Positions 1 through 64,000 of a stretch of 64,000 bases of DNA are shown piece after piece. Within the stretch, counting starts at the first letter, position 1. Every line of letters begins with the position of its first letter. The notes beneath the pieces were generated by a model. It was not told the origin of the DNA. It was given only the letters and a program-made list of their open reading frames with translations, and did not search any database. The DNA comes from Eledone cirrhosa. Lineage: Eukaryota. The position numbers were made by a program, and so were the translations under genes. Where the stretch lies: the NCBI GenBank assembly GCA_964016885.1, contig OZ024740.1:218240001-218304000 (forward strand). Reading direction: 5' to 3'.

Positions 1-156
1 AAAAAAATCTCTAACCACATATTCCAGTGGTTTAAGCATAACAATTTGTTTCTGAAAAACAAATTTGTGGATGTTTTAAAACACAGAGGAAGCCTGCATG
101 TAAACAAAAAATAAAAGAAGTTTTATTCAAGCTTTGTTAGATTTCAAAACAATTTA

Positions 157-716
<560 letters not shown>

Positions 717-880
717 TGTGCGTGTACAGGGACACGCTATACGTCAGTGAAAAGGAGTCGCCAACCATGTATAAAATGGTGACAAATCATCAAAGATGAT
801 AAATTTTCTGGTTTCTTTTTTCATGTTTGACATGCCGTACTTATTCTTCTTTTTAATTTTGTTTTAAAAAAAAAAAAAGC

Positions 881-1390
<510 letters not shown>

Positions 1391-1614
1391 CCAATAAAAG
1401 AAATGATATAATAAAATTGAATGGATCCACCATCTTTGCATTTTGAAAACTTCAAACGTTGCCTTAACAGCTGTCCATAGTTTGGGATTTATAATACTAC
1501 CACTAATAATAACACTAATAATAATATTAACACCAACAACAACAACAACAACAGCAACAACTAATTGATGACAATAATGTTATGTGTACACACTCACAAC
1601 CCCCTATACACGCA

Positions 1615-1646
1615 CACATGTATATGTATATCTGTATATAAGTATA

Positions 1647-1682
<36 letters not shown>

Positions 1683-2016
1683 TGTATATATGTATGTATG
1701 TATGTATATATAGATGTATCTATGTATGTATGTATGTATATATGTATGTATGTATGTATATATGTATGTATGTATGTATGTATATATGTATGTATATATG
1801 TATATATGTATATATGTATATATGTATATATGTATGTATATATGTATATACGTATATATGTATGTATATATATGTATATATGTATATATGTATGTATATA
1901 TGTATATATGTATATACATTTTTATGTATATATGTATGTATATATGCATATATATGTTTATAATGTATATATGTATATATGTATATATAAGTATATATGT
2001 ATATAAGTATATATGT

Positions 2017-2047
<31 letters not shown>

Positions 2048-2166
2048 CATATATACATATATATATATATGCATATATGTATATATGTACATATGTATAT
2101 ATATATATATATGTATTTATGTATATATGTATATACGTATATATATGTATGTATATATGTATATAC

Positions 2167-2201
<35 letters not shown>

Positions 2202-2447
2202 TATATGTATATACGTATATATATGTATGTATATATGTATATACGTATACATATATATGTATATATGTATTTATATATGTATATACGTATATATATGTAT
2301 GTATGTATATATGTATATACGTATATATATAGATATATGTATATATATATGTATATATGTATATACGTATATATATATATGTATATACGTATATATATAT
2401 GTGTATATATGTATATATGTATATACGTATATATATATATGTGTATA
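1615..2447. repeat. (TATG)n/(TA)n compound microsatellite
   Basis: Seen directly. Confidence 0.95.
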
Positions 2448-2573
2448 TTATTGCATCAAAATAGAAATAAATGTTTAGTAAGTTGGCTCATTTAGTGCTA
2501 AAAAGATTATTTCATGGTTCACTTTGTATACTTTACAAGTGCAATGAATCACCCAGTAAAACCTATGGTGTTT

Positions 2574-2632
<59 letters not shown>

Positions 2633-2759
2633 GGTGGTGGTGGTGGTGGTGGTGGTGGTGGTGGTGGTGGTGGTGGTAGTAGTAGTGGTAGTAGTAGTAG
2701 TAGTAGCAGTAGTAGTAGTAGTAGCAGCAGCAGCAGCAATAGTAGTAGTAGTAGTGGTT

Positions 2760-2804
<45 letters not shown>

Positions 2805-2937
2805 ATAGTTGTAACAGTAGTAGGAACAGCACCATCAATCCCCTAATCAAATCCACAACCACAACCATTACTCCCACCAAAATCACCGCCGGGGCAACTA
2901 CTACTACTACTAATATTACTACTACTACTACTACTAC

Positions 2938-2983
<46 letters not shown>

Positions 2984-3099
2984 TGTTTCTACTTTAGGCA
3001 CAAGGCCAGCAATTACCCAGTGCATTACTGGTACTTTATTTTATCGACCCCGTAAGGATGAAAGGCAAAGTTAACCTTGGCGGGATTTGAACTCAGACA

Positions 3100-3171
<72 letters not shown>

Positions 3172-4100
3172 ACTACTGCTGCTGCTACTACTACTACTTC
3201 TACTACTACTACTACTCTTGCTGCGCTGCTGCACCATCACCAACAACAACACTATTACTATTACCACCACTACTAATACCACCACCACCAACAACAACAA
3301 CAAAAACCATCACCATCCCCACCATTACCACCACCACCACCACCACCAACACCACCACCATCACCATTACTACCGCCTCCACCACCACTACCACAAATCA
3401 TCAACACCAGCACCACCACCAGCACTAACATCACCACCACCACCACTAACACCACCACCACCACCACCATCACCAGCACTAACACCACCACCACCACCAC
3501 TACCACCACCACCACCATCACCACCACCACCACCAGCACTAACACCACCACCACCACCACCACCACACCACACCACCACCAGCACTAACACCACCACCAC
3601 TACCACCACTAACACCACCACCACCACCACCACCACCACCATCACCACCAGCACTAACACTACCACGACGACGACGACGACGACGACGACCACCACCACC
3701 ACCACCACCACCACCACCACCACCAGCACTAACACCACCACCACTAACACCACCACCACCACCACCATCATCACCACCACCAGCACTAACACCACCACCA
3801 CCACCACCACCACCACCACCACCAGCACTAACACCACCACCACTACCACCACTAACACCACCACCACCACCATCACCACCACCACCAGCACTAACACCAC
3901 CACCACTACCACCACTACCACCACCACCACCACCACTAACACCACCACCACCACCACCACCATCACCACCACCACCACCATCACCACCACCACCACCACC
4001 ACTACCAGCACCACCACCACCACCATCACCACCACCACCACCACCACCACCACCACCACCACCACCACCACCACCACTACCACCACCTCCACTACAACAT
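2574..4100. repeat. Trinucleotide tracts (GTA, GGT, CTA, TAA, CCA) with an embedded SINE fragment at about 2984-3097 (-)
   Basis: Seen directly. The SINE fragment has the same core as 47919-48107. Confidence 0.9.
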
Positions 4101-4326
4101 CACAGTGGTTGGTTTGCCTCTTACCTCAGACGTCTATCTGTTACAGTGAAATTACCCAGGAAGGTCAGATGTGGGATTTTTTTAAATTCAATGTTTTCAA
4201 TGTTTGAAAGGATTTAGTTCATCACGACACTCTCTGACCATATTTTTTCAAGTCTGGTAGTTATGTTATCAATCTCAACTTGTCGAACTGCTAAGTTACT
4301 GGATATAAGCACGCACGAACGCGCAC

Positions 4327-4378
<52 letters not shown>

Positions 4379-4429
4379 CACACACACTTATATATATACA
4401 CACACATATATGTATATATATAAATATAT

Positions 4430-4463
<34 letters not shown>

Positions 4464-4581
4464 GGAGGAGCCCGTCGTTTATATGCATGTATGTGTGAGT
4501 GTGTATATATATATATATATACACACACACACTCACACACACACACACTCACACATACACACACACATATATATATGTGTG

Positions 4582-4621
<40 letters not shown>

Positions 4622-4622
4622 T

Positions 4623-4662
<40 letters not shown>

Positions 4663-4765
4663 ATATATATATGTATATATATATATGTATATATATATAT
4701 ATCTGTATATATATATATATATATGTATATATATGTATATATATATATATGTATATATATATATG

Positions 4766-4797
<32 letters not shown>

Positions 4798-4871
4798 CAT
4801 ATATGTACACATATACATATATATATACATATATATATACATATAAATATACATATATATATATATAAACA

Positions 4872-4912
<41 letters not shown>

Positions 4913-4922
4913 ATATATATAT

Positions 4923-4967
<45 letters not shown>

Positions 4968-4984
4968 TATATATATATATATAT

Positions 4985-5050
<66 letters not shown>

Positions 5051-5052
5051 CA

Positions 5053-5107
<55 letters not shown>

Positions 5108-5125
5108 CACACATACATGCATATA

Positions 5126-5290
5126 AACGACGGGCTCCTACAGAGTTTCCATCAACCAAATTTCACTAATACGGCATTAGTGAACCCGCGGATATTGTAA
5201 AAGACATTTGCTGAAGGTAACTATGCTGTGGGACCTAAACCTCAACCACGTGGTTGTGAAGTGATCTACATATCCACACAGGTATGTCTG
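5126..5290 (-). mobile_element. CORE-type tRNA SINE, diverged (related copies at about 10030-10190 and 32520-32740)
   Basis: Reverse strand has a tRNA-like head with a B-box-like motif and a CORE-like CTTGGGCAAG-type segment. Confidence 0.6.
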
Positions 5291-5536
5291 TATATACACA
5301 GTAAAGTAAATTTTTTCTACATTTCCATATCAGTTAATATTTATTAACAGTATTTTAATTACGTCCGCTTTCATTCTGTATAGAGGTACCACCAGCGGCG
5401 AAGAGGTTTTCTTTCTTTGTTTTTGCCCTTTCGCCCTTCCAAGGTCGATAAAATAGGCGCCAGTCAAGTACTGTAGTCGATATTTATTGACTGATAACGA
5501 CTTCAAAAATGTTTAACCTTCTTCCTATGAGTGAAA

Positions 5537-5571
5537 TCACCACGATCATCACCACCACCACCACAACTATT

Positions 5572-5603
<32 letters not shown>

Positions 5604-5705
5604 TGCCACCCACCACCGCCAAACCACCCAGCACTCTCATCAACATTGTCGTCGTCATCGTCGGCAATATCATCATCATCATCATCATCATCATCGTCAT
5701 CATTA

Positions 5706-5747
<42 letters not shown>

Positions 5748-5904
5748 TCGTCGTCGTCGTCGTCGGCATCATCATCATCACCACCACCACCATCATCATC
5801 ATCAACATCATCATCGTCATCATCATTATCAACATCATCCTCATCATTATCAACATCATCATCGTCATCATCATCATCGTCACCGTCATCGTCGTCATCG
5901 TCGG

Positions 5905-5951
<47 letters not shown>

Positions 5952-6000
5952 CCACCACCACCACCATCAACACCGTCGTCGTCGCCATCATCATCATCGC
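5537..6000. repeat. (CAT)n/(CGT)n/(CAC)n tract
   Basis: Seen directly. Confidence 0.95.
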
Positions 6001-6084
6001 TATTATTTCTTCTATTTTCTCAGCACTTTAATGTTTCTCTACCAATGATTGCATGTCTAAATATCAATCTGTCTGTAGCAGCAT

Positions 6085-6310
6085 TAGGTATCTATCACCG
6101 TTTTTAGGGCTCTTGTCGTGTCGAGGAAACAACTTTTCAATCATTTTTCAGTAACGTCGGGAAATTCACTTCTATATCCAACATCTTCAGCTAAACATTC
6201 AAACGTCTTACCACAGTCTTCAAGGATTGTTACAAATGGGAGGAAAACTTTGCGGCAATTCCAGATTCTTTGTATTTCATATTTTAGGTCGTAGTATTTT
6301 TCTATGAAAA
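6085..6310 (-). pseudogene. 3' end remnant of an R4/Dong-like non-LTR retrotransposon (REL endonuclease C-terminus)
   Basis: IEKYYDLKYEIQRIWNCRKV followed by CFLDTTRALKTVIDT* resembles the KIEKYQDLK..I.RLW / ALLGTARILRKVL terminus of R4/Dong elements. Confidence 0.55.
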
Positions 6311-7119
6311 ATGAAATGTAATTAAGAGTTGTCAATATTGATTTAGAAATCTTAATGAGCCCAGAAAACCACAAGGGTGATTACTGAGCTATACCCCGTC
6401 ATGGGTGCAGAAACTTAAGAAATGAAATTAGTTGTGCCGGGTAGTAAATCCAGCTTCTACACTTGTGAAGGAGTCACTTAAGGACTTTCAACTCTAGGGA
6501 ATGAGAAAGAGATAGAATGGGTGAGGAGAGAGATAAGAGAGAATGTGGGAGAGAAAAGAGGGAGAACGATGGTGAAAAAAGAGAAGAGAGATAGAGATAG
6601 AAAGCGGAGAGAAAAGAAGGAGGGTGAGAGAAAAAAGAGAGATGGTGAGAGAGAAAAGAGGCAGAACGAGAGAGGGTAAAAGAGAGTGGAAAATAGAGAG
6701 GAATGGCAAGATAGAAAGGCAAGATGGGGAAGAGAGAGAAAAGGGAGAAGAAGAGAGATAAAAGTGAGAGGAAGAGAGAGAAAAGTTGGAGAGAGAGAGA
6801 AATGAAGGAGAGAAAGAGAGAAGAGAGTAAATGGTAGACAGCATAAGAACTAGCAATAATGGCAGCAGATCCTGGAAGTTGATGTTCCAGTACCACTATC
6901 AATCAAAGGTCCGTCAGAAATAATGTTTCCCCCTCGTTTTCCTGGGGTCGATAAAATAAAGCACCCCTAAGTATTCGGGTCAATATAATTGATTTAACCG
7001 TCGTTAGAAATTTGAGGCCTTATTTTTATGTGGAAAATTCACATTTACTGTTGCTGCTGCTGTTGTTGTTGTTATTCTTTTTCTTTATGCCCAGGTAAAC
7101 TTTAATTGCAGACATATTA

Positions 7120-7310
7120 ATTTCTACTATAGGCACAAGACCAGCAATTTTGGAGGGAGGGGAAGGTCGATTAAATTGACCCCAGTGCATTAGTGGTACT
7201 TTATTTTATCGACCCCGTAAGGATAAAAGGCAAAGTTAACCTCGGCGTGATTTGAACTCAGATCATATAGGGGCGTAACTTTATGCTGCAAAGCATGGGG
7301 TCCGAATTGC
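7120..7310 (-). mobile_element. Nin/Deu-domain tRNA SINE
   Basis: Reverse strand has a GAGTTCAAATC B-box and the GCCTTT.ATCCTTACGGGGTCGATAAAATAAAGTACC core. Confidence 0.8.
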
Positions 7311-7429
7311 AGACATATAATCAAACACAGTCTTTCTATGAGGGACTAAGTTTACATAACCTAAATATATGCTTCCATGTTTAAAATAAAGTGGTGTCGT
7401 TCGATTCCTTTGATTATATTTGCTATGGG

Positions 7430-7657
7430 TATGTGGTTGGAATATCTCAGGAAAGAATCGCTAGATAGATTTTATGAGAAAAACCAATTGGCACGAGGCC
7501 CAGGGGCAGAACCAGAGGCGAACTTAACTGGTCTCGCTTGGACTTCCAACCGGATCAGATGAAAACGGTTGCTTCTGTTATGACCCGCCGGAAGGAGTGT
7601 TTCAGGACTCTGCCCTCACGACCATCTTAGGAATAAATGGGTGAAGAAGAAGAAGAC
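7430..7657 (+). mobile_element. RTE-clade LINE 3' end remnant with (GAA)n tail
   Basis: RPRGR-type C-terminal motif. The 3' end resembles the reverse complement of 42335-42390. Confidence 0.5.
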
Positions 7658-7811
7658 TATATTTGCTGCTGTTGCAGCTGCTACTGCTGTTGTTGTTGCT
7701 GACGTTGCTGCTGCTGCTGTGGCTGTTGTTGTTTAGCCCCGGGCCAACTTTAATTGCACGCCTATGATCAAAAACATTTATTCTAGATGTATCTAGAACT
7801 ACTTGATACTA

Positions 7812-9693
7812 CCGTGTTTCCCCGATTATAAGCCATGGCTTATATTAATTTTTACTCCGAAATGTACCACTACGGCTTATTTTCGGGGGAGGGGGTTCAT
7901 ATCCCGAAAACACGACACTACGAAATTGAAAATTACAAATTCGCTAAATGATTGGAAATTACGAAAAAAAACAATCGGCATTTACGCGCAACGTTTACTT
8001 GAAAGATCAAATTTATAAAAAAATTAACACACCCTTTAATTCAACATGAGCGATATAATCCACTAATTTATTCAAAAAAATCATGTCATCCTGCTCTGGA
8101 ATGTCATTGTTTTCCAAATCAGTGGATTCAATGATTCCTGTGAAATTTTCTTGTGACTCAATTAATTGCCTGCAGAATTTTCGTCCTTAGTCTTTCGTGT
8201 TGAGCGATAGAGGTCAAATTGAATGGAGAGTTCTTATCCAGATAGCCTACTCATAGCTATCTGTGATTTTGTTCCATGAATTTCCCACCCAAGTCACGAT
8301 CTCTTGAAGGCTGGGCTTCACGAAATTTCCCCGCTCATTTCTCGCCATTCTGTTTTCGATGTAGTCATTTATTTCCATGCGCAGATGGTCCTTGAATGGT
8401 TTATTCAGTGCGATGTCAAGAGTCTGGAGATAGGCGGTCATTCCTGCGGGAATCATGATTTGATCGATTCTTCTTTCTGCAAGAAAGTTCTTCATATCTT
8501 TGGTGCGGTGCGTGGTGGCTGAATCCCAGACTATGAGACCTCTTTGTGTTACACGCAAAATCAATGGCAGCATGAAATCGACCCACTTCCTTAAAACTGC
8601 CTGTGTGCACCACGCCTTTTCAGTTTCCAGAACACAGATACCTGAAACACGTTCAATTTTATCTTTCTTGCCTTTAGTGATGATAAGAGGTGGAGCTTTG
8701 CTTCCGCCGAGACGAATTGCCAAGATACACGTAACTCGTGCACTTTCGTAATCAGTGGATGGAATGTAAATCGACGACGCACCCCTTTGATCAATTGTAG
8801 ATTGAGAGCTTTGACCCATGAATACTGCTGTTTCATCCATAGCAATCATGTTGGAGAGACGGTAGTTAGAAAAGTCTATCCCATCAACAAAAGACCTAAA
8901 TGCCAGTGCACGTTTAATAATCTCAGTATCGTCCAGTTTGAACAGTGTTGTAGATCTCAGAGAAAATTCGTGTCGCTGCAAGAAATTATCCAGCCAGTGT
9001 TTGGATGCTTTGAATTCTTCTGGAACTATACCAAACTCTAGTGCATTTGTAAGAGCAAATGTTTGTGAATAACCAAAGCTCTGGCTCTTCTTTCATCAAT
9101 CCATTCACAGATGGCGTCTTCCAGCTCAAGAAATATCGGTTGTCGACCAGATCCACGCTTACGCTTCTTTGCATTTCCCTCGTCCATGTCCTGACTGAGT
9201 TTATCGTAGTCCATTCTCCATCTTTGAACCATTCGGAGATCCAGATTCTTTTCTTTGCAGAAAATAGTAAGATTCTTGCCCAGTGATTCCTCCACAATTC
9301 CTTTCTTGTACTCGGCTGTACTTGTCTAGGGCTGAAAATGATCTTCTCCCCTGAAGCTACTGATAAGCCATTACTTCCGGTTTGTACCCGCATTTGCATA
9401 AACAATACTGATTGCACGCACTTCCCCCTTTCCTTTCGTTAATTTCATTATCGATTTTTTCATTTCCGCGCATTCCACAAACTTCTTATACACCCGCTTA
9501 TCAGTTAGTTTACATTAAGATACAATCCTGTTCTATAATGGCTGATAGCGCCAAATTTCATAGCTGGCCATTTGTTTCTTTTGGCGTTCATTTTTGCTAC
9601 GGCTTATTTTCGGGACATGGCTTATATTAAATCCATCCTGAAATATAGTGCTACGACTTATTTTCGGGGGTGGCTTATATGGGGGAAACACGG
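7812..9693 (-). mobile_element. pogo-superfamily DNA transposon (DD35D, Passer-like), 1.88 kb
   Basis: TIRs CCGTGTTTCCCC / GGGGAAACACGG, TA duplication at 7810-7811 and 9694-9695, and repeated subterminal GGCTTAT(T)TTTCGGG motifs. Confidence 0.92.
8247..9311 (-). pseudogene. Disrupted pogo transposase (Brinker-like/CENP-B HTH plus DDE_1)
   Basis: ORFs 9038-9295 (GSGRQP..ELED.ICEWI) and 8247-8981 (MDET, VWDS, QTLD..LNKPFK). There are 35 residues between the 2nd and 3rd Asp. Split across frames. Confidence 0.9.
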
Positions 9694-10755
9694 TATGTAT
9701 CTTTCATTGTATAAGATGATGTGATTTGAGGAATATGTGTTTGCTATTCCTAACAGGTCGAATAACCATGTAGATGACCTTTTACTGGCACGGGAAAATA
9801 TTCGTATAAGTCAACGTTATCTTTCATCCCTACATGATCGTTAAAATGATGGATCCTCCGTCGATTTCGACGATAAATATTCAGTTGTTCGATCGACTAA
9901 ACGTCCATTTCGTGTAAGTGGTTGAGTATTCCATATACATTTAGAGTATGCCATAGAATAATTCCCAATTCGAATTAGCGTGACAGAATATGACAAACCT
10001 GACTTTTGAATTACATTTATAATCCAACCGACGGATTTCTACAAGATTTCCGTCTATGCAATTTACTCAACAAAGCTCGGTTCCACCCGAGGTCACGATA
10101 AAGTCATTTGTTCAAGAGGCCATGCAGTGAGATCGAACCTGAATTCTCAAGATTTCGAAGCGAATTTCTTTACCACTCAACTATGCTTGTGTCCAATCAA
10201 CAAAACAAATAGCAGCCAAATACTGGTATCGAGTTCATTGAAATTGCCTCTGTCCGCAACTTGGTGGCCTTGCGCCTAAATTGATTTCCAATTTAGACAC
10301 AAGATCAAAAAACCTAGGGGCCAGGTAAGGTTGATTAAATCAACCCCAGCACATGACTGGTACATTATTTATCGAACCCGGAAGAATAAAAACAAAGTTG
10401 ACCACGATGGGATTTGAACTCAGAATGTAAAGAGTCAGAACAAATACGACAATGACAATTTTATCCAGTTTCTCTAGAGATTTGTCCCAATTCCCCACCA
10501 GAAAGCAATAATATGTGTACAAGATGATTGTATAACAGAAATCCTAGTGTCACTTCACTACGAATGTGTGACATTGTGCCAGTGTCAAAAGCAGAGAAAA
10601 ATAATCAATACATACTTTACGTACGTCAATCATCCTCTCGAGAATGTTATGAATAATTCAATTATCTATCTATTCCTCCAGTATATCCTACCATTTTCCT
10701 ATTTCCTGAGAAATAGAGATTGCCTCTTTGGGAAACCAACCTCAAATTAATTAAT

Positions 10756-10887
<132 letters not shown>

Positions 10888-10905
10888 TATAAATATGTAT
10901 GTATG

Positions 10906-10936
<31 letters not shown>

Positions 10937-10979
10937 ATTTATATATATAGGATTGTACATGTGTTTATGTATGCATATG

Positions 10980-11021
<42 letters not shown>

Positions 11022-11102
11022 ATATATATATGTATATATATATATTTATATACGTTTGTGTGTGTATATGTCTACATATATATAGACACACACACACACA
11101 TA

Positions 11103-11161
<59 letters not shown>

Positions 11162-11537
11162 CATACATGCATAAATATGTACATATATGCACATATACAT
11201 GTGTGTGTGCCTGTGTATGTACGCGTGTGTGTGTGTGTGGCTATGTGTGTATGAAAGCATGTATAATATTTACATGTGTGCGGGTGTACATATACATATA
11301 TGGATGAAGAGAGAGTGAGAGGGGATGTCCTGACGTCTTTCTATTTAATCAGGTACTAGGTAAATATTTTTTTAAAATCTGTCAGTACATTCTGTACGGA
11401 CTCCTCCCACCATCTCTCGCCCTCTCTCCCTCTCTGTCACTCACTGTCTATACAGCACAATACATATACACACATGCGTACACACACACACACAGATATA
11501 TATATATATATATATGTGTGTGTGTCTGTGTGTGTAA

Positions 11538-11572
<35 letters not shown>

Positions 11573-11575
11573 AAT

Positions 11576-11645
<70 letters not shown>

Positions 11646-11663
11646 GTATATATATATATATAC

Positions 11664-11713
<50 letters not shown>

Positions 11714-11715
11714 TT

Positions 11716-12092
<377 letters not shown>

Positions 12093-13033
12093 ATATATAT
12101 ATTTGTTTGTGTGTGTGTGTGTGCGTATTATACCTATATATACATGTATTTATGTATGTATGTATGTATGTTTGAGTCTGTATTGAAGAAGAAACTGTCG
12201 ATATTTTCAAGAATTATCTTGAGCGTCAATGATGCCAAAGGATTAATTTCGTTGGCTATAAGAGTTTTGAACTCATTTTCCATCGATCTGTAGACAGAAT
12301 TTAATGGCAGAGGTCCTTGTAAAATTAATCAATCTGATCAATATTTGGTCAAATAGATTTACTCTATCACTCACTGTACCTACTAGTTCGATTATCTGTA
12401 CTTAATCGAATGTTTCGACTTTTGCCGTATTGAACGGCAGTCCATTTAATCTGATCGATTATCCAATCCCAAATAGAGAAAAGACAAGTTCACTGACTAG
12501 TTTGGTGAAATCAATCAATTCGTACCGATAGAGTACATCAGTCCAACCAATTAAATACATATGTTTCATCTCACATCTTACTTCATATTGTCTGTATCTA
12601 TGCAAGAGCAGGCTAATCTAGAAACCTCTTAGCAATATGCACTTGATTACACCTGCACTAGATGCAAGAGGTCCAAGTCGCTGCCCCTGTCGTAATCTGT
12701 CATTAGTATTTCGATTATTGCACGTTACCAATCAATACTAGACAAAATCGATAATATATTTTTTGATCTATGGTATCTTTTATTTTAAACACAAGTATTG
12801 CATAATAGATGGCTGAAATTGACCAGTGAAAACAATGACTACACTATAATAGGTTGTAGTTTATAATTTATATTGAGCCGGAGGTTTTAGCTTAGTTTCA
12901 AAACAGCAAACTAAAGACATTATGAGTATTATCGTATTCTCGTGTACAAGGATGTGGTTTCAACAATGGAGACTGGTATTCCTGTTAATTGTTTATAGTG
13001 AGAATGAGGTTGTTTCTTCTTCGCGATGTTCCG

Positions 13034-13068
<35 letters not shown>

Positions 13069-13071
<3 letters not shown>

Positions 13072-13244
13072 GGTGTCCCCAAAATGTATACACACGTGAA
13101 CAGCATTCTAATCAAAGTGTGTATACATTTTGGGGGACACACTGTATATATATATATATATATATATATACAGGGTGTCCCCCAAAATGTATATACACGT
13201 GAAGAGCATTCTAATCAAAGTGTGTATACATTTTTGGGGACACA

Positions 13245-13314
<70 letters not shown>

Positions 13315-13579
13315 GGTGTCCCCCAAAATGTATACACACGTGAACAGCATTCTAATCAAAGTGTGTATACATTTTTGGGGACACACTGTATATATATATA
13401 TATATATATACAGGGTGTCCCGCAAAAATGTATACACACGTCAACAGCATTCTATTCAAAGTGTGTATACATTTTTGGGGACACACTGTATATATATATA
13501 TATACAGGGTGCCCCGCAAAAATGTATACACACGTCAATAGCATTCTAATCAAAGTGTGTATACATGTTTGGGGACACA

Positions 13580-13582
<3 letters not shown>
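13069..13582 (+). mobile_element. Array of five 76-78 bp Tc1/mariner-type MITEs separated by (TA)n
   Basis: Units at 13069-13144, 13171-13247, 13312-13388, 13411-13488 and 13505-13582. TIR of about 27 bp (CAGGGTGTCCCCAAAATGTATACACAC), about 22 bp interior, TA flanks. Confidence 0.85.
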
Positions 13583-13636
<54 letters not shown>

Positions 13637-13874
13637 TGTAATAAACAACACAATATATTAATCTATTACCCAAGGTTTCACGAAGTTTGACGATTCTAAC
13701 AGAAACGTCTGTAATTTATATATAAAATAGGAGACGTGTTGGCAGAGTGGTTAGAGCATTGGGCAAAATGCCTTGCCGGAATAGTCCTGGTTCCCTGCCT
13801 ATTGAGTCTCCTGCTTCGAAACGCCTGTGAAGCTCATTGGCACTGTTCCTTCCTCCAGACATAACAAATAATGA

Positions 13875-14086
13875 TTTCTGGTGTAGGCACAAGGCCAGCA
13901 ATTTGGGGTGAGGGGAAAGTCGATTAAATCGACTTCAATGCATTACTGGTGCTTTATTTTATCGATCCCGTAAGGATGAAAGGCAAAGTTAACCTCGGCG
14001 GGATTTGAACACAGACCGTAAAGGGCTATAACTCTATGCTGCAAAGCATGGTGTCTGACGTTCTACCGATACTACCAATCCACCAA
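13875..14086 (-). mobile_element. Nin/Deu-domain tRNA SINE
   Basis: Full head, core and tail match 47919-48107. Confidence 0.85.
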
Positions 14087-14662
14087 AACGGAAAACATAC
14101 ATCGACTTTGACTGTCATCCTTTGTTTTAGAGTATCATTCATTGACGAGTATCATTCAATTTCTCACTTAATCATACGGGTCATATTTTGTTTTAACTAT
14201 ATACAGCCTTTAATCCTTTATATTTAAGACAGCTGCATCTATGTTTTCGAAATTAAAGGAAACTCTTCGAGCAACATGTGCTCAGCTACCGACTTGAAAC
14301 ATTGCTATTGCTATTTTATTTTAAATTTATACGTTCGATAAGAGTAATGGAATGGTAAAAAATATATATATATTTATTTAAAATGTACGCACAACGTCAA
14401 AATAATTGTGCAAAAATATTGTTTACGTTTGTCCGTGCTAAAATATGAACTTCCCTCCCTAAATATGTATGTAAAAACTAAAAATTATTTTTCTCCATCT
14501 TATTATTCTTATTAATATTCAATTTAACTGCACTATACACTTCCGTCGTTGAAAAAGCATATAAAGCTGAAACCGGTGCACAATTAAATGCGGAAATACC
14601 TACTTTGTAAATAAATCCCTCTAGCATTTTCTACTGTATTTTTTTTCCTTTTTACTATTTGT

Positions 14663-14700
<38 letters not shown>

Positions 14701-15286
14701 TCTATCAATTCCGTTAATAGGCTGTCATGAGCTGTTACTTTATTTCATCGCCCCAGTGTCATTTTCCCTCCTCATCTGACTACGGTACACTCTATAGCAT
14801 TACGCAAGTTCACCATGTGGTTGTAGAGAACAGACACAGTTTCTACTGCTCCCCCAGTGTAGTTAGAGGGGGGGACATAGCCGTAAAGATCATGAAACAA
14901 GAAACTGAAACGTAGAACTTATGTTCAAGTTGTTTTAACGATACTTCTCTTACGAAGTTCCGCTGAAAACCTCCTAGGCTGACTGTGAAGGAGGGATGCT
15001 AGGTCTGTGAAATCTTGCATGTATTAATTGAAACTCTTCTTACAGCATTGTATCTTTCCAAGGACCATGTTGAAATATAAACCTCATTTGGTAATTCCAT
15101 GAGAATATTTTGGTCAGTCTATGAGCTTTTCAGTCAACAGTGTTATAAGAACTTTCTAGTTTAAGAAAGGAAGAAGTGAAATATCTGATTGAAATACACA
15201 TTATATCATACATACCTCTGCAAACAGTAGATTCACATTTATTTTCAGTCCTCACTTTCGAACTCTTAGGGTATAGGGTTTCATAC

Positions 15287-15331
<45 letters not shown>

Positions 15332-15394
15332 ACACACACACACACATATATATACACACGCATGAAACATGCACACACACATATATATATATAA

Positions 15395-15443
<49 letters not shown>

Positions 15444-15475
15444 TATATACATATATATATATATGTATATATGTG

Positions 15476-15506
<31 letters not shown>

Positions 15507-15549
15507 GTGTGTGTGTATGTGTATATATATATATATATTTGTGTGTGTG

Positions 15550-15630
<81 letters not shown>

Positions 15631-15652
15631 AGAGAGAGACATGGGATGCACT

Positions 15653-15701
<49 letters not shown>

Positions 15702-15968
15702 TGAGCATTAATTATTTCCCTGCTGAAATCATTTTAAAAAGTTAAGGGTAAAAGGGAAATAACACTGCCGCCGGAAGGAAGGGGAAAAAGGGAGAAAAAT
15801 GATACTTCAAATGACAGGAAATAACGATAAATCTAAATCACGGGATATACATGTAAGATGCTGCTCACCATCTTTAAATATATTTGAACAGAAATTTTGA
15901 TGAAACCTTGCTATGACAACATAACTGCATGCCAGATGTTGGTTTTGATCTTAAACAGAGCAATATAC

Positions 15969-16241
<273 letters not shown>

Positions 16242-16244
<3 letters not shown>

Positions 16245-16470
16245 GTATTTTTGTCTAAAAGAATTTTAGTCTGATAATGGGGTTTAGAACCCTCAGATAA
16301 ATGGAAAAAGATGAGAATTGACGTACATGTACGTCAATACTCATCTTTTTCCATTTATCTGAGGGTTCTAAACCCCATTATCAGGCTAAAATTCCTTTAG
16401 TCAAAAATACGGTGAAAGCTATTCTATTTTCTAATTTCAAACCTGCTCACTGTTTCAAAACATACTTACT
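16242..16470. repeat. Fold-back insert in (TA)n
   Basis: Palindrome centred on GACGTACATGTACGTC at about 16328. Confidence 0.9.
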
Positions 16471-16472
16471 TG

Positions 16473-16552
<80 letters not shown>

Positions 16553-16614
16553 CATATATATACATATATACATATATATATGTATATATATGTATATATA
16601 TATATATATGTATA

Positions 16615-16699
<85 letters not shown>

Positions 16700-17342
16700 G
16701 TATATATATATATATGTATATATATATACGATAACAAGTAATCGTTATAGGTAATCCAGTTAGAGGTTGTGAGTATTCTGCGTCGTGGATAGTTTTGGTC
16801 AGAGGTAAATAATGTAATGGAGATCGAGTGACGCAACCTCGAGCGATTAGCGACCTCTAGACCCACCTGATCAATGAAACAATTGTTACTACCTGAAATA
16901 AAGCCCCTTGTTGTACAGCCAACCATGTTACTCTTCATAACTTTGCTTTCATCCTTACGGTGTCGATAAAATAAAGTACCAGTAATGCACTGGGTAATTG
17001 ATGGCCTTGTGCCTAAAGTAGAAACAATTATTTTACATATGTGTGTGTGTGTGTTTGTTTGTTTGTGGGTGTGTGTGTGTGTGTTCATTTTATTATGGTT
17101 AAATAGCGAGTCTTGTTACTCTGGTATTTCTCCTGTTTATCACAGTGTCATCACACAAGAACATGTGGTAAACAGGCGAACTTCTAGAGTAACCAGTCTC
17201 ACTATTTAGCCTTTATAAAATGAATACCTCAGCCCTCAACTACATTCGGATATATATATATATAGAGAGAGAGAGGGACGAGGCTGAGTAGTTACTAATA
17301 ACGTGTGTTAGAAAAGGGACACGAACAAGAGATAGACATTTT

Positions 17343-17417
17343 CCCTTCATCAGTTGTCTCTTAGGGGTCACAGATGTTTCAGCGCATTATAGATAATACA
17401 TCTATTTGTAGCGCGCC
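17343..17417 (-). ncRNA. Candidate scrambled-order hammerhead-like motif, family 1
   Basis: GGCGCG..AGAUGU-A-UUAUCU-AUAA-UGCGCU-GAA-ACAUCU..AGACAA-CUGAUGA. Confidence 0.55.
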
Positions 17418-17527
17418 CATAACTTATTATCAACAAGTTTTGAGGAAAAGAAAAGACAAAAAAGAGGCGATAACGGAGAGAGAGAAAGAAAAAAAAGTGA
17501 GAGAAAAGGGGGAAACACAGGACAATG

Positions 17528-17633
<106 letters not shown>

Positions 17634-17990
17634 GTATATATATATGTATATATTACATAGTAGTTTAACAATGATAACAAGTTATATTACATATTTCCTT
17701 TATTGTTTTACGATCGTTTCGGGGTTTGATCATAATGAGATATTGACTAATCTATAACAGTTAGAGAACTGTATACTACCAGACAATATATGGGTTCGAT
17801 CATATCGTCTTCTTCGGAAATATGTAAAATAACTTATCATTGTTAAACTAATATGAATATATCAGACTCTGTATCTGAAAGATTGACTCAGCGAAACGCG
17901 GAACCAATCTCTGGATATCACTGAACTATTTGCTAACGAATTACATTGAGTTCTAACTGCGGTATAGACCCTACCAAAAAAGGTAGACCA

Positions 17991-18042
<52 letters not shown>

Positions 18043-18043
18043 T

Positions 18044-18077
<34 letters not shown>

Positions 18078-18439
18078 CTTGCGTGCGTGTGTTTGTGTGT
18101 GTGTGTACATATATATGTGTATATTATGCATATCTATATACTACTAAAACTGTGATTGTGTACTTGTCTGTAATTTAATACATCCAAAACGACGCATAAT
18201 GGGAAAATACTTTGAAAGAAGTTGCCCCTGAAATGGGAATACAAATGGAATAAAACAAGTTTCGCGTAAATCCGAGCACGGGTTCCCGAGATACGGGTTC
18301 TTTCCGGGTACCTTCATAAACATAGAGAGAGAAAGATAGAGAGAAAGGGATAGTGGTTGTGAGAGAGTAGATTGAAAGAGAGACAGAGAGAGAGAGAGGG
18401 TAACAGAGAGAGAAAATGCAAGAGAGAGAGAGAGATAGG

Positions 18440-18497
<58 letters not shown>

Positions 18498-18693
18498 GGT
18501 GGTGTTGTTAAATGAAATTATAACAAGTGAATTCAAAGAATTGAATACAGCATTAATGTACAGCATTAGTGTAGTGAATATTTCCTGCTAAATAGGAAGG
18601 GTTTCTAAGTGTGTGTGTGTATGTGTATGTGTGTGTATGTGTGTGTGTATGTATCTGTGTGACTGTGACCAGTGTATATAGATCACATACACC

Positions 18694-18725
<32 letters not shown>

Positions 18726-19084
18726 CATACATACACACACAGATATACACTCAGACACACACAGACACACACACACATATATATATATATACACATACAT
18801 ATATATATATATATATATATTTCGTTTCTGAATTTGTTTAGCAAGATTCTTTATCTGAAATCGTGTGTTGAAACCGATATTGTTATACTTTGGGAGGGTC
18901 ATGTTGCCAATAAGAAACACACGCACCAGTTGCTTTCACTTCAATTTATTATATATTCATAATTTACAAACTAATAAATTTCTGGTTGGTTGGTTGGTTC
19001 CACAACCAGATAGTTGTTTATATATAGTCATAGTCCTTTCGTCACACACTCTGTGACCTCTTCAGTGACTGGGGATTCCTTTCT

Positions 19085-19585
19085 TTGTTTAGAAGGGCCC
19101 TAAATAAACATAAACTCAAACTCAATATTAAGATAGTAGAAAGACCAGGTACCTCCGTAAAAACACTTATTAGCAAGACATACCCGTTCCAAAGACCCTC
19201 ATGTATAGATAAGAAATGTATAACCTGCAAAATAAGCCCCCATATTAACTGTAAAACTAGAAATGTAGTGTATAGCATAAGATGTACTGAAGGACAATGT
19301 AGAAACAAAAATATAGTGTACATAGGTGAGACAGCTCGTAGTATAGGGGAACGAATAAATGAACACTGGCGAGGCCTCCAAGATAATAAAGAATCATCTG
19401 TGCTCTACCAACATGCTAAGATAGAACACAGGGGTAGATTAGAGAACATAGAAATAAAAATAGAATCCACACACAGAAAAGATGCAATGTTTAGGCAAAT
19501 TACAGAGGCAGTAAGCATAAAAGAATTACAACCAAAATTAAATAGAAAATATGAGTGGAACAGCAACATCACAACTTACAATTAA
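19085..19585 (+). pseudogene. PLE C-terminal Cys-rich linker plus GIY-YIG endonuclease (5' truncated)
   Basis: CIDKKCITC, VVYSIRC..C..YIGETAR..ERINEH..H, R.ITEAV.I...PKLN motifs. Confidence 0.9.
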
Positions 19586-19886
19586 GGACAAAATGAAAAC
19601 ACACACAGGACAAAATGAAAACACACACACACATAGAACAAACAACTTACAATTAAGGACAGAATGAAAACACACACAGGAAAAAATGAAAACACACACA
19701 CACATAGAACAAACAACCAACCAACAATAAATAAATAAATAAATAAACAAATAGATAAATGAACACAAACACACACAGACACCCGGATATGGCGCATGCG
19801 CAAACTGAACACACAACACACACACAGAAACAAAATGGCGTAGGATAGAAGAAAGGAAAGGCACAGAAACAAAGAAAGGAATCCCC

Positions 19887-19931
19887 AGTCACTGAAGAGG
19901 TCACAGAGTGTGTGACGAAAGGACTATGACT
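19887..19931 (+). ncRNA. Minimal type I hammerhead ribozyme in the PLE pLTR (inverted copy at 19026-19070)
   Basis: AGUCA-CUGAAGA-G-GUCACA..UGUGAC-GAAA-GGAC-UA-UGACU. Confidence 0.85.
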
Positions 19932-20120
19932 ATATATAAACAACTATCTGGTTGTGGAACCAACCAACCAACCAGAAATTTATAAGTTTGTAAATTTGTA
20001 AATTTATAAATTTATGAATATATAATAAATTGAAGTGAAAGCAACTGGTGCGTGTGTTTCTTATTGGCAACATGACCCTCCCAAAGTATAACAATATATA
20101 TATATATATATATTTTTTTT

Positions 20121-20219
20121 TTAAAGCGATGAAATAACAATGAAGGTTGGAAGATCACTGATGAAGAACTAATTTTATTCATATGTAACCCATGTGCAAC
20201 CACGCAGCACTCCATTTTT

Positions 20220-20220
<1 letters not shown>
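20121..20220 (+). ncRNA. 3' half of the scrambled hammerhead-like motif, same family as 50707-50834, inside (TA)n
   Basis: AAAGCGAU-GAAA-UAAC..AAGAUCA-CUGAUGA, followed by the shared tail. Confidence 0.55.
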
Positions 20221-20291
<71 letters not shown>

Positions 20292-20294
<3 letters not shown>

Positions 20295-23200
20295 ATAATA
20301 ATAAATTTGAAGACTAAAATCCAAAGAGGGCTCGATAAGGATAAATATATATCAAATATATAAGAACCGTAGAGCAAAACTTTATTAAAATAACAGATTA
20401 AAGTTTAAGCAAAGAATCGCTGCTTTCACCCTTAACGGGATCTTCTGAAACTAACAAAGTCAATCTGTGAACGCAGAAGTGAATATTTCAAAAAACGTTG
20501 CAACCAGAGGAAGACAGGAAGACGATACTTTGGTTCGTGGAAACGTTCCCTGGCAAAGAACGGGAAAAAACGAATATAATACGTCATTATTTGGAGCGGT
20601 GAAAAACAATTACACGCAAAGACAGAACCACGTTTATGGTATAAAAGAAGTCGTAGACTAATATTCTCTTAGGTGGTTCATAGAGACGTTCTCTGGCATT
20701 GAACGGAAAAAACGAAGATAATACGTCATATGTGGAACGTGGAGAACAATTGCACGCAAAGACAAAACCACGTAAATGGTATAACTGAAGTCGTAGACTA
20801 AAATTCTAACTAGGAAACCGAATGATTCTCCGCTTCAGAGTTAAGAATAAAGTAAATAAAATACAGAGGTAATTGAAATTAAATAAATACATACACGCAT
20901 CCAAATACGTACATACACAAGCATACGCGAAAACACTCGCCATAGGTATACAAATACACGCACATATAAATATGTGTGTGCGTACGTGTATACAAATAAT
21001 TAAATAAATGTATATAAATAAATAAATACGTATATAACAAGCGCACACACATACCTACATGTAAATACACAAATGTTCGGAGACGCACGTCAAACAAAAC
21101 ACACACACACCCTACATACGTACGAACCCGCATACTCACACAGACGCAAAACTCACGTATACACATGACCAAAAGCATATGTACCAGAATATATAAAATA
21201 TACGCCATAACATATACAATCAAATATACGTACGAGAAAGTATACGTACCTTCACAAAACATACAGGTAATATATACTTACCTATGCATATAAGTAATGG
21301 TATAAACATAGCATATACTTAGCTACCACATCAAGACGTAAAATATCCGCGTATAGATTGTACTATCCGTTAGGGTATAATGTGGGGCTGTAATACAGGA
21401 AAGTTTTGTGCAATTTATGTTTACAAGCCGAAATTGCCTCAGATTTTTTGTTTAAGATGTGGTCTGTGGCGTAGAGTATTTCCAGGGCCCCAGTGGCGCA
21501 GAGGTCACATGGTCTTTTATTTCCGTTATACGATCTATCCCTAGCTAGGATCTCCCAGTGTAACTTATATTGGGTGTGGTTGTCTTTTAGACTCCAGATA
21601 TAAGCTGAAAGTGACGTCATATTCCTTCTTAGAGGGTAACGAAAAGAATGGGTATGCATGTAAAGACGCTGCTTGAATCTATTGGCGGTTAACCCTATGT
21701 AGGCCCTACGGGACGTGGGTGTTTCAACCTTACATTTGTAGACAATGTTACTAGAGAGGCATTTCCCGGATAGGGGGGCAATCAATCCGATTCCTATAAT
21801 TACAGTTAGAACTAATTACAGGGTTGCACGTGTTCCTACGTCTAGGTAGTTTAGCTAAATTTGAAGCTGTGCTGTTATGTGCAAGGTTAGGAGTCGTAGG
21901 GTAAGAAATTTTAATAGTATTTCTATTAAAAATGTTACTATATTTATGTGTAGGGGGAAAATGCTTCGTAATAAGGGATAGAAAGATCTTAACTAATGGT
22001 GTGGCCACCTCCATATTATATGGTGGGTTATACCATATAATGCGTTGGGATCTATTTCTTCTAGGTCTATTCTCGTACTCTGTATATGCTACCTTATCAA
22101 CAAATCCACTCCGAGAAAGTGCTTCATTGTAATATGTAGAATGGTCGTTGAAAATAAGCTCGTTAGTAGATAGACGGGAAAGCCTCAAAGAAACGTTTCT
22201 TACGAGGTTCTTGGTTATGCTGGCAGGATGGTTGGAATGCTTACTTATGTAATTAAGCGTATCATTCGGCTTTCTATACGGGTAATACAACCCATTCGAT
22301 AAATTGGGGGTAACGTCGAGGTAATTAACGACCGAGAGGTTGGCCTCAACCTGTATAGAGAGGTTGAAGCCTTTAAAGATGGCTGTGAGTTCTTTTCTGA
22401 ACCTGTCGCAAGCACGAGGGCCGCACTTAGTCATGGTCAAAAGACTATCATCACGGTACAAACCACCGCCCACGTTGGGGAATTCGTCCTTGATAGAGAA
22501 AAGAAGGAAAAGGCCGATAAGATCAGTAACCTCCGCAGAATCGCTGGCGCCCATACTCACATCGAATGGGGTACTATTAGATTTTTTAATCCAAATAGAG
22601 TCGTCGAAATTAATCACCGACTTACGGGCATTGAGGATGACATCGACTTCGAAATTCTTAACCACTGTGAGTGTTTTAGCGAAATTGATAGCTCTAAGGA
22701 GAAGTGATGGAGGAGTAGTAATTATTGAGGGGCCAAACTTCTAATTTCAGGTATAATTCTATCAAGAATCCTTTTACTAAGTCTGCCTAAATCGGACTTC
22801 GTAGGGTTAATAAGCCGAATAGAGGGGTTGTTCGGAAAATTGGATTTGTGATCCTTCAGGGTAAAGTGGGGAGAAATAGGGTCCAGAGGTTCGGTCCGGT
22901 CCAGGATGTTGAGATCAGAGGTGATTTTAAACCCAGCATCGTTGATTTCATTGATGACGCACCGATTAGTTTTACGGTAATCCTTAGTTACAGCATTATG
23001 TAGTAGTTGATGGTAAGTACTGCGGTCCACTTGATATAGGTTGCCAGTTTTGTCGGAATGGACGTGCATGGCATTAGAATCCTTAATAGAACGAATTCTA
23101 TTCTTCAGGTCTTACTGGAAGGAATTGCTCCTATTCCGAAATTTGATACTCCGTATGAGTTCAAAGACATTATTTTGGAAGGGTAGCTATGTTGGGTTGC

Positions 23201-23354
23201 ACGGAGGGTTATTATAGGTTTTAAACCCAAATTTATCCTGTTTGTTGTCTGGTTTTCGCTGATTATCGAAATAAAGGGCACGCCAACGCAACCTTTTAAT
23301 GAACGGGTCTGTTTTCTGTATCAGGTGTTTTAGGTATATTTTCCTGCTTGGTAA
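20292..23354 (-). mobile_element. Near full-length degenerate PLE (RT plus GIY-YIG, CxCx5C-type linker, Hydra-clade-like) with long 3' UTR
   Basis: ORFs 22722-23069 (DKTGNLY, TLKDHK.NF..NP..RLINP), 21751-22665 (FDVSMG..D.AE, LYRDD, WYNPPY) and 21363-21785 (IVYKC, YIGLT..FK.R, CDLC). Both ends abut (TA)n. Confidence 0.9.
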
Positions 23355-23368
23355 TATATATATATATG

Positions 23369-23423
23369 AGATTCTACACGACTAGAACTGTTTCATTCTT
23401 TAGAAATCTTCAGGAATCTGGCT
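23369..23423 (-). ncRNA. Type I hammerhead in an inverted pLTR fragment (23368-23660)
   Basis: AGAUUC-CUGAAGA-U-UUCU/AGAA-U-GAAA-CAG..GUG-UA-GAAUCU. Homologous to 31190-31240. Confidence 0.8.
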
Positions 23424-23659
23424 TTCCAAAAATAAATGTTATGGTATTTATATATTTTCAGGTGGTAGAAGAGGGTGGGGAGTTGGATGGGTGGAGGTCA
23501 TTGGTTGAAAGAAAAGGGAATTCATTAAAGGCTAATTCTTTAAGGCTATAATTTATATTTAGAGTGACAAAGGCAGAAAGAATTCTATAAACAAGTTCAG
23601 AATGGGGTGCCACTCCTTATTTTTAAGTTTCTCTTAAGCTAACAATGGCTATATTTCAG

Positions 23660-25155
23660 GTGTCCCTGGAGCAGAATATCTGAGGCAATATCCTGGTTCC
23701 AAGAATTACCCGACAAACGCTTCCTGCAACTCGACATAGAAAACTACTATGCTTCTATCTCGGAGCCCCTCCTGAAGGACGCAATTACCTTTGCCAGGAA
23801 TTTTACCACCATAAGCGATGCTGAGCAAGATGTTATCCTCCATGCCCGTAAGACCTTCCTATACCACGATGGATCTTACTGGCTAAACAAGAAGTCTCAG
23901 ACCCCATTTGACGTCAGCATGGGAGCGAGTGACTCGGCTGAAATTAGCGACCTTGTGGGCCTGTACATTTTACATCACCTGAAGAACCTCTTTACTAGCC
24001 TAACCGGAGGTTTATACCGAGACGACGGCCTCTTCGCCCTGCACAAGGTTAACCCCAGAACCACCGATGGGTTTCGGAGAAACTTAAGCTCGTTCTTCCG
24101 TAATCTAGGATTTAGTATAACTATAGAATCTAACATGACCAGGGCCAACTTTTTAGATGTCACTCTCGACCTGGATACTTCCTTCTATTACCCGTACCAC
24201 AAACCTAATGAGTCCCTTAGATATATTAATGTTAATTCTAACCACCCCAAAAACATCACTGATAACTTAGTAAAAAGCGTCTCTATTAGAATCTCTGGCC
24301 TCTCTGCCAATGAAAATATTTTTAACGCTTCTGCCTCCTACTACAATGACGCCCTCGCCCACAGCGGATTTAAAGAAAAGATAACCTACCTAGAAACCAC
24401 CGCAAGACTGCATAGGAGGAATAGGCATGGGCCGATTAGCTGGTACAACCCTCCCTTCAATAGAGAGGTCTCTACACCTATAGCTAGGATTTTCTTCACT
24501 TTGCTGAACACACACTTCCCCATACAACATAGGTACTACACCATCTTTAATAAGAACACAATAAGACTCTCCTACTCCACCACACCTAACCTAGCTAGGA
24601 ATATAGCCAATCACAATTCTAAAAAATTAAATAAGCCAACCACCTCCGAACCCAATCCCCGGACTGGAGCTTTGTGTAATTGCCTAAATAAGGAAGCCTG
24701 CCCACTTGATAACAAATGCCTGACAAATGATATCGTATACAAATGCGATGTCATCTCAGGCACCGATGATTGCAGCAACAAAAAACTTACATCGGCATGA
24801 CTTCCAATAACTTTAAGACCCGCTCCTTCAGAAGACCGGACAAATCAAACCAGACAACACTCGCCTCCTATGTTTGGGACCTCAAAAGGAACTCCACCCC
24901 CTTCACGCTTAAATGGAAAATACTCCAGAAGCGCGCTCATACAACGGAGGACACAAGTGCTGCGACCTCTGTATCTCAGAGAGCTACGAAATGTTATTCG
25001 CCAAGGGCCCGCTACTGAACAAACTCTCTGAACACTGCCCGAACTGCATGCACAAAAACTTTGCAACTTTCAAATACCTTAAGCCAGTGTTAAGGCCCGA
25101 TGGCAAAAAACGATGCCCCCCCCCCTTTTTTTTTAAACGCCTGCCGACAAAATAG
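23660..25155 (+). pseudogene. 5'-truncated PLE ORF (RT plus GIY-YIG, Hydra-clade-like), frameshifted near the C-terminus
   Basis: LQLDIENYYASI, MGASDSAE, LYRDD, NFLDVT, WYNPPF, CNCLNKEAC, IVYKC, YIGMT, CDLC. Confidence 0.9.
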
Positions 25156-25365
25156 CCCCTCTAACCCCTTCCCACCCCACCCTACCCCTCCTCTTACCTA
25201 TCTGCATTTTCTGTTTGTAGAGCTGTTTTTATGTGCCTGTGTATAAGCGTATATTTATGAGTACATGTTTGTATGTATTTGTATGAGTGGCCGTTCGTTT
25301 GTATGCATATCGCTGTGTGTACGTGCGTTCACATGTACCTGCATATGGGCATGTTTGTGTATGCT

Positions 25366-25443
<78 letters not shown>

Positions 25444-25525
25444 TGTATGTGTATGCATGTATATATATATATATGTATATATGTATATATATGTATACAT
25501 ATATGTGTACATATATATATATATT

Positions 25526-25583
<58 letters not shown>

Positions 25584-25898
25584 AATTATCGAGATTCGCA
25601 TTTCGGCCCACGAAATAACGAAAAACAACCTCCGAGATGTGAGGCAAGTGCTCAATGGTTCAGATGAACCAGAGCTATAACAAACGTTAAACGCCAAAAC
25701 ACACTGAGATGATGGTTAAACAATCATTCGCATAGCCAAAAAAACGATCAAGTAATTTGGGTATTGAAAATCTACCCGGACCCCTGGAAGGTTGGTAAAA
25801 TCCAGTATTTGGGTTTCTGCGGCTCCTAAATCAAGTACCGTCCGCTTACATAAATAATGTCAGGCTTCTGGTAAGATGATTTGAACAAGAAAGCCACT

Positions 25899-25988
<90 letters not shown>

Positions 25989-26174
25989 ATGTATATATGT
26001 ATATGTATATATGTGTATATATATATATATATATGTGTGTGTGTTTATATATATATGTATATATATATATATATATGTATGTATGTGTATATATATACAT
26101 ATATATATGTATGTATGTATATGTGTGTGTATGTATATGTATGTATATATATATATATGTGATAAAATGGGGAG

Positions 26175-26225
<51 letters not shown>

Positions 26226-26228
26226 TAG

Positions 26229-26296
<68 letters not shown>

Positions 26297-26372
26297 GAGA
26301 TATGCACGGTAAGTTGTGGGGTCCACATACACACACAGAGACACACATGTATATATATATATATATACATAT

Positions 26373-26450
<78 letters not shown>

Positions 26451-26539
26451 ATATGTATATGTATGTATGTGTGTATATATATATATATCTACATATATGT
26501 GTATATATGTATATGTGTATATATATGTATATATATATG

Positions 26540-26586
<47 letters not shown>

Positions 26587-26738
26587 GTATATATATTTAT
26601 ATATATATGTATATATATAAATGTGTGTATGTGTATATATGTGTATATGTGTATGTGTGTGTATGTATATATATATATATATATATACGTGTTTGTGTGT
26701 TTATGTGTGTATGTGCTTGTATATGTATATACATGTCA

Positions 26739-26788
<50 letters not shown>

Positions 26789-26795
26789 GTGTATA

Positions 26796-26870
<75 letters not shown>

Positions 26871-27683
26871 TAAAACATGTCTATAGAATCACAAGATAAA
26901 ATATATACTATTTCCTCTCCCAATTAGCATAATTAACTATATAAAAAATCGAATAGACCAGGCTATACGAATGAGGCTTCTATGAAGGAATCTCCAACAA
27001 ATAACCAAAACTAGCGCTTCGCGTCGGCCGTAGTGGAATATTTATCGAATATTTCGACAGCGTAAGCGCCTAGATACAGTCAACTAAGCAGAATTAGGTT
27101 TAAAATAAACTAGGAGAAAATAGAATACACTTAAATACCTCTACCATGGTTTTGTCTATGTTTTGAGTTATCCAATAATTATGTAATAATTATATAAACT
27201 CGAGCGCCGGATTCTTCAGCAAGCTCGCTCATATCTAGACATTAAATTTTCCAAAACGATTGCGCCAAGAATTCATTTCAAAATGGCTAAAAATCGTGAC
27301 GTAGTCGCGGTCAAGTTGGAAGGGGTGTGGTAGTTGCTTACGACTGGTGGCATTTTTGCTAGAAAGCACAGCACAATACAGCCAAATTTGTATCTCAACC
27401 TAGTGGGAGATTATTACATATAAAAGTTTACATATATATATATACATACACATACATATACGTGTTTTGCAACTGGTCACTTTTTGGCTCAATGAAAAAT
27501 TAATAAATTAAACAATCAGAGCTATATATCATAAAACATGTCTATAGAATCACAAGATAAAATATATACTATTTCCTCTCCCAATTAGCATAATATATAT
27601 ATATATGTGTGTGTGTGTGTTTATATATATATGTATATATATATATGTATGTATGTGTATATATATATATATGTATGTATATG

Positions 27684-27718
<35 letters not shown>

Positions 27719-27782
27719 GTATATATATATATGTATACATGTGTGTCTGTGTGTGTCTGTGTGTGTGTATGTGGACCCCACA

Positions 27783-29790
27783 AGTAGTAGAAATTTAATT
27801 TAGGGGTAGAGGAATGAAGACTTAAGTTTTGAATTACTTTGAATGGAAAGAATACTTTGGGGGAGAAAAGAGGTCAAGCCGGTGAAAGGTACACGAAAAT
27901 TTGATGTTATTAAAGAATAATGCTAATGTTAAAACCGAGGGAGAATAAAATGTTAAGGTGTTAGTGAGAAATACCAATCTTATTTAAAACACAAGGAATT
28001 TAGATCTATAACAAGAAATTAAATTGATTGATAGGTATACTTATAGGGATAAATTTATATTAATTCATCTGGATGTGATAAATAAGAATTAGATGTTATT
28101 AAAGAATGTTGTTAAAAACGAAGGAAAATAAAATTTGGGGATAAATGTATTAGTGAGAAATACCAATCTTATATAGACTACAACGAGTCTAGATTCATAA
28201 CAGGAAATTAAAATAGTTTATATGTATACTTTTAGGTATTAATTTTAAGAAAAGAGAGCTGTAAGAGGGAAATAAAATTATGAAGTTCTCTGCAGTAAAG
28301 TACTAATTATAGGTTAACTAAATTAAAAAAAAATAATTATAATAATATGTAAAATATAAGTGTAAGGTGTATATTAATTAGGTTTATAATATTTGAAAGT
28401 TTTTCTAATTCTATGATTGCAAGATATAATTAATTCTTATCGCTTATTTAATAGGATATCCTTAGATTTCATTATTTCAAAAAGTTCCTGGGAGCATAAT
28501 CTACACTCATATCTGTTATTTTGATAAGGAGGGAAGGCCCTTTTGAGCACACTCCAGGTCAGGTTGTAATTGATATTCTCTTTTTCTATAATTATTAATT
28601 GTTTCAGCCAAGGATGTTGTATTAGCTAATGCGGCATTTTAAAAACTATGTTTGTGGCTATTAAATCTTACTTTAAATTGGTTAGAAGTAGCTCCTATAT
28701 ATGAATAAGTTGAGTCCTTAGTGCTAATTTTACATTTATATACTATGTTATTAATAAGACAATTTCCCTTTAATGGGCAATTTCTTTTGTTTCTACAGTT
28801 ACAACCATTCGTGAATATTATATCAGGGGAGATAGTCAAATTTGGTGTGGAATTTACTCGACTTGTTATATGTGAAGGAGATGGTGGTTTGTTGCGGTTT
28901 ATTTTAGTATTATGGTTGGTTTGATGTGTTGGTGGAATATTCGTGGTTTTTTTACATTCATATGCATAGTAGGCACTTATATTTTGTTGTATATTTTTGG
29001 TAGTGGAGTAGGAAAATTTGACAGTTGATGTATTTAAAATTTGATGGTATTTATGGTTTGGCGGGAAGTTTTTCTCTAGGATAGTAAAACATTTTTAGGG
29101 ATATTATCTTTAATTTGTAGATTAAAAGGAGCATTATACCAAGTAACTCGTCTATTACGGTTTCGTTGTTGTTTTTTTATATGTATACGATGTATCAGGA
29201 TGTTTACTAAGAGAGTTGGTATTAGTGAATTTATTATATATAAGTTTAGTTAGATTAACTGATTTAGGTGTTTTTTATATTTATACGATGTATCAGGATG
29301 TTTACTAAGAGAGTTAGTATTAAAATTAATACCTAAAATTATACATATAAACTATTTTAATTTCCTGTTATGAATCTAGACTCGTTGTAGTCTATATAAG
29401 ATTGGTATTTCTCACTAATACATTTATCCCCAAATTTTATTTTCCTTCGTTTTTAACATTCTTTAATAACATCTAATTCTTATTTATCACATCCAGATGA
29501 ATTAATATAAATTTATCCCTATAAGTATACCTATCAATCAATTTAATTTCTTGTTATAGATCTAAATTCCTTGTGTTTTAAATAAGATTGGTATTTCTCA
29601 CTAACACCTTAGCATTTTATTCTCCCTCGGTTTTAACATTAGCATTATTCTTTAATAACATCAAATTTTCGTGTACCTTTCACCGGCTTGACTTCTTTTC
29701 ATCCCCAAAGTATTCTTTTCATTCAAAGTATTCTTTCCATTCAAAACTTAAGTCTGCATTCCCCTACCCCTAAATTAAATTTCTACTACT
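27783..29790 (-). mobile_element. 5'-truncated Hydra-like PLE flanked by inverted repeats of about 460 bp
   Basis: ORF 28639-28839 (CNCRNKRNCPL.G.CL..NIVYKC..YIGAT..FK.R) and WYNAPF near 29140. Arms at about 27783-28246 and 29317-29790. Confidence 0.85.
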
Positions 29791-29918
29791 ACGATGATTC
29801 TATAAACTTGACCTCTTACTACTTTTCTATTGGTCAATTCAAAACCTGTTCCCAAACAGACCTATTATATTAAATCTTTGTTGGGTTTTTTTTTCAATAA
29901 ACAAATATCATTATTTCT

Positions 29919-30270
29919 ATTGGCAGTATCGGTAGAAGGTCGGACGCCATGCTTTCCAGCATAGTTACGTCCCTTTACGATCTGAGTTCAAATCCCGCCG
30001 AGGTTGACTTTGCCTTTCATCCTTACGGAGTCGATAAAATAAAATACCAGTAATGCACTGGGTAATTGCTGGCCTTGTGCCTAAAGTAGAAACAATTATT
30101 TCTGAGGTGGATTGGCAGTATTGGTAGAGGGTCGGACGCCATGCTTTGACGTATAGAGTTACGGTCTTTGCCTTTCTGAGTTCAAATCCCGCCAAGGTTA
30201 ACTTTGCCTTTCATCCTTACGGGCTCGATAAAATAAAGTACCAGTAATGCACTGGGTAATTGCTGGCCTT
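29919..30270 (+). mobile_element. Head-to-tail dimer of the Nin/Deu SINE inside a direct repeat of about 31 bp
   Basis: Two SINE units. TTTTTTTCAATAAACAAATATCATTATTTCT occurs at about 29888-29918 and 30273-30303. Confidence 0.8.
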
Positions 30271-30480
30271 GTTTTTTTTCAATAAACAAATATCATTATT
30301 TCTGAAGACAGCATATATATGTGAAGGTATGTATATTTCCTCTGATAGTTTTTAAATTTTGTACATAGATATATATGATATACATACCAACACACATATA
30401 TCCTAAAAACGATCGTAAAATGATGATTTTTTTAATATAAGGAACTTGTTCTTTGTTTTTATTCATTGTTCTTATTAATT

Positions 30481-30596
<116 letters not shown>

Positions 30597-30627
30597 ATAT
30601 GTATGTATATATGTATGTATATATATA

Positions 30628-30759
<132 letters not shown>

Positions 30760-30869
30760 TGTCTGTTGACACCTTGAATATAGCTTAAGAGAAATATGAC
30801 AATAATGATATGATAGGCACCCAATATTTTGAACTGGTTTATGGAATTCTCTTGGTCTTTCTCTCTAAG

Positions 30870-31325
30870 TAGAGCTTTAAAGAATTAGCTTTTAAAGAAT
30901 TTCACTTTTCTTTAAATCCATCAACCATGACCGACCCCCAACCATCTTATATACACCTGAAATATAGGCATCGTTAGCCTAAGAGAAACTTAAAAATAAG
31001 AAGTGGCTCCCCAATCTGAATTTGTTTATAGAATTCTTTCTGCCTTTGTCGCTCTAAATATAAATTATAGCCTTAAATAATTAGCCTTTAATGAATTCCA
31101 TTTTCTTTCAACCAATGACCTCCACCCATCCCACTCCCCACCCTCTCCTGAAAAGATATAAATACCACAACATTTATCTTTGGAAGGCCAGATTCCTGAT
31201 GATTTCTAAAGAATGAAACAGTTCTAGTCCTGTAGAATCTCATCTATATTAAAACTTTTATACTCTGCTATGTATTGAGTACCTTACTTACTGCGGTTAC
31301 CTCCGATTCAACCCGGAATAACTAA

Positions 31326-31328
<3 letters not shown>
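30870..31328 (+). mobile_element. Solo PLE pLTR/3' UTR
   Basis: Homologous to the reverse complement of 23368-23660 and to 39912-40095. Ends in (TA)n. Confidence 0.8.
31190..31240 (+). ncRNA. Canonical type I hammerhead ribozyme
   Basis: Stem I AGAUUC/GAAUCU, CUGAUGA, stem II UUCU/AGAA, GAAA, stem III CAG/CUG, GUA cleavage triplet. Confidence 0.9.
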
Positions 31329-31363
<35 letters not shown>

Positions 31364-31466
31364 CATATATATATATACATATATATACATATATATATAT
31401 ACATATATATACATATATATATATATATACATATATATACATATATATATATATACATATATATAC

Positions 31467-31503
<37 letters not shown>

Positions 31504-31530
31504 CATATATATACATATATAGATATATAC

Positions 31531-31563
<33 letters not shown>

Positions 31564-31798
31564 CATATATATATAAATAAATAATCGAGAATCGAAATGT
31601 CAGCCCTCGAAATCACGAAACACAATCTTCGAAATGTGTGGCAGAGGGCTCAATAGTTTGGGTAAACCAGAGCTATATATATATATATATATATATATAA
31701 AGGAACGATCGACTTTCGTCAAATCGGACCGAGGGAACAATGTTTCCGTTGGTCTTTCCAATTGCTAATACTATCTATCGGTCGCAACTCCAGGTAGA

Positions 31799-31841
<43 letters not shown>

Positions 31842-31857
31842 GACATGGATATAATGT

Positions 31858-31907
<50 letters not shown>

Positions 31908-32774
31908 ACATTATATCCATGTCTGTGTATATTTTCATTATTCAAAAATTATTTTTAGGAGAACATGATTTTTCCCGGGTGGTCTAGTATATATATATTC
32001 GAGGAGGAGTTTTCACGCCGTCGCTACTCCGACTTTCCCGTTATTATTCCCTTCATCAAGCCGGGTGATAGAAGAATCTGTATTCAAACGGCATCGGGAC
32101 ACAGTTCATTCACCATTGGTGAGTTAGTATGGTGTAGCAGCTTGATATAAAAATTGCTATTTTTAACTCCTCTTACTGACCGTAGGATTCTAACCTATTG
32201 ACTACTGTGGTGAGTAGTCAGCTATTGTTCCATGAAGCAACTTTACTGCCAAGGTAATGTACACTTAACCAGATATCACTACACGTAAGGTCTTAGTTAT
32301 TCTATATGTAATTAAAAGTTCTTTAGAAGATGCGAAATTTCGTGTCTACATTTCGAGTCTATCTCTTTTGTTCAACATCTCCTAACAGTGCATAGCTTTT
32401 TCATATTCCTCAGTCAGTCAGAGGAAGCATCTCTTTGATCTGATACATTAAGGGACTGTGGTGTCCTCAGTAGACTTGAATGTCGATGTAATTTCTTTTG
32501 TTTCCTCTTCGCCATCTACCTATGATGATGATGTCGACCGACATTCGTCAAATCGGACCGAGGAAACAATGTTTCCGTTGGTCTTTCCAATTGCTAGTAC
32601 TATCTATCGATCGCAACTCCAGGTAGAAGGAGCAACGTGAAATAAAGTGTCTTGCCCAAGGACACAACGCATCACCCGGTTCGGGAATCGAACTCACAAC
32701 CTCACGATTGCGATTCTCTAACCACTCAGCCTTGCGCCTTCATCTACCCATATTATATACTGGCTATTGAGTAG

Positions 32775-33180
32775 AAAGTATATGAGGCTATTCAAAGCAA
32801 CGGTTGAGTCCATTCTACAGATGTGAGTCATGGACACTGACAAAAATACTCACAAAGAGGATTAATGGTACATTCACCTGGATGCTGAGGAAGGTCCAGA
32901 ACATATCCTGGAGAAAATACGTAGCAAAGAAATCACTCTACAGATCACACCTTCAACTTTCTGACATCATATGACATAAGAGGCATAGGCTGTACATTTG
33001 AAACATCACAATGAACCTGCTGGCAGAGTCCTTTTCTGGAAACCTAATGTGTGTAGATGAGTTGGGAGACTAACCACCATGCAGAAGGATGTTCTTGAAG
33101 CAGTGGAAATTCAGACTGTGATGCTAGACAGGGTTAGCTAGAGGACGAACTTCGTCATGGCACCGGTAACAGATGTATAG
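32775..33180 (+). pseudogene. RTE-clade LINE 3' fragment (RT thumb region), degenerate
   Basis: RLFKATVESIL..CESWTLTK...KRING..T.MLR.VQNISW across frames. Confidence 0.65.
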
Positions 33181-33444
33181 CAGAAAAAAAAAAGTTTCAG
33201 TTTTATTTAGGCTGATAGTTTGGTTTATCCTTACATGTGAGGCTGACTCTATCACTTCCAGCTACAATATTGGTGATATTTTGGTGCACTTTTAACTAAC
33301 GTCCATTATGTTTTACTTAAACAACTCGTTTGTGTTATTCTTGTTATTCATAGGGCAACCTTAAATTGATCAACTGTATTCCAAACATGACCATCACGTC
33401 TTTTTTCATGCATATTGTCTCCAAGATGACATTAAGAACGTCGG

Positions 33445-33620
33445 ACAACGTTTTGCGGCATAGAGTTACGTTCTGTGTTCAAATCCCGTCGAGGTTAACT
33501 TTGCCTTTCATCCTTACGGGTTCGATAAAATAAAGTACCAGTCACGCACTGGGGTCGATTTAATCGACTTTCCCCGCCTCCAAAATTGCTGGCCTTGGGC
33601 CTATATAAGAAACCATTATT
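33445..33620 (+). mobile_element. Nin/Deu SINE (further copies at 34305-34515 -, 34700-34877 - and 36418-36510 -)
   Basis: B-box plus core motif. Confidence 0.8.
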
Positions 33621-33902
33621 AATTGTGTTCAAAATTCACACATTTCGGCCTCATTGTGACTATCCAAATAGCTCTCAGAAAGTATCATAAACAATATAGA
33701 ATCGAAATCCTTGGCAGAATTTGGGGTTAGATCGCAAAGATCCAGAAGAAATACCACAAGACCTTTGTTCTCAGTTCTCACCTCTCTACTAGTTCGCCAC
33801 CTGCAATAATTAATACAATGCCAATACAATGTAGCCAACATCGGGTTAATTTCACAGCAAAACTATATACAGATGTAAAAAATGATAATGTAAATGATAA
33901 TT

Positions 33903-33935
<33 letters not shown>

Positions 33936-34095
33936 GCGGCGGCGGTGATGGCGATGATGATGATGATGACGATGGCGATCATGGCGATGATGATGATGAT
34001 AATTATGGTGATGATTATGATGAGGATGATGATGATGATGATGATGATGACGATGATGAGATGATGATGACTATGACGTTGATGATGACGATGAC

Positions 34096-34140
<45 letters not shown>

Positions 34141-34528
34141 CACGCCGTCAATACTAACGTATGAATGCCCAGTTGTACGAACGGCTGACACATTGAATTA
34201 ATATACAAAGTGGGTGGACATTCCACAGACACGTGGATAAAAGAAAGGGGAAAATCGTGGCGAAAACAACATCCGTTGCGCAAAAACATAAAGACATAAA
34301 GCTTTCTGATTTAGGCACAACGTCAACCATTTTGGGGGATGGGGAAGTCGATTAAATCGACCCCAGTGCGTTGCTGGTACTTTATTTTATCCATCCCTTA
34401 AGGATGAAATGGGAAAGCTAAATTCGGCGAGATTTGAACTCGGAACGTAAAGGGCCATAACTATATGTCGCAAGGCATGTTGTCTAACGCTCTAACGACT
34501 TTGCCAATCTACTACCCTTAACATAAAG

Positions 34529-34682
34529 CAGTGGTTCCCCAAGTGGGTTCCACAAAGGAGTGTCAGGGCTTCCATGATAAAAGGTATATTACGACCATAT
34601 GACAGCATTACACTTTGGGGTTCGCCCAAAAGTTTCTGAACCAAAAAGGGTTCCGCATTTGAAAATGTTTTGGGAAACCCTG
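34529..34682. mobile_element. hAT (Charlie-like) MITE, 154 bp
   Basis: TIRs CAGTGGTTCCCCAA / TTGGGAAACCCTG and a perfect 8-bp TSD ACATAAAG at 34521-34528 and 34683-34690. Confidence 0.9.
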
Positions 34683-35492
34683 ACATAAAGGAATGATTGT
34701 TTCTACTTCTGGCACAAGGCCAGCAATTATGCCAGTGCATTATTGGTACTTTATTTAATCGACCCCCGTAAGGCAAAGTTAACCTCGGCGGGATTTGAAC
34801 TCAGACCATAAAGAGGCGCAACTCTATGCTGCAAAGCATGGTGTTCGACCTTTAACCGATACTGCCAATCCACCGCCATAAAGGAATTATAGCCACATAT
34901 TATAGCCACGTACATAAGGCAAAAGGGCAGTAAAACGAAAACAAGGGCAACGGAACAAAAAGCATCCCATCATTCTGGCAGTTCCGCACTGGATAGTAAG
35001 GTATGGTCCCGATGACGTGCAACTGTGTTGAAAACTAATTTCAGAATTCTCAGGAAATAAACAAAACAAGTGAATTACGAGAACAGAATGACAAAAACAT
35101 GTCTGGATGATAAACGAAGTCATCGGAAGGGGCGGAGAAAATACATACAAATGATAAACAGTAAATATATAAATACACAAATAAATTGTATATCTTATAT
35201 CAGCCGGTAGATGGTCACGAAACAAAAAGAAAATAATACAAAAAAAAACCCCAAAATACGAGTATGCAATAATATGACCGAGAGAAAATATAGGATATTG
35301 AGAGGTCTGGCAAGACAGCCAGTTTTATACGTCTGGCCAGTATGTAAGTATGACGGAAGTCACATAGGCTCTGGGGCAAGGGGGAGGAAGGTAAGAAGAG
35401 GTAATTTAAAAAATGAGAGAAATATAAAAAGAACGAAAGAAAGAAAGAAAGAATGAATGAAAGAAAAGAAGGAAGAAAGAAAGGAAGGAAGC

Positions 35493-35572
<80 letters not shown>

Positions 35573-36541
35573 GGGGGGTCGTGGCGAAAACGATAAGCGT
35601 TTAACATAACATGGAGCAGAATGTAGACCAGTAAATAAACATGTTAGGTAAATGGGCAGAACAACAGGAAGAAGAAGAAGAAGAAGAAGAAGAAGAAGAA
35701 GAAGAAGAAGAAGAAGAAGAAGAAGAAGAAGAAGAAGAACCTGAGTGGGGGAAGGTTAGTGAGAGGTGGGAAATGTAGTCAGGCTGACGAGAGAGAGACA
35801 TGTAGGCAGGATGCTGACTTGGCTTCTTAATGTGTCTATATTCAACAGTGAGTAAAGTGCATGAAGTTGATTTGGAGCGGCAGAGAAAGAACGTATGTTA
35901 TATATCCCAATATGTAAAAATAAGTGGATCTCCGTCGGTTTCGACTGTGAGTATCCTAGTAATTCGATCAACTGAACTGCCTCCTTGTTGAATTACCGTG
36001 TTATTCCGGAACCGGAAAACATTTCTGGAAGTAAATTGGATGGGAAATATTTAGATATCTTCCGGTCCAGAGAGAATAAAAAAAATGGAACCATAATTAT
36101 ACAAAGTTATGAAAACAATGTTGTTTTATTGATTACATTAATGTTTTTAGTTATAAGCATTTAATGTAGATTAACATAAATGTTTTCGCCTATGATATAA
36201 AGAATAATCAAAACCGCAAATATTTCTTAATCCCATGCATGCATAGTCTCGTAACATGCGAAGGAGTCGTAGGGGCGCCATATTGACATACGGCGTTTCT
36301 TAGAGCATTTTAAAAACCTGGTGGAGCCCATCTCTTCTCCAGGTCTGAACACAGCAGATCTCTTCCAGAGAAGGATAGAGAGTGAGAGAATGGAAGTGAG
36401 AAAGATATATAGAAGAATAATCGACCCCAGTACTTGACTGGTACACTTTTAAAGACTTCGAATGGATGAAAGGCAAAGTTAACCTCGGCGGTATTTGAAC
36501 TCAGAGAACGGAAAACCGAAATGTATACTGCAAACTAAACA

Positions 36542-37404
36542 TCTATATATATAAAACTGTGGTTGTCTGTCTGTCTATCGATTTTTGGCACACATCTCCT
36601 CTTAGAATCTCTCACGGAATTGCACCGAAATTGCTATACTTGTACATTGAGCCCTAGCGAAGACATCGGAAAAAAAAAAAATTTCAAATTGACCCACCCT
36701 ATGTGACGAAATCGAATATAATGTATCGATTTTTGAGCGTAAGTGATCAGTTATTTCCCTTTGTTCTGTTTACATTGAGCGTCTTACGTAAAAAATTACG
36801 CTGGCTTTAACAGTTGTCGAGCCAGCAAAATATTGACCTGCAAAATTCATCAGTTCGAACACTAAGCTTCCGTTTTGCTTCATTTCCATTTAAAAGCATT
36901 TTAAAACAATATTTTTACTTGAAAACAAGTCTATTTAAAGACTACGTAAAACAAGCAAATATTTCGTCGTTAGGCGTGCAGACAGACAGTCGTGCAGAGA
37001 GGTGATATAGGCGTGCAGACAGACAGTCGTGCAGAGAGGTGATATAGGCGTGCAGACAGACAGTCGTGCAGAGAGGTGATATAGGCGTGCAGACAGACAT
37101 AACTGATAATTTGGTTACGCTAATGTTTTTCTCTGCGTTGCAGTGTTTACATATTCGATCTTTGTTAATAAATAACCAGTGCAGTTTTTATCCCCAGCAT
37201 CCTCTTTTGTTATAACATTCGGGTATTCGTTATGTTTTCTTAACTTCATAAGGCATATTGTTGGTTGAGGGAATATTAATCAAAAACACCACATGCAAGT
37301 CTGCACGGTAGACACTACAGTTTTTAAGCCAAAAAAGAAACTTAACATTGTAACTTTAACACAGCTACTGAGCGACCCCGAGCAACGCCGGGCTTTACTG
37401 CTAG
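36542..37404 (+). mobile_element. Non-autonomous Helitron containing a 37-bp minisatellite (36971-37098)
   Basis: A|TCTATATATATAAAA 5' end; GC-rich CCCG-AGCAACGC-CGGG hairpin followed by CTAG|T at the 3' end. Confidence 0.85.
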
Positions 37405-37970
37405 TCTCATATAAAAAGAAAATTGATTTCGCGAAATACTATATTGGCAAATGACATCATTCTCGGGAAAATCGAAATAGTGTAACAGTAATACTGTTAC
37501 ATATGACATACTAAACGTGGATCCATAAAAAAAAAAATGCTTGAAAAAACTTAGAAAATTCTTAATCAAAATCAAAATTTAATCCCAAAGAGAGGAAATA
37601 GGAACATTATCCACTGAAAGTTCCTTAAACCCTGAAGAAGGGAATTTTAGGTCACGAAATATTGGACAGAAAAATAAACAACAACAAAAAAAACAAAGAT
37701 TACCAGGTAACTTACTTTTCGTTACCTCATCTTACAGTCCATTTTGCATTGTTTAGCCTTCTATCTCTTTCAACGTTATATATATATATATACATTTCAA
37801 GAGTAACCAATCTTAAAGAGAAAGATGGAGATAGGAGAGGAGATAGGAGAGAAGAGATTGGTGAATTAGTTAGAAGCCAAAGCGTAAAGCCATGTGCTCA
37901 ATGTGCAATATGCAGTGGAAAGCAGCTAGGTGGCTGGGTTCATGCAGAAGTTAGGTGCGCAGAGCTGGAA

Positions 37971-38103
37971 ATATTCATTAGTTAAGCAAAACAAGACCAC
38001 AAATTTCACAAGGAAGACATTATTAAAAGATTGTCAACATATTTTAGTTTGATGTAAGGAATGTCTTCCTTGTGAAATTTGTGGTCTTGTTTTGCTTAAC
38101 TAA

Positions 38104-38110
<7 letters not shown>
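37971..38110. repeat. Inverted repeat of about 50 bp next to (TA)n
   Basis: 37971-38021 is the reverse complement of 38060-38110. Confidence 0.85.
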
Positions 38111-38184
<74 letters not shown>

Positions 38185-38290
38185 TGTATATATCATAGAT
38201 TGAGTTAGAAACTCAAACCTAGCTAACTTGGTCATTTGCAGTTGGAACACATGTATACTTGTATCGGTGTTTATCCCTCTCATATATTCA

Positions 38291-38337
<47 letters not shown>

Positions 38338-38774
38338 CGATACATAAAGACTATTCCTGTACTATATCAAGCGTTGAACTAATATATTTGTTCATTATAC
38401 TATGTTGTTTACTTTGTTGTTTCCGTTTAATTTTTCATATGTGTGTGTGCGCGTATGTGCGTGTGTGTGTGTGTGTGTGCGTGTGTGTCTGTGCATGCGT
38501 GAAAACTATATGTTTTCAACTTATTTGAGTTCCAGTATGAAGCGAGGAAGGGTGCGTAAACTTGACAGTGGCCACACAGCCAGAAACAGCGCTGTCGGTT
38601 GCTTCCCCAATTCTTTTACAGAAACAAGAAAGTCAACACCTTTAAAATTCATAGTTAAAGGGTTTTAAATGTTTATTCGTAAACATATCATATATTATCC
38701 GATATGTAAACTTTTCATGTAAACAGTTATGCTGGAGCGAACATCCTTATTCTCTATATATATAAATACATACA

Positions 38775-39345
38775 TGCATGATGGCTGCCCCCTCGTTATC
38801 GAGTATGGCCATTGCACGAGAAAAAAAACATAATAACAATAATAATAACAATAACAACAATAATAATAACGACAACAACAACAATAATAATAATATATAT
38901 ATATATATATACACGCATTTGCACACACATAAACACACCTATACACACCTATACACACACACACAATAGGAATTAACAGCGCTGCGATCGAATGTGGCTT
39001 TTTAGCCCAGCCAATGATCTAAAATGTCTGGCACAGAGTCGGCAACCAAAACAGTCACTGGGAATAGTCGGCTGTGGTTGGAGTTCGTGTACTTTTGCAT
39101 GTCGTTTGAGCCCTCCTGCTGATTTACATTCTTTACCACATGTTTGGCAAGCATGATGAGTAGCATCTCCAACAGCAGCCTGCTAGTCAACCACTGGTCT
39201 TACTTTATGACTGCGAAGATGACTTTCGAGTCCAGCTTTGCTTATGCAGAGTCTCGCACAGACGCTGCATGTCAGCACCATAGCAGGACCCTCGCCGTCT
39301 GGAAGTGCAACAGCAATGCCCCTCCTCACATCCCGCTTTACTTTC
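38775..39345 (-). mobile_element. RTE-like LINE 3' end with three C2H2 zinc fingers; a second partial copy lies at 39447-40350
   Basis: [26 protein letters not shown] and CRLC..GLKSHIRS lie in one frame with one TAG. The tail ATACTCGATAACGAGGGGGCAGCCATCA is RTE-like. Confidence 0.7.
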
Positions 39346-39562
39346 TCATACATACATACAAACATACATACACACATACATACATACATACATACATACA
39401 TACATACATACATACATACATACATACATACATACATACATACATACCTGATGGCTGCCCCCTCGTTATCGAGTATGGCCATTGCACGAGAAAAAAAAAA
39501 AACATATATATATACATATACATTAATAACAATAATAATAATAATAACTACAATAATAATAA

Positions 39563-39742
39563 CTGTTTCAACTTTAGGCACAAGGCCAGCAATAACCCAG
39601 TGCATTACTGGTACTTTATTTTATCGACCCCGTAAGGATCTAAGGCAAAGTCAACCTCGGCGGGATTTGAACTCAGATCGTAAAGGGATGTAACTATGCT
39701 GGAAAGCATGGCGTCCGACCCTCTACCGATACTGCCTATCCA
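39563..39742 (-). mobile_element. Nin/Deu SINE inserted in (TAA)n
   Basis: Full-length match to the other copies. Confidence 0.85.
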
Positions 39743-39780
39743 CAACAATAATAATAACGACAACAACAATAATAATATAC

Positions 39781-40133
<353 letters not shown>

Positions 40134-40555
40134 GCACACACATAAAATATCTATACACACACACACACACACAATAGGAATTAACAGCGCTGCGATCGAA
40201 TGTGGCTTTTTAGCCCAGCCAATGATCTAAAATGTCTTGCACAGACTCGGCAACCAAAACATTCACTGGGAATAGCCGGCTGTGGTTGGAGTTCATGTAC
40301 TTTTGCATGTCGTTTGAGCCCTCCTGCTGATTTACATTTACATTTACACATGTCATTACCCTATCTAGACATACATGCATACATACATACATACATACAG
40401 ACATACATACATACATTTACATATATATACATCTGTTTATCTATCTATGAATCTATCTATCTCTATATGTATATGTGTGTGTACAGAGAACAAAAAACAG
40501 AGAGGCAGTACAAATGATATGGTTTTTTGTTTCACGCTTGAGAGCGGGGGTGGGG

Positions 40556-40592
40556 GACGACGTTTCGGGCATAAGCCCTTCATCAGGAGAAC
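40556..40592 (-). ncRNA. Minimal PLE-type hammerhead core within a PLE 3' remnant (about 40490-41170)
   Basis: CUGAUGA-A-GGGC-UUAU-GCCC-GAAA-CG-UC. Stem I is weak. Confidence 0.7.
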
Positions 40593-41202
40593 AGTGGGTA
40601 GGAAGAGAGTTCCGAGGTTGTGTGGTGGAGTGGTGGAAAGACATTTAAAAAGGGGGAGGGGTTCAAAGAGTAAAGGAAATTTTTTAAAAGTACAAATAAA
40701 AATAAAAATATAAACAAAAATAAACAAGGGGTGAAAGGGTGTGAGGCGTGTAGGCGTGGTGGTGGGTAGGGGGGTCCGAGTGGGGAGGGCTGGAGGTGGT
40801 GTTTGTGTATAGGTGTAGGTGTGCGTGTGTGTGTGTATGTGAATGTGAGAGTTGGGGGAAGAACGAGGTTCCATGTTCAGGTAAAAAGGGAAAGCGGTGT
40901 GTACGTGGGGTAGGGTGTGAGTCGGTGTGTGCGTCCGTGTGGATGGAGAGGGGTGGGGGAGGGGGGTCCGGAGGCTGAGTGTGTGTATGTGGGGATACAC
41001 ACGTGTGTGTTTGTGTTTATATGTGGTGTGGATGTAGGTGGCGTGGTTCGAAAATAATGTAAATGTTTGTTCGTGAGTATGTTCCTAAGATATTTCCATG
41101 GAGTCTGAGACAAGATGTTAGAGATTTCGCGTGTCGTAGAATGGATAGCAGGAACAATGGCCGGTGGTGTTATATATATATATATATAACACACGAGTTA
41201 TG

Positions 41203-41582
41203 ATATATTGGTAAAAGGAAAAGAAAATGCTGACAAATTGTTCCCAGTGAAAAATAGTTTAATTAGGAATAAGTAAAAATTAGTAATAAGTATTGGTTAG
41301 TATTCAGTTTTGGTTTTATGTTTTTACCGGTTGCGCATTTCTAATGCTTTTCAAAAATAATTTTGAGATAGAGCGCCCGTGATGTTTGCTCTAATCAGAT
41401 TAGAGCAAACATCACGGGCGCTCTATCTCAAAATTATTTTTGAAAAGCATTAGAAATGCGCAACCGGTAAAAACATAAAACCAAAACTGAATACTAACCA
41501 ATACTTATTACTAATTTTTACTTATTCCTAATTAAACTATTTTTCACTGGGAACAATTTGTCAGCATTTTCTTTTCCTTTTA

Positions 41583-41590
<8 letters not shown>
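41203..41590. repeat. Perfect palindrome of about 390 bp in (TA)n with a variant hammerhead (41436-41473 +). Family copies at 44880-45005 and 49752-49948
   Basis: Centre CTCTAATCAGATTAGAG at about 41397. Motif UUGAAAA-GCAUU/AAUGC-GCAA-CCGG-UA. Confidence 0.85.
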
Positions 41591-41623
<33 letters not shown>

Positions 41624-41678
41624 GTGAGGTTTTTTTTAGAAAATGAAAAATAACCGAGGTGTCCTACACGAGTGAAAG

Positions 41679-42000
41679 TATAAAGAAAAAGAGATGAAAT
41701 CGAAAATGCAACTGGAGTCTTATTTTTTTTATTTATTTTTTTTTAAATATATATATTTATTTGGTTCCTTTACCGGTTTCGCAGTTCTTCTGCTTTTCAA
41801 AAGGTGAGTTGAGATGGAGGGTCTGTGGTTTTTGTCACATCAGATGTGAGAAAAACCACAGACCCTCCATCTCAACTCACCTTTTGAAAAGCAGAAGAAC
41901 TGCGAAACCGGTAAAGGAACCAAATAAATATATATATTTTTTAAAAAAAATAAATAAAAAAAATAAGACTCCAGTTGCATTTTCGATTTCATCTCTTTTT

Positions 42001-42006
<6 letters not shown>
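41679..42006. repeat. Palindrome of about 325 bp in (TA)n
   Basis: Centre TCACATCAGATGTGA at about 41842. Confidence 0.9.
41880..41917 (+). ncRNA. Type I hammerhead with a U3:A8 core variant (mirror copy at about 41767-41804)
   Basis: CCUU-UUGAAAA-GCAG/CUGC-GAAA-CCGG-UA-AAGG. Confidence 0.75.
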
Positions 42007-42048
<42 letters not shown>

Positions 42049-42153
42049 AAAAGTCAACAGTGACATAAACAGGTACTTAAGTTTCGTTGGATTCTCAACC
42101 CCAACTCATTCAGCCTGTCATAAGAAAAATAAAACATTTTTATTTTACTTATG

Positions 42154-42203
42154 ACAGGCTGAATGAGTTGGAGTCCAGAAGCCAACGAAACTTAAGTACC
42201 TGT
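42154..42203 (+). ncRNA. Type I hammerhead with 8-nt core CUGAAUGA, in fold-back 42056-42217 (mirror copy at about 42070-42119)
   Basis: ACAGG-CUGAAUGA-GUUGG/CCAAC-GAAA-CUUAAG-UA-CCUGU. Confidence 0.75.
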
Positions 42204-42217
42204 TTATGTCACTGTTG

Positions 42218-42294
<77 letters not shown>

Positions 42295-42334
42295 ATGTCT
42301 GTGTGTGTGTGATTGTATATATATATACATATAT

Positions 42335-43200
42335 GTCTTCTTCGCCCACATATTCCTGAGAGGGTCGTGGTGGCTGACTCCTCAAACGCTCCTTCCTATG
42401 AGTCCTGTATGAAGCAACCGTCTCCAACTGATCCACCTGGATCCCCCAGCGGAACCAGCAAGCTCATGAATGTTATCCAACCATCTTCCTCGGGATTTAC
42501 CCCTGGGTCACCTGCCGGTTGGTATTACCCGTAAAATCTGTCTATCGATTATTTCCTGAGACATTCTAACTACATATCCATAGTATCGGAGCTGTGATCT
42601 CTCAATTCCGAGAATAAGCTGACCATCGAGCCTATACTCTTGCAGAACCTTCCACAGCAAGTCCCGAGGAACGCAGTCATATACCTTTTCAAGGTCGACA
42701 AAACAAGAATATGTCTCTTGGCAATACTCGCACTATTTCTCGAAGACCTGCTGTGGTCGACTGTGCTACGTCCGTGACGAAAACCACACTGTTCATCAGC
42801 TAACTTGGACACAAAAATCTCCCTGCATCTCTTTGCTAGACACTTAGCACAGACTTTTCCGGGGTGGCTTAACAAGAAGGTCCCCCTGTAATTGGAACAA
42901 TCTCCCTTGTCCCCCTTTTTGAAGATTGAGATTATCACTCCCGGTTGCCTTGCTTGGGTGCCTTTTCAGAGATGAAGGCCACCCGATACGCGCTAGTCAG
43001 CCAGAAAATATATTCTCTATTTAAGGCTTTTAACATCTAGGGCCGGATTTCATCTTCCCAAGCGACCTTGCCACATTTGAGCTCTTTAATTACTCTTGTG
43101 ACCCCAGACTTTGAGAGATTAGTCACCGCTCCCAGATGCACCTCGTGTACATCAGAAGATGCTGTAGTGATCGGGTTTAAGAGATCAACAAAGAATTCTC
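42335..43200 (-). pseudogene. Internally deleted RTE-clade LINE
   Basis: IFKKGDKGDCSNYRG..LLSHPGKV..EQCGFR.GRSTVD, joined to an RTE-like 3' end. Confidence 0.8.
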
Positions 43201-43323
43201 TCCTGTTGGTCCGGGGCTGCTTATTCGTCCAGCAGTTGCTCGCTTATATCGTAGCTAAACATTATATAAGGTGGCCGTATAGCTATCCGCCATCTTCGAG
43301 TCCCCCCCTCCCCTACACACACC

Positions 43324-43380
<57 letters not shown>

Positions 43381-43487
43381 ACACACACATATATATATAT
43401 ATATAGTGTGTGCAAGTGCTATAAATTAATGTTTTGTCTCTCGTCTCTTACTCCAATGTACCGCGTTTGGCTTGTATCAGACGGTGT

Positions 43488-43557
43488 GACCCCGGGTGGA
43501 TCAGCAGTACCATTGGTAGGGGTCGAAACAGTTAACGTCCATCTCAACAGCCGATGA
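43488..43557 (+). ncRNA. Candidate scrambled-order hammerhead-like motif, family 2 (degenerate)
   Basis: GACCCC-GGGUGGA-UC-AGCAGU-A-CCAUUG-GUA-GGGGUC-GAA-ACAGUU-AACG-UCCAUCU-CAACAG-CCGAUGA. Confidence 0.5.
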
Positions 43558-43702
43558 ACCTGGAGTTCTGTGTCCTTATTTGTATTTTTATTAGAAAAAA
43601 AAACGTTTAAGGTTTCCCCTTAAACAATTGTTTTTCGTTTTGCCTTGTTTCCGTTCGCTGTCTTGTCCTCTGTAAATTTTCTTAAGTTTATATATATATA
43701 TA

Positions 43703-43773
<71 letters not shown>

Positions 43774-43833
43774 AGCTAGATATCCTTCTTTATTTGGATG
43801 GATAAACAGACAAGCAGACATATATATATATAC

Positions 43834-43925
<92 letters not shown>

Positions 43926-43928
43926 GTA

Positions 43929-44024
<96 letters not shown>

Positions 44025-44110
44025 TGTATATATATATATATATATACTGTATATATATATATATACTGTATATATATATATATATATACTGTATATATAT
44101 ATATATGCTG

Positions 44111-44141
<31 letters not shown>

Positions 44142-44629
44142 GTGCGTGTATATATGCACACACAATGATAAATAGATAGATGTCAGAGAAATAGATTGTC
44201 AGAGAGATAGGCATATAATGCATTTTATAAGTATTTAATGACTTACGTATGATTTATTAACAAACATAAAATACTTTTATATGAGATTTATTTCATTAAG
44301 TAGTTACACTATACGATTCAATCTTCTAGAACCGTCTAAATCGAAGGGAAACTAACAACAACAAAAAACGTATGAAAATCCAAATTAAGAGGCCAGAGTC
44401 GGTGAAAAAAATTATAAATAAATAGTACGGAAGATAGGGATAAGAAAAAGGGGAGAGAAGCGAAGAAAAGGGTGGCCGTCAAAAAAGGGGTTAACAAGTA
44501 CTCTGTGATATTTTACGCTATTTATTACAACATGCACTAAGTCGCCAAGCGTACTAGGAATTTGATCTGCGTAGCAACCAGGCCACACTCTTCTAAAATG
44601 GCTACAAGCTTTTTGGGTTTCTGCTGATA

Positions 44630-44666
<37 letters not shown>

Positions 44667-44811
44667 TCCTGCTGCTGTTGTTGTTGTAGTTGGAGTTTGT
44701 GATGGTGTGACGGTTAGGATATACATGTTTCTGATTAGCTGGTTAGTCGGTTGGTTCAGCGCTGGTTGTTCTAGCTAGAGGCTTTGCGTGGTGGTTAGCA
44801 GTAAAATGGTG

Positions 44812-44862
<51 letters not shown>

Positions 44863-45075
44863 AAAGAATAGAGGTGTAAAACACAAGTTATTATATATTG
44901 GTAAACGGAATAGAAAATGGTGACAAATTGTTCATAGTGAAAAATAGTTTAATTAGGAATAAGTGAGGATTAGTAATTGTATTGGTTTAGTTTTCAGTTT
45001 TAGTGTGTATGTATGTATATGTATATGTATATATATATATATGTATGTATGTGTATATATATATATATATGTATG

Positions 45076-45144
<69 letters not shown>

Positions 45145-45149
<5 letters not shown>

Positions 45150-47851
45150 TACTTGGGGAGGGTCATATTTGTGTAATAATATTGCCAGAATTAATAATAG
45201 AACACTCTCACTGTTTGGTTGATTTTCGCTTCTGTGTCTTTTATATCGGTTAATTTAATTTATTCGGTCCACAATGTTGCCGTTGACTGACCAACGGTCA
45301 AAAATACAGATACAATATAAACACAAACACATATATATAGTCTATCAAAGTTCTTTCGTTGCACATCTGCAACATCGTCAGTGGTGCTATTATGTTTCCT
45401 CCCGTTGCATTGTATGCTTACGCCATGTTTATTTAGTCTGTTTATTTATTTATTTATTTATTTGTTTTTGTTTTTTTTTTGTCTTCTCTGCGCATGCGTT
45501 TGCGTCTGTGTATAGTGTTTTGTTTGATGTGTGTTCTTGTTTGGGTGACTGTGTATTGGTTAATGTATTCTATCTTAGTTTACTAGTGTGTGTTTATATG
45601 TGTTTGTTGTTATTGTGCTTGTGTATGTATCTATTTATTTATTTATTTATTTATTTATACTTCTCTTAGGTCAGTGCTGTTTGTTTTGGTGTTGTTGTTA
45701 TTCCATTCATTTTCTGTTTAGCCTTGGCCTTCTAAGTTCTATTTCGCTGGCCTCTCTGATTTGCCTATCTGCTGGGTCATTTCTATGTTTAGATATTATT
45801 CTAACTTCTATGTTGTCTATGTTACCGTTGTGTTGTTGTCTGACATGTTCGTATAGTACTGAACCGTTTTTTCGTCCTTTTAGTTCCCCCCAGTGTTGGT
45901 CTATCCTTTCACCTATGCTACAAGCTGTCTCGCCTATGTTATGTTGTTGTCATGTTTCTGCATGTACCCTCTGTACATCTTATGCTATAGACTACGTTTC
46001 TAGTTTTACAGTTTATCTGGGGGGTTTACCTTACATATGATACATTTCCTATTAGTACAGTGGGTTTTCTTAAAAGGGTAGGTTTGCTGATCAGGGATTT
46101 TATGGTGGTTCCTGGCTTTTCTACCACCTTAATTTTTAAGTGGGTCTTTCTCAGGGCCTCTCTACACTGGTTAGTTAATTTCCCTCCAGGGGTAGCGTCC
46201 CCAAAAATGTCATTTTGGTATCTCTGGTTGTCGTACCATGAGGTGACTTTCCCTATCTTATGTCTAGTCCTATCTAAGCTATTCCATGATTTGCTCCTGT
46301 ATAATGGGCAAATTCCTTTCATGTCCAGTTCTATGAGGGTCTTATATTTCTCCGTGGCTCCTTCGTATACTCTGATTCTGTCTCTTTTGTTGTAGCCAGA
46401 GAACTGCATGCGGTTGATGAAGTGTTGGATGTGTCTTTCCATTTCTGTTGGGTCGCACATGCGGGACACGTTCTTCATCACTCGTACCAAGTCTGCGATC
46501 AGAATATTAAACTTAGCACTACTGGATATTGCTGAGTTTTTGAGTATCAGGTATTTGGAGGCCATGGGTTTAGCATAGTGTGAGTGGAGAATTTGGGCTC
46601 TCTCGTCTATAGTGTTAATCCAGAGTTCCGTGTCTAATACAGGTAGTCTATTGTTAGGTTGTTTGGAAGGGTAGTCGATAGTCACAGTTATACTCTGGTG
46701 TATGGAATTAGCTATCTGCTGGATGCTTTCCATTGTGCTACGTTCTAAATCACACTTGTTAGTGCTCTCTTGTGGGGATGTCCTTATTACCATATTGTTG
46801 TCGTCTACGTAACGAGAGTACATGATGAGGTCTATGGAGCTCTCATCAAGGAGATCTTTTAGTCTCCTTTCCCACCATACCATAAAAAGGTTGGCAACGT
46901 CACCAGCTATGCTGACGCCAATGGCTGCTCCCTCATTTTGCGTGTAGATCTTCTCTTGAACTTGAATATGTGGCCCTTTAGGGTAGTTTTGATCCTAGCG
47001 CCTATTGCATCTGCGACCATTTTTCTTACCTGATCATTGTTTTGGGGGGTCCGTATAGCTTTGGTCCACCCAATCCACCTTCCCATGGGAGTCTTTTTTG
47101 CCATTGAGGTTATGGTGAGGGGTCTACCTCTTATGGGTCTACTAGGGCAGAAACGTCTAAGGTCATGGCTGTCTAGGTAGTCAGTGTCGTAGGTAAGTCT
47201 ATGTAGGAGGCCCAGTTAGTCTGTGTTGACGTCTCAGAACTCCACCTCACTCTCAATGATCATCTCCACACATTTTTCCACAGCAAAATCAATGTTAATG
47301 GATGGGTACAGTGACACCACATCCATGCTGCCTATTATGCAGTTGGATAGGTTCCTGTTTTTGTTGCACTCACTGACTCTGCTGAGGAGGTCCTCTGTAC
47401 TGTCACATACATCTGGGGACATCTTGACTATGGGGCGTATAACCACCGAGAGGAAGTAGGAGATCCTGTAGTTGCTAGCTATATTTGCTCCGCATACAGG
47501 TCTTGTTGGTGGTCCTGTTGTCGGGTCGTCGACTGTCTTGTGGTATTTGCGGAGCCCATACAATGAAACGGGAGGAAGCATACAAGCACCACTGACGATG
47601 TTGCAGATGTGCAACGAAAGAACTTTGATAGACTATATATATATGTGTTTGTGTCTATATTGTATCTGTATTTTTGACCGTTGGTCAGTCAATGGCAACA
47701 TTGAGGACCGAATAAATTAAATTAACCGATATAAAACACACAGAAGCGAAAACCAACCAAACAGTGAGTGTGTTCTCTCCAAGTATAACAATATTTGTTT
47801 CAACACACGATTTCATATCAAAAACCTCGCAAAACTAATTCATCGCCGTTA
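45145..47851 (-). mobile_element. 5'-truncated PLE (RT plus GIY-YIG) with inverted pLTR; relative of 18821-20096
   Basis: ORFs 47234-47614 (YGLRK.HK..P.RPV, SMDVVSLYPSI) and 46026-46883 (RYVDD, LPVLD), with GIY-YIG remnants at 45700-46050. About 47557-47775 is the reverse complement of about 45200-45415. Confidence 0.92.
47587..47631 (+). ncRNA. Minimal hammerhead in the pLTR (mirror copy at about 45342-45386)
   Basis: CUGACGA-U-GUUGCA/UGCAAC-GAAA-GAAC-UU. Stem I is weak. Confidence 0.65.
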
Positions 47852-47918
47852 TATATATATATAAATATATATATAACGGCGATGAATTAGTTTTGTGAGG
47901 TTTTTTATATGAAATCGT

Positions 47919-48106
47919 GGCGGTGGATTGGCAGTATCGGTAGAGAGTCGGACACCATGCTTTGAAGCATAGAGTTACGTCCCTTTATGATCTGAGTTCA
48001 AATCCCGCCGAGGTTAACTTTGCCTTTCATCCTTGCGGGGTCGATAAAATAAAGTACCAGTAATGTACTGGGTAATTGCTGGCCTTGTGCCTAAAATAGA
48101 GACAGT

Positions 48107-48107
<1 letters not shown>
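47919..48107 (+). mobile_element. Nin/Deu-domain tRNA SINE, full length (another at 50138-50325 -)
   Basis: A-box-like TGGCAGTATCGG, B-box GAGTTCAAATCC and the Deu-like core GCCTTTCATCCTT.CGGGGTCGATAAAAT. Confidence 0.85.
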
Positions 48108-48159
<52 letters not shown>

Positions 48160-48165
<6 letters not shown>

Positions 48166-48673
48166 GTTCTATTTAAATTGTTGAGATACAACAAGCAAAT
48201 ATTTGTATAACTGATATAAAGCACTCAACAAATATTTGGAGTAAAAATACGATATTAACAAATGGAAACTATATTTATAAAACCATATTTATTTCATTAT
48301 ACATATTTCAAGGACACCAAGTTAAATTATGGTGTGCTTTCATCAGATAAAATACAATATAGATCAGTTTTATAAATAAATATTGACATACCCTTAAAAA
48401 ATGCAACCATTACTATTGGAAGCTCCCGGTTGCATTTTTTAAGGGTATGTCAATATTTATTTATAAAACTGATCTATATTGTATTTTATCTGATGAAAGC
48501 ACACCATAATTTAACTTGGTGTCCTTGAAATATGTATAATGAAATAAATATGGTTTTATAAATATAGTTTCCATTTGTTAATATCGTATTTTTACTCCAA
48601 ATATTTGTTGAGTGCTTTATACCAGTTATAAAAATATTTGCTTGTTGTATCCCAACAATTTAAATAGAACTTT

Positions 48674-48676
<3 letters not shown>
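48160..48676. repeat. Fold-back of about 515 bp with a hammerhead in each arm (48482-48540 +)
   Basis: Arms of about 250 bp. Motif CUGAUGA-AAG.ACACCA/UGGUGU.CUU-GAAA-UAUG-UA. Confidence 0.88.
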
Positions 48677-48727
<51 letters not shown>

Positions 48728-48730
<3 letters not shown>

Positions 48731-49752
48731 AAGCATTGTGTAATGAGGTATAAACGTTAGAATATGTGTAATAAGGCCAAGACAATGCAGGTATGGACAT
48801 AGAAAAAAGAATGCAATAGTGAAAGATATTGATGTGAATTCGTCTTTCACCTTGAATTTATTTAAATGTCCTTAATTTTCGAGATAATATCTCTTCTTCG
48901 GAGGGAAGTAAAGGTCTCAAACCAGCGTCTTTAAATCTCTAATGAAGCCATGCTGACCGGAAATAGTATAGAGTATCTGTTCTAACTTTAATATCAAAGA
49001 ATTAAAATTAGGTGGATAAAGAGTAGTCTCCCTTTAAGAGGGGTTTGTTTATGATTTGTTTTTGTTTTTGTTTTTTTTTTTTTTAATTTTATATGCGTGC
49101 CTGTATATGTGTGTTGGAGAATGCATGAAGGTGTAGGTATGTGGGTGTGTGGGTGTGAGTGTGGGAAGATAGGTCTAATCGTAAAAGTGGGGGGTAGGTG
49201 TTATCTGGTGTTAGAACTGGTTTTGTGTGTGTATGTGTGAGAGAGAATAAGTGGAGGTGTGCGCGTGCGTGTGTGTGGGGTGTGTAAAAATGGGGCTAGA
49301 GGCTCTATCAGGTTATAAATTGGGTGTTGAGCTCTAGTCTATTATTGATTGGTGGATGTGTTCTATCTATAATAAGTGCTTCCTTAATTCTAAGATTGCC
49401 GAGGTTTCTTTCCTTAGTTTCTATCCTAACTGTTATGTTTTTATCGGTGTTTTTGCATTTAACTAGGTGTTTCTTAAATGAGGAAGCGTTAGTATTGAGG
49501 TGTTCTTTTATTCTTATGTGGAGTGGTCTGGTGGTGCTACCTACGTAGAAGTTGTTGCATTTGTCACACTCTAGTCTGTATACTACGTAAGCCTGGTGGC
49601 ATAAGTCTGTGTCGTTGATGGGGCAGTTGGCTAGTCTGCAGCAGTTGTCAAGTCTGGTGGAGTGTCTCTTAGCCAGCCGTCCGCGCAAAGAAGGACCCGA
49701 GTGGGCCAGTTGAATATCCAGACCCTCTCGTCTGATGGCTCTGCGGATGGCG
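48728..49752 (-). mobile_element. PLE 3' fragment with GIY-YIG ORF (49308-49688) and a degenerate hammerhead (about 48868-48908)
   Basis: VVYRLECDKC..FYVGSTTR.LHIRIKEH..IKEAL.I....P.IN. Ribozyme motif CCGAAGA-A-GAGAU/AUCUC-GAAA-AU-UA. Confidence 0.88.
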
Positions 49753-49943
49753 TAAAAGGAAAAGAAAATGCTGACAAATTTTTCCAGTGAAAAATAGTTT
49801 AATTAGGAATAAGTATAAATTAGTAATAAATATTGGTTCGTATTCAGTTTTAGTTTTAAGTTTTTACCGGTTGCGCATTTCTAATGCTTTTCAAAAATAA
49901 TTTTGAGATAGGGCGCCCGTGATGTTTGCTCTAATCTGTTTGC

Positions 49944-50069
<126 letters not shown>

Positions 50070-50421
50070 ATGTATGTATGTATGTATGTATATAAGATAA
50101 AATTATATTTGTGCGTGTGTGTGTGATTATATATATAATTGTTTCTACTTTTGGTACAAGGCCAGCAATTATCCCAGTGTATTACTGGTACTTTATTTTA
50201 TCGACCCCGTAAGGATGAAAGGCAAAGTTAACCACAGCGGGATTTGAACTCAGATCATAAAGGGCCGTAACTCTTTGCTGAAAAGCATGGTGTCAGACCC
50301 TCAACCGATACTGCCAATCCACCCATAATATTCTCTACTTGGTGTTGTGCACTTTTACTCGTGTTTGTAAACAAACAAATTATGGATATATAATTTTATT
50401 ATAGTGTATTATAGTATATAT

Positions 50422-50687
50422 CAGAGGCGGTAGAACTTAGGATGCGGGGGGGGGGGGGGCAATCCTCCACCACTCACACACAATAATTATATTTTTCTCC
50501 CCAAACTACCAAAATACATCTATTTGTGCTACAATTTATGTACAAGTTATGTTTATCGCATATCGGAGTTTTTTTTTTCTTCTTTCTATATCTTGATTGA
50601 TATTTGATAATAACTGCTAAACTAATCACTGCAATTAAATTAACCAAATTTGGCATCCCCAATTCAGAAATGCTTCAACCGCTTCTG
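50422..50687. mobile_element. hAT-like MITE in TA-rich DNA; related left ends at about 55180 and 62266
   Basis: Imperfect TIRs CAGAGGCGGTAGAA / TTCAACCGCTTCTG. Confidence 0.65.
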
Positions 50688-50760
50688 TATATATATATAT
50701 ATATATGAAAAAATGGCGTGCTGCGTGGTTGCAAATGGGTTACATATGAATAAAATTAGT

Positions 50761-50834
50761 CCTTCATCAGTGATCTTCCAGCCTGCAATGGTATTTCATC
50801 GCTTTAAAGATCATATACCTCTGCTTGGTGCGAG
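50761..50834 (-). ncRNA. Candidate scrambled-order hammerhead-like motif, family 3
   Basis: CUCGC-A-CCAAGCAG-A-GGUAU-A-UGAUCUU-UAAA-GCGA-U-GAA-AUACC-A-UUGC..UGG-AAGAUCA-CUGAUGA. Confidence 0.6.
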
Positions 50835-51324
50835 CAACGGCTATAGAATGTCGTTGGGACACGTAAATAGGGGGAACGAGCGAGACAATAAACAAACAAA
50901 CAAAGATGATAATGCAACGAAAAGTGAGGAAGAAGGAGTCAAGTCCCTGAAATCGATGAACATAAGTTCTGTGAAATCGTAGACGAGAGAAAAAAGAACA
51001 TCCAACCTGGTTGAAATATGAGCGAGGAAAGGATTTCGCACAGGTCAAACGGGAGGAAGTGATGGAGGGGGAGTAGCAGAGAGTGAGTGAGTGAAAGTGT
51101 GAGGAAGAGGCTAACTGAGAGAATGACTGGCAGAGGGGTAAAAAGAAAGTGAGAGATACAGAGAAAAGGAAAGCAGTAAGAGAGAAACAGACGGGCTACA
51201 GCGGAGGAAAATATATAAATATATGAAAAAATGGCGTGCTGCGTGGTTGCAAATGGGTTACATATGAATAAAATTTATATATATATATACATATGAATAA
51301 AAATAGACCGAGAAACAAGATTGT

Positions 51325-51398
51325 CCGTCATCAGTAGCCTGCTGATTTTCATTGGTATTTCTTCGTATTAAAGACTAGATACCTAAAATCAGTGCGAA
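51325..51398 (-). ncRNA. Candidate scrambled-order hammerhead-like motif, family 4 (second copy at 51863-51936)
   Basis: UUCGCA-CUGAUUUU-A-GGUAU-C-UAGUCU-UUAA-U(A/G)CGAA-GAA-AUACC-AAUG-AAAAUCAG-C-AG(G/A)CUA-CUGAUGA. Confidence 0.6.
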
Positions 51399-52014
51399 CG
51401 ATAGCTAAATTACGTTATCGGGACAGAGGAAAACAGAGGAAAGGAAACAAACAACATGGTAGTAATGCAACGTAAAGAGAGGAAAAGAGAGACAAGTCAA
51501 TGAATCTTGTGGGCTTAAGTCCGACAAATCAAATGACGAGAAGAAACAGACGCGTCCGAGCCATGAGAAAAGTGAGAAAGGAAAGAATATTTCACGCAGG
51601 TCAGACGGGAGGAAGTGAGAAGGAGGAGTAGCAGAGAGTGAGTGAGTGAAAGTGTGAGGAAGAGGCCAGCCGAGAGTGTGCGACCAGCAGCGGGGGTGAA
51701 AGAAAGCAGGAGGTAAAGCAGAGAGAAAGAGGATAGCAGTAAGGTCACAGAAAAAAATACGAACCACAGCAAAGGGAAAACATATACGTGAATGAAAAAT
51801 GGCGTGCTGCATTGTTGCGAATATGAACATATGAATAAAAATAGACCGAGAAACAAGAATGTCCGTCATCAGTAGTCTGCTGATTCTCATCGGTATTCCT
51901 TCGCATTAAAGACTAGATACCTAAAATCAGTGCGAGCGATAACTAAATTAAGTTATTGGGATAGAGGAAAACAGAGGAAAGGAAACAAATAACATGGTAG
52001 TAATGCAACATATA

Positions 52015-52054
<40 letters not shown>

Positions 52055-52272
52055 GGTTTGTTGATTCACCACTGGATAGAACTGGTCATTCCGTATGGTC
52101 AACCTCGATGTAATATTATGGAGAGAAATCAACGTAATGCAACTCCCCCGTCTTCGTTTGTGTAGTTGGTGGTGCGAGTACGGAGTTAATTATTATAAAA
52201 TAACAGGAGGCTGGACTGGTGTAATTTCAGCCCCATGGATTTTGTCTGTTATATTCCTTTGTCATATTTTGA

Positions 52273-52330
52273 ATACCTGATGATGTCACCGGATTCATAC
52301 TGAACCCGGTCATTGAAATGATCATAGTAT
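52273..52330 (+). ncRNA. Type I hammerhead with palindromic stem III, between short inverted repeats (52194-52218 / 52357-52381)
   Basis: AUAC-CUGAUGA-..ACCGG/CCGGU..-GAAA-UGAUCA-UA-GUAU. Confidence 0.75.
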
Positions 52331-52377
52331 ATAATAAACCTTTCAAGGATTTACATCAGTCCAGCCTCCTGTTATTT

Positions 52378-52541
<164 letters not shown>

Positions 52542-52780
52542 TAAATACGTGCATACATATATTTATTATGTATTATTAATTGTTAGGTAATATGCTACCC
52601 TAGCAAATCAACATGTTTATTTATAGTTAAATACTCGTTGCTTGTTTTGATCTAGCTTAAGCTTACTTTCACATAACTTTTTAATTAAGCGAGACCTAAA
52701 TAAATAGTTTTTGTTAAACAATTCCGAGTAAATAATACATACATACAAACACACACACACACACACACACACATACACAT

Positions 52781-52812
<32 letters not shown>

Positions 52813-52813
<1 letters not shown>

Positions 52814-53441
52814 AACAATTAAGTTAAAAATGTACATCTACATATGCATACTGAAATACTAGTATGCATATGAATACACACACGTATACATATGTAGATG
52901 TACCAAGTCTTTCACTGGTTACTTTACTGTGAGTATCCAGCTATTCTGTATGTAAACACACAGACAAACCGGTTTTTAGAGTCATACTGGTTTTTGAGGA
53001 AACACCTTTCCTCTAATTTAATTTCGTTTCGTTATTTGTTTTTATCGTCTCCGTTGAACCGGTACGTACTCACACTCTATGCAAATTAGTCTGCCCACTA
53101 CTAATTTTCATAGAAAAAGCATATAACGATATGTGCTTTTACGATTCTCCAGAAAGGCCGGTAGATAGGTAAATATTGCTGATGAGTTGTAACAACAACG
53201 AAACTAGTTCAATATTCCTTGTCTGGCTTTCTGGAGAATAGAGGAAAGGTGTTTCCTCAAAAACCAGTATGACTCTAAAAACCAGTTTGTCTGTGTGTTT
53301 ACATACAGAATAGCTGGATACTCACAGTAAAGTAACCAGTGAAAGACTTGGTACATCTACATATGTATACGTGTGTGTATTCATATGCATACTAGTATTT
53401 CAGTATGCATATGTAGATGTACATTTTTAACTTAATTGTTT
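52813..53441. repeat. Inverted repeats of about 200 bp enclosing a hammerhead
   Basis: 52813-53013 is the reverse complement of about 53240-53441. Confidence 0.9.
53172..53216 (+). ncRNA. Type I hammerhead ribozyme
   Basis: AAUAUUG-CUGAUGA-GUUGU/ACAAC-GAAA-CUAG-UU-CAAUAUU. Stem I is extended by UUCUCCAGAAAG/CUUUCUGGAGAA. Confidence 0.88.
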
Positions 53442-53504
53442 AAGCGTCAGTCATACAAAAGTGAGTTACAAACGAAACGAAATTTAATTTCGTTTCGTTA
53501 TTTG

Positions 53505-53596
<92 letters not shown>

Positions 53597-53598
<2 letters not shown>

Positions 53599-54545
53599 TT
53601 AATTTAAAATATTAACAAAATAGATATTTTTGTGATCAAGTATATTTTATTATACATATTTCAGAGGTACTGAGTTAACTTCAACAGTACGTCCTCATCA
53701 GATTAAATAAGATGATGCATGAAATACGCTGACATAGTAGATGGTTAAGATTCAGTCATGGTAGTGAGTAATATATGACAAAACTCAATATTTATATACC
53801 TTAATATTGAGAACATGAGAAAAATATATAATACATACAATAGAGAGGGTGCGTGTGAGACAGCTTAAAAAATACTTGGCATCAATATAACTGTTAAATA
53901 ATTTAAATTACTGAAGAAAGAGGAAAGAAAAGAAAAGCATAGAGGTAGAAACAGATGAGGGGATAATATAGTTAGTAGGGGCCTAGAAAAACAAAAGAGA
54001 GAGATAAAGAGGAATAACTTATGATCAAGTCTTTAGATAATTATCCATATATACAATATATATCTAAACATATCTGGTTGACCGTTAATATTCGAAATAT
54101 TTAATTTAAGTTAGTTCAGAGTAATGAATAATATTTTAAGTTTTAAAAGTTAATAGGTATCTGTATTAATATTAAAGTATACTATCAAATTTTATTTCTA
54201 AAATCAAATTTTATGAAATCAAATTTAAAGGATTTACAAACACGAGAAAGAAAACATAGTATTTTTTAAGCTGTCTCACACGCACCCTCTCTATTGTATG
54301 TATTATATATTTTTCTCATGTTCTCAATATTAAGGTATATAAATATTGAATTTTGTCATATATTACTCACTACCATGACTGAATCTTAACCATCTACTAT
54401 GTCAGGGTATGTCATGCATCATCTTATGTTATCTGATGAGGACGTACTGTTGAAGTTAACTCAGTACCTCTGAAATATGTATAATAAAATATACTTGATC
54501 ATAAGAATATCTATTTTGTTAATATTTAGAATTAATATTAATAAC
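53597..54545. repeat. Inverted repeats of about 280 bp, each with a hammerhead (54424-54488 +)
   Basis: 53597-53875 versus 54260-54540. Motif CUGAUGA-GG.CGUACUG..CAGUACC..-GAAA-UAUG-UA, related to 48482-48540. Confidence 0.85.
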
Positions 54546-54628
54546 TCTGGAAAACCAATACTATTGAGTGCTTCCAATCTATTGTAAAACTCATTCTTTG
54601 ATTTATTCATTGAACCTTGTTTAACTTT

Positions 54629-54659
<31 letters not shown>

Positions 54660-54777
54660 TCTTATATATATATATATAGAAGTTAATATCCCCACAGGTA
54701 CTAAGTACCCCTGGAAATATATAGGGTGTCTATGATACAGTGGTTGTTCTATGGAATTAATTTGACATACCAGAACT

Positions 54778-55011
54778 ATAAAATTGAGATAAGCGGAGCA
54801 AGCAAGATTCAAACAATTTTTTAAAATAAAATAAAAAATATAATTTAAATATTTACCTATTCCAATTCCATTGGAGGTCCCTAGGGATCTCCAATCTTTT
54901 GTGAAGTGAAACCGTTCGGTAAAAGCAATTGGAATAGGTAAATATTTAAATTATATAATTTATTTTAAAAAAATGTTTGAATCTTGCTTGCTCCGCTTAT
55001 CTCAATTTTAT
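54778..55011. repeat. Inverted repeat of about 90 bp abutting (TA)n
   Basis: 54778-54868 versus 54927-55011. Confidence 0.85.
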
Positions 55012-55035
55012 ATATTTATATATATATACACACAG

Positions 55036-55109
<74 letters not shown>

Positions 55110-55615
55110 AAAGAGTCAGGACCCCGACGGCTGAGCTCCTGCCGTTTCGACGCTATACATATACATATATATATATATTCAAGGGCAGTGGAACTGGGGA
55201 GAGTTGGCAGGTGGGCTATTCCCCCCACCCCCAATAATTATATTTTCTCCCCAAAATACCAAAACACACATCTATTTGTATATGCGCTACAATTTATGTA
55301 CGTGTTATATAGAGAGAGATGGGAGAGATAGATATAGATATAGAGAGGGCGAGAGTTTGGTGATAATTGATATATATTTCTATTTATTTGCCACCAGGGC
55401 ATCAAAGATTGGGACAAATACAATGGGGGGAGTTTACATACATTTAAAAAGACGTGTAAAAAACATATAACAAATTAAATTTAACAATCGATGTCCTCAA
55501 TAGGGAGGGGCATTGACATGGGTCGCACACACCCCCGAAAAAATGTGCAACCCTCCTCTTCAGGAGCACAAAGAGCGGGTGCTTCCTTCCTCTTCTTATT
55601 CTTCTCCTCTCTCAC

Positions 55616-58600
55616 CTACAGGCTGATATAGAGAGAAGGCCCATTCACTCGGGCCATTCTCGCTACTTTCACCCATCTTTCATAAAACTTGCTGGGGTAG
55701 AGCACCTCTCTCTCCATTCTGATCCTTCTTCTAAAGTGGTACTTGAAAAAAAAGACCAGTTGTTGGCCGGAGAGAAAGGTGTCTGACCTCAGCCCTTTCA
55801 ACCTTGTCCACCATACAACTTCTTTCGCCATGGCTATCACACAGAGGAAATCCGCCTCTCCTTCGTTTTTGAAAGGGGGGGGGGGGCGGTTTGATTGTGA
55901 CAATGGTCTCGGTGGTCAACCGGATTGGTCCCACCCGCGACAGTAGTCGTTCTACATAGCCCCACAGGTCAGCAACGTCCGGGCAGTGTACGAATGCGTG
56001 TGCGACGGTTTCCTCGTCACGCACGCATCTTGGACAGATCTTCTTCGAGGGGTCCCTACCCGGGAGCCCGTGTCTGTAGAGCTTGTCCCGAACGGGTAGA
56101 GCTCCTCGGTAACATTGCCAAGCCAGGGACTTTTGGAAGTTGTCCATCGGTCCCGGGCCAAACGTCCTACCGAACAGACTGGCCAGCTCGTCTTCCTCCA
56201 TGCCCAGAGCCTCTCCGAGAGCGTCGTCGCACTTACTGCGCACCAACCCTCTATAGAATGTTGAGGTTGAGTCTCCACTGATTGCCGGATCCGCTTGCCA
56301 GAGGGCCGTGAGCGCCTGAGCACATTCAATGTGCCAGTCGCCCACTTTTCTCGGTCTTTGCTTGACCCAGGATTGCAGCTCGGTGAATGAGACGAGTCTC
56401 GGAAAGGCTCGCCTCACAAACAGGGCCCACACCGGCTGACCGGTGAGGAATACCTGGAGGTGCCGTAACCTTAATGCGTGTCTACGCATCGTCAGCCACG
56501 GCATCCTCAGGCCTCCGTTCGAAGGGTGTTGACAGCAGATGGTTCTTCACACCAAAGGAGCCTGCTTCTTCCAAAGAAATCGGAAGAGCGCGCGCTCCAT
56601 TTTGGCGAGGGTTTTCTCTGGGCAAGGCACGACGGTCAAGCGGTAGTAGATGACGGACGCTATATAAGCGTTCACCACCTCCGCTCGACCTTTCAGGGAT
56701 AGTTTACACTCGGCCCACTTCTGGGCGAGTGCAAACACCTTGCCCGTTACATCGTCCCAGTTTTTCTCCACCTGGAGGTCCGGTCCGAACCAGACTCCGA
56801 GCAGCTTCACCGGTCCCTCCGTCCAGCGTCCGACGATGCCGTCGGAGGGCATCGTTTTGCCCCTCCACGTCCCGAGTTGCAAACTGACGGACTTGTCCCG
56901 GTTCAGCTTGGCTCCTGTGAACCTTTCATATTCCTCCAGTAAGGTGCCGATCTGCCCGATTTCCGAGGCGCACGACACCATTACTGTCACGTCATCGGCG
57001 TAGGCCGACACCGCTTTCCGCAATCCCGGTTCCAAGGGGATGCCCTGCAACAGCTCTAGCTTCCGCAGTAGTGGCTCGAGAGCCAGCACATACAGGACGG
57101 AGGAGAGAGGGCATCCCTGTCGAATGGATCGCGTGATTTGGAACGGCTCCGAGAGGTAGCCGTTCACCTTGACCCTCGAGCAGGTGTTGCTGCTGTGCAT
57201 TGCAGCAATCCAGCCCCTGAAAACGGGTCCGAAGCCTGCCGCCGCGAGCACCGCATCCAGGTACCGATGGTCAACCCTATCGAACGCTTTAGATTGATCC
57301 AAGTTGATCAGGGCCCCACCAAAGCCGGGTTCGTTCCCTACCCTCTCTACGATGTATCACATGAGGTGGAGGTTGTCGTGTATGGACCTGGACGGGATTG
57401 CGCATGTCTGCGCTTCTCCCACCAGGTTCCCGACGACAAGCGCCAACCTCTTCGTTAACACCTTGGCCAAAATCTTTAACTCTGTGTTTAGCAGAGTTAT
57501 GGGCCTGAAGTTATTTATGTCATCCTCCTTGTTCTCGTCCTTCCTCACCAGCGTGACTACGCCCTTGGTCACAGAACTGGGAATTCTCCCGTTCTGTTGC
57601 CAGTTGCAGTAGACCGCCTCGAGGAGACCGGAGAACAAGCCCGGCATCGCTACATAAAGTTCGTATGGTACCATCGAGACCCGGAGATTTGCGTTTGCCG
57701 CATTGGCTCAGCGCTTCCCCTATTTCAGCGGCTGAAATCGGCCTCTCGCAGGACTTCGCTTCCCCGTCCGAGAGCCGCGCCAGACCGTCGAGGTATGGAG
57801 CGAAATCCATGGCCCCACCCGGCCCGCCGCCCCTCCCGAACAGTCGTGCAAAGCGCCGTTGAAAAGCCGCGCTCATCCGCTCAGGTTCAAGGATCACGCG
57901 TCCATCCTGGTCTTTCAAAGACCGAATCGTGGACTTGTTTCCACTTTTTGCCTCTGTCACTCGGGCCCAGCTAACAGCTTTGGCTCCCTCGTTACCCAGA
58001 GCACGTATTTTACTTTACTCCTGACAACGCAGCCCTCGTGCTTCGCATCAAAGAACTGGTCTAGGGCCGTTCTTGACGCCAGCACGCCGGCCACGTTTCC
58101 ACTCCTAATCGCCTCTTCTACTCTATTTGTTAATTCCCTTTCAGTTCTATTCCTATCTGATGCTAATTCCCGACTAAAACCTATCGATTCTATTCTAATT
58201 TCTCTCTTGAGAGAGCCCCGCCACCTGTTGTTGACGCCAGCACGCCGGCCACGTTGCCACTCCTAATCGCCTCTTCTACTCTATTTGTTAATTCCCTTTC
58301 AGTTCTATTCCTATCTGATGCTAATTCCCGACTAAAACCTATCGATTCTATTCTAATTTCTCTCTTGAGAGAGCCCCGCCACCTGTTGTTGACAATTTCC
58401 CCCGTCAAACGCTGCTTAACTAGTGTGCTAATCCGCTTACTGTAAGCTTTGTTTGTCGGTAAAGACAAGTTTAGCTTCCAGTAACCGGGTCCCTGTCTAT
58501 GAGTTCTATCAAGGTTGACCACTCCGGTCACCAACTTGTGATCCGAATAGTCAACCATGAACATTCGTGGACAGCTTAATATGTCCCTATCCTTATTTCT

Positions 58601-59218
58601 AACTGGGAACCTATCTAGGTACGACCTAGATCTTCCGCTGCGATTACTCCACGTCCACCGTGGCACAGTCGGAAAATCTAGTCGATATCTATCGGCCAGA
58701 TCAAATCGGCCGATTAATCGTTTGAGGCTGTTACACCCCCCTCTATCGGGACATGCCCCTACATAGTCCCAACGTGCATCCAGGATACCATTCCACTCCC
58801 CCACTAAAAGCAAGGAGCAAGACGTTCCCAGGAAATTCTCCAGGCGTCGGAAGAAGTCCGGTCGCGGTGTCCCAGATGGGGCATACGCTGCCACCAGCCT
58901 GAAAGCTCCACCTTCACCACTGCCGACGTCTAAAACCACCAGTCGACCCTCCGGGTCCAGGTGTACCTTCTGTGTGGCAAGACCCAGGTATTTTCGCAGC
59001 AGAACGACAACCCCACCCCCACCCCTCGGCTGACAGAGAGATGCGTAGATCTCAAAGTCGTCGAAGATGGGGGCCAGTTGGCGCTCGCTGCTGATCCTGG
59101 ACTCGCAAATAACCATTACATCCACTCTGTGCGACCTGAGGTCATTTAAGAGTTTGCCCTGTTTCCAGGACATCCCCAAGCCGCGTGCATTCACACATCC
59201 AACTCTTATATTGGCCAT
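55616..59218 (-). pseudogene. Tx1 ORF2: APE endonuclease, reverse transcriptase and C-terminal CCHC; frameshifted
   Basis: NARGL, SYLDR, SDHK; KSPGLDG, NFRPITLLN, DQSKAFDRV, RQGCPLS, YADDV; CPRC...ETVAHAFVHC. Confidence 0.92.
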
Positions 59219-59260
59219 GTTGGTGCTGAAGAGGTAAAAAGGAAGAGGAAAGGAAATTAC

Positions 59261-61030
59261 TTACCTCTTCGTCTCCTGGGGACCAGGCTGCACAATTTCC
59301 ATGGGGGTGTTGGAAGGGTTGTTTGGTGGGGTGGTGGTTTGTGGTGGGGTGAGGACATCAGTGTGTGGTGGGATTAGGGTGTTTGGTGGGGTGTGGGTGT
59401 CTGGTGTGGGGGTGGGGAAACATCTCAATAGGACGCTGTTATGTGGTTTGGTGCAGTTGGTCCCCACATGCATTGGATGGTTCTTTTTCAAAGTTACATA
59501 GGTTTCCGTTGGGACCCTAATCATCATTAGGTGCGGTTTGTTCGCTGCGTAGGTGAAAGTGATCCCTTCGGTTTCCACCGAAGGGTTATTTTCTATCGCT
59601 TTCATCAACGTTTTATTGTTCTTGTTAATGTATGTATAGAGTTTTTGTTGTGTTGTGTTTGTTTTTGTTTGTTGTTCTTGTGCGTGTTTGCGTTTTGTAG
59701 TGCGTGTTATGTTTTGGGGAGGGGTGGGTTTTTTATTTGTGATGTTTGTTCTGTTTGTGCTGGTGGTTGTGTGTTTGTGGCATTTTTGTTAATGTGGTGC
59801 CTTTTTTTTCCTTTTCACCTGTTGAAAGGGTTCTCCCTCGTCGTCACTGGGTGACGTTGATACGGAGTCCTCTTCCGTGTTGTTGGGGAGGGGTATATTT
59901 TGGGGTTTTGTTGTGGTTGCTTTTGTATTTGTTTTAGGTGGGGAGGGGTTGGGTGGAACAGTGTTTTGTGTTGTTATTTTTCCGTGTTGTTGTGGTGGTG
60001 GTGGTGGTTGTGTTGTTGTGTTCGGGGTTGGCAGAAGAGCCTTTTTTTTTTTACTCGTTAATTGAGGACAGGCAGCCCTCAGGTGATCCCTGCTTAAGCA
60101 GTGGTAACATGACGGCAGCCTTCCCTCCACTGAAATGTTTATATAAGTTAGCCCGTCCAGAGTCACGCGTTGTGGGATATTCGCTATTCGTTCTGGGCTC
60201 ATTTGCACCAGAACTTCTACGGTGGTCCCACCAAATACACCTCCGGAGGACTTTCCTATTGAAATTATCTTGTCTTCGTCAAAGTTAATTATTCCACATA
60301 GTATCCACCAAATGTTTACATTTGGTGTGATACTCATTATTTTTATTCTTTGTGTTCTTTTTCCCCTGTATGTGGGGTAAAAGGTGAAGCGGGGGGACAC
60401 AATGGGTGCTACCGAGTACTTTTGAGCTGTTGACTGGTTGTTCATCAGCACCGAAATGCTACCAAACAGTTTACCTTTTTGTATGAAGGTTAAGTCCTTC
60501 ATTGCATCTTTTAGAACCAACTCAATTTCATTTTGTGATAATTGAGCTGGTTTTCTTGTTTCGTTCGATATTGTCCTGAAAACCAAAGTTTTCAGGACAG
60601 CCTCTCTGCGTAATTCCTGTGGAGAATTGATGCTAAAAGCACCGTTTTCGCCAAAAGTCACGAATTGTTTTGCGTCTTGTAATAGTTGTTTAGCATTTGT
60701 TATGTCTATTGGCGTGTATAGTTCGTTTTTTTTTACGGTCTGTGCGAATGTTGTTTTGGTGTTGTTGTCTTTTTTGTTACTGTCACTGTTGGTAATATTG
60801 GTGTTGCTATTGTTGCAGTTGTTGGTTGTGGTGTTATTGTCATTGTTCTTGTTGGTGTTGGTATTATTTACCGGGTTTGGTTTCGTGGTTTCGATATTTT
60901 TCACGTTTTTCGATGATGCGAGGGGGGAAGGCTGCAAGCTTTGTACTCCTACCTTCCCTCCACCACTTTTCTTAGTGGGCGTGGCACTCACGACAGTGTT
61001 CGAGGTGGAAATGGCATCCATTGCCACCAA
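59261..61030 (-). pseudogene. Tx1 ORF1 gag-like protein with zinc knuckle, interrupted near 59789
   Basis: 413-aa ORF with CYHCLSRDHLRAAC (CX2CX4HX4C). The continuation at 59261-59608 ends just before ORF2. Confidence 0.8.
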
Positions 61031-61218
61031 GTCTACAGTTTTTAGATGAAAATTGAAAAATTCCGCCCCAGAAAGGGGCGAAAATTAGTTGACTCAACGT
61101 CTGACGGCCCAGGCAAGGGGTTAAACTAAACAATGTTATTAAATTGAGCAATAAACTCACAGTTTTTGTGACAACAATCCGTAAAAATCCGGAGCAAAGT
61201 AAATCACGTCTATATCAA

Positions 61219-62160
61219 GTGGTAATTGATATAGAGAAGAAAGTTGGGAGAGTGTGTTGTATATTAGATATAGAGAGGGGGAGAGATTGTTGTTTATTGA
61301 TATAGAGAGGGAGGTGGAAAAAGTTCCATGTTGTAGATATAGAGATGGTGGAGAGTTTGGTGCTAATTCATATAAAGTGGAAGATTGGAAGAGCGTTTCG
61401 TATAGTAGATATAGAAATGAGAAGAATTTGGTGTTACTTGATATAGCGAGGGAGATTGGAAGAGAGTTCTGTGTAGTAGATATAGAGAGGGGGATAATTT
61501 GGTTGTAATGAATAGAGTAAGTGGATTGATAGAGATAAGTATTGATAGATATAGAGGAGATAGTTTGGTAGTGATGGTTAGAGTGAGGGGGAATGAGAGA
61601 GAGAGTGTTGTATGGTAGATATAGAGAGGGAGGTATTTTGATAGTAATTGATACAGTAAAGGGGTTGGAAGAGAGTTCTGTGTAGTAGATATAGAGAGGG
61701 GAGAGTTTTGTGTTAATTTATATACAGAGGGTGATAGGAAGAGAGTGTTGTATAGTTAATGTAGAGAGGGGGAGTGTTTGGTGGTAATGAACAGAGTGAG
61801 AAGATTGATAGAGATAAGTATTTATAGATACAGAGAGGTGGGGGCATTTGGTAGGGATGGATAGAAATAGAGAGTGTGTTGTATAGATAGAGAGAGGTGA
61901 AGATTTCAATGCTTGTAGATATAATGAAGGGGTTGGGAGATATAAATATTGATAAATATAGAGAGGGGGATTGGGAGAGACAGTGTCGTAAAAGATATAG
62001 AGGGGGTAGTTTGTGATGGATAGAGATAGGACGATGACGAGAGAGTGTAGTAGAGATGGCGAGGGGGAGAGTTTTGAGATGATTGATATAAAGAGGAGGA
62101 TTGGGAGAGTGTTTTGTATGTTAGATATAGAGAGGGGGATAATTTGGTGGTTGTAGAAAC
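61219..62160. repeat. Degenerate purine-rich minisatellite with 30-35 bp units (GAGAGTTTGGTGGTAATTGATATAGAGAGG-like); continues at about 55305-55374
   Basis: Recurrent GATATAGAGAG units on both sides of the LINE. Confidence 0.75.
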
Positions 62161-62263
<103 letters not shown>

Positions 62264-62643
62264 TACAGGGGTGGGTGGAACCTAAGGGAGTATCGGGACC
62301 ATATCACCCCCACCCCCACCCATAATTCTATTTTTCTCGAAACGGGAACGAAGCATCAATATAATATCAATATATTATTTTTATTTACACATGCGTTTCT
62401 TAATCGATCAGCTCAAGATACGATCGGTAATAATGGGGCCCGACTCTAGAATCGCTCATACATTTGTGGATTCTGGAATGATTATAAAGAATATATATAT
62501 AATATATTATATATCAAATGAATGCAGCCTGTTAGAACATTACTCACCAGAGTACTCGATACTTGGGGTAGTAGAGAGTGGTTATATGAAAGAGTCGGGA
62601 CCCCGACGGCTGAGCTCTTGCCGTTTCAACAGATAGTTCCGAA

Positions 62644-62698
<55 letters not shown>

Positions 62699-64000
62699 TG
62701 CAAACTCTGCTAAGAATATTGCAATCGGTTGTCAGATTACAGAGTTTGGTGCACTTTTAGTCTACGGCCAGCCACACGAACCTGTAACCTATCCTGAACA
62801 AGCAATGCCTTGCACTCGACCAACCCCACTCTCTGAGCATCGAAAACATTACCCAAAAAGGAGAACTGGTCAACATTATCGGGTGCTTCCGAAGCCGCAG
62901 GTTTTTTTTTCTTTTCAAAGTTTCCCTCTCTTAGAAAGGTGTGACAACAGCTGGGGTCCTTTCACTCCCAGGTGAAAAAAAAAGAGTACTATTTGGATGG
63001 TCGTTGACTCTGCTGAGTTCCTCCGGTTTTCGCCGTGTCTTGTATTTCATCCCACAGGGTGTCCAAATATCACCCTCCTCATCAAGCTAGCTTGGTGGGG
63101 TTGCCGTTTTAGTCACCAACAGACAGGTTGCACTGAGTTACATGTTACCAGTAGCTCTCGAGAGCGACCTGACATACATATATAAAGTTTTGGGCTCACT
63201 ACAATTAAAACTTAGAGAGTATCTTAAGCAAATAAATCTCAAATCACAAATTGTCCGTTGGGCACTACCGATATGCACAAGAAATGTTTCTCTGTCTAAG
63301 GTCCTTGTTAAGACCCGACAGGCATCAGAATATCCAGTACTGATTATATTCACTGTGTCAACCATATATCATAATAACTATTATTTCCAATATTGGCACA
63401 AGGCCAGCAATTTGAGTTCACTGAATGCTGCAAACATTCGAAACAGACTTCCGTTTCCTGTTTCGTCCACGTTTTTCCTACAGGCATTAGTCTATACTAT
63501 AAACATGACAAATAAAATCAAACAGGATGAATAAGCTAATTAACTGGTAGGATTTACTTATACAAGATACTCGTCTATATTAAGATAAAATATTCTATTT
63601 TTCCAAGTAGATGGTGACAGTGACTTCGATGTAATTCGCAGTCAGAAGAGACAAATTAGATCCGGAACCTCGAAGTACCTACTCAATTTTATTTTATTGT
63701 ATTTTATTTTATTTTATTTTATTTTATTATGTTTTTAAATATCTTTACGCATGCTGGAATGGCTCCTCCAGTGCGTCTCCCTCACTATCTTTCGGGGAAA
63801 CGACTTCTCTATTCTGTTCGCCGGGGCCGACGAAGCCAGTGAGAGTGGTGACTTGGTTCTTTTGTGTTCGGATCTGGTGTATATATATGTATATGTTTCC
63901 AAATAATTATATATATAGAATTAATGACTCCCCACCACCACCACCTAGAAAAACTATATCACCCTCCTGTATATGTATTGAAAGCTAATTCAGTTAATGT

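Follow-up and report, generated by a model that had tools for sequence, protein, structure and literature searches.

The stretch of DNA analysed here (hereafter the window) comprises 64,000 nucleotides of the Eledone cirrhosa genome (contig OZ024740.1), is rich in microsatellites, and holds many retroelement fragments. Two neighbouring insertions on its minus strand, A and B (Table 1), are bounded by (TA)n at both ends and, as the original prediction stated for positions 50707..52010, consist of two related non-coding units. The terminal repeats of B (51828-52010 and 51290-51472) are identical at 170/183 positions in self-alignment at an offset of exactly 538, whereas the control offsets 536, 537, 539, and 540 give 47-50/183, which bears out the predicted partial tandem of about 1.3 units with a 538-nt period. 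The corresponding repeats of A (50701-50758 and 51219-51276) agree at 57/58 positions at an offset of 518. The A and B units are identical in 363/487 aligned columns (74.5%), and the alignment continues across the unit junction; because this junction is colinear in both insertions despite 25% divergence, the unit has a defined short length. Given the 13/183 sites at which its repeats differ, B may be older than A or may derive from a mixed tandem, and A looks young. A segment of 60-70 nt (51053-51113 and the matching part of B) is far better conserved than the rest and may represent a promoter, a binding site for the reverse transcriptase (RT), or a product of gene conversion. In addition, A is the immediate, co-oriented neighbour of B in a window that offers 92 TA tracts, an arrangement that may reflect chance, re-targeting of the family's own flank, or a single compound insertion.

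The family is represented in the window by four separate insertions, including a solo 3′ fragment of subfamily A and a divergent third variant, C; a profile search of the window returned nothing beyond the six known segments, and generic repeat finders were either swamped by microsatellites or restricted to periods of ≤500. A and the solo copy have one end exactly in common, the other end being variable. As expected under target-primed reverse transcription, this fixed end is taken as the 3′ end, which would make the minus strand of A and B the transcript. A 9-mer at the 3′ terminus of the element (opposite strand; 50710, 51228, and 51796) also occurs in the 3′ UTR of a neighbouring Penelope-like element (PLE; 19832, plus strand), giving four copies against 0.3 expected, and resembles a YY1 site.

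Table 1. Features of the insertion family and of its predicted ribozymes (positions within the window)
Feature	Position	Strand	Description	Basis
Insertion B	51291..52010	-	5′-truncated partial tandem, 1.34 units; non-coding unit of 538 nt	self-alignment
Insertion A	50707..51276	-	partial tandem, 1.1 units; non-coding unit of 518 nt; one ribozyme copy	self-alignment
(TA)7 tract between B and A	51277..51290	.		sequence
39-nt terminal segment	51789..51827	-	at the internal junction of B, missing from the B 3′ end; homologous to the last 40 nt of A	alignments
Block conserved between A and B	51053..51113	-	33-39/40 matches per 40-column window vs 15-31 elsewhere	
Solo 3′ fragment, subfamily A	20111..20229	+	in (TA)n; 106/118 identical to A; same 3′ end as A	
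Variant C	about 17262..17529	-	divergent third variant; 5′-truncated, microsatellites on both sides	
Rearranged hammerhead, upstream B copy	51866..51936	-	A13G at 51898, probably inactive; predicted cut 51916/51915	
Upstream B copy, 5′ parts	51936-51931; 51921-51917; 51916	-	stem II 5′ strand; stem III 5′ strand; H17	
Upstream B copy, stem I	51915-51910 with 51878-51873	-		
Upstream B copy, 3′ parts	51905-51900; 51899; 51872-51866	-	stem II 3′ strand; G12; CUGAUGA	
Rearranged hammerhead, downstream B copy	51328..51398	-	core intact, one stem II mismatch; predicted cut 51378/51377	
Rearranged hammerhead in A	50764..50838	-	core intact; predicted cut 50814/50813	
Rearranged hammerhead in C	17417-17347	-	predicted cut 17397/17396	

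The surroundings hold broken PLE coding fragments of several families, with RT-like and C-terminal GIY-YIG frames (19034-19585, 21363-24800, 28639-29094, 45900-47632, and 49308-49802). Ordinary minimal type I hammerheads occur in PLE fragments at 19027-19069, 19888-19930, and 53175-53213, and further ones were recognised by eye at 52277, 45381/47592, 48346/48490, 53701/54433, 31196, 40039/40046, 23413, and 40586; several form inverted pairs, and all were missed by Rfam at the gathering threshold. Long inverted-repeat structures surround such fragments at about 52800-53445 and 48160-48680. Neighbouring PLE fragments were considered as autonomous partners of the family and rejected, as the GIY-YIG frames at 19034-19582 and 49311-49802 represent C-terminal endonucleases and BLAST revealed no common terminus. 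The former frame carries an ordinary type I hammerhead and is separated from the solo copy by (TA)n; a homolog search with the latter returned 22 unnamed proteins. Other residents of the window include a decayed non-LTR element of L1/Tx1-like type, whose frames resemble ORF1, endonuclease, and RT (55700-61100, minus strand; labelled from translations), a MITE-like tandem array of inverted-repeat units of about 80 nt with (TA)n between them (13035-13632), broken DDE transposase-like frames, presumably pogo-type (8247-9438, minus strand), and a dispersed repeat with nine copies of one 20-mer, which is probably an octopus SINE.

The description of the units as ORF-less holds in the sense that they are non-coding, but not literally, since stop-free frames of 111-166 codons cross both A and B. 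None of five such frames matches Pfam, and 18/18 indels distinguishing A from B have lengths not divisible by three; on these two grounds, coding potential can be ruled out. The strand bearing the open frames is 68-69% pyrimidine, and the GC content of the unit is 43%. Folding of the units is no better than that of shuffled sequences (z +1.33 and +0.46), and when folded as circles they are 39-42% paired.

On the minus strand, the box CUGAUGA occurs in both repeats of B (51872 and 51334), confirming the motif anticipated in both repeated ends, and once in A (50770). None of these three boxes is followed by GAAA within 83 nt, which excludes type I, and no type I, II, or III placement was found for them on either strand. 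A structural descriptor places the blocks of all four full copies in the order cleavage site, GAAA, CUGAUGA, i.e., in the non-circular, type-SGC order. The original prediction had suggested that the two motif copies of B could complement each other in cis; there is no such need, as each copy contains all three blocks together with its own 5-bp stem III. The layout reads [stem II strand] - [stem III strand, NUH, stem I strand] - 4 nt - [stem II strand, GAAA, stem III strand] - 12-13 nt - [stem I strand, CUGAUGA], and the predicted structure has all three stems crossing, and both RNA ends exit from the core between A9 and N10.1. The motif lies about 95-110 nt before the fixed 3′ end defined by A and the solo copy. 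The predicted cut triplet is NUH in 4/4 copies and the core nucleotides are intact in 3/4, the exception being upstream B, where G replaces the conserved A13. Every copy in the window has a blemish: besides this A13G, stem II of downstream B and stem I of C each contain a mismatch, and position 10.1-11.1 is unpaired in the in-register helix of A, whose stem II 5′ strand may be either 50834-50829 (4/6 pairs, in the same register as in B) or 50838-50833 (6/6 with G-U). The usual G10.1-C11.1 pair is found in 0/4 window copies. An HDV-like fold, considered by eye, was dropped once the hammerhead blocks had been fitted.

The descriptor, which was written after the motif had been seen and accepts A or G at position 13, yields four matches in the 64-kb window, all in this family, compared with 0.04 on average (at most 1) across 100 dinucleotide-shuffled windows. 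A looser descriptor covering all six block orders, with GAAA required, recovers 3/4 copies plus one alternative placement in B, along with four weak matches at three unrelated CUGAnGA sites. When the four copies are aligned without gaps, pairing holds in 20/20 cells of stem III over five columns (a sixth column pairs in C only) and in 23/24 of stem I; these counts come from three lineages related by descent and from the same copies used to derive the structure, which is thereby favoured over the controls, so that the controls are indicative. Double-sided (compensatory) changes affect two pairs in each of stem I, stem III, and the upstream stem II, or 6/18 pairs overall; the covariation score was reached by 0/500 shuffles, and pairing drops from 89% to 26-47% when the partner strand is slid by 1-3 columns. 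Rfam returned no match in the whole window at the gathering threshold and no ribozyme family among nine matches in the region of A and B at E<=10, which is the behaviour expected of a permuted motif. When bacterial and archaeal genomes were scanned with a pattern, 0 matches resulted. A purely local duplication carrying a chance or dead motif with no ribozyme function would account for the adjacency and common orientation of A and B, the mismatches in each copy, and the silence of Rfam; set against the shuffle control, the compensatory changes in three helices, and relatives located 30 kb away in separate microsatellites, it is very improbable. On this modelling, the motif is in all probability a selected hammerhead in S-G-C order.

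Stem II distinguishes this motif from published permutations. The strand preceding GAAA finds a partner in 20/24 cells in a strand located 7-13 nt upstream of stem III, whereas with the bases after CUGAUGA (the contiguous stem II) it pairs in 10/24 cells and gives no stable helix even when a bulge of 0-4 nt is allowed. The upstream helix has predicted energies of -6.2, -3.2, -5.9, and -7.7 kcal/mol in the four copies, matched or exceeded by 4, 184, 90, and 9 of 2000 shuffles, respectively, the helix matched by 184/2000 being that of downstream B. Modelled in this way, stem II is quite probably formed by the strand upstream of the cleavage site, which amounts to an SGC/CSG circle with its opening between A9 and N10.1, a layout not among the six published permutations; a full break at this point would then have to be tolerated. 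In Eckert et al. 2023 (PMC10085705), the insertions on record at A9/N10.1 comprise one or two bases, and CUGAnGA and stem II are assumed to be inseparable, the blocks being unbreakable; an extra nucleotide between A9 and G10.1 is also described for natural hammerheads in PMC4209133 and PMC3705267. A phrase search of the literature for A9/G10.1 insertions found no paper.

With type SGC, represented by HRIMA-1 and its variants (PMC10085705), the window motif has in common the S-G-C order, the conserved core, a short linker between stems I and II, crossing stems, and possibly a helix that links stems I and II at their far sides around CUGAUGA. Measured against that type, the block order, the core and NUH (3/4 intact), and the covariation of stems I and III agree, whereas the contiguous stem II does not: in type SGC, stem II directly follows CUGAnGA, whereas its 5′ strand here precedes the cleavage block. 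Type SGC RNAs are, moreover, known there from metatranscriptomes, whereas this motif resides in animal genomic DNA. One could nevertheless read the motif as a type-SGC hammerhead of the ordinary kind, its contiguous stem II being vestigial and the upstream pairing incidental or regulatory, since the block order, the 4-nt linker, and an enclosing helix of -7.3 kcal/mol in upstream B and -6.6 in C match that type, positions 10.1-11.1 could pair in A and C, and Naiad_Smim, inspected by eye, appears as SGC with a 3-bp contiguous stem II. The enclosing helix is, however, weak in downstream B and A (-1.6 and -0.9 kcal/mol), the contiguous stem II falls short as described above, and five unrelated Naiad lineages, again judged by eye, have a 6-bp Watson-Crick upstream helix abutting G12, so that this reading is improbable.

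Non-LTR retrozymes, to which the original prediction had assigned the units, are described in PMC7229834 and bioRxiv 10.64898/2026.07.22.740005 as having type I hammerheads, units of 150-450 bp, dimers to long multimers, highly self-paired circles, and a GC content below 45-50%; the families listed from 35 species in Li et al. 2026 (bioRxiv 10.64898/2026.07.22.740005) were built on type I descriptors. The window element resembles the metazoan retrozymes of Cervera and de la Pena 2020 (PMC7229834) in its non-coding, low-GC tandem units with one hammerhead each and a presumed dependence on PLEs, and differs from them in its non-circular hammerhead, units of 518-538 nt, 1.1-1.34-mers, and pyrimidine-rich, poorly structured sequence. 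A classical retrozyme, in which minimal type I hammerheads dimerise between tandem copies and release a 538-nt circle, would explain the tandem, non-coding units, their low GC content, the single CUGAUGA per unit, and predicted cuts in B that lie 538 nt apart (the B-to-A distance is 564 nt), and PLEs and retrozymes as a rule carry type I motifs in dimeric form (PMC4209133, PMC7229834). The three boxes lack a downstream GAAA, however, a minimal type I scan gave three matches in the window and none within A or B, the unit is not self-paired, the arrays reach just 1.1-1.34 units, and the core of upstream B is mutated, which together make a classical retrozyme extremely improbable. The element works like a retrozyme, but its self-pairing, unit size, and type of hammerhead place it outside that group. 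The minimal type I hammerheads found in PLEs are characterised by a weak stem III and the need for dimers (Cervera and de la Pena 2014, PMC4209133); the window motif likewise has its site in the terminal repeat of a PLE-type element and would tolerate extra sequence between 9 and 10.1, but has a stem III of 5-6 bp and a different block order.

Among PLEs, the closest architectural parallel is provided by Naiads, which, according to Craig et al. 2021 (PMC8557442), favour (TA)n and occur as 5′-truncated partial tandems with a one-ended tail of 30-40 bp. The same text describes them as being without canonical hammerheads, an absence used to question the importance of ribozymes for PLE transposition, while some carry an unexplained lone CUGANGA near the 3′ end, termed 'HHR_half_core'. 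The window element agrees with them, as so described, in lacking a canonical hammerhead, in (TA)n insertion, 5′ truncation, partial tandems, a one-ended tail (which the 39-nt segment of B at 51789-51827 resembles), and a lone CUGANGA near the 3′ end, and differs in that its units lack a GIY-YIG/RT ORF and measure 0.52-0.54 kb compared with 3.4-4.4 kb. Because the Naiad-defining ORF (N-terminal GIY-YIG, C-terminal RT) is absent from the units and stem II is not that of type SGC, the element is neither a Naiad proper nor a standard type-SGC ribozyme. Its non-coding, 5′-truncated partial tandems in (TA)n, dispersed relatives, and hammerhead-type motif near a fixed 3′ end uphold the earlier suggestion of a non-autonomous, PLE-dependent element.

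Inspection by eye of 53/54 Naiad consensus sequences from the Craig 2021 supplement (Naiad_Cmel left out), covering about 200-280 nt at the 3′ ends and motif matches further in, placed non-circular layouts in 17/53. The split layout of the window motif was recognised, by eye and within the visible sequence, in 8/53 (Naiad_Amil, Aacu, Anas, Plae, EuTe, Obim, Ovul, and Bfor), which represent five independent lineages and include both Octopus Naiad families with a complete end. As judged in the same manner, these have a 6-bp upstream stem II that starts with G10.1-C11.1 and abuts G12, with one mismatch each in stems I and II of Naiad_Aacu and a 2-bp stem I in Naiad_Bfor. By eye, Naiad_Ptep presents a variant with stem II as a hairpin, Naiad_Smim a near-standard SGC, Naiad_Esco a degenerate S-G-C with a 4-nt linker as in the window copies, and six nematode Naiads (Nbra-1, -2, -3, Hcon, Hpol, and Asuum) an intact CSG with an enclosing helix. 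In the visible part of the other 36/53 ends, including all bivalve, hemichordate, and four Darwinula families, the blocks were not placed by eye. Beyond layout, no similarity of the window element to the visible published Naiad ends was seen by eye, and the terminal 10-mer of the element has no match in the Naiad consensus file, where line breaks can hide matches.

These comparisons bear on whether the units derive, as 3′ UTR or pseudo-LTR remnants, from an autonomous Naiad-like element, in which case the ribozyme would be real and would belong to a long element. Naiad insertions are heavily 5′-truncated partial tandems, the position of the ribozyme relative to the 3′ end fits the Naiad consensus ends, and C is known as a 3′ fragment only. 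In A and B alike, however, the sequence upstream of the ribozyme reaches the 3′ end of a previous unit after about 520-540 nt, at a homologous position in both and with no coding remnant; a 3.4-4.4 kb element truncated at random would not give the same junction twice, which renders a remnant unlikely. The reading we prefer, with a probability of roughly two in three, is that of a short (518-538 nt) non-autonomous retroelement, most likely mobilised by Naiads and equipped with a rearranged, self-sufficient hammerhead, of which A and B represent two subfamilies. The common architecture and target point to Naiads as the helper, with odds somewhat better than even. The window offers no recognised Naiad ORF, and the Naiads of cephalopods are said in PMC8557442 to have been inactivated long ago, which is hard to reconcile with the apparent youth of A.

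For cleavage, transcription, and the purpose of the cut, we infer the following scheme. A transcript read through a tandem or started in flanking DNA would fold the triple-crossed hammerhead within one unit, and the ribozyme, acting as a monomer, would cut about 95-110 nt before the fixed 3′ end. This cut may trim read-through or tandem transcripts to a defined end, and cuts in successive units would yield unit-length RNA. A PLE reverse transcriptase-endonuclease would then prime in (TA)n, copy the RNA, and stop early, giving rise to insertions of 0.2-1.3 units. The 5′ boundary of the solo copy, which lies 1-6 nt downstream of the predicted cut, is what would be expected if a 3′ cleavage product had been reverse-transcribed, a single, post hoc case. 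Copies of more than one unit would require an uncut tandem or circular template, with which the extension of B 95 nt past a predicted cut is consistent; the existence of a circular monomer RNA is nonetheless doubtful. The release of a 538-nt monomer, as originally proposed, agrees with the spacing of the predicted cuts in B, but A13G in the upstream copy makes such a product from this locus unlikely.

The wider picture of hammerhead permutations is framed by a small literature. According to Eckert et al. 2023 (PMC10085705), non-circular permutations come from metatranscriptomes and metagenomes, the genomes of known organisms containing none except for one weak bacterial case, and type CSG is reported from just two metagenomic sequences. 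No report of permuted hammerheads in animal genomes or Naiads was found in a survey based mostly on titles and the beginnings of abstracts, with subscription journals outside it, and for hammerhead variants a paper of November 2026 refers to no more than Eckert 2023 and two other publications.

If the predicted structure cleaves, the statements that permutations are lacking from known genomes and that CUGAnGA and stem II are inseparable would need revision, as would the reported lack of hammerheads in Naiads, and the unexplained 'half core' would gain meaning. A class of ribozymes and non-autonomous elements would become searchable by a simple descriptor, and RNA engineering would gain a new scaffold in a hammerhead whose two RNA ends emerge at A9/N10.1. 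With odds slightly better than even, the motif may thus represent a seventh natural hammerhead wiring, open at A9/N10.1 and active, and the missing ribozyme of much of the Naiad clade; non-circular forms (split, SGC, and CSG) would then be widespread in animals, across at least six phyla, and this locus would be the first member of a Naiad-dependent, retrozyme-like class of elements, missed by every type I-III search.

Follow-up and report, generated by a model that had tools for sequence, protein, structure and literature searches.

Can a hammerhead core be built when its conserved blocks follow one another in an order that no circular permutation provides, and would one copy of the RNA suffice to build it? 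The question is raised by a repeated motif in a window of 64,000 nucleotides of Eledone cirrhosa (GCA_964016885.1, contig OZ024740.1, positions 218,240,001 to 218,304,000), the whole stretch of DNA analysed here. The six loci named in a preliminary description, together with the block order proposed there (A-P-B(U)H-C-linker-A'-GAAA-B'-P'-C'-CUGAUGA), were all found in place; they comprise five full copies and one truncated copy, drawn from four high-copy repeat families (F51325, F50761, F17343 and F43488). The predicted cleavage nucleotide H17 likewise agrees at 50814, 51378 and 17397 (minus strand) and 43509 (plus strand), a further H17 being present at 51916 (minus strand). The length of about 75 nt had been set too low: the motif spans about 102-116 nt once helix T'/T and the hairpin H lying upstream are counted. 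The copies and their parts are as follows.

51322..51425, minus strand: full F51325 motif, 33/35 helix positions paired, core intact
51421..51425, minus strand: leader strand T' (51425-51421), pairing with the tail directly after CUGAUGA (51326-51322)
51399..51420, minus strand: hairpin H (51420-51399), between T' and the stem II 5' strand A
51397-51393 and 51392-51387, minus strand: A and P, the remaining 5' parts of this F51325 motif
51383-51379, 51378, 51377-51372, 51367-51363 and 51361-51358, minus strand: B, H17, C, A' and GAAA, its middle
51347-51342, 51340-51335, 51334-51328 and 51326-51322, minus strand: P', C', CUGAUGA and T, its 3' parts
51348..51386, minus strand: stem III/P internal loop, made of strands 51386-51384 and 51353-51348, with a predicted k-turn-like fold
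51860..51963, minus strand: second full F51325 motif, H17 at 51916, private change of GAAA to GGAA
50759..50860, minus strand: full F50761 motif, core intact, H17 at 50814
17340..17449, minus strand: full F17343 motif with H17 at 17397 and a P helix that has decayed here
43450..43565, plus strand: full F43488 motif with H17 at 43509; U4C as in the family majority; partial decay of stem I and T here
20121..20169, plus strand: 5'-truncated F50761 copy with A', GAAA, P', C' and CUGAUGA only, between TA runs
50699..52009 (ends approximate), minus strand: non-coding three-unit head-to-tail array, flanked by (TA)n

The half copy noticed earlier at 20121-20165 is indeed a 5'-truncated copy lacking the cleavage site. 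Two copies had been described as core mutants, and here the picture divides: the GGAA at 51863 is private to a copy whose family has GAAA, and that copy is probably inactive, whereas the CCGAUGA at 43488 is the family state, position 4 being C in 23/30 copies of F43488. The U4C change is a natural hammerhead variant with reduced in vitro activity (PMC3088659). Decay of single copies is also seen at 17343, where 2/6 pairs of the P helix remain although the helix is perfect in the family majority. A strict descriptor (unbroken stem III of at least 4 bp, stem I of at least 4 bp and at least 4 Watson-Crick pairs with the 5' strand of stem II) matches the window twice, at 50770 and 51334, against a mean of 0.01 and a maximum of 1 match over 100 dinucleotide shuffles made block by block; point mutations keep the remaining three full copies from matching, and 94 matches were obtained on 120 fetched family loci (378 kb). 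The array at 50699..52009 consists of two F51325 units and one F50761 unit, with motif spacings of 538 and 564 nt. One tandem array thus mixes units of two families, and locus L006 carries a variant whose stem I shows a compensatory change; this suggests template switching between related RNAs.

The helical architecture was read from family majorities, which strip private mutations from the copies. The full order is T'-H-A-P-B(UH)-C-linker-A'-GAAA-B'-P'-C'-CUGAUGA-T, with two helices that the earlier account lacks: the leader-tail helix T'/T (5/5, 7/7, 6/6 and 4/4 positions paired in the four majorities) and hairpin H (7/7, 8/8, 10/10 and 6/7). Stem III pairs at 5/5 and stem I at 6/6 or 7/7 positions in all four majorities, while stem II is formed by the upstream strand A with A' over 4-6 bp. 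Helix P (6/6, 6/6, 7/7 and 5/6) joins the distal ends of stems I and II in every majority, and the linkers between these two stems measure 4, 4, 3 and 4 nt. Over six helices and four majorities, 143/145 positions are paired (136 of them Watson-Crick), a value that leans high because the helix ends were picked on the same majorities and that rests on n=4 families, two of them related; when strands are swapped between families, only 218/402 positions pair, which bears out the covariation previously claimed. At the level of single sequences, 13 real copies (12 distinct) from three families were scored over five helices, with helix H omitted and F43488 left out, here and in the RNA model R1, because MAFFT misregistered it. 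In these 12 distinct copies 94.8% of 324 cells are paired, with kinship remaining in the shuffle control, 13/27 pairs are altered on both sides, and slid registers reach 29-50%. Model R1, built from the same three families (13 copies, no helix H), gives the truncated copy at 20121 a score of 32.3 bits; it failed on the held-out 43488 copy and does not generalise beyond its three families.

The core letters C3-U4-G5-A6-N7-G8-A9 and G12-A13-A14-A15.1 are present in 27-30/30 copies per position in all families, except for the U4C of F43488. The N-U16.1-H17 triplets of the four families (AUC, GUA, GUA and AUA) lie between stems III and I, both of which abut the core, so that a hammerhead core with these two stems in register, as proposed before, is supported by core letters and majority stems alike. 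The 10.1/11.1 position, usually a G-C pair in hammerheads, is mismatched or a wobble in 3/4 majorities. Conservation within families is nearly flat (core 0.95-1.00 versus surroundings 0.90-0.99), which fits decaying copies and is evidence neither way. Single-strand folding of five copies gave z values from -1.56 to +1.40 by a method that is blind to a double pseudoknot. Helices T, H, P and III are mutually nested, and a fold of these four has A, C', C and A' unpaired; in ViennaRNA, with the two pseudoknots unscored, other nested folds come out 5-25 kcal/mol better than T, H, P and III alone, and the pair probabilities of P or III are low in some copies.

The block order itself places the motif outside the circular permutations I-III, as had been stated, since the blocks run S-G-C (cleavage site, GAAA, CUGAUGA). 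It had also been expected that standard descriptors would miss the motif, and no Rfam match reached the gathering score at four loci, one per family; of 517 weak matches in the Rfam scan of the window, the 150 listed were all microsatellite-driven miRNA or snoRNA models. The order had further been thought undescribed, yet S-G-C corresponds to type SGC of Eckert et al. 2023 (PMC10085705), a non-circular hammerhead permutation for which cleavage at the predicted site was shown. SGC-1 and SGC-2 were almost fully cleaved during transcription, SGC and CSG constructs cleaved at 0.004-0.19 per min with all four stems required, and SGC was reported from metatranscriptomes only, with none in genomes of known organisms (PMC10085705). 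The likeness to type SGC (HRIMA-1 and variants) extends to the 3-4 nt linker between stems I and II, to the helix linking their distal ends (termed 'I' there, P/P' here) and to the two pseudoknots.

What differs is the position of the strands around CUGAUGA. In type SGC the 5' strand of stem II and the 'I' strand follow CUGAUGA, whereas in the window form both stand at the 5' end, CUGAUGA runs into helix T, and hairpin H is added. The earlier caveat that the 5' strand of stem II is not contiguous with CUGAUGA holds in all four majorities, where the longest pairing of the tail with A' amounts to 0, 2, 0 and 1 bp, and the strand directly after A9 is thus not stem II. A canonical SGC reading, with the tail paired to A', is ruled out by the same 0-2 bp. 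Moving the P strand and the 5' strand of stem II to the 5' end breaks block C (CUGANGA with the strand on each side of it) between A9 and 10.1; Eckert et al. assumed this block inseparable, which leaves six possible permutations (PMC10085705), and it is uninterrupted in the 30 SGC alignment rows compared. Type CSG, known to Eckert et al. from two metagenomic sequences (PMC10085705), shares the cyclic connectivity of the window form but keeps block C whole, while the window form opens inside it. We infer that a single pseudoknotted ring, opened at three different places, underlies SGC, CSG and the window form. Judged from its sequence, the window form would be a hammerhead-like RNA outside all six named permutations, failing one SGC-defining feature; relative to the text of Eckert et al., the split block C, a k-turn-like loop and the occurrence of the layout at the ends of Naiad elements are new. 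In the literature covered, with few subscription papers among it, no split block C, no non-circular hammerhead in an animal genome and no Naiad ribozyme structure was found. Weinberg 2015 reportedly describes hammerhead variants 'with additional helices', as relayed by a citing paper; these lie outside the comparison.

Naiads are described by Craig et al. 2021 as Penelope-like elements (PLEs) without canonical hammerheads; 'HHR_core' and 'HHR_half_core' were flagged there without a structure, and the absence of hammerheads served as an argument that these ribozymes could be mere parasites of PLEs (PMC8557442). Inspection by eye of the supplement to that paper shows the six-helix layout, T and H included, at the ends of at least 10/54 Naiad consensus records: Naiad_Obim, _Ovul, _Amil, _Aacu, _Anas, -3_Chem, -2_Movir, _Plae, _EuTe and _Bfor, from two octopus, three Acropora, Clytia, Morbakka, Pomphorhynchus, Eulimnadia and Beroe, which represent seven distinct sequences in five phyla. 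The count is a lower bound, based on 58/62 CTGATGA matches, on six matches for every one of five alternative core spellings and on the ends of about 35 records, text matches that span line ends being missed. T and H were defined on the window families first and the Naiad layout was recognised afterwards. In these records the motif lies on the sense strand, 3' of the ORF. In Ovul, Amil, Plae, EuTe, Chem-3 and Movir-2, respectively, stem II pairs at 6/6, 6/6, 6/6, 6/6, 4/4 and 5/5 positions and helix T at 5/6, 6/6, 5/5, 5/5, 8/8 and 5/5; the helix sequences are unrelated across these Naiads yet still pair, and no pairing of the tail with A' was seen by eye in any of the six. Naiad_Bfor (Beroe) has a stem I of only 2 bp. 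The rod formed by P and stem III also varies, with no more than a 1-nt bulge in the 15-bp rod of Naiad_EuTe (1x0), 0x3 in _Plae and 5x0 in -2_Movir, the lengths of P and III changing independently across Naiads by eye.

The split form is not universal, and other Naiads in the supplement carry other 3' motifs. Six 3' passages of nematode Naiads, three from Nippostrongylus records and three not assigned to a record, look by eye like complete type CSG hammerheads whose P helix is long. Another conserved 3' motif is found in Naiad_CGi, _Sglo, _Olur, _Tgra, _Pmar, Naiad-1/2_Chem and one hemichordate record, and this bivalve, Clytia and hemichordate motif may possibly be another self-cleaving RNA. 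Naiad_Ptep and the Darwinula Naiads have a CUGANGA whose tail pairs to a strand upstream of stem I, Naiad_Ptep showing S-G-C order with a weak stem II. The 3' end of Naiad-1_Movir appears to resemble a twister ribozyme.

The window families resemble Naiads in having the layout at the 3' end before (TA)n, in (TA)n insertion, and in tandem and inverted truncated copies; they differ in that Naiads encode an N-terminal GIY-YIG and RT ORF, whereas the window elements are short and non-coding, and no sequence link from them to a Naiad ORF was found in this genome. First-look candidate counts in the 3.0-Gb genome, which serve as the copy numbers, are 1447, 614, 1565 and 2479 per motif type (40 scored per search, 30 fetched per family), so that candidates in the genome, belonging to an animal retroelement, number in the hundreds to thousands, against the metatranscriptomic occurrence of SGC. 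Among the 120 fetched loci, 26 have a tandem copy (spacing mostly 410-560 nt), 26 an inverted copy, and 96 a (TA)n within 150 nt 3' of the motif, compared with 601/2400 control windows. Short non-coding units, tandem or inverted copies and (TA)n ends together make a Penelope-like pattern, and by these sequence traits the window copies appear to behave as non-autonomous, retrozyme-like passengers of Penelope-like elements. Minimal type I PLE hammerheads and non-LTR retrozymes are likewise tandem, non-autonomous and PLE-tied (PMC4209133; bioRxiv 10.64898/2026.07.22.740005); both groups are circular-permutation type I with a stem III of 1-2 bp, as against 5 bp in the window, and in them one additional base is known to occur between 9 and 10.1, the text consulted mentioning no multi-helix junction. 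In the available part of the 2026 preprint, Naiads appear only as a clade (bioRxiv 10.64898/2026.07.22.740005).

Searches for a protein-coding partner gave the following results. Two Naiad-like RT stretches had no match in the 120 family loci of about 3.1 kb, and PLE ORF fragments near these loci are scattered, with no fixed position. A Naiad-type RT pattern retrieved five decayed remnants from the genome; by eye these look like octopus Naiads, none is followed downstream by an intact motif, and in one of them the majority of 30 copies of the 3' end shows no CUGANGA. The exact octopus-Naiad motif pattern gave 0 matches in the genome, and motif and RT pattern searches found no autonomous Naiad with an intact motif. 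The decayed remnants fit the description of cephalopod Naiads as remnants (PMC8557442), and the link between window families and Naiads is one of shared architecture and target, not of sequence homology. Hammerhead cores of the ordinary type I or minimal PLE kind are present in the window as well, in many cases forming inverted pairs (4 recognised by descriptor, the rest by eye), along with other mobile-element pieces:

48490 (+)/48346 (-), 54433 (+)/53701 (-), 53179 (+), 31196 (+): type I or minimal PLE cores
40046 (+)/40039 (-), 23413 (-), 19892 (+)/19065 (-), 47592 (+)/45381 (-), 40586 (-): further type I or minimal PLE cores
19034-19585, 21363-23111, 23643-24800, 28639-29094, 46026-47632, 49308-49802: ORF fragments of PLE RT with C-terminal GIY-YIG, by eye from translations
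55731-61084, minus strand: broken LINE-like element with endonuclease and RT ORF pieces, by eye
8247-9092, minus strand: DDE-transposase-like fragment of 281 aa, by eye
13043-13604: MITE-like tandem palindromic units of 94-141 nt with TA runs between them

We put a probability of roughly 55% on the reading that the motif is a single-copy hammerhead, folding and cleaving itself, at the 3' ends of Naiad-type PLEs and of short passengers. The catalytic nucleotides, the six helices (T, H, II, P, III and I) and their order are read directly from the sequence. In the proposed fold, an ordinary core would be built from stems I, II and III, of which two would be pseudoknots, like those of type SGC; the opening of the chain would lie between A9 and 10.1, and a four-way junction of core, T, H and stem II would close the break, T stacking on H while stem II remains stacked at the G12-A9 side of the core. 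The spacing between T' and H is 0 nt in 3/4 families and A' runs into G12, which would make this stacked-X arrangement of T on H and core on stem II available. Stems I and II would be tied together at their distal ends by helix P; a k-turn would fold the rod of P and stem III back so that one molecule closes. Hammerhead chemistry proceeds by attack of the 2'-OH 3' of H17, giving a 2',3'-cyclic phosphate and a 5'-OH. Multimeric or read-through transcripts would be cut to unit-length RNA of about 410-560 nt; the ends of the cut monomer would still be held together by about 20 bp in T, II, P and III, favouring circularisation, and the paired ends may help to template more-than-unit-length reverse transcription by the Naiad RT/endonuclease into (TA)n. 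For PLE hammerheads and retrozymes, cutting and circularising the precursor RNA is the proposed role (PMC4209133; bioRxiv 10.64898/2026.07.22.740005). Catalysis would find support by analogy in the SGC and CSG RNAs, which share the 3' geometry and cleave (PMC10085705).

Where the rod would have to bend, three window families and both octopus Naiads have a 3x6-nt internal loop, the size being 3x5 nt in F43488. Read as a k-turn, with stem III taken as its C helix, the letters comprise a 3-nt bulge ending in U followed by GA, with NGA on the opposite strand in F50761 and the two octopus Naiads and NUA, Kt-23-like, in F51325 and F17343. By hand, 14 layers against 9 at 50 degrees, with a helix rise of 2.8 A, leave the helix ends roughly 30 A apart from axis to axis, a gap that is tight and would possibly be closable once strand offsets are counted. 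Judged by the k-turn consensus of PMC5061560 and PMC2790904, the F50761 loop fits the standard form, F51325 and F17343 have U at 2n, and F43488 lacks the consensus, as do the non-cephalopod Naiads. Standard k-turns have an included angle of 50 degrees (PMC5061560); Kt-23 folds with U at 2n in a context-dependent manner, and the 3b-3n context found here is not the permissive one (PMC2790904). The bridges made by T and H together with the k-turn-like loop make a monomer fold plausible and an obligate dimer unnecessary, while the weak 10.1/11.1 position, the competing nested folds, the missing k-turn consensus of F43488 and the negative outcome of the genome searches for an autonomous Naiad with an intact motif count against the single-copy fold.

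The main rival to the monomer builds the same core out of two copies: the stem III loop of one unit, supplying the cleavage site, C, A' and GAAA, would dock into the T-H-A-P-C'-CUGAUGA multiloop of a second unit, and only tandem or pLTR-flanked transcripts would be cut. Such a dimer had been put forward as the easiest assembly, a preference that the data do not support: SGC cleaves while being transcribed, T and H bridge locally, and the rod has a 3x6 loop. The idea survives because straight-rod Naiads exist and because the consulted part of Eckert et al. contains no concentration dependence. P and III are nearly continuous in Naiad_EuTe, _Plae and -2_Movir, and the 15-bp EuTe rod would be hard to close as a monomer; moreover, A, C', C and A' stay available to a partner in the nested fold of T, H, P and III, tandem arrays are frequent (26/120 loci), minimal PLE hammerheads are proposed to act as dimers (PMC4209133), and Eckert et al. 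regard a direct link of the I helix to stem III as not obviously compatible with the crystal structure (PMC10085705). Against this stand the k-turn-like loop exactly at the monomer bend in 3/4 window families and both octopus Naiads, a stem III of 5 bp rather than the dimer-forcing 1-2 bp of minimal PLE hammerheads (PMC4209133), and the near-complete cleavage that SGC-1 and SGC-2 underwent during transcription (PMC10085705). We consider two-copy assembly unlikely, though it deserves serious weight.

Distinctly less probable is a regulated or protein-assisted ribozyme, in which the observed helices would be a resting state, cutting would need a protein (an L7Ae-family k-turn binder or a Naiad protein being the candidates) or refolding, and naked RNA would be nearly inactive. 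Box C/D-type k-turns fold only upon protein binding (PMC5061560) and PLE hammerheads are weakly active in vitro (PMC4209133), to which the weak 10.1/11.1 pair, the U4C of one family and the competing nested folds may be added; impaired k-turns, however, can be stabilised by tertiary contacts alone (PMC5061560), and SGC and CSG RNAs cleave without protein (PMC10085705). Least probable of all, and hardly to be expected, is a hammerhead-derived structured 3' recognition signal for the Naiad RT/endonuclease that has lost cutting, a reading suggested by the broken block C that Eckert et al. assumed impossible (PMC10085705) and by a core barely above its surroundings within families (0.95-1.00 versus 0.90-0.99), as in neutral decay, but opposed by the turnover of helices across families and phyla while CUGANGA, GAAA and NUH are kept in exact register, since a binding signal would not require catalytic G8, G12 or the scissile triplet.

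With the self-cleaving single-copy hammerhead as the preferred reading, a broader proposal carries, in our estimate, somewhat better than even odds. The motif would represent a seventh topology among natural hammerheads, with the catalytic strand interrupted between A9 and 10.1, a four-way junction restoring closure and, in cephalopods, a k-turn folding the molecule; it would be the missing ribozyme of many Naiads from ctenophores to molluscs, nematode Naiads having type CSG; non-circular hammerheads would therefore be abundant in animal genomes, and monomers would self-circularise via four helices. Exact predicted cut sites and short natural constructs make the role of self-cleavage in PLEs, and the choice between monomer and dimer, directly testable. 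If the proposal is true, free ends at a fourth helix and a k-turn that proteins can bind would offer a new scaffold for RNA switches, and the three-block rule limiting hammerheads to six permutations would be broken. Non-circular permutations would then be present in animal genomes at high copy number, and the claim that Naiads proliferate without hammerheads (PMC8557442) would be overturned.
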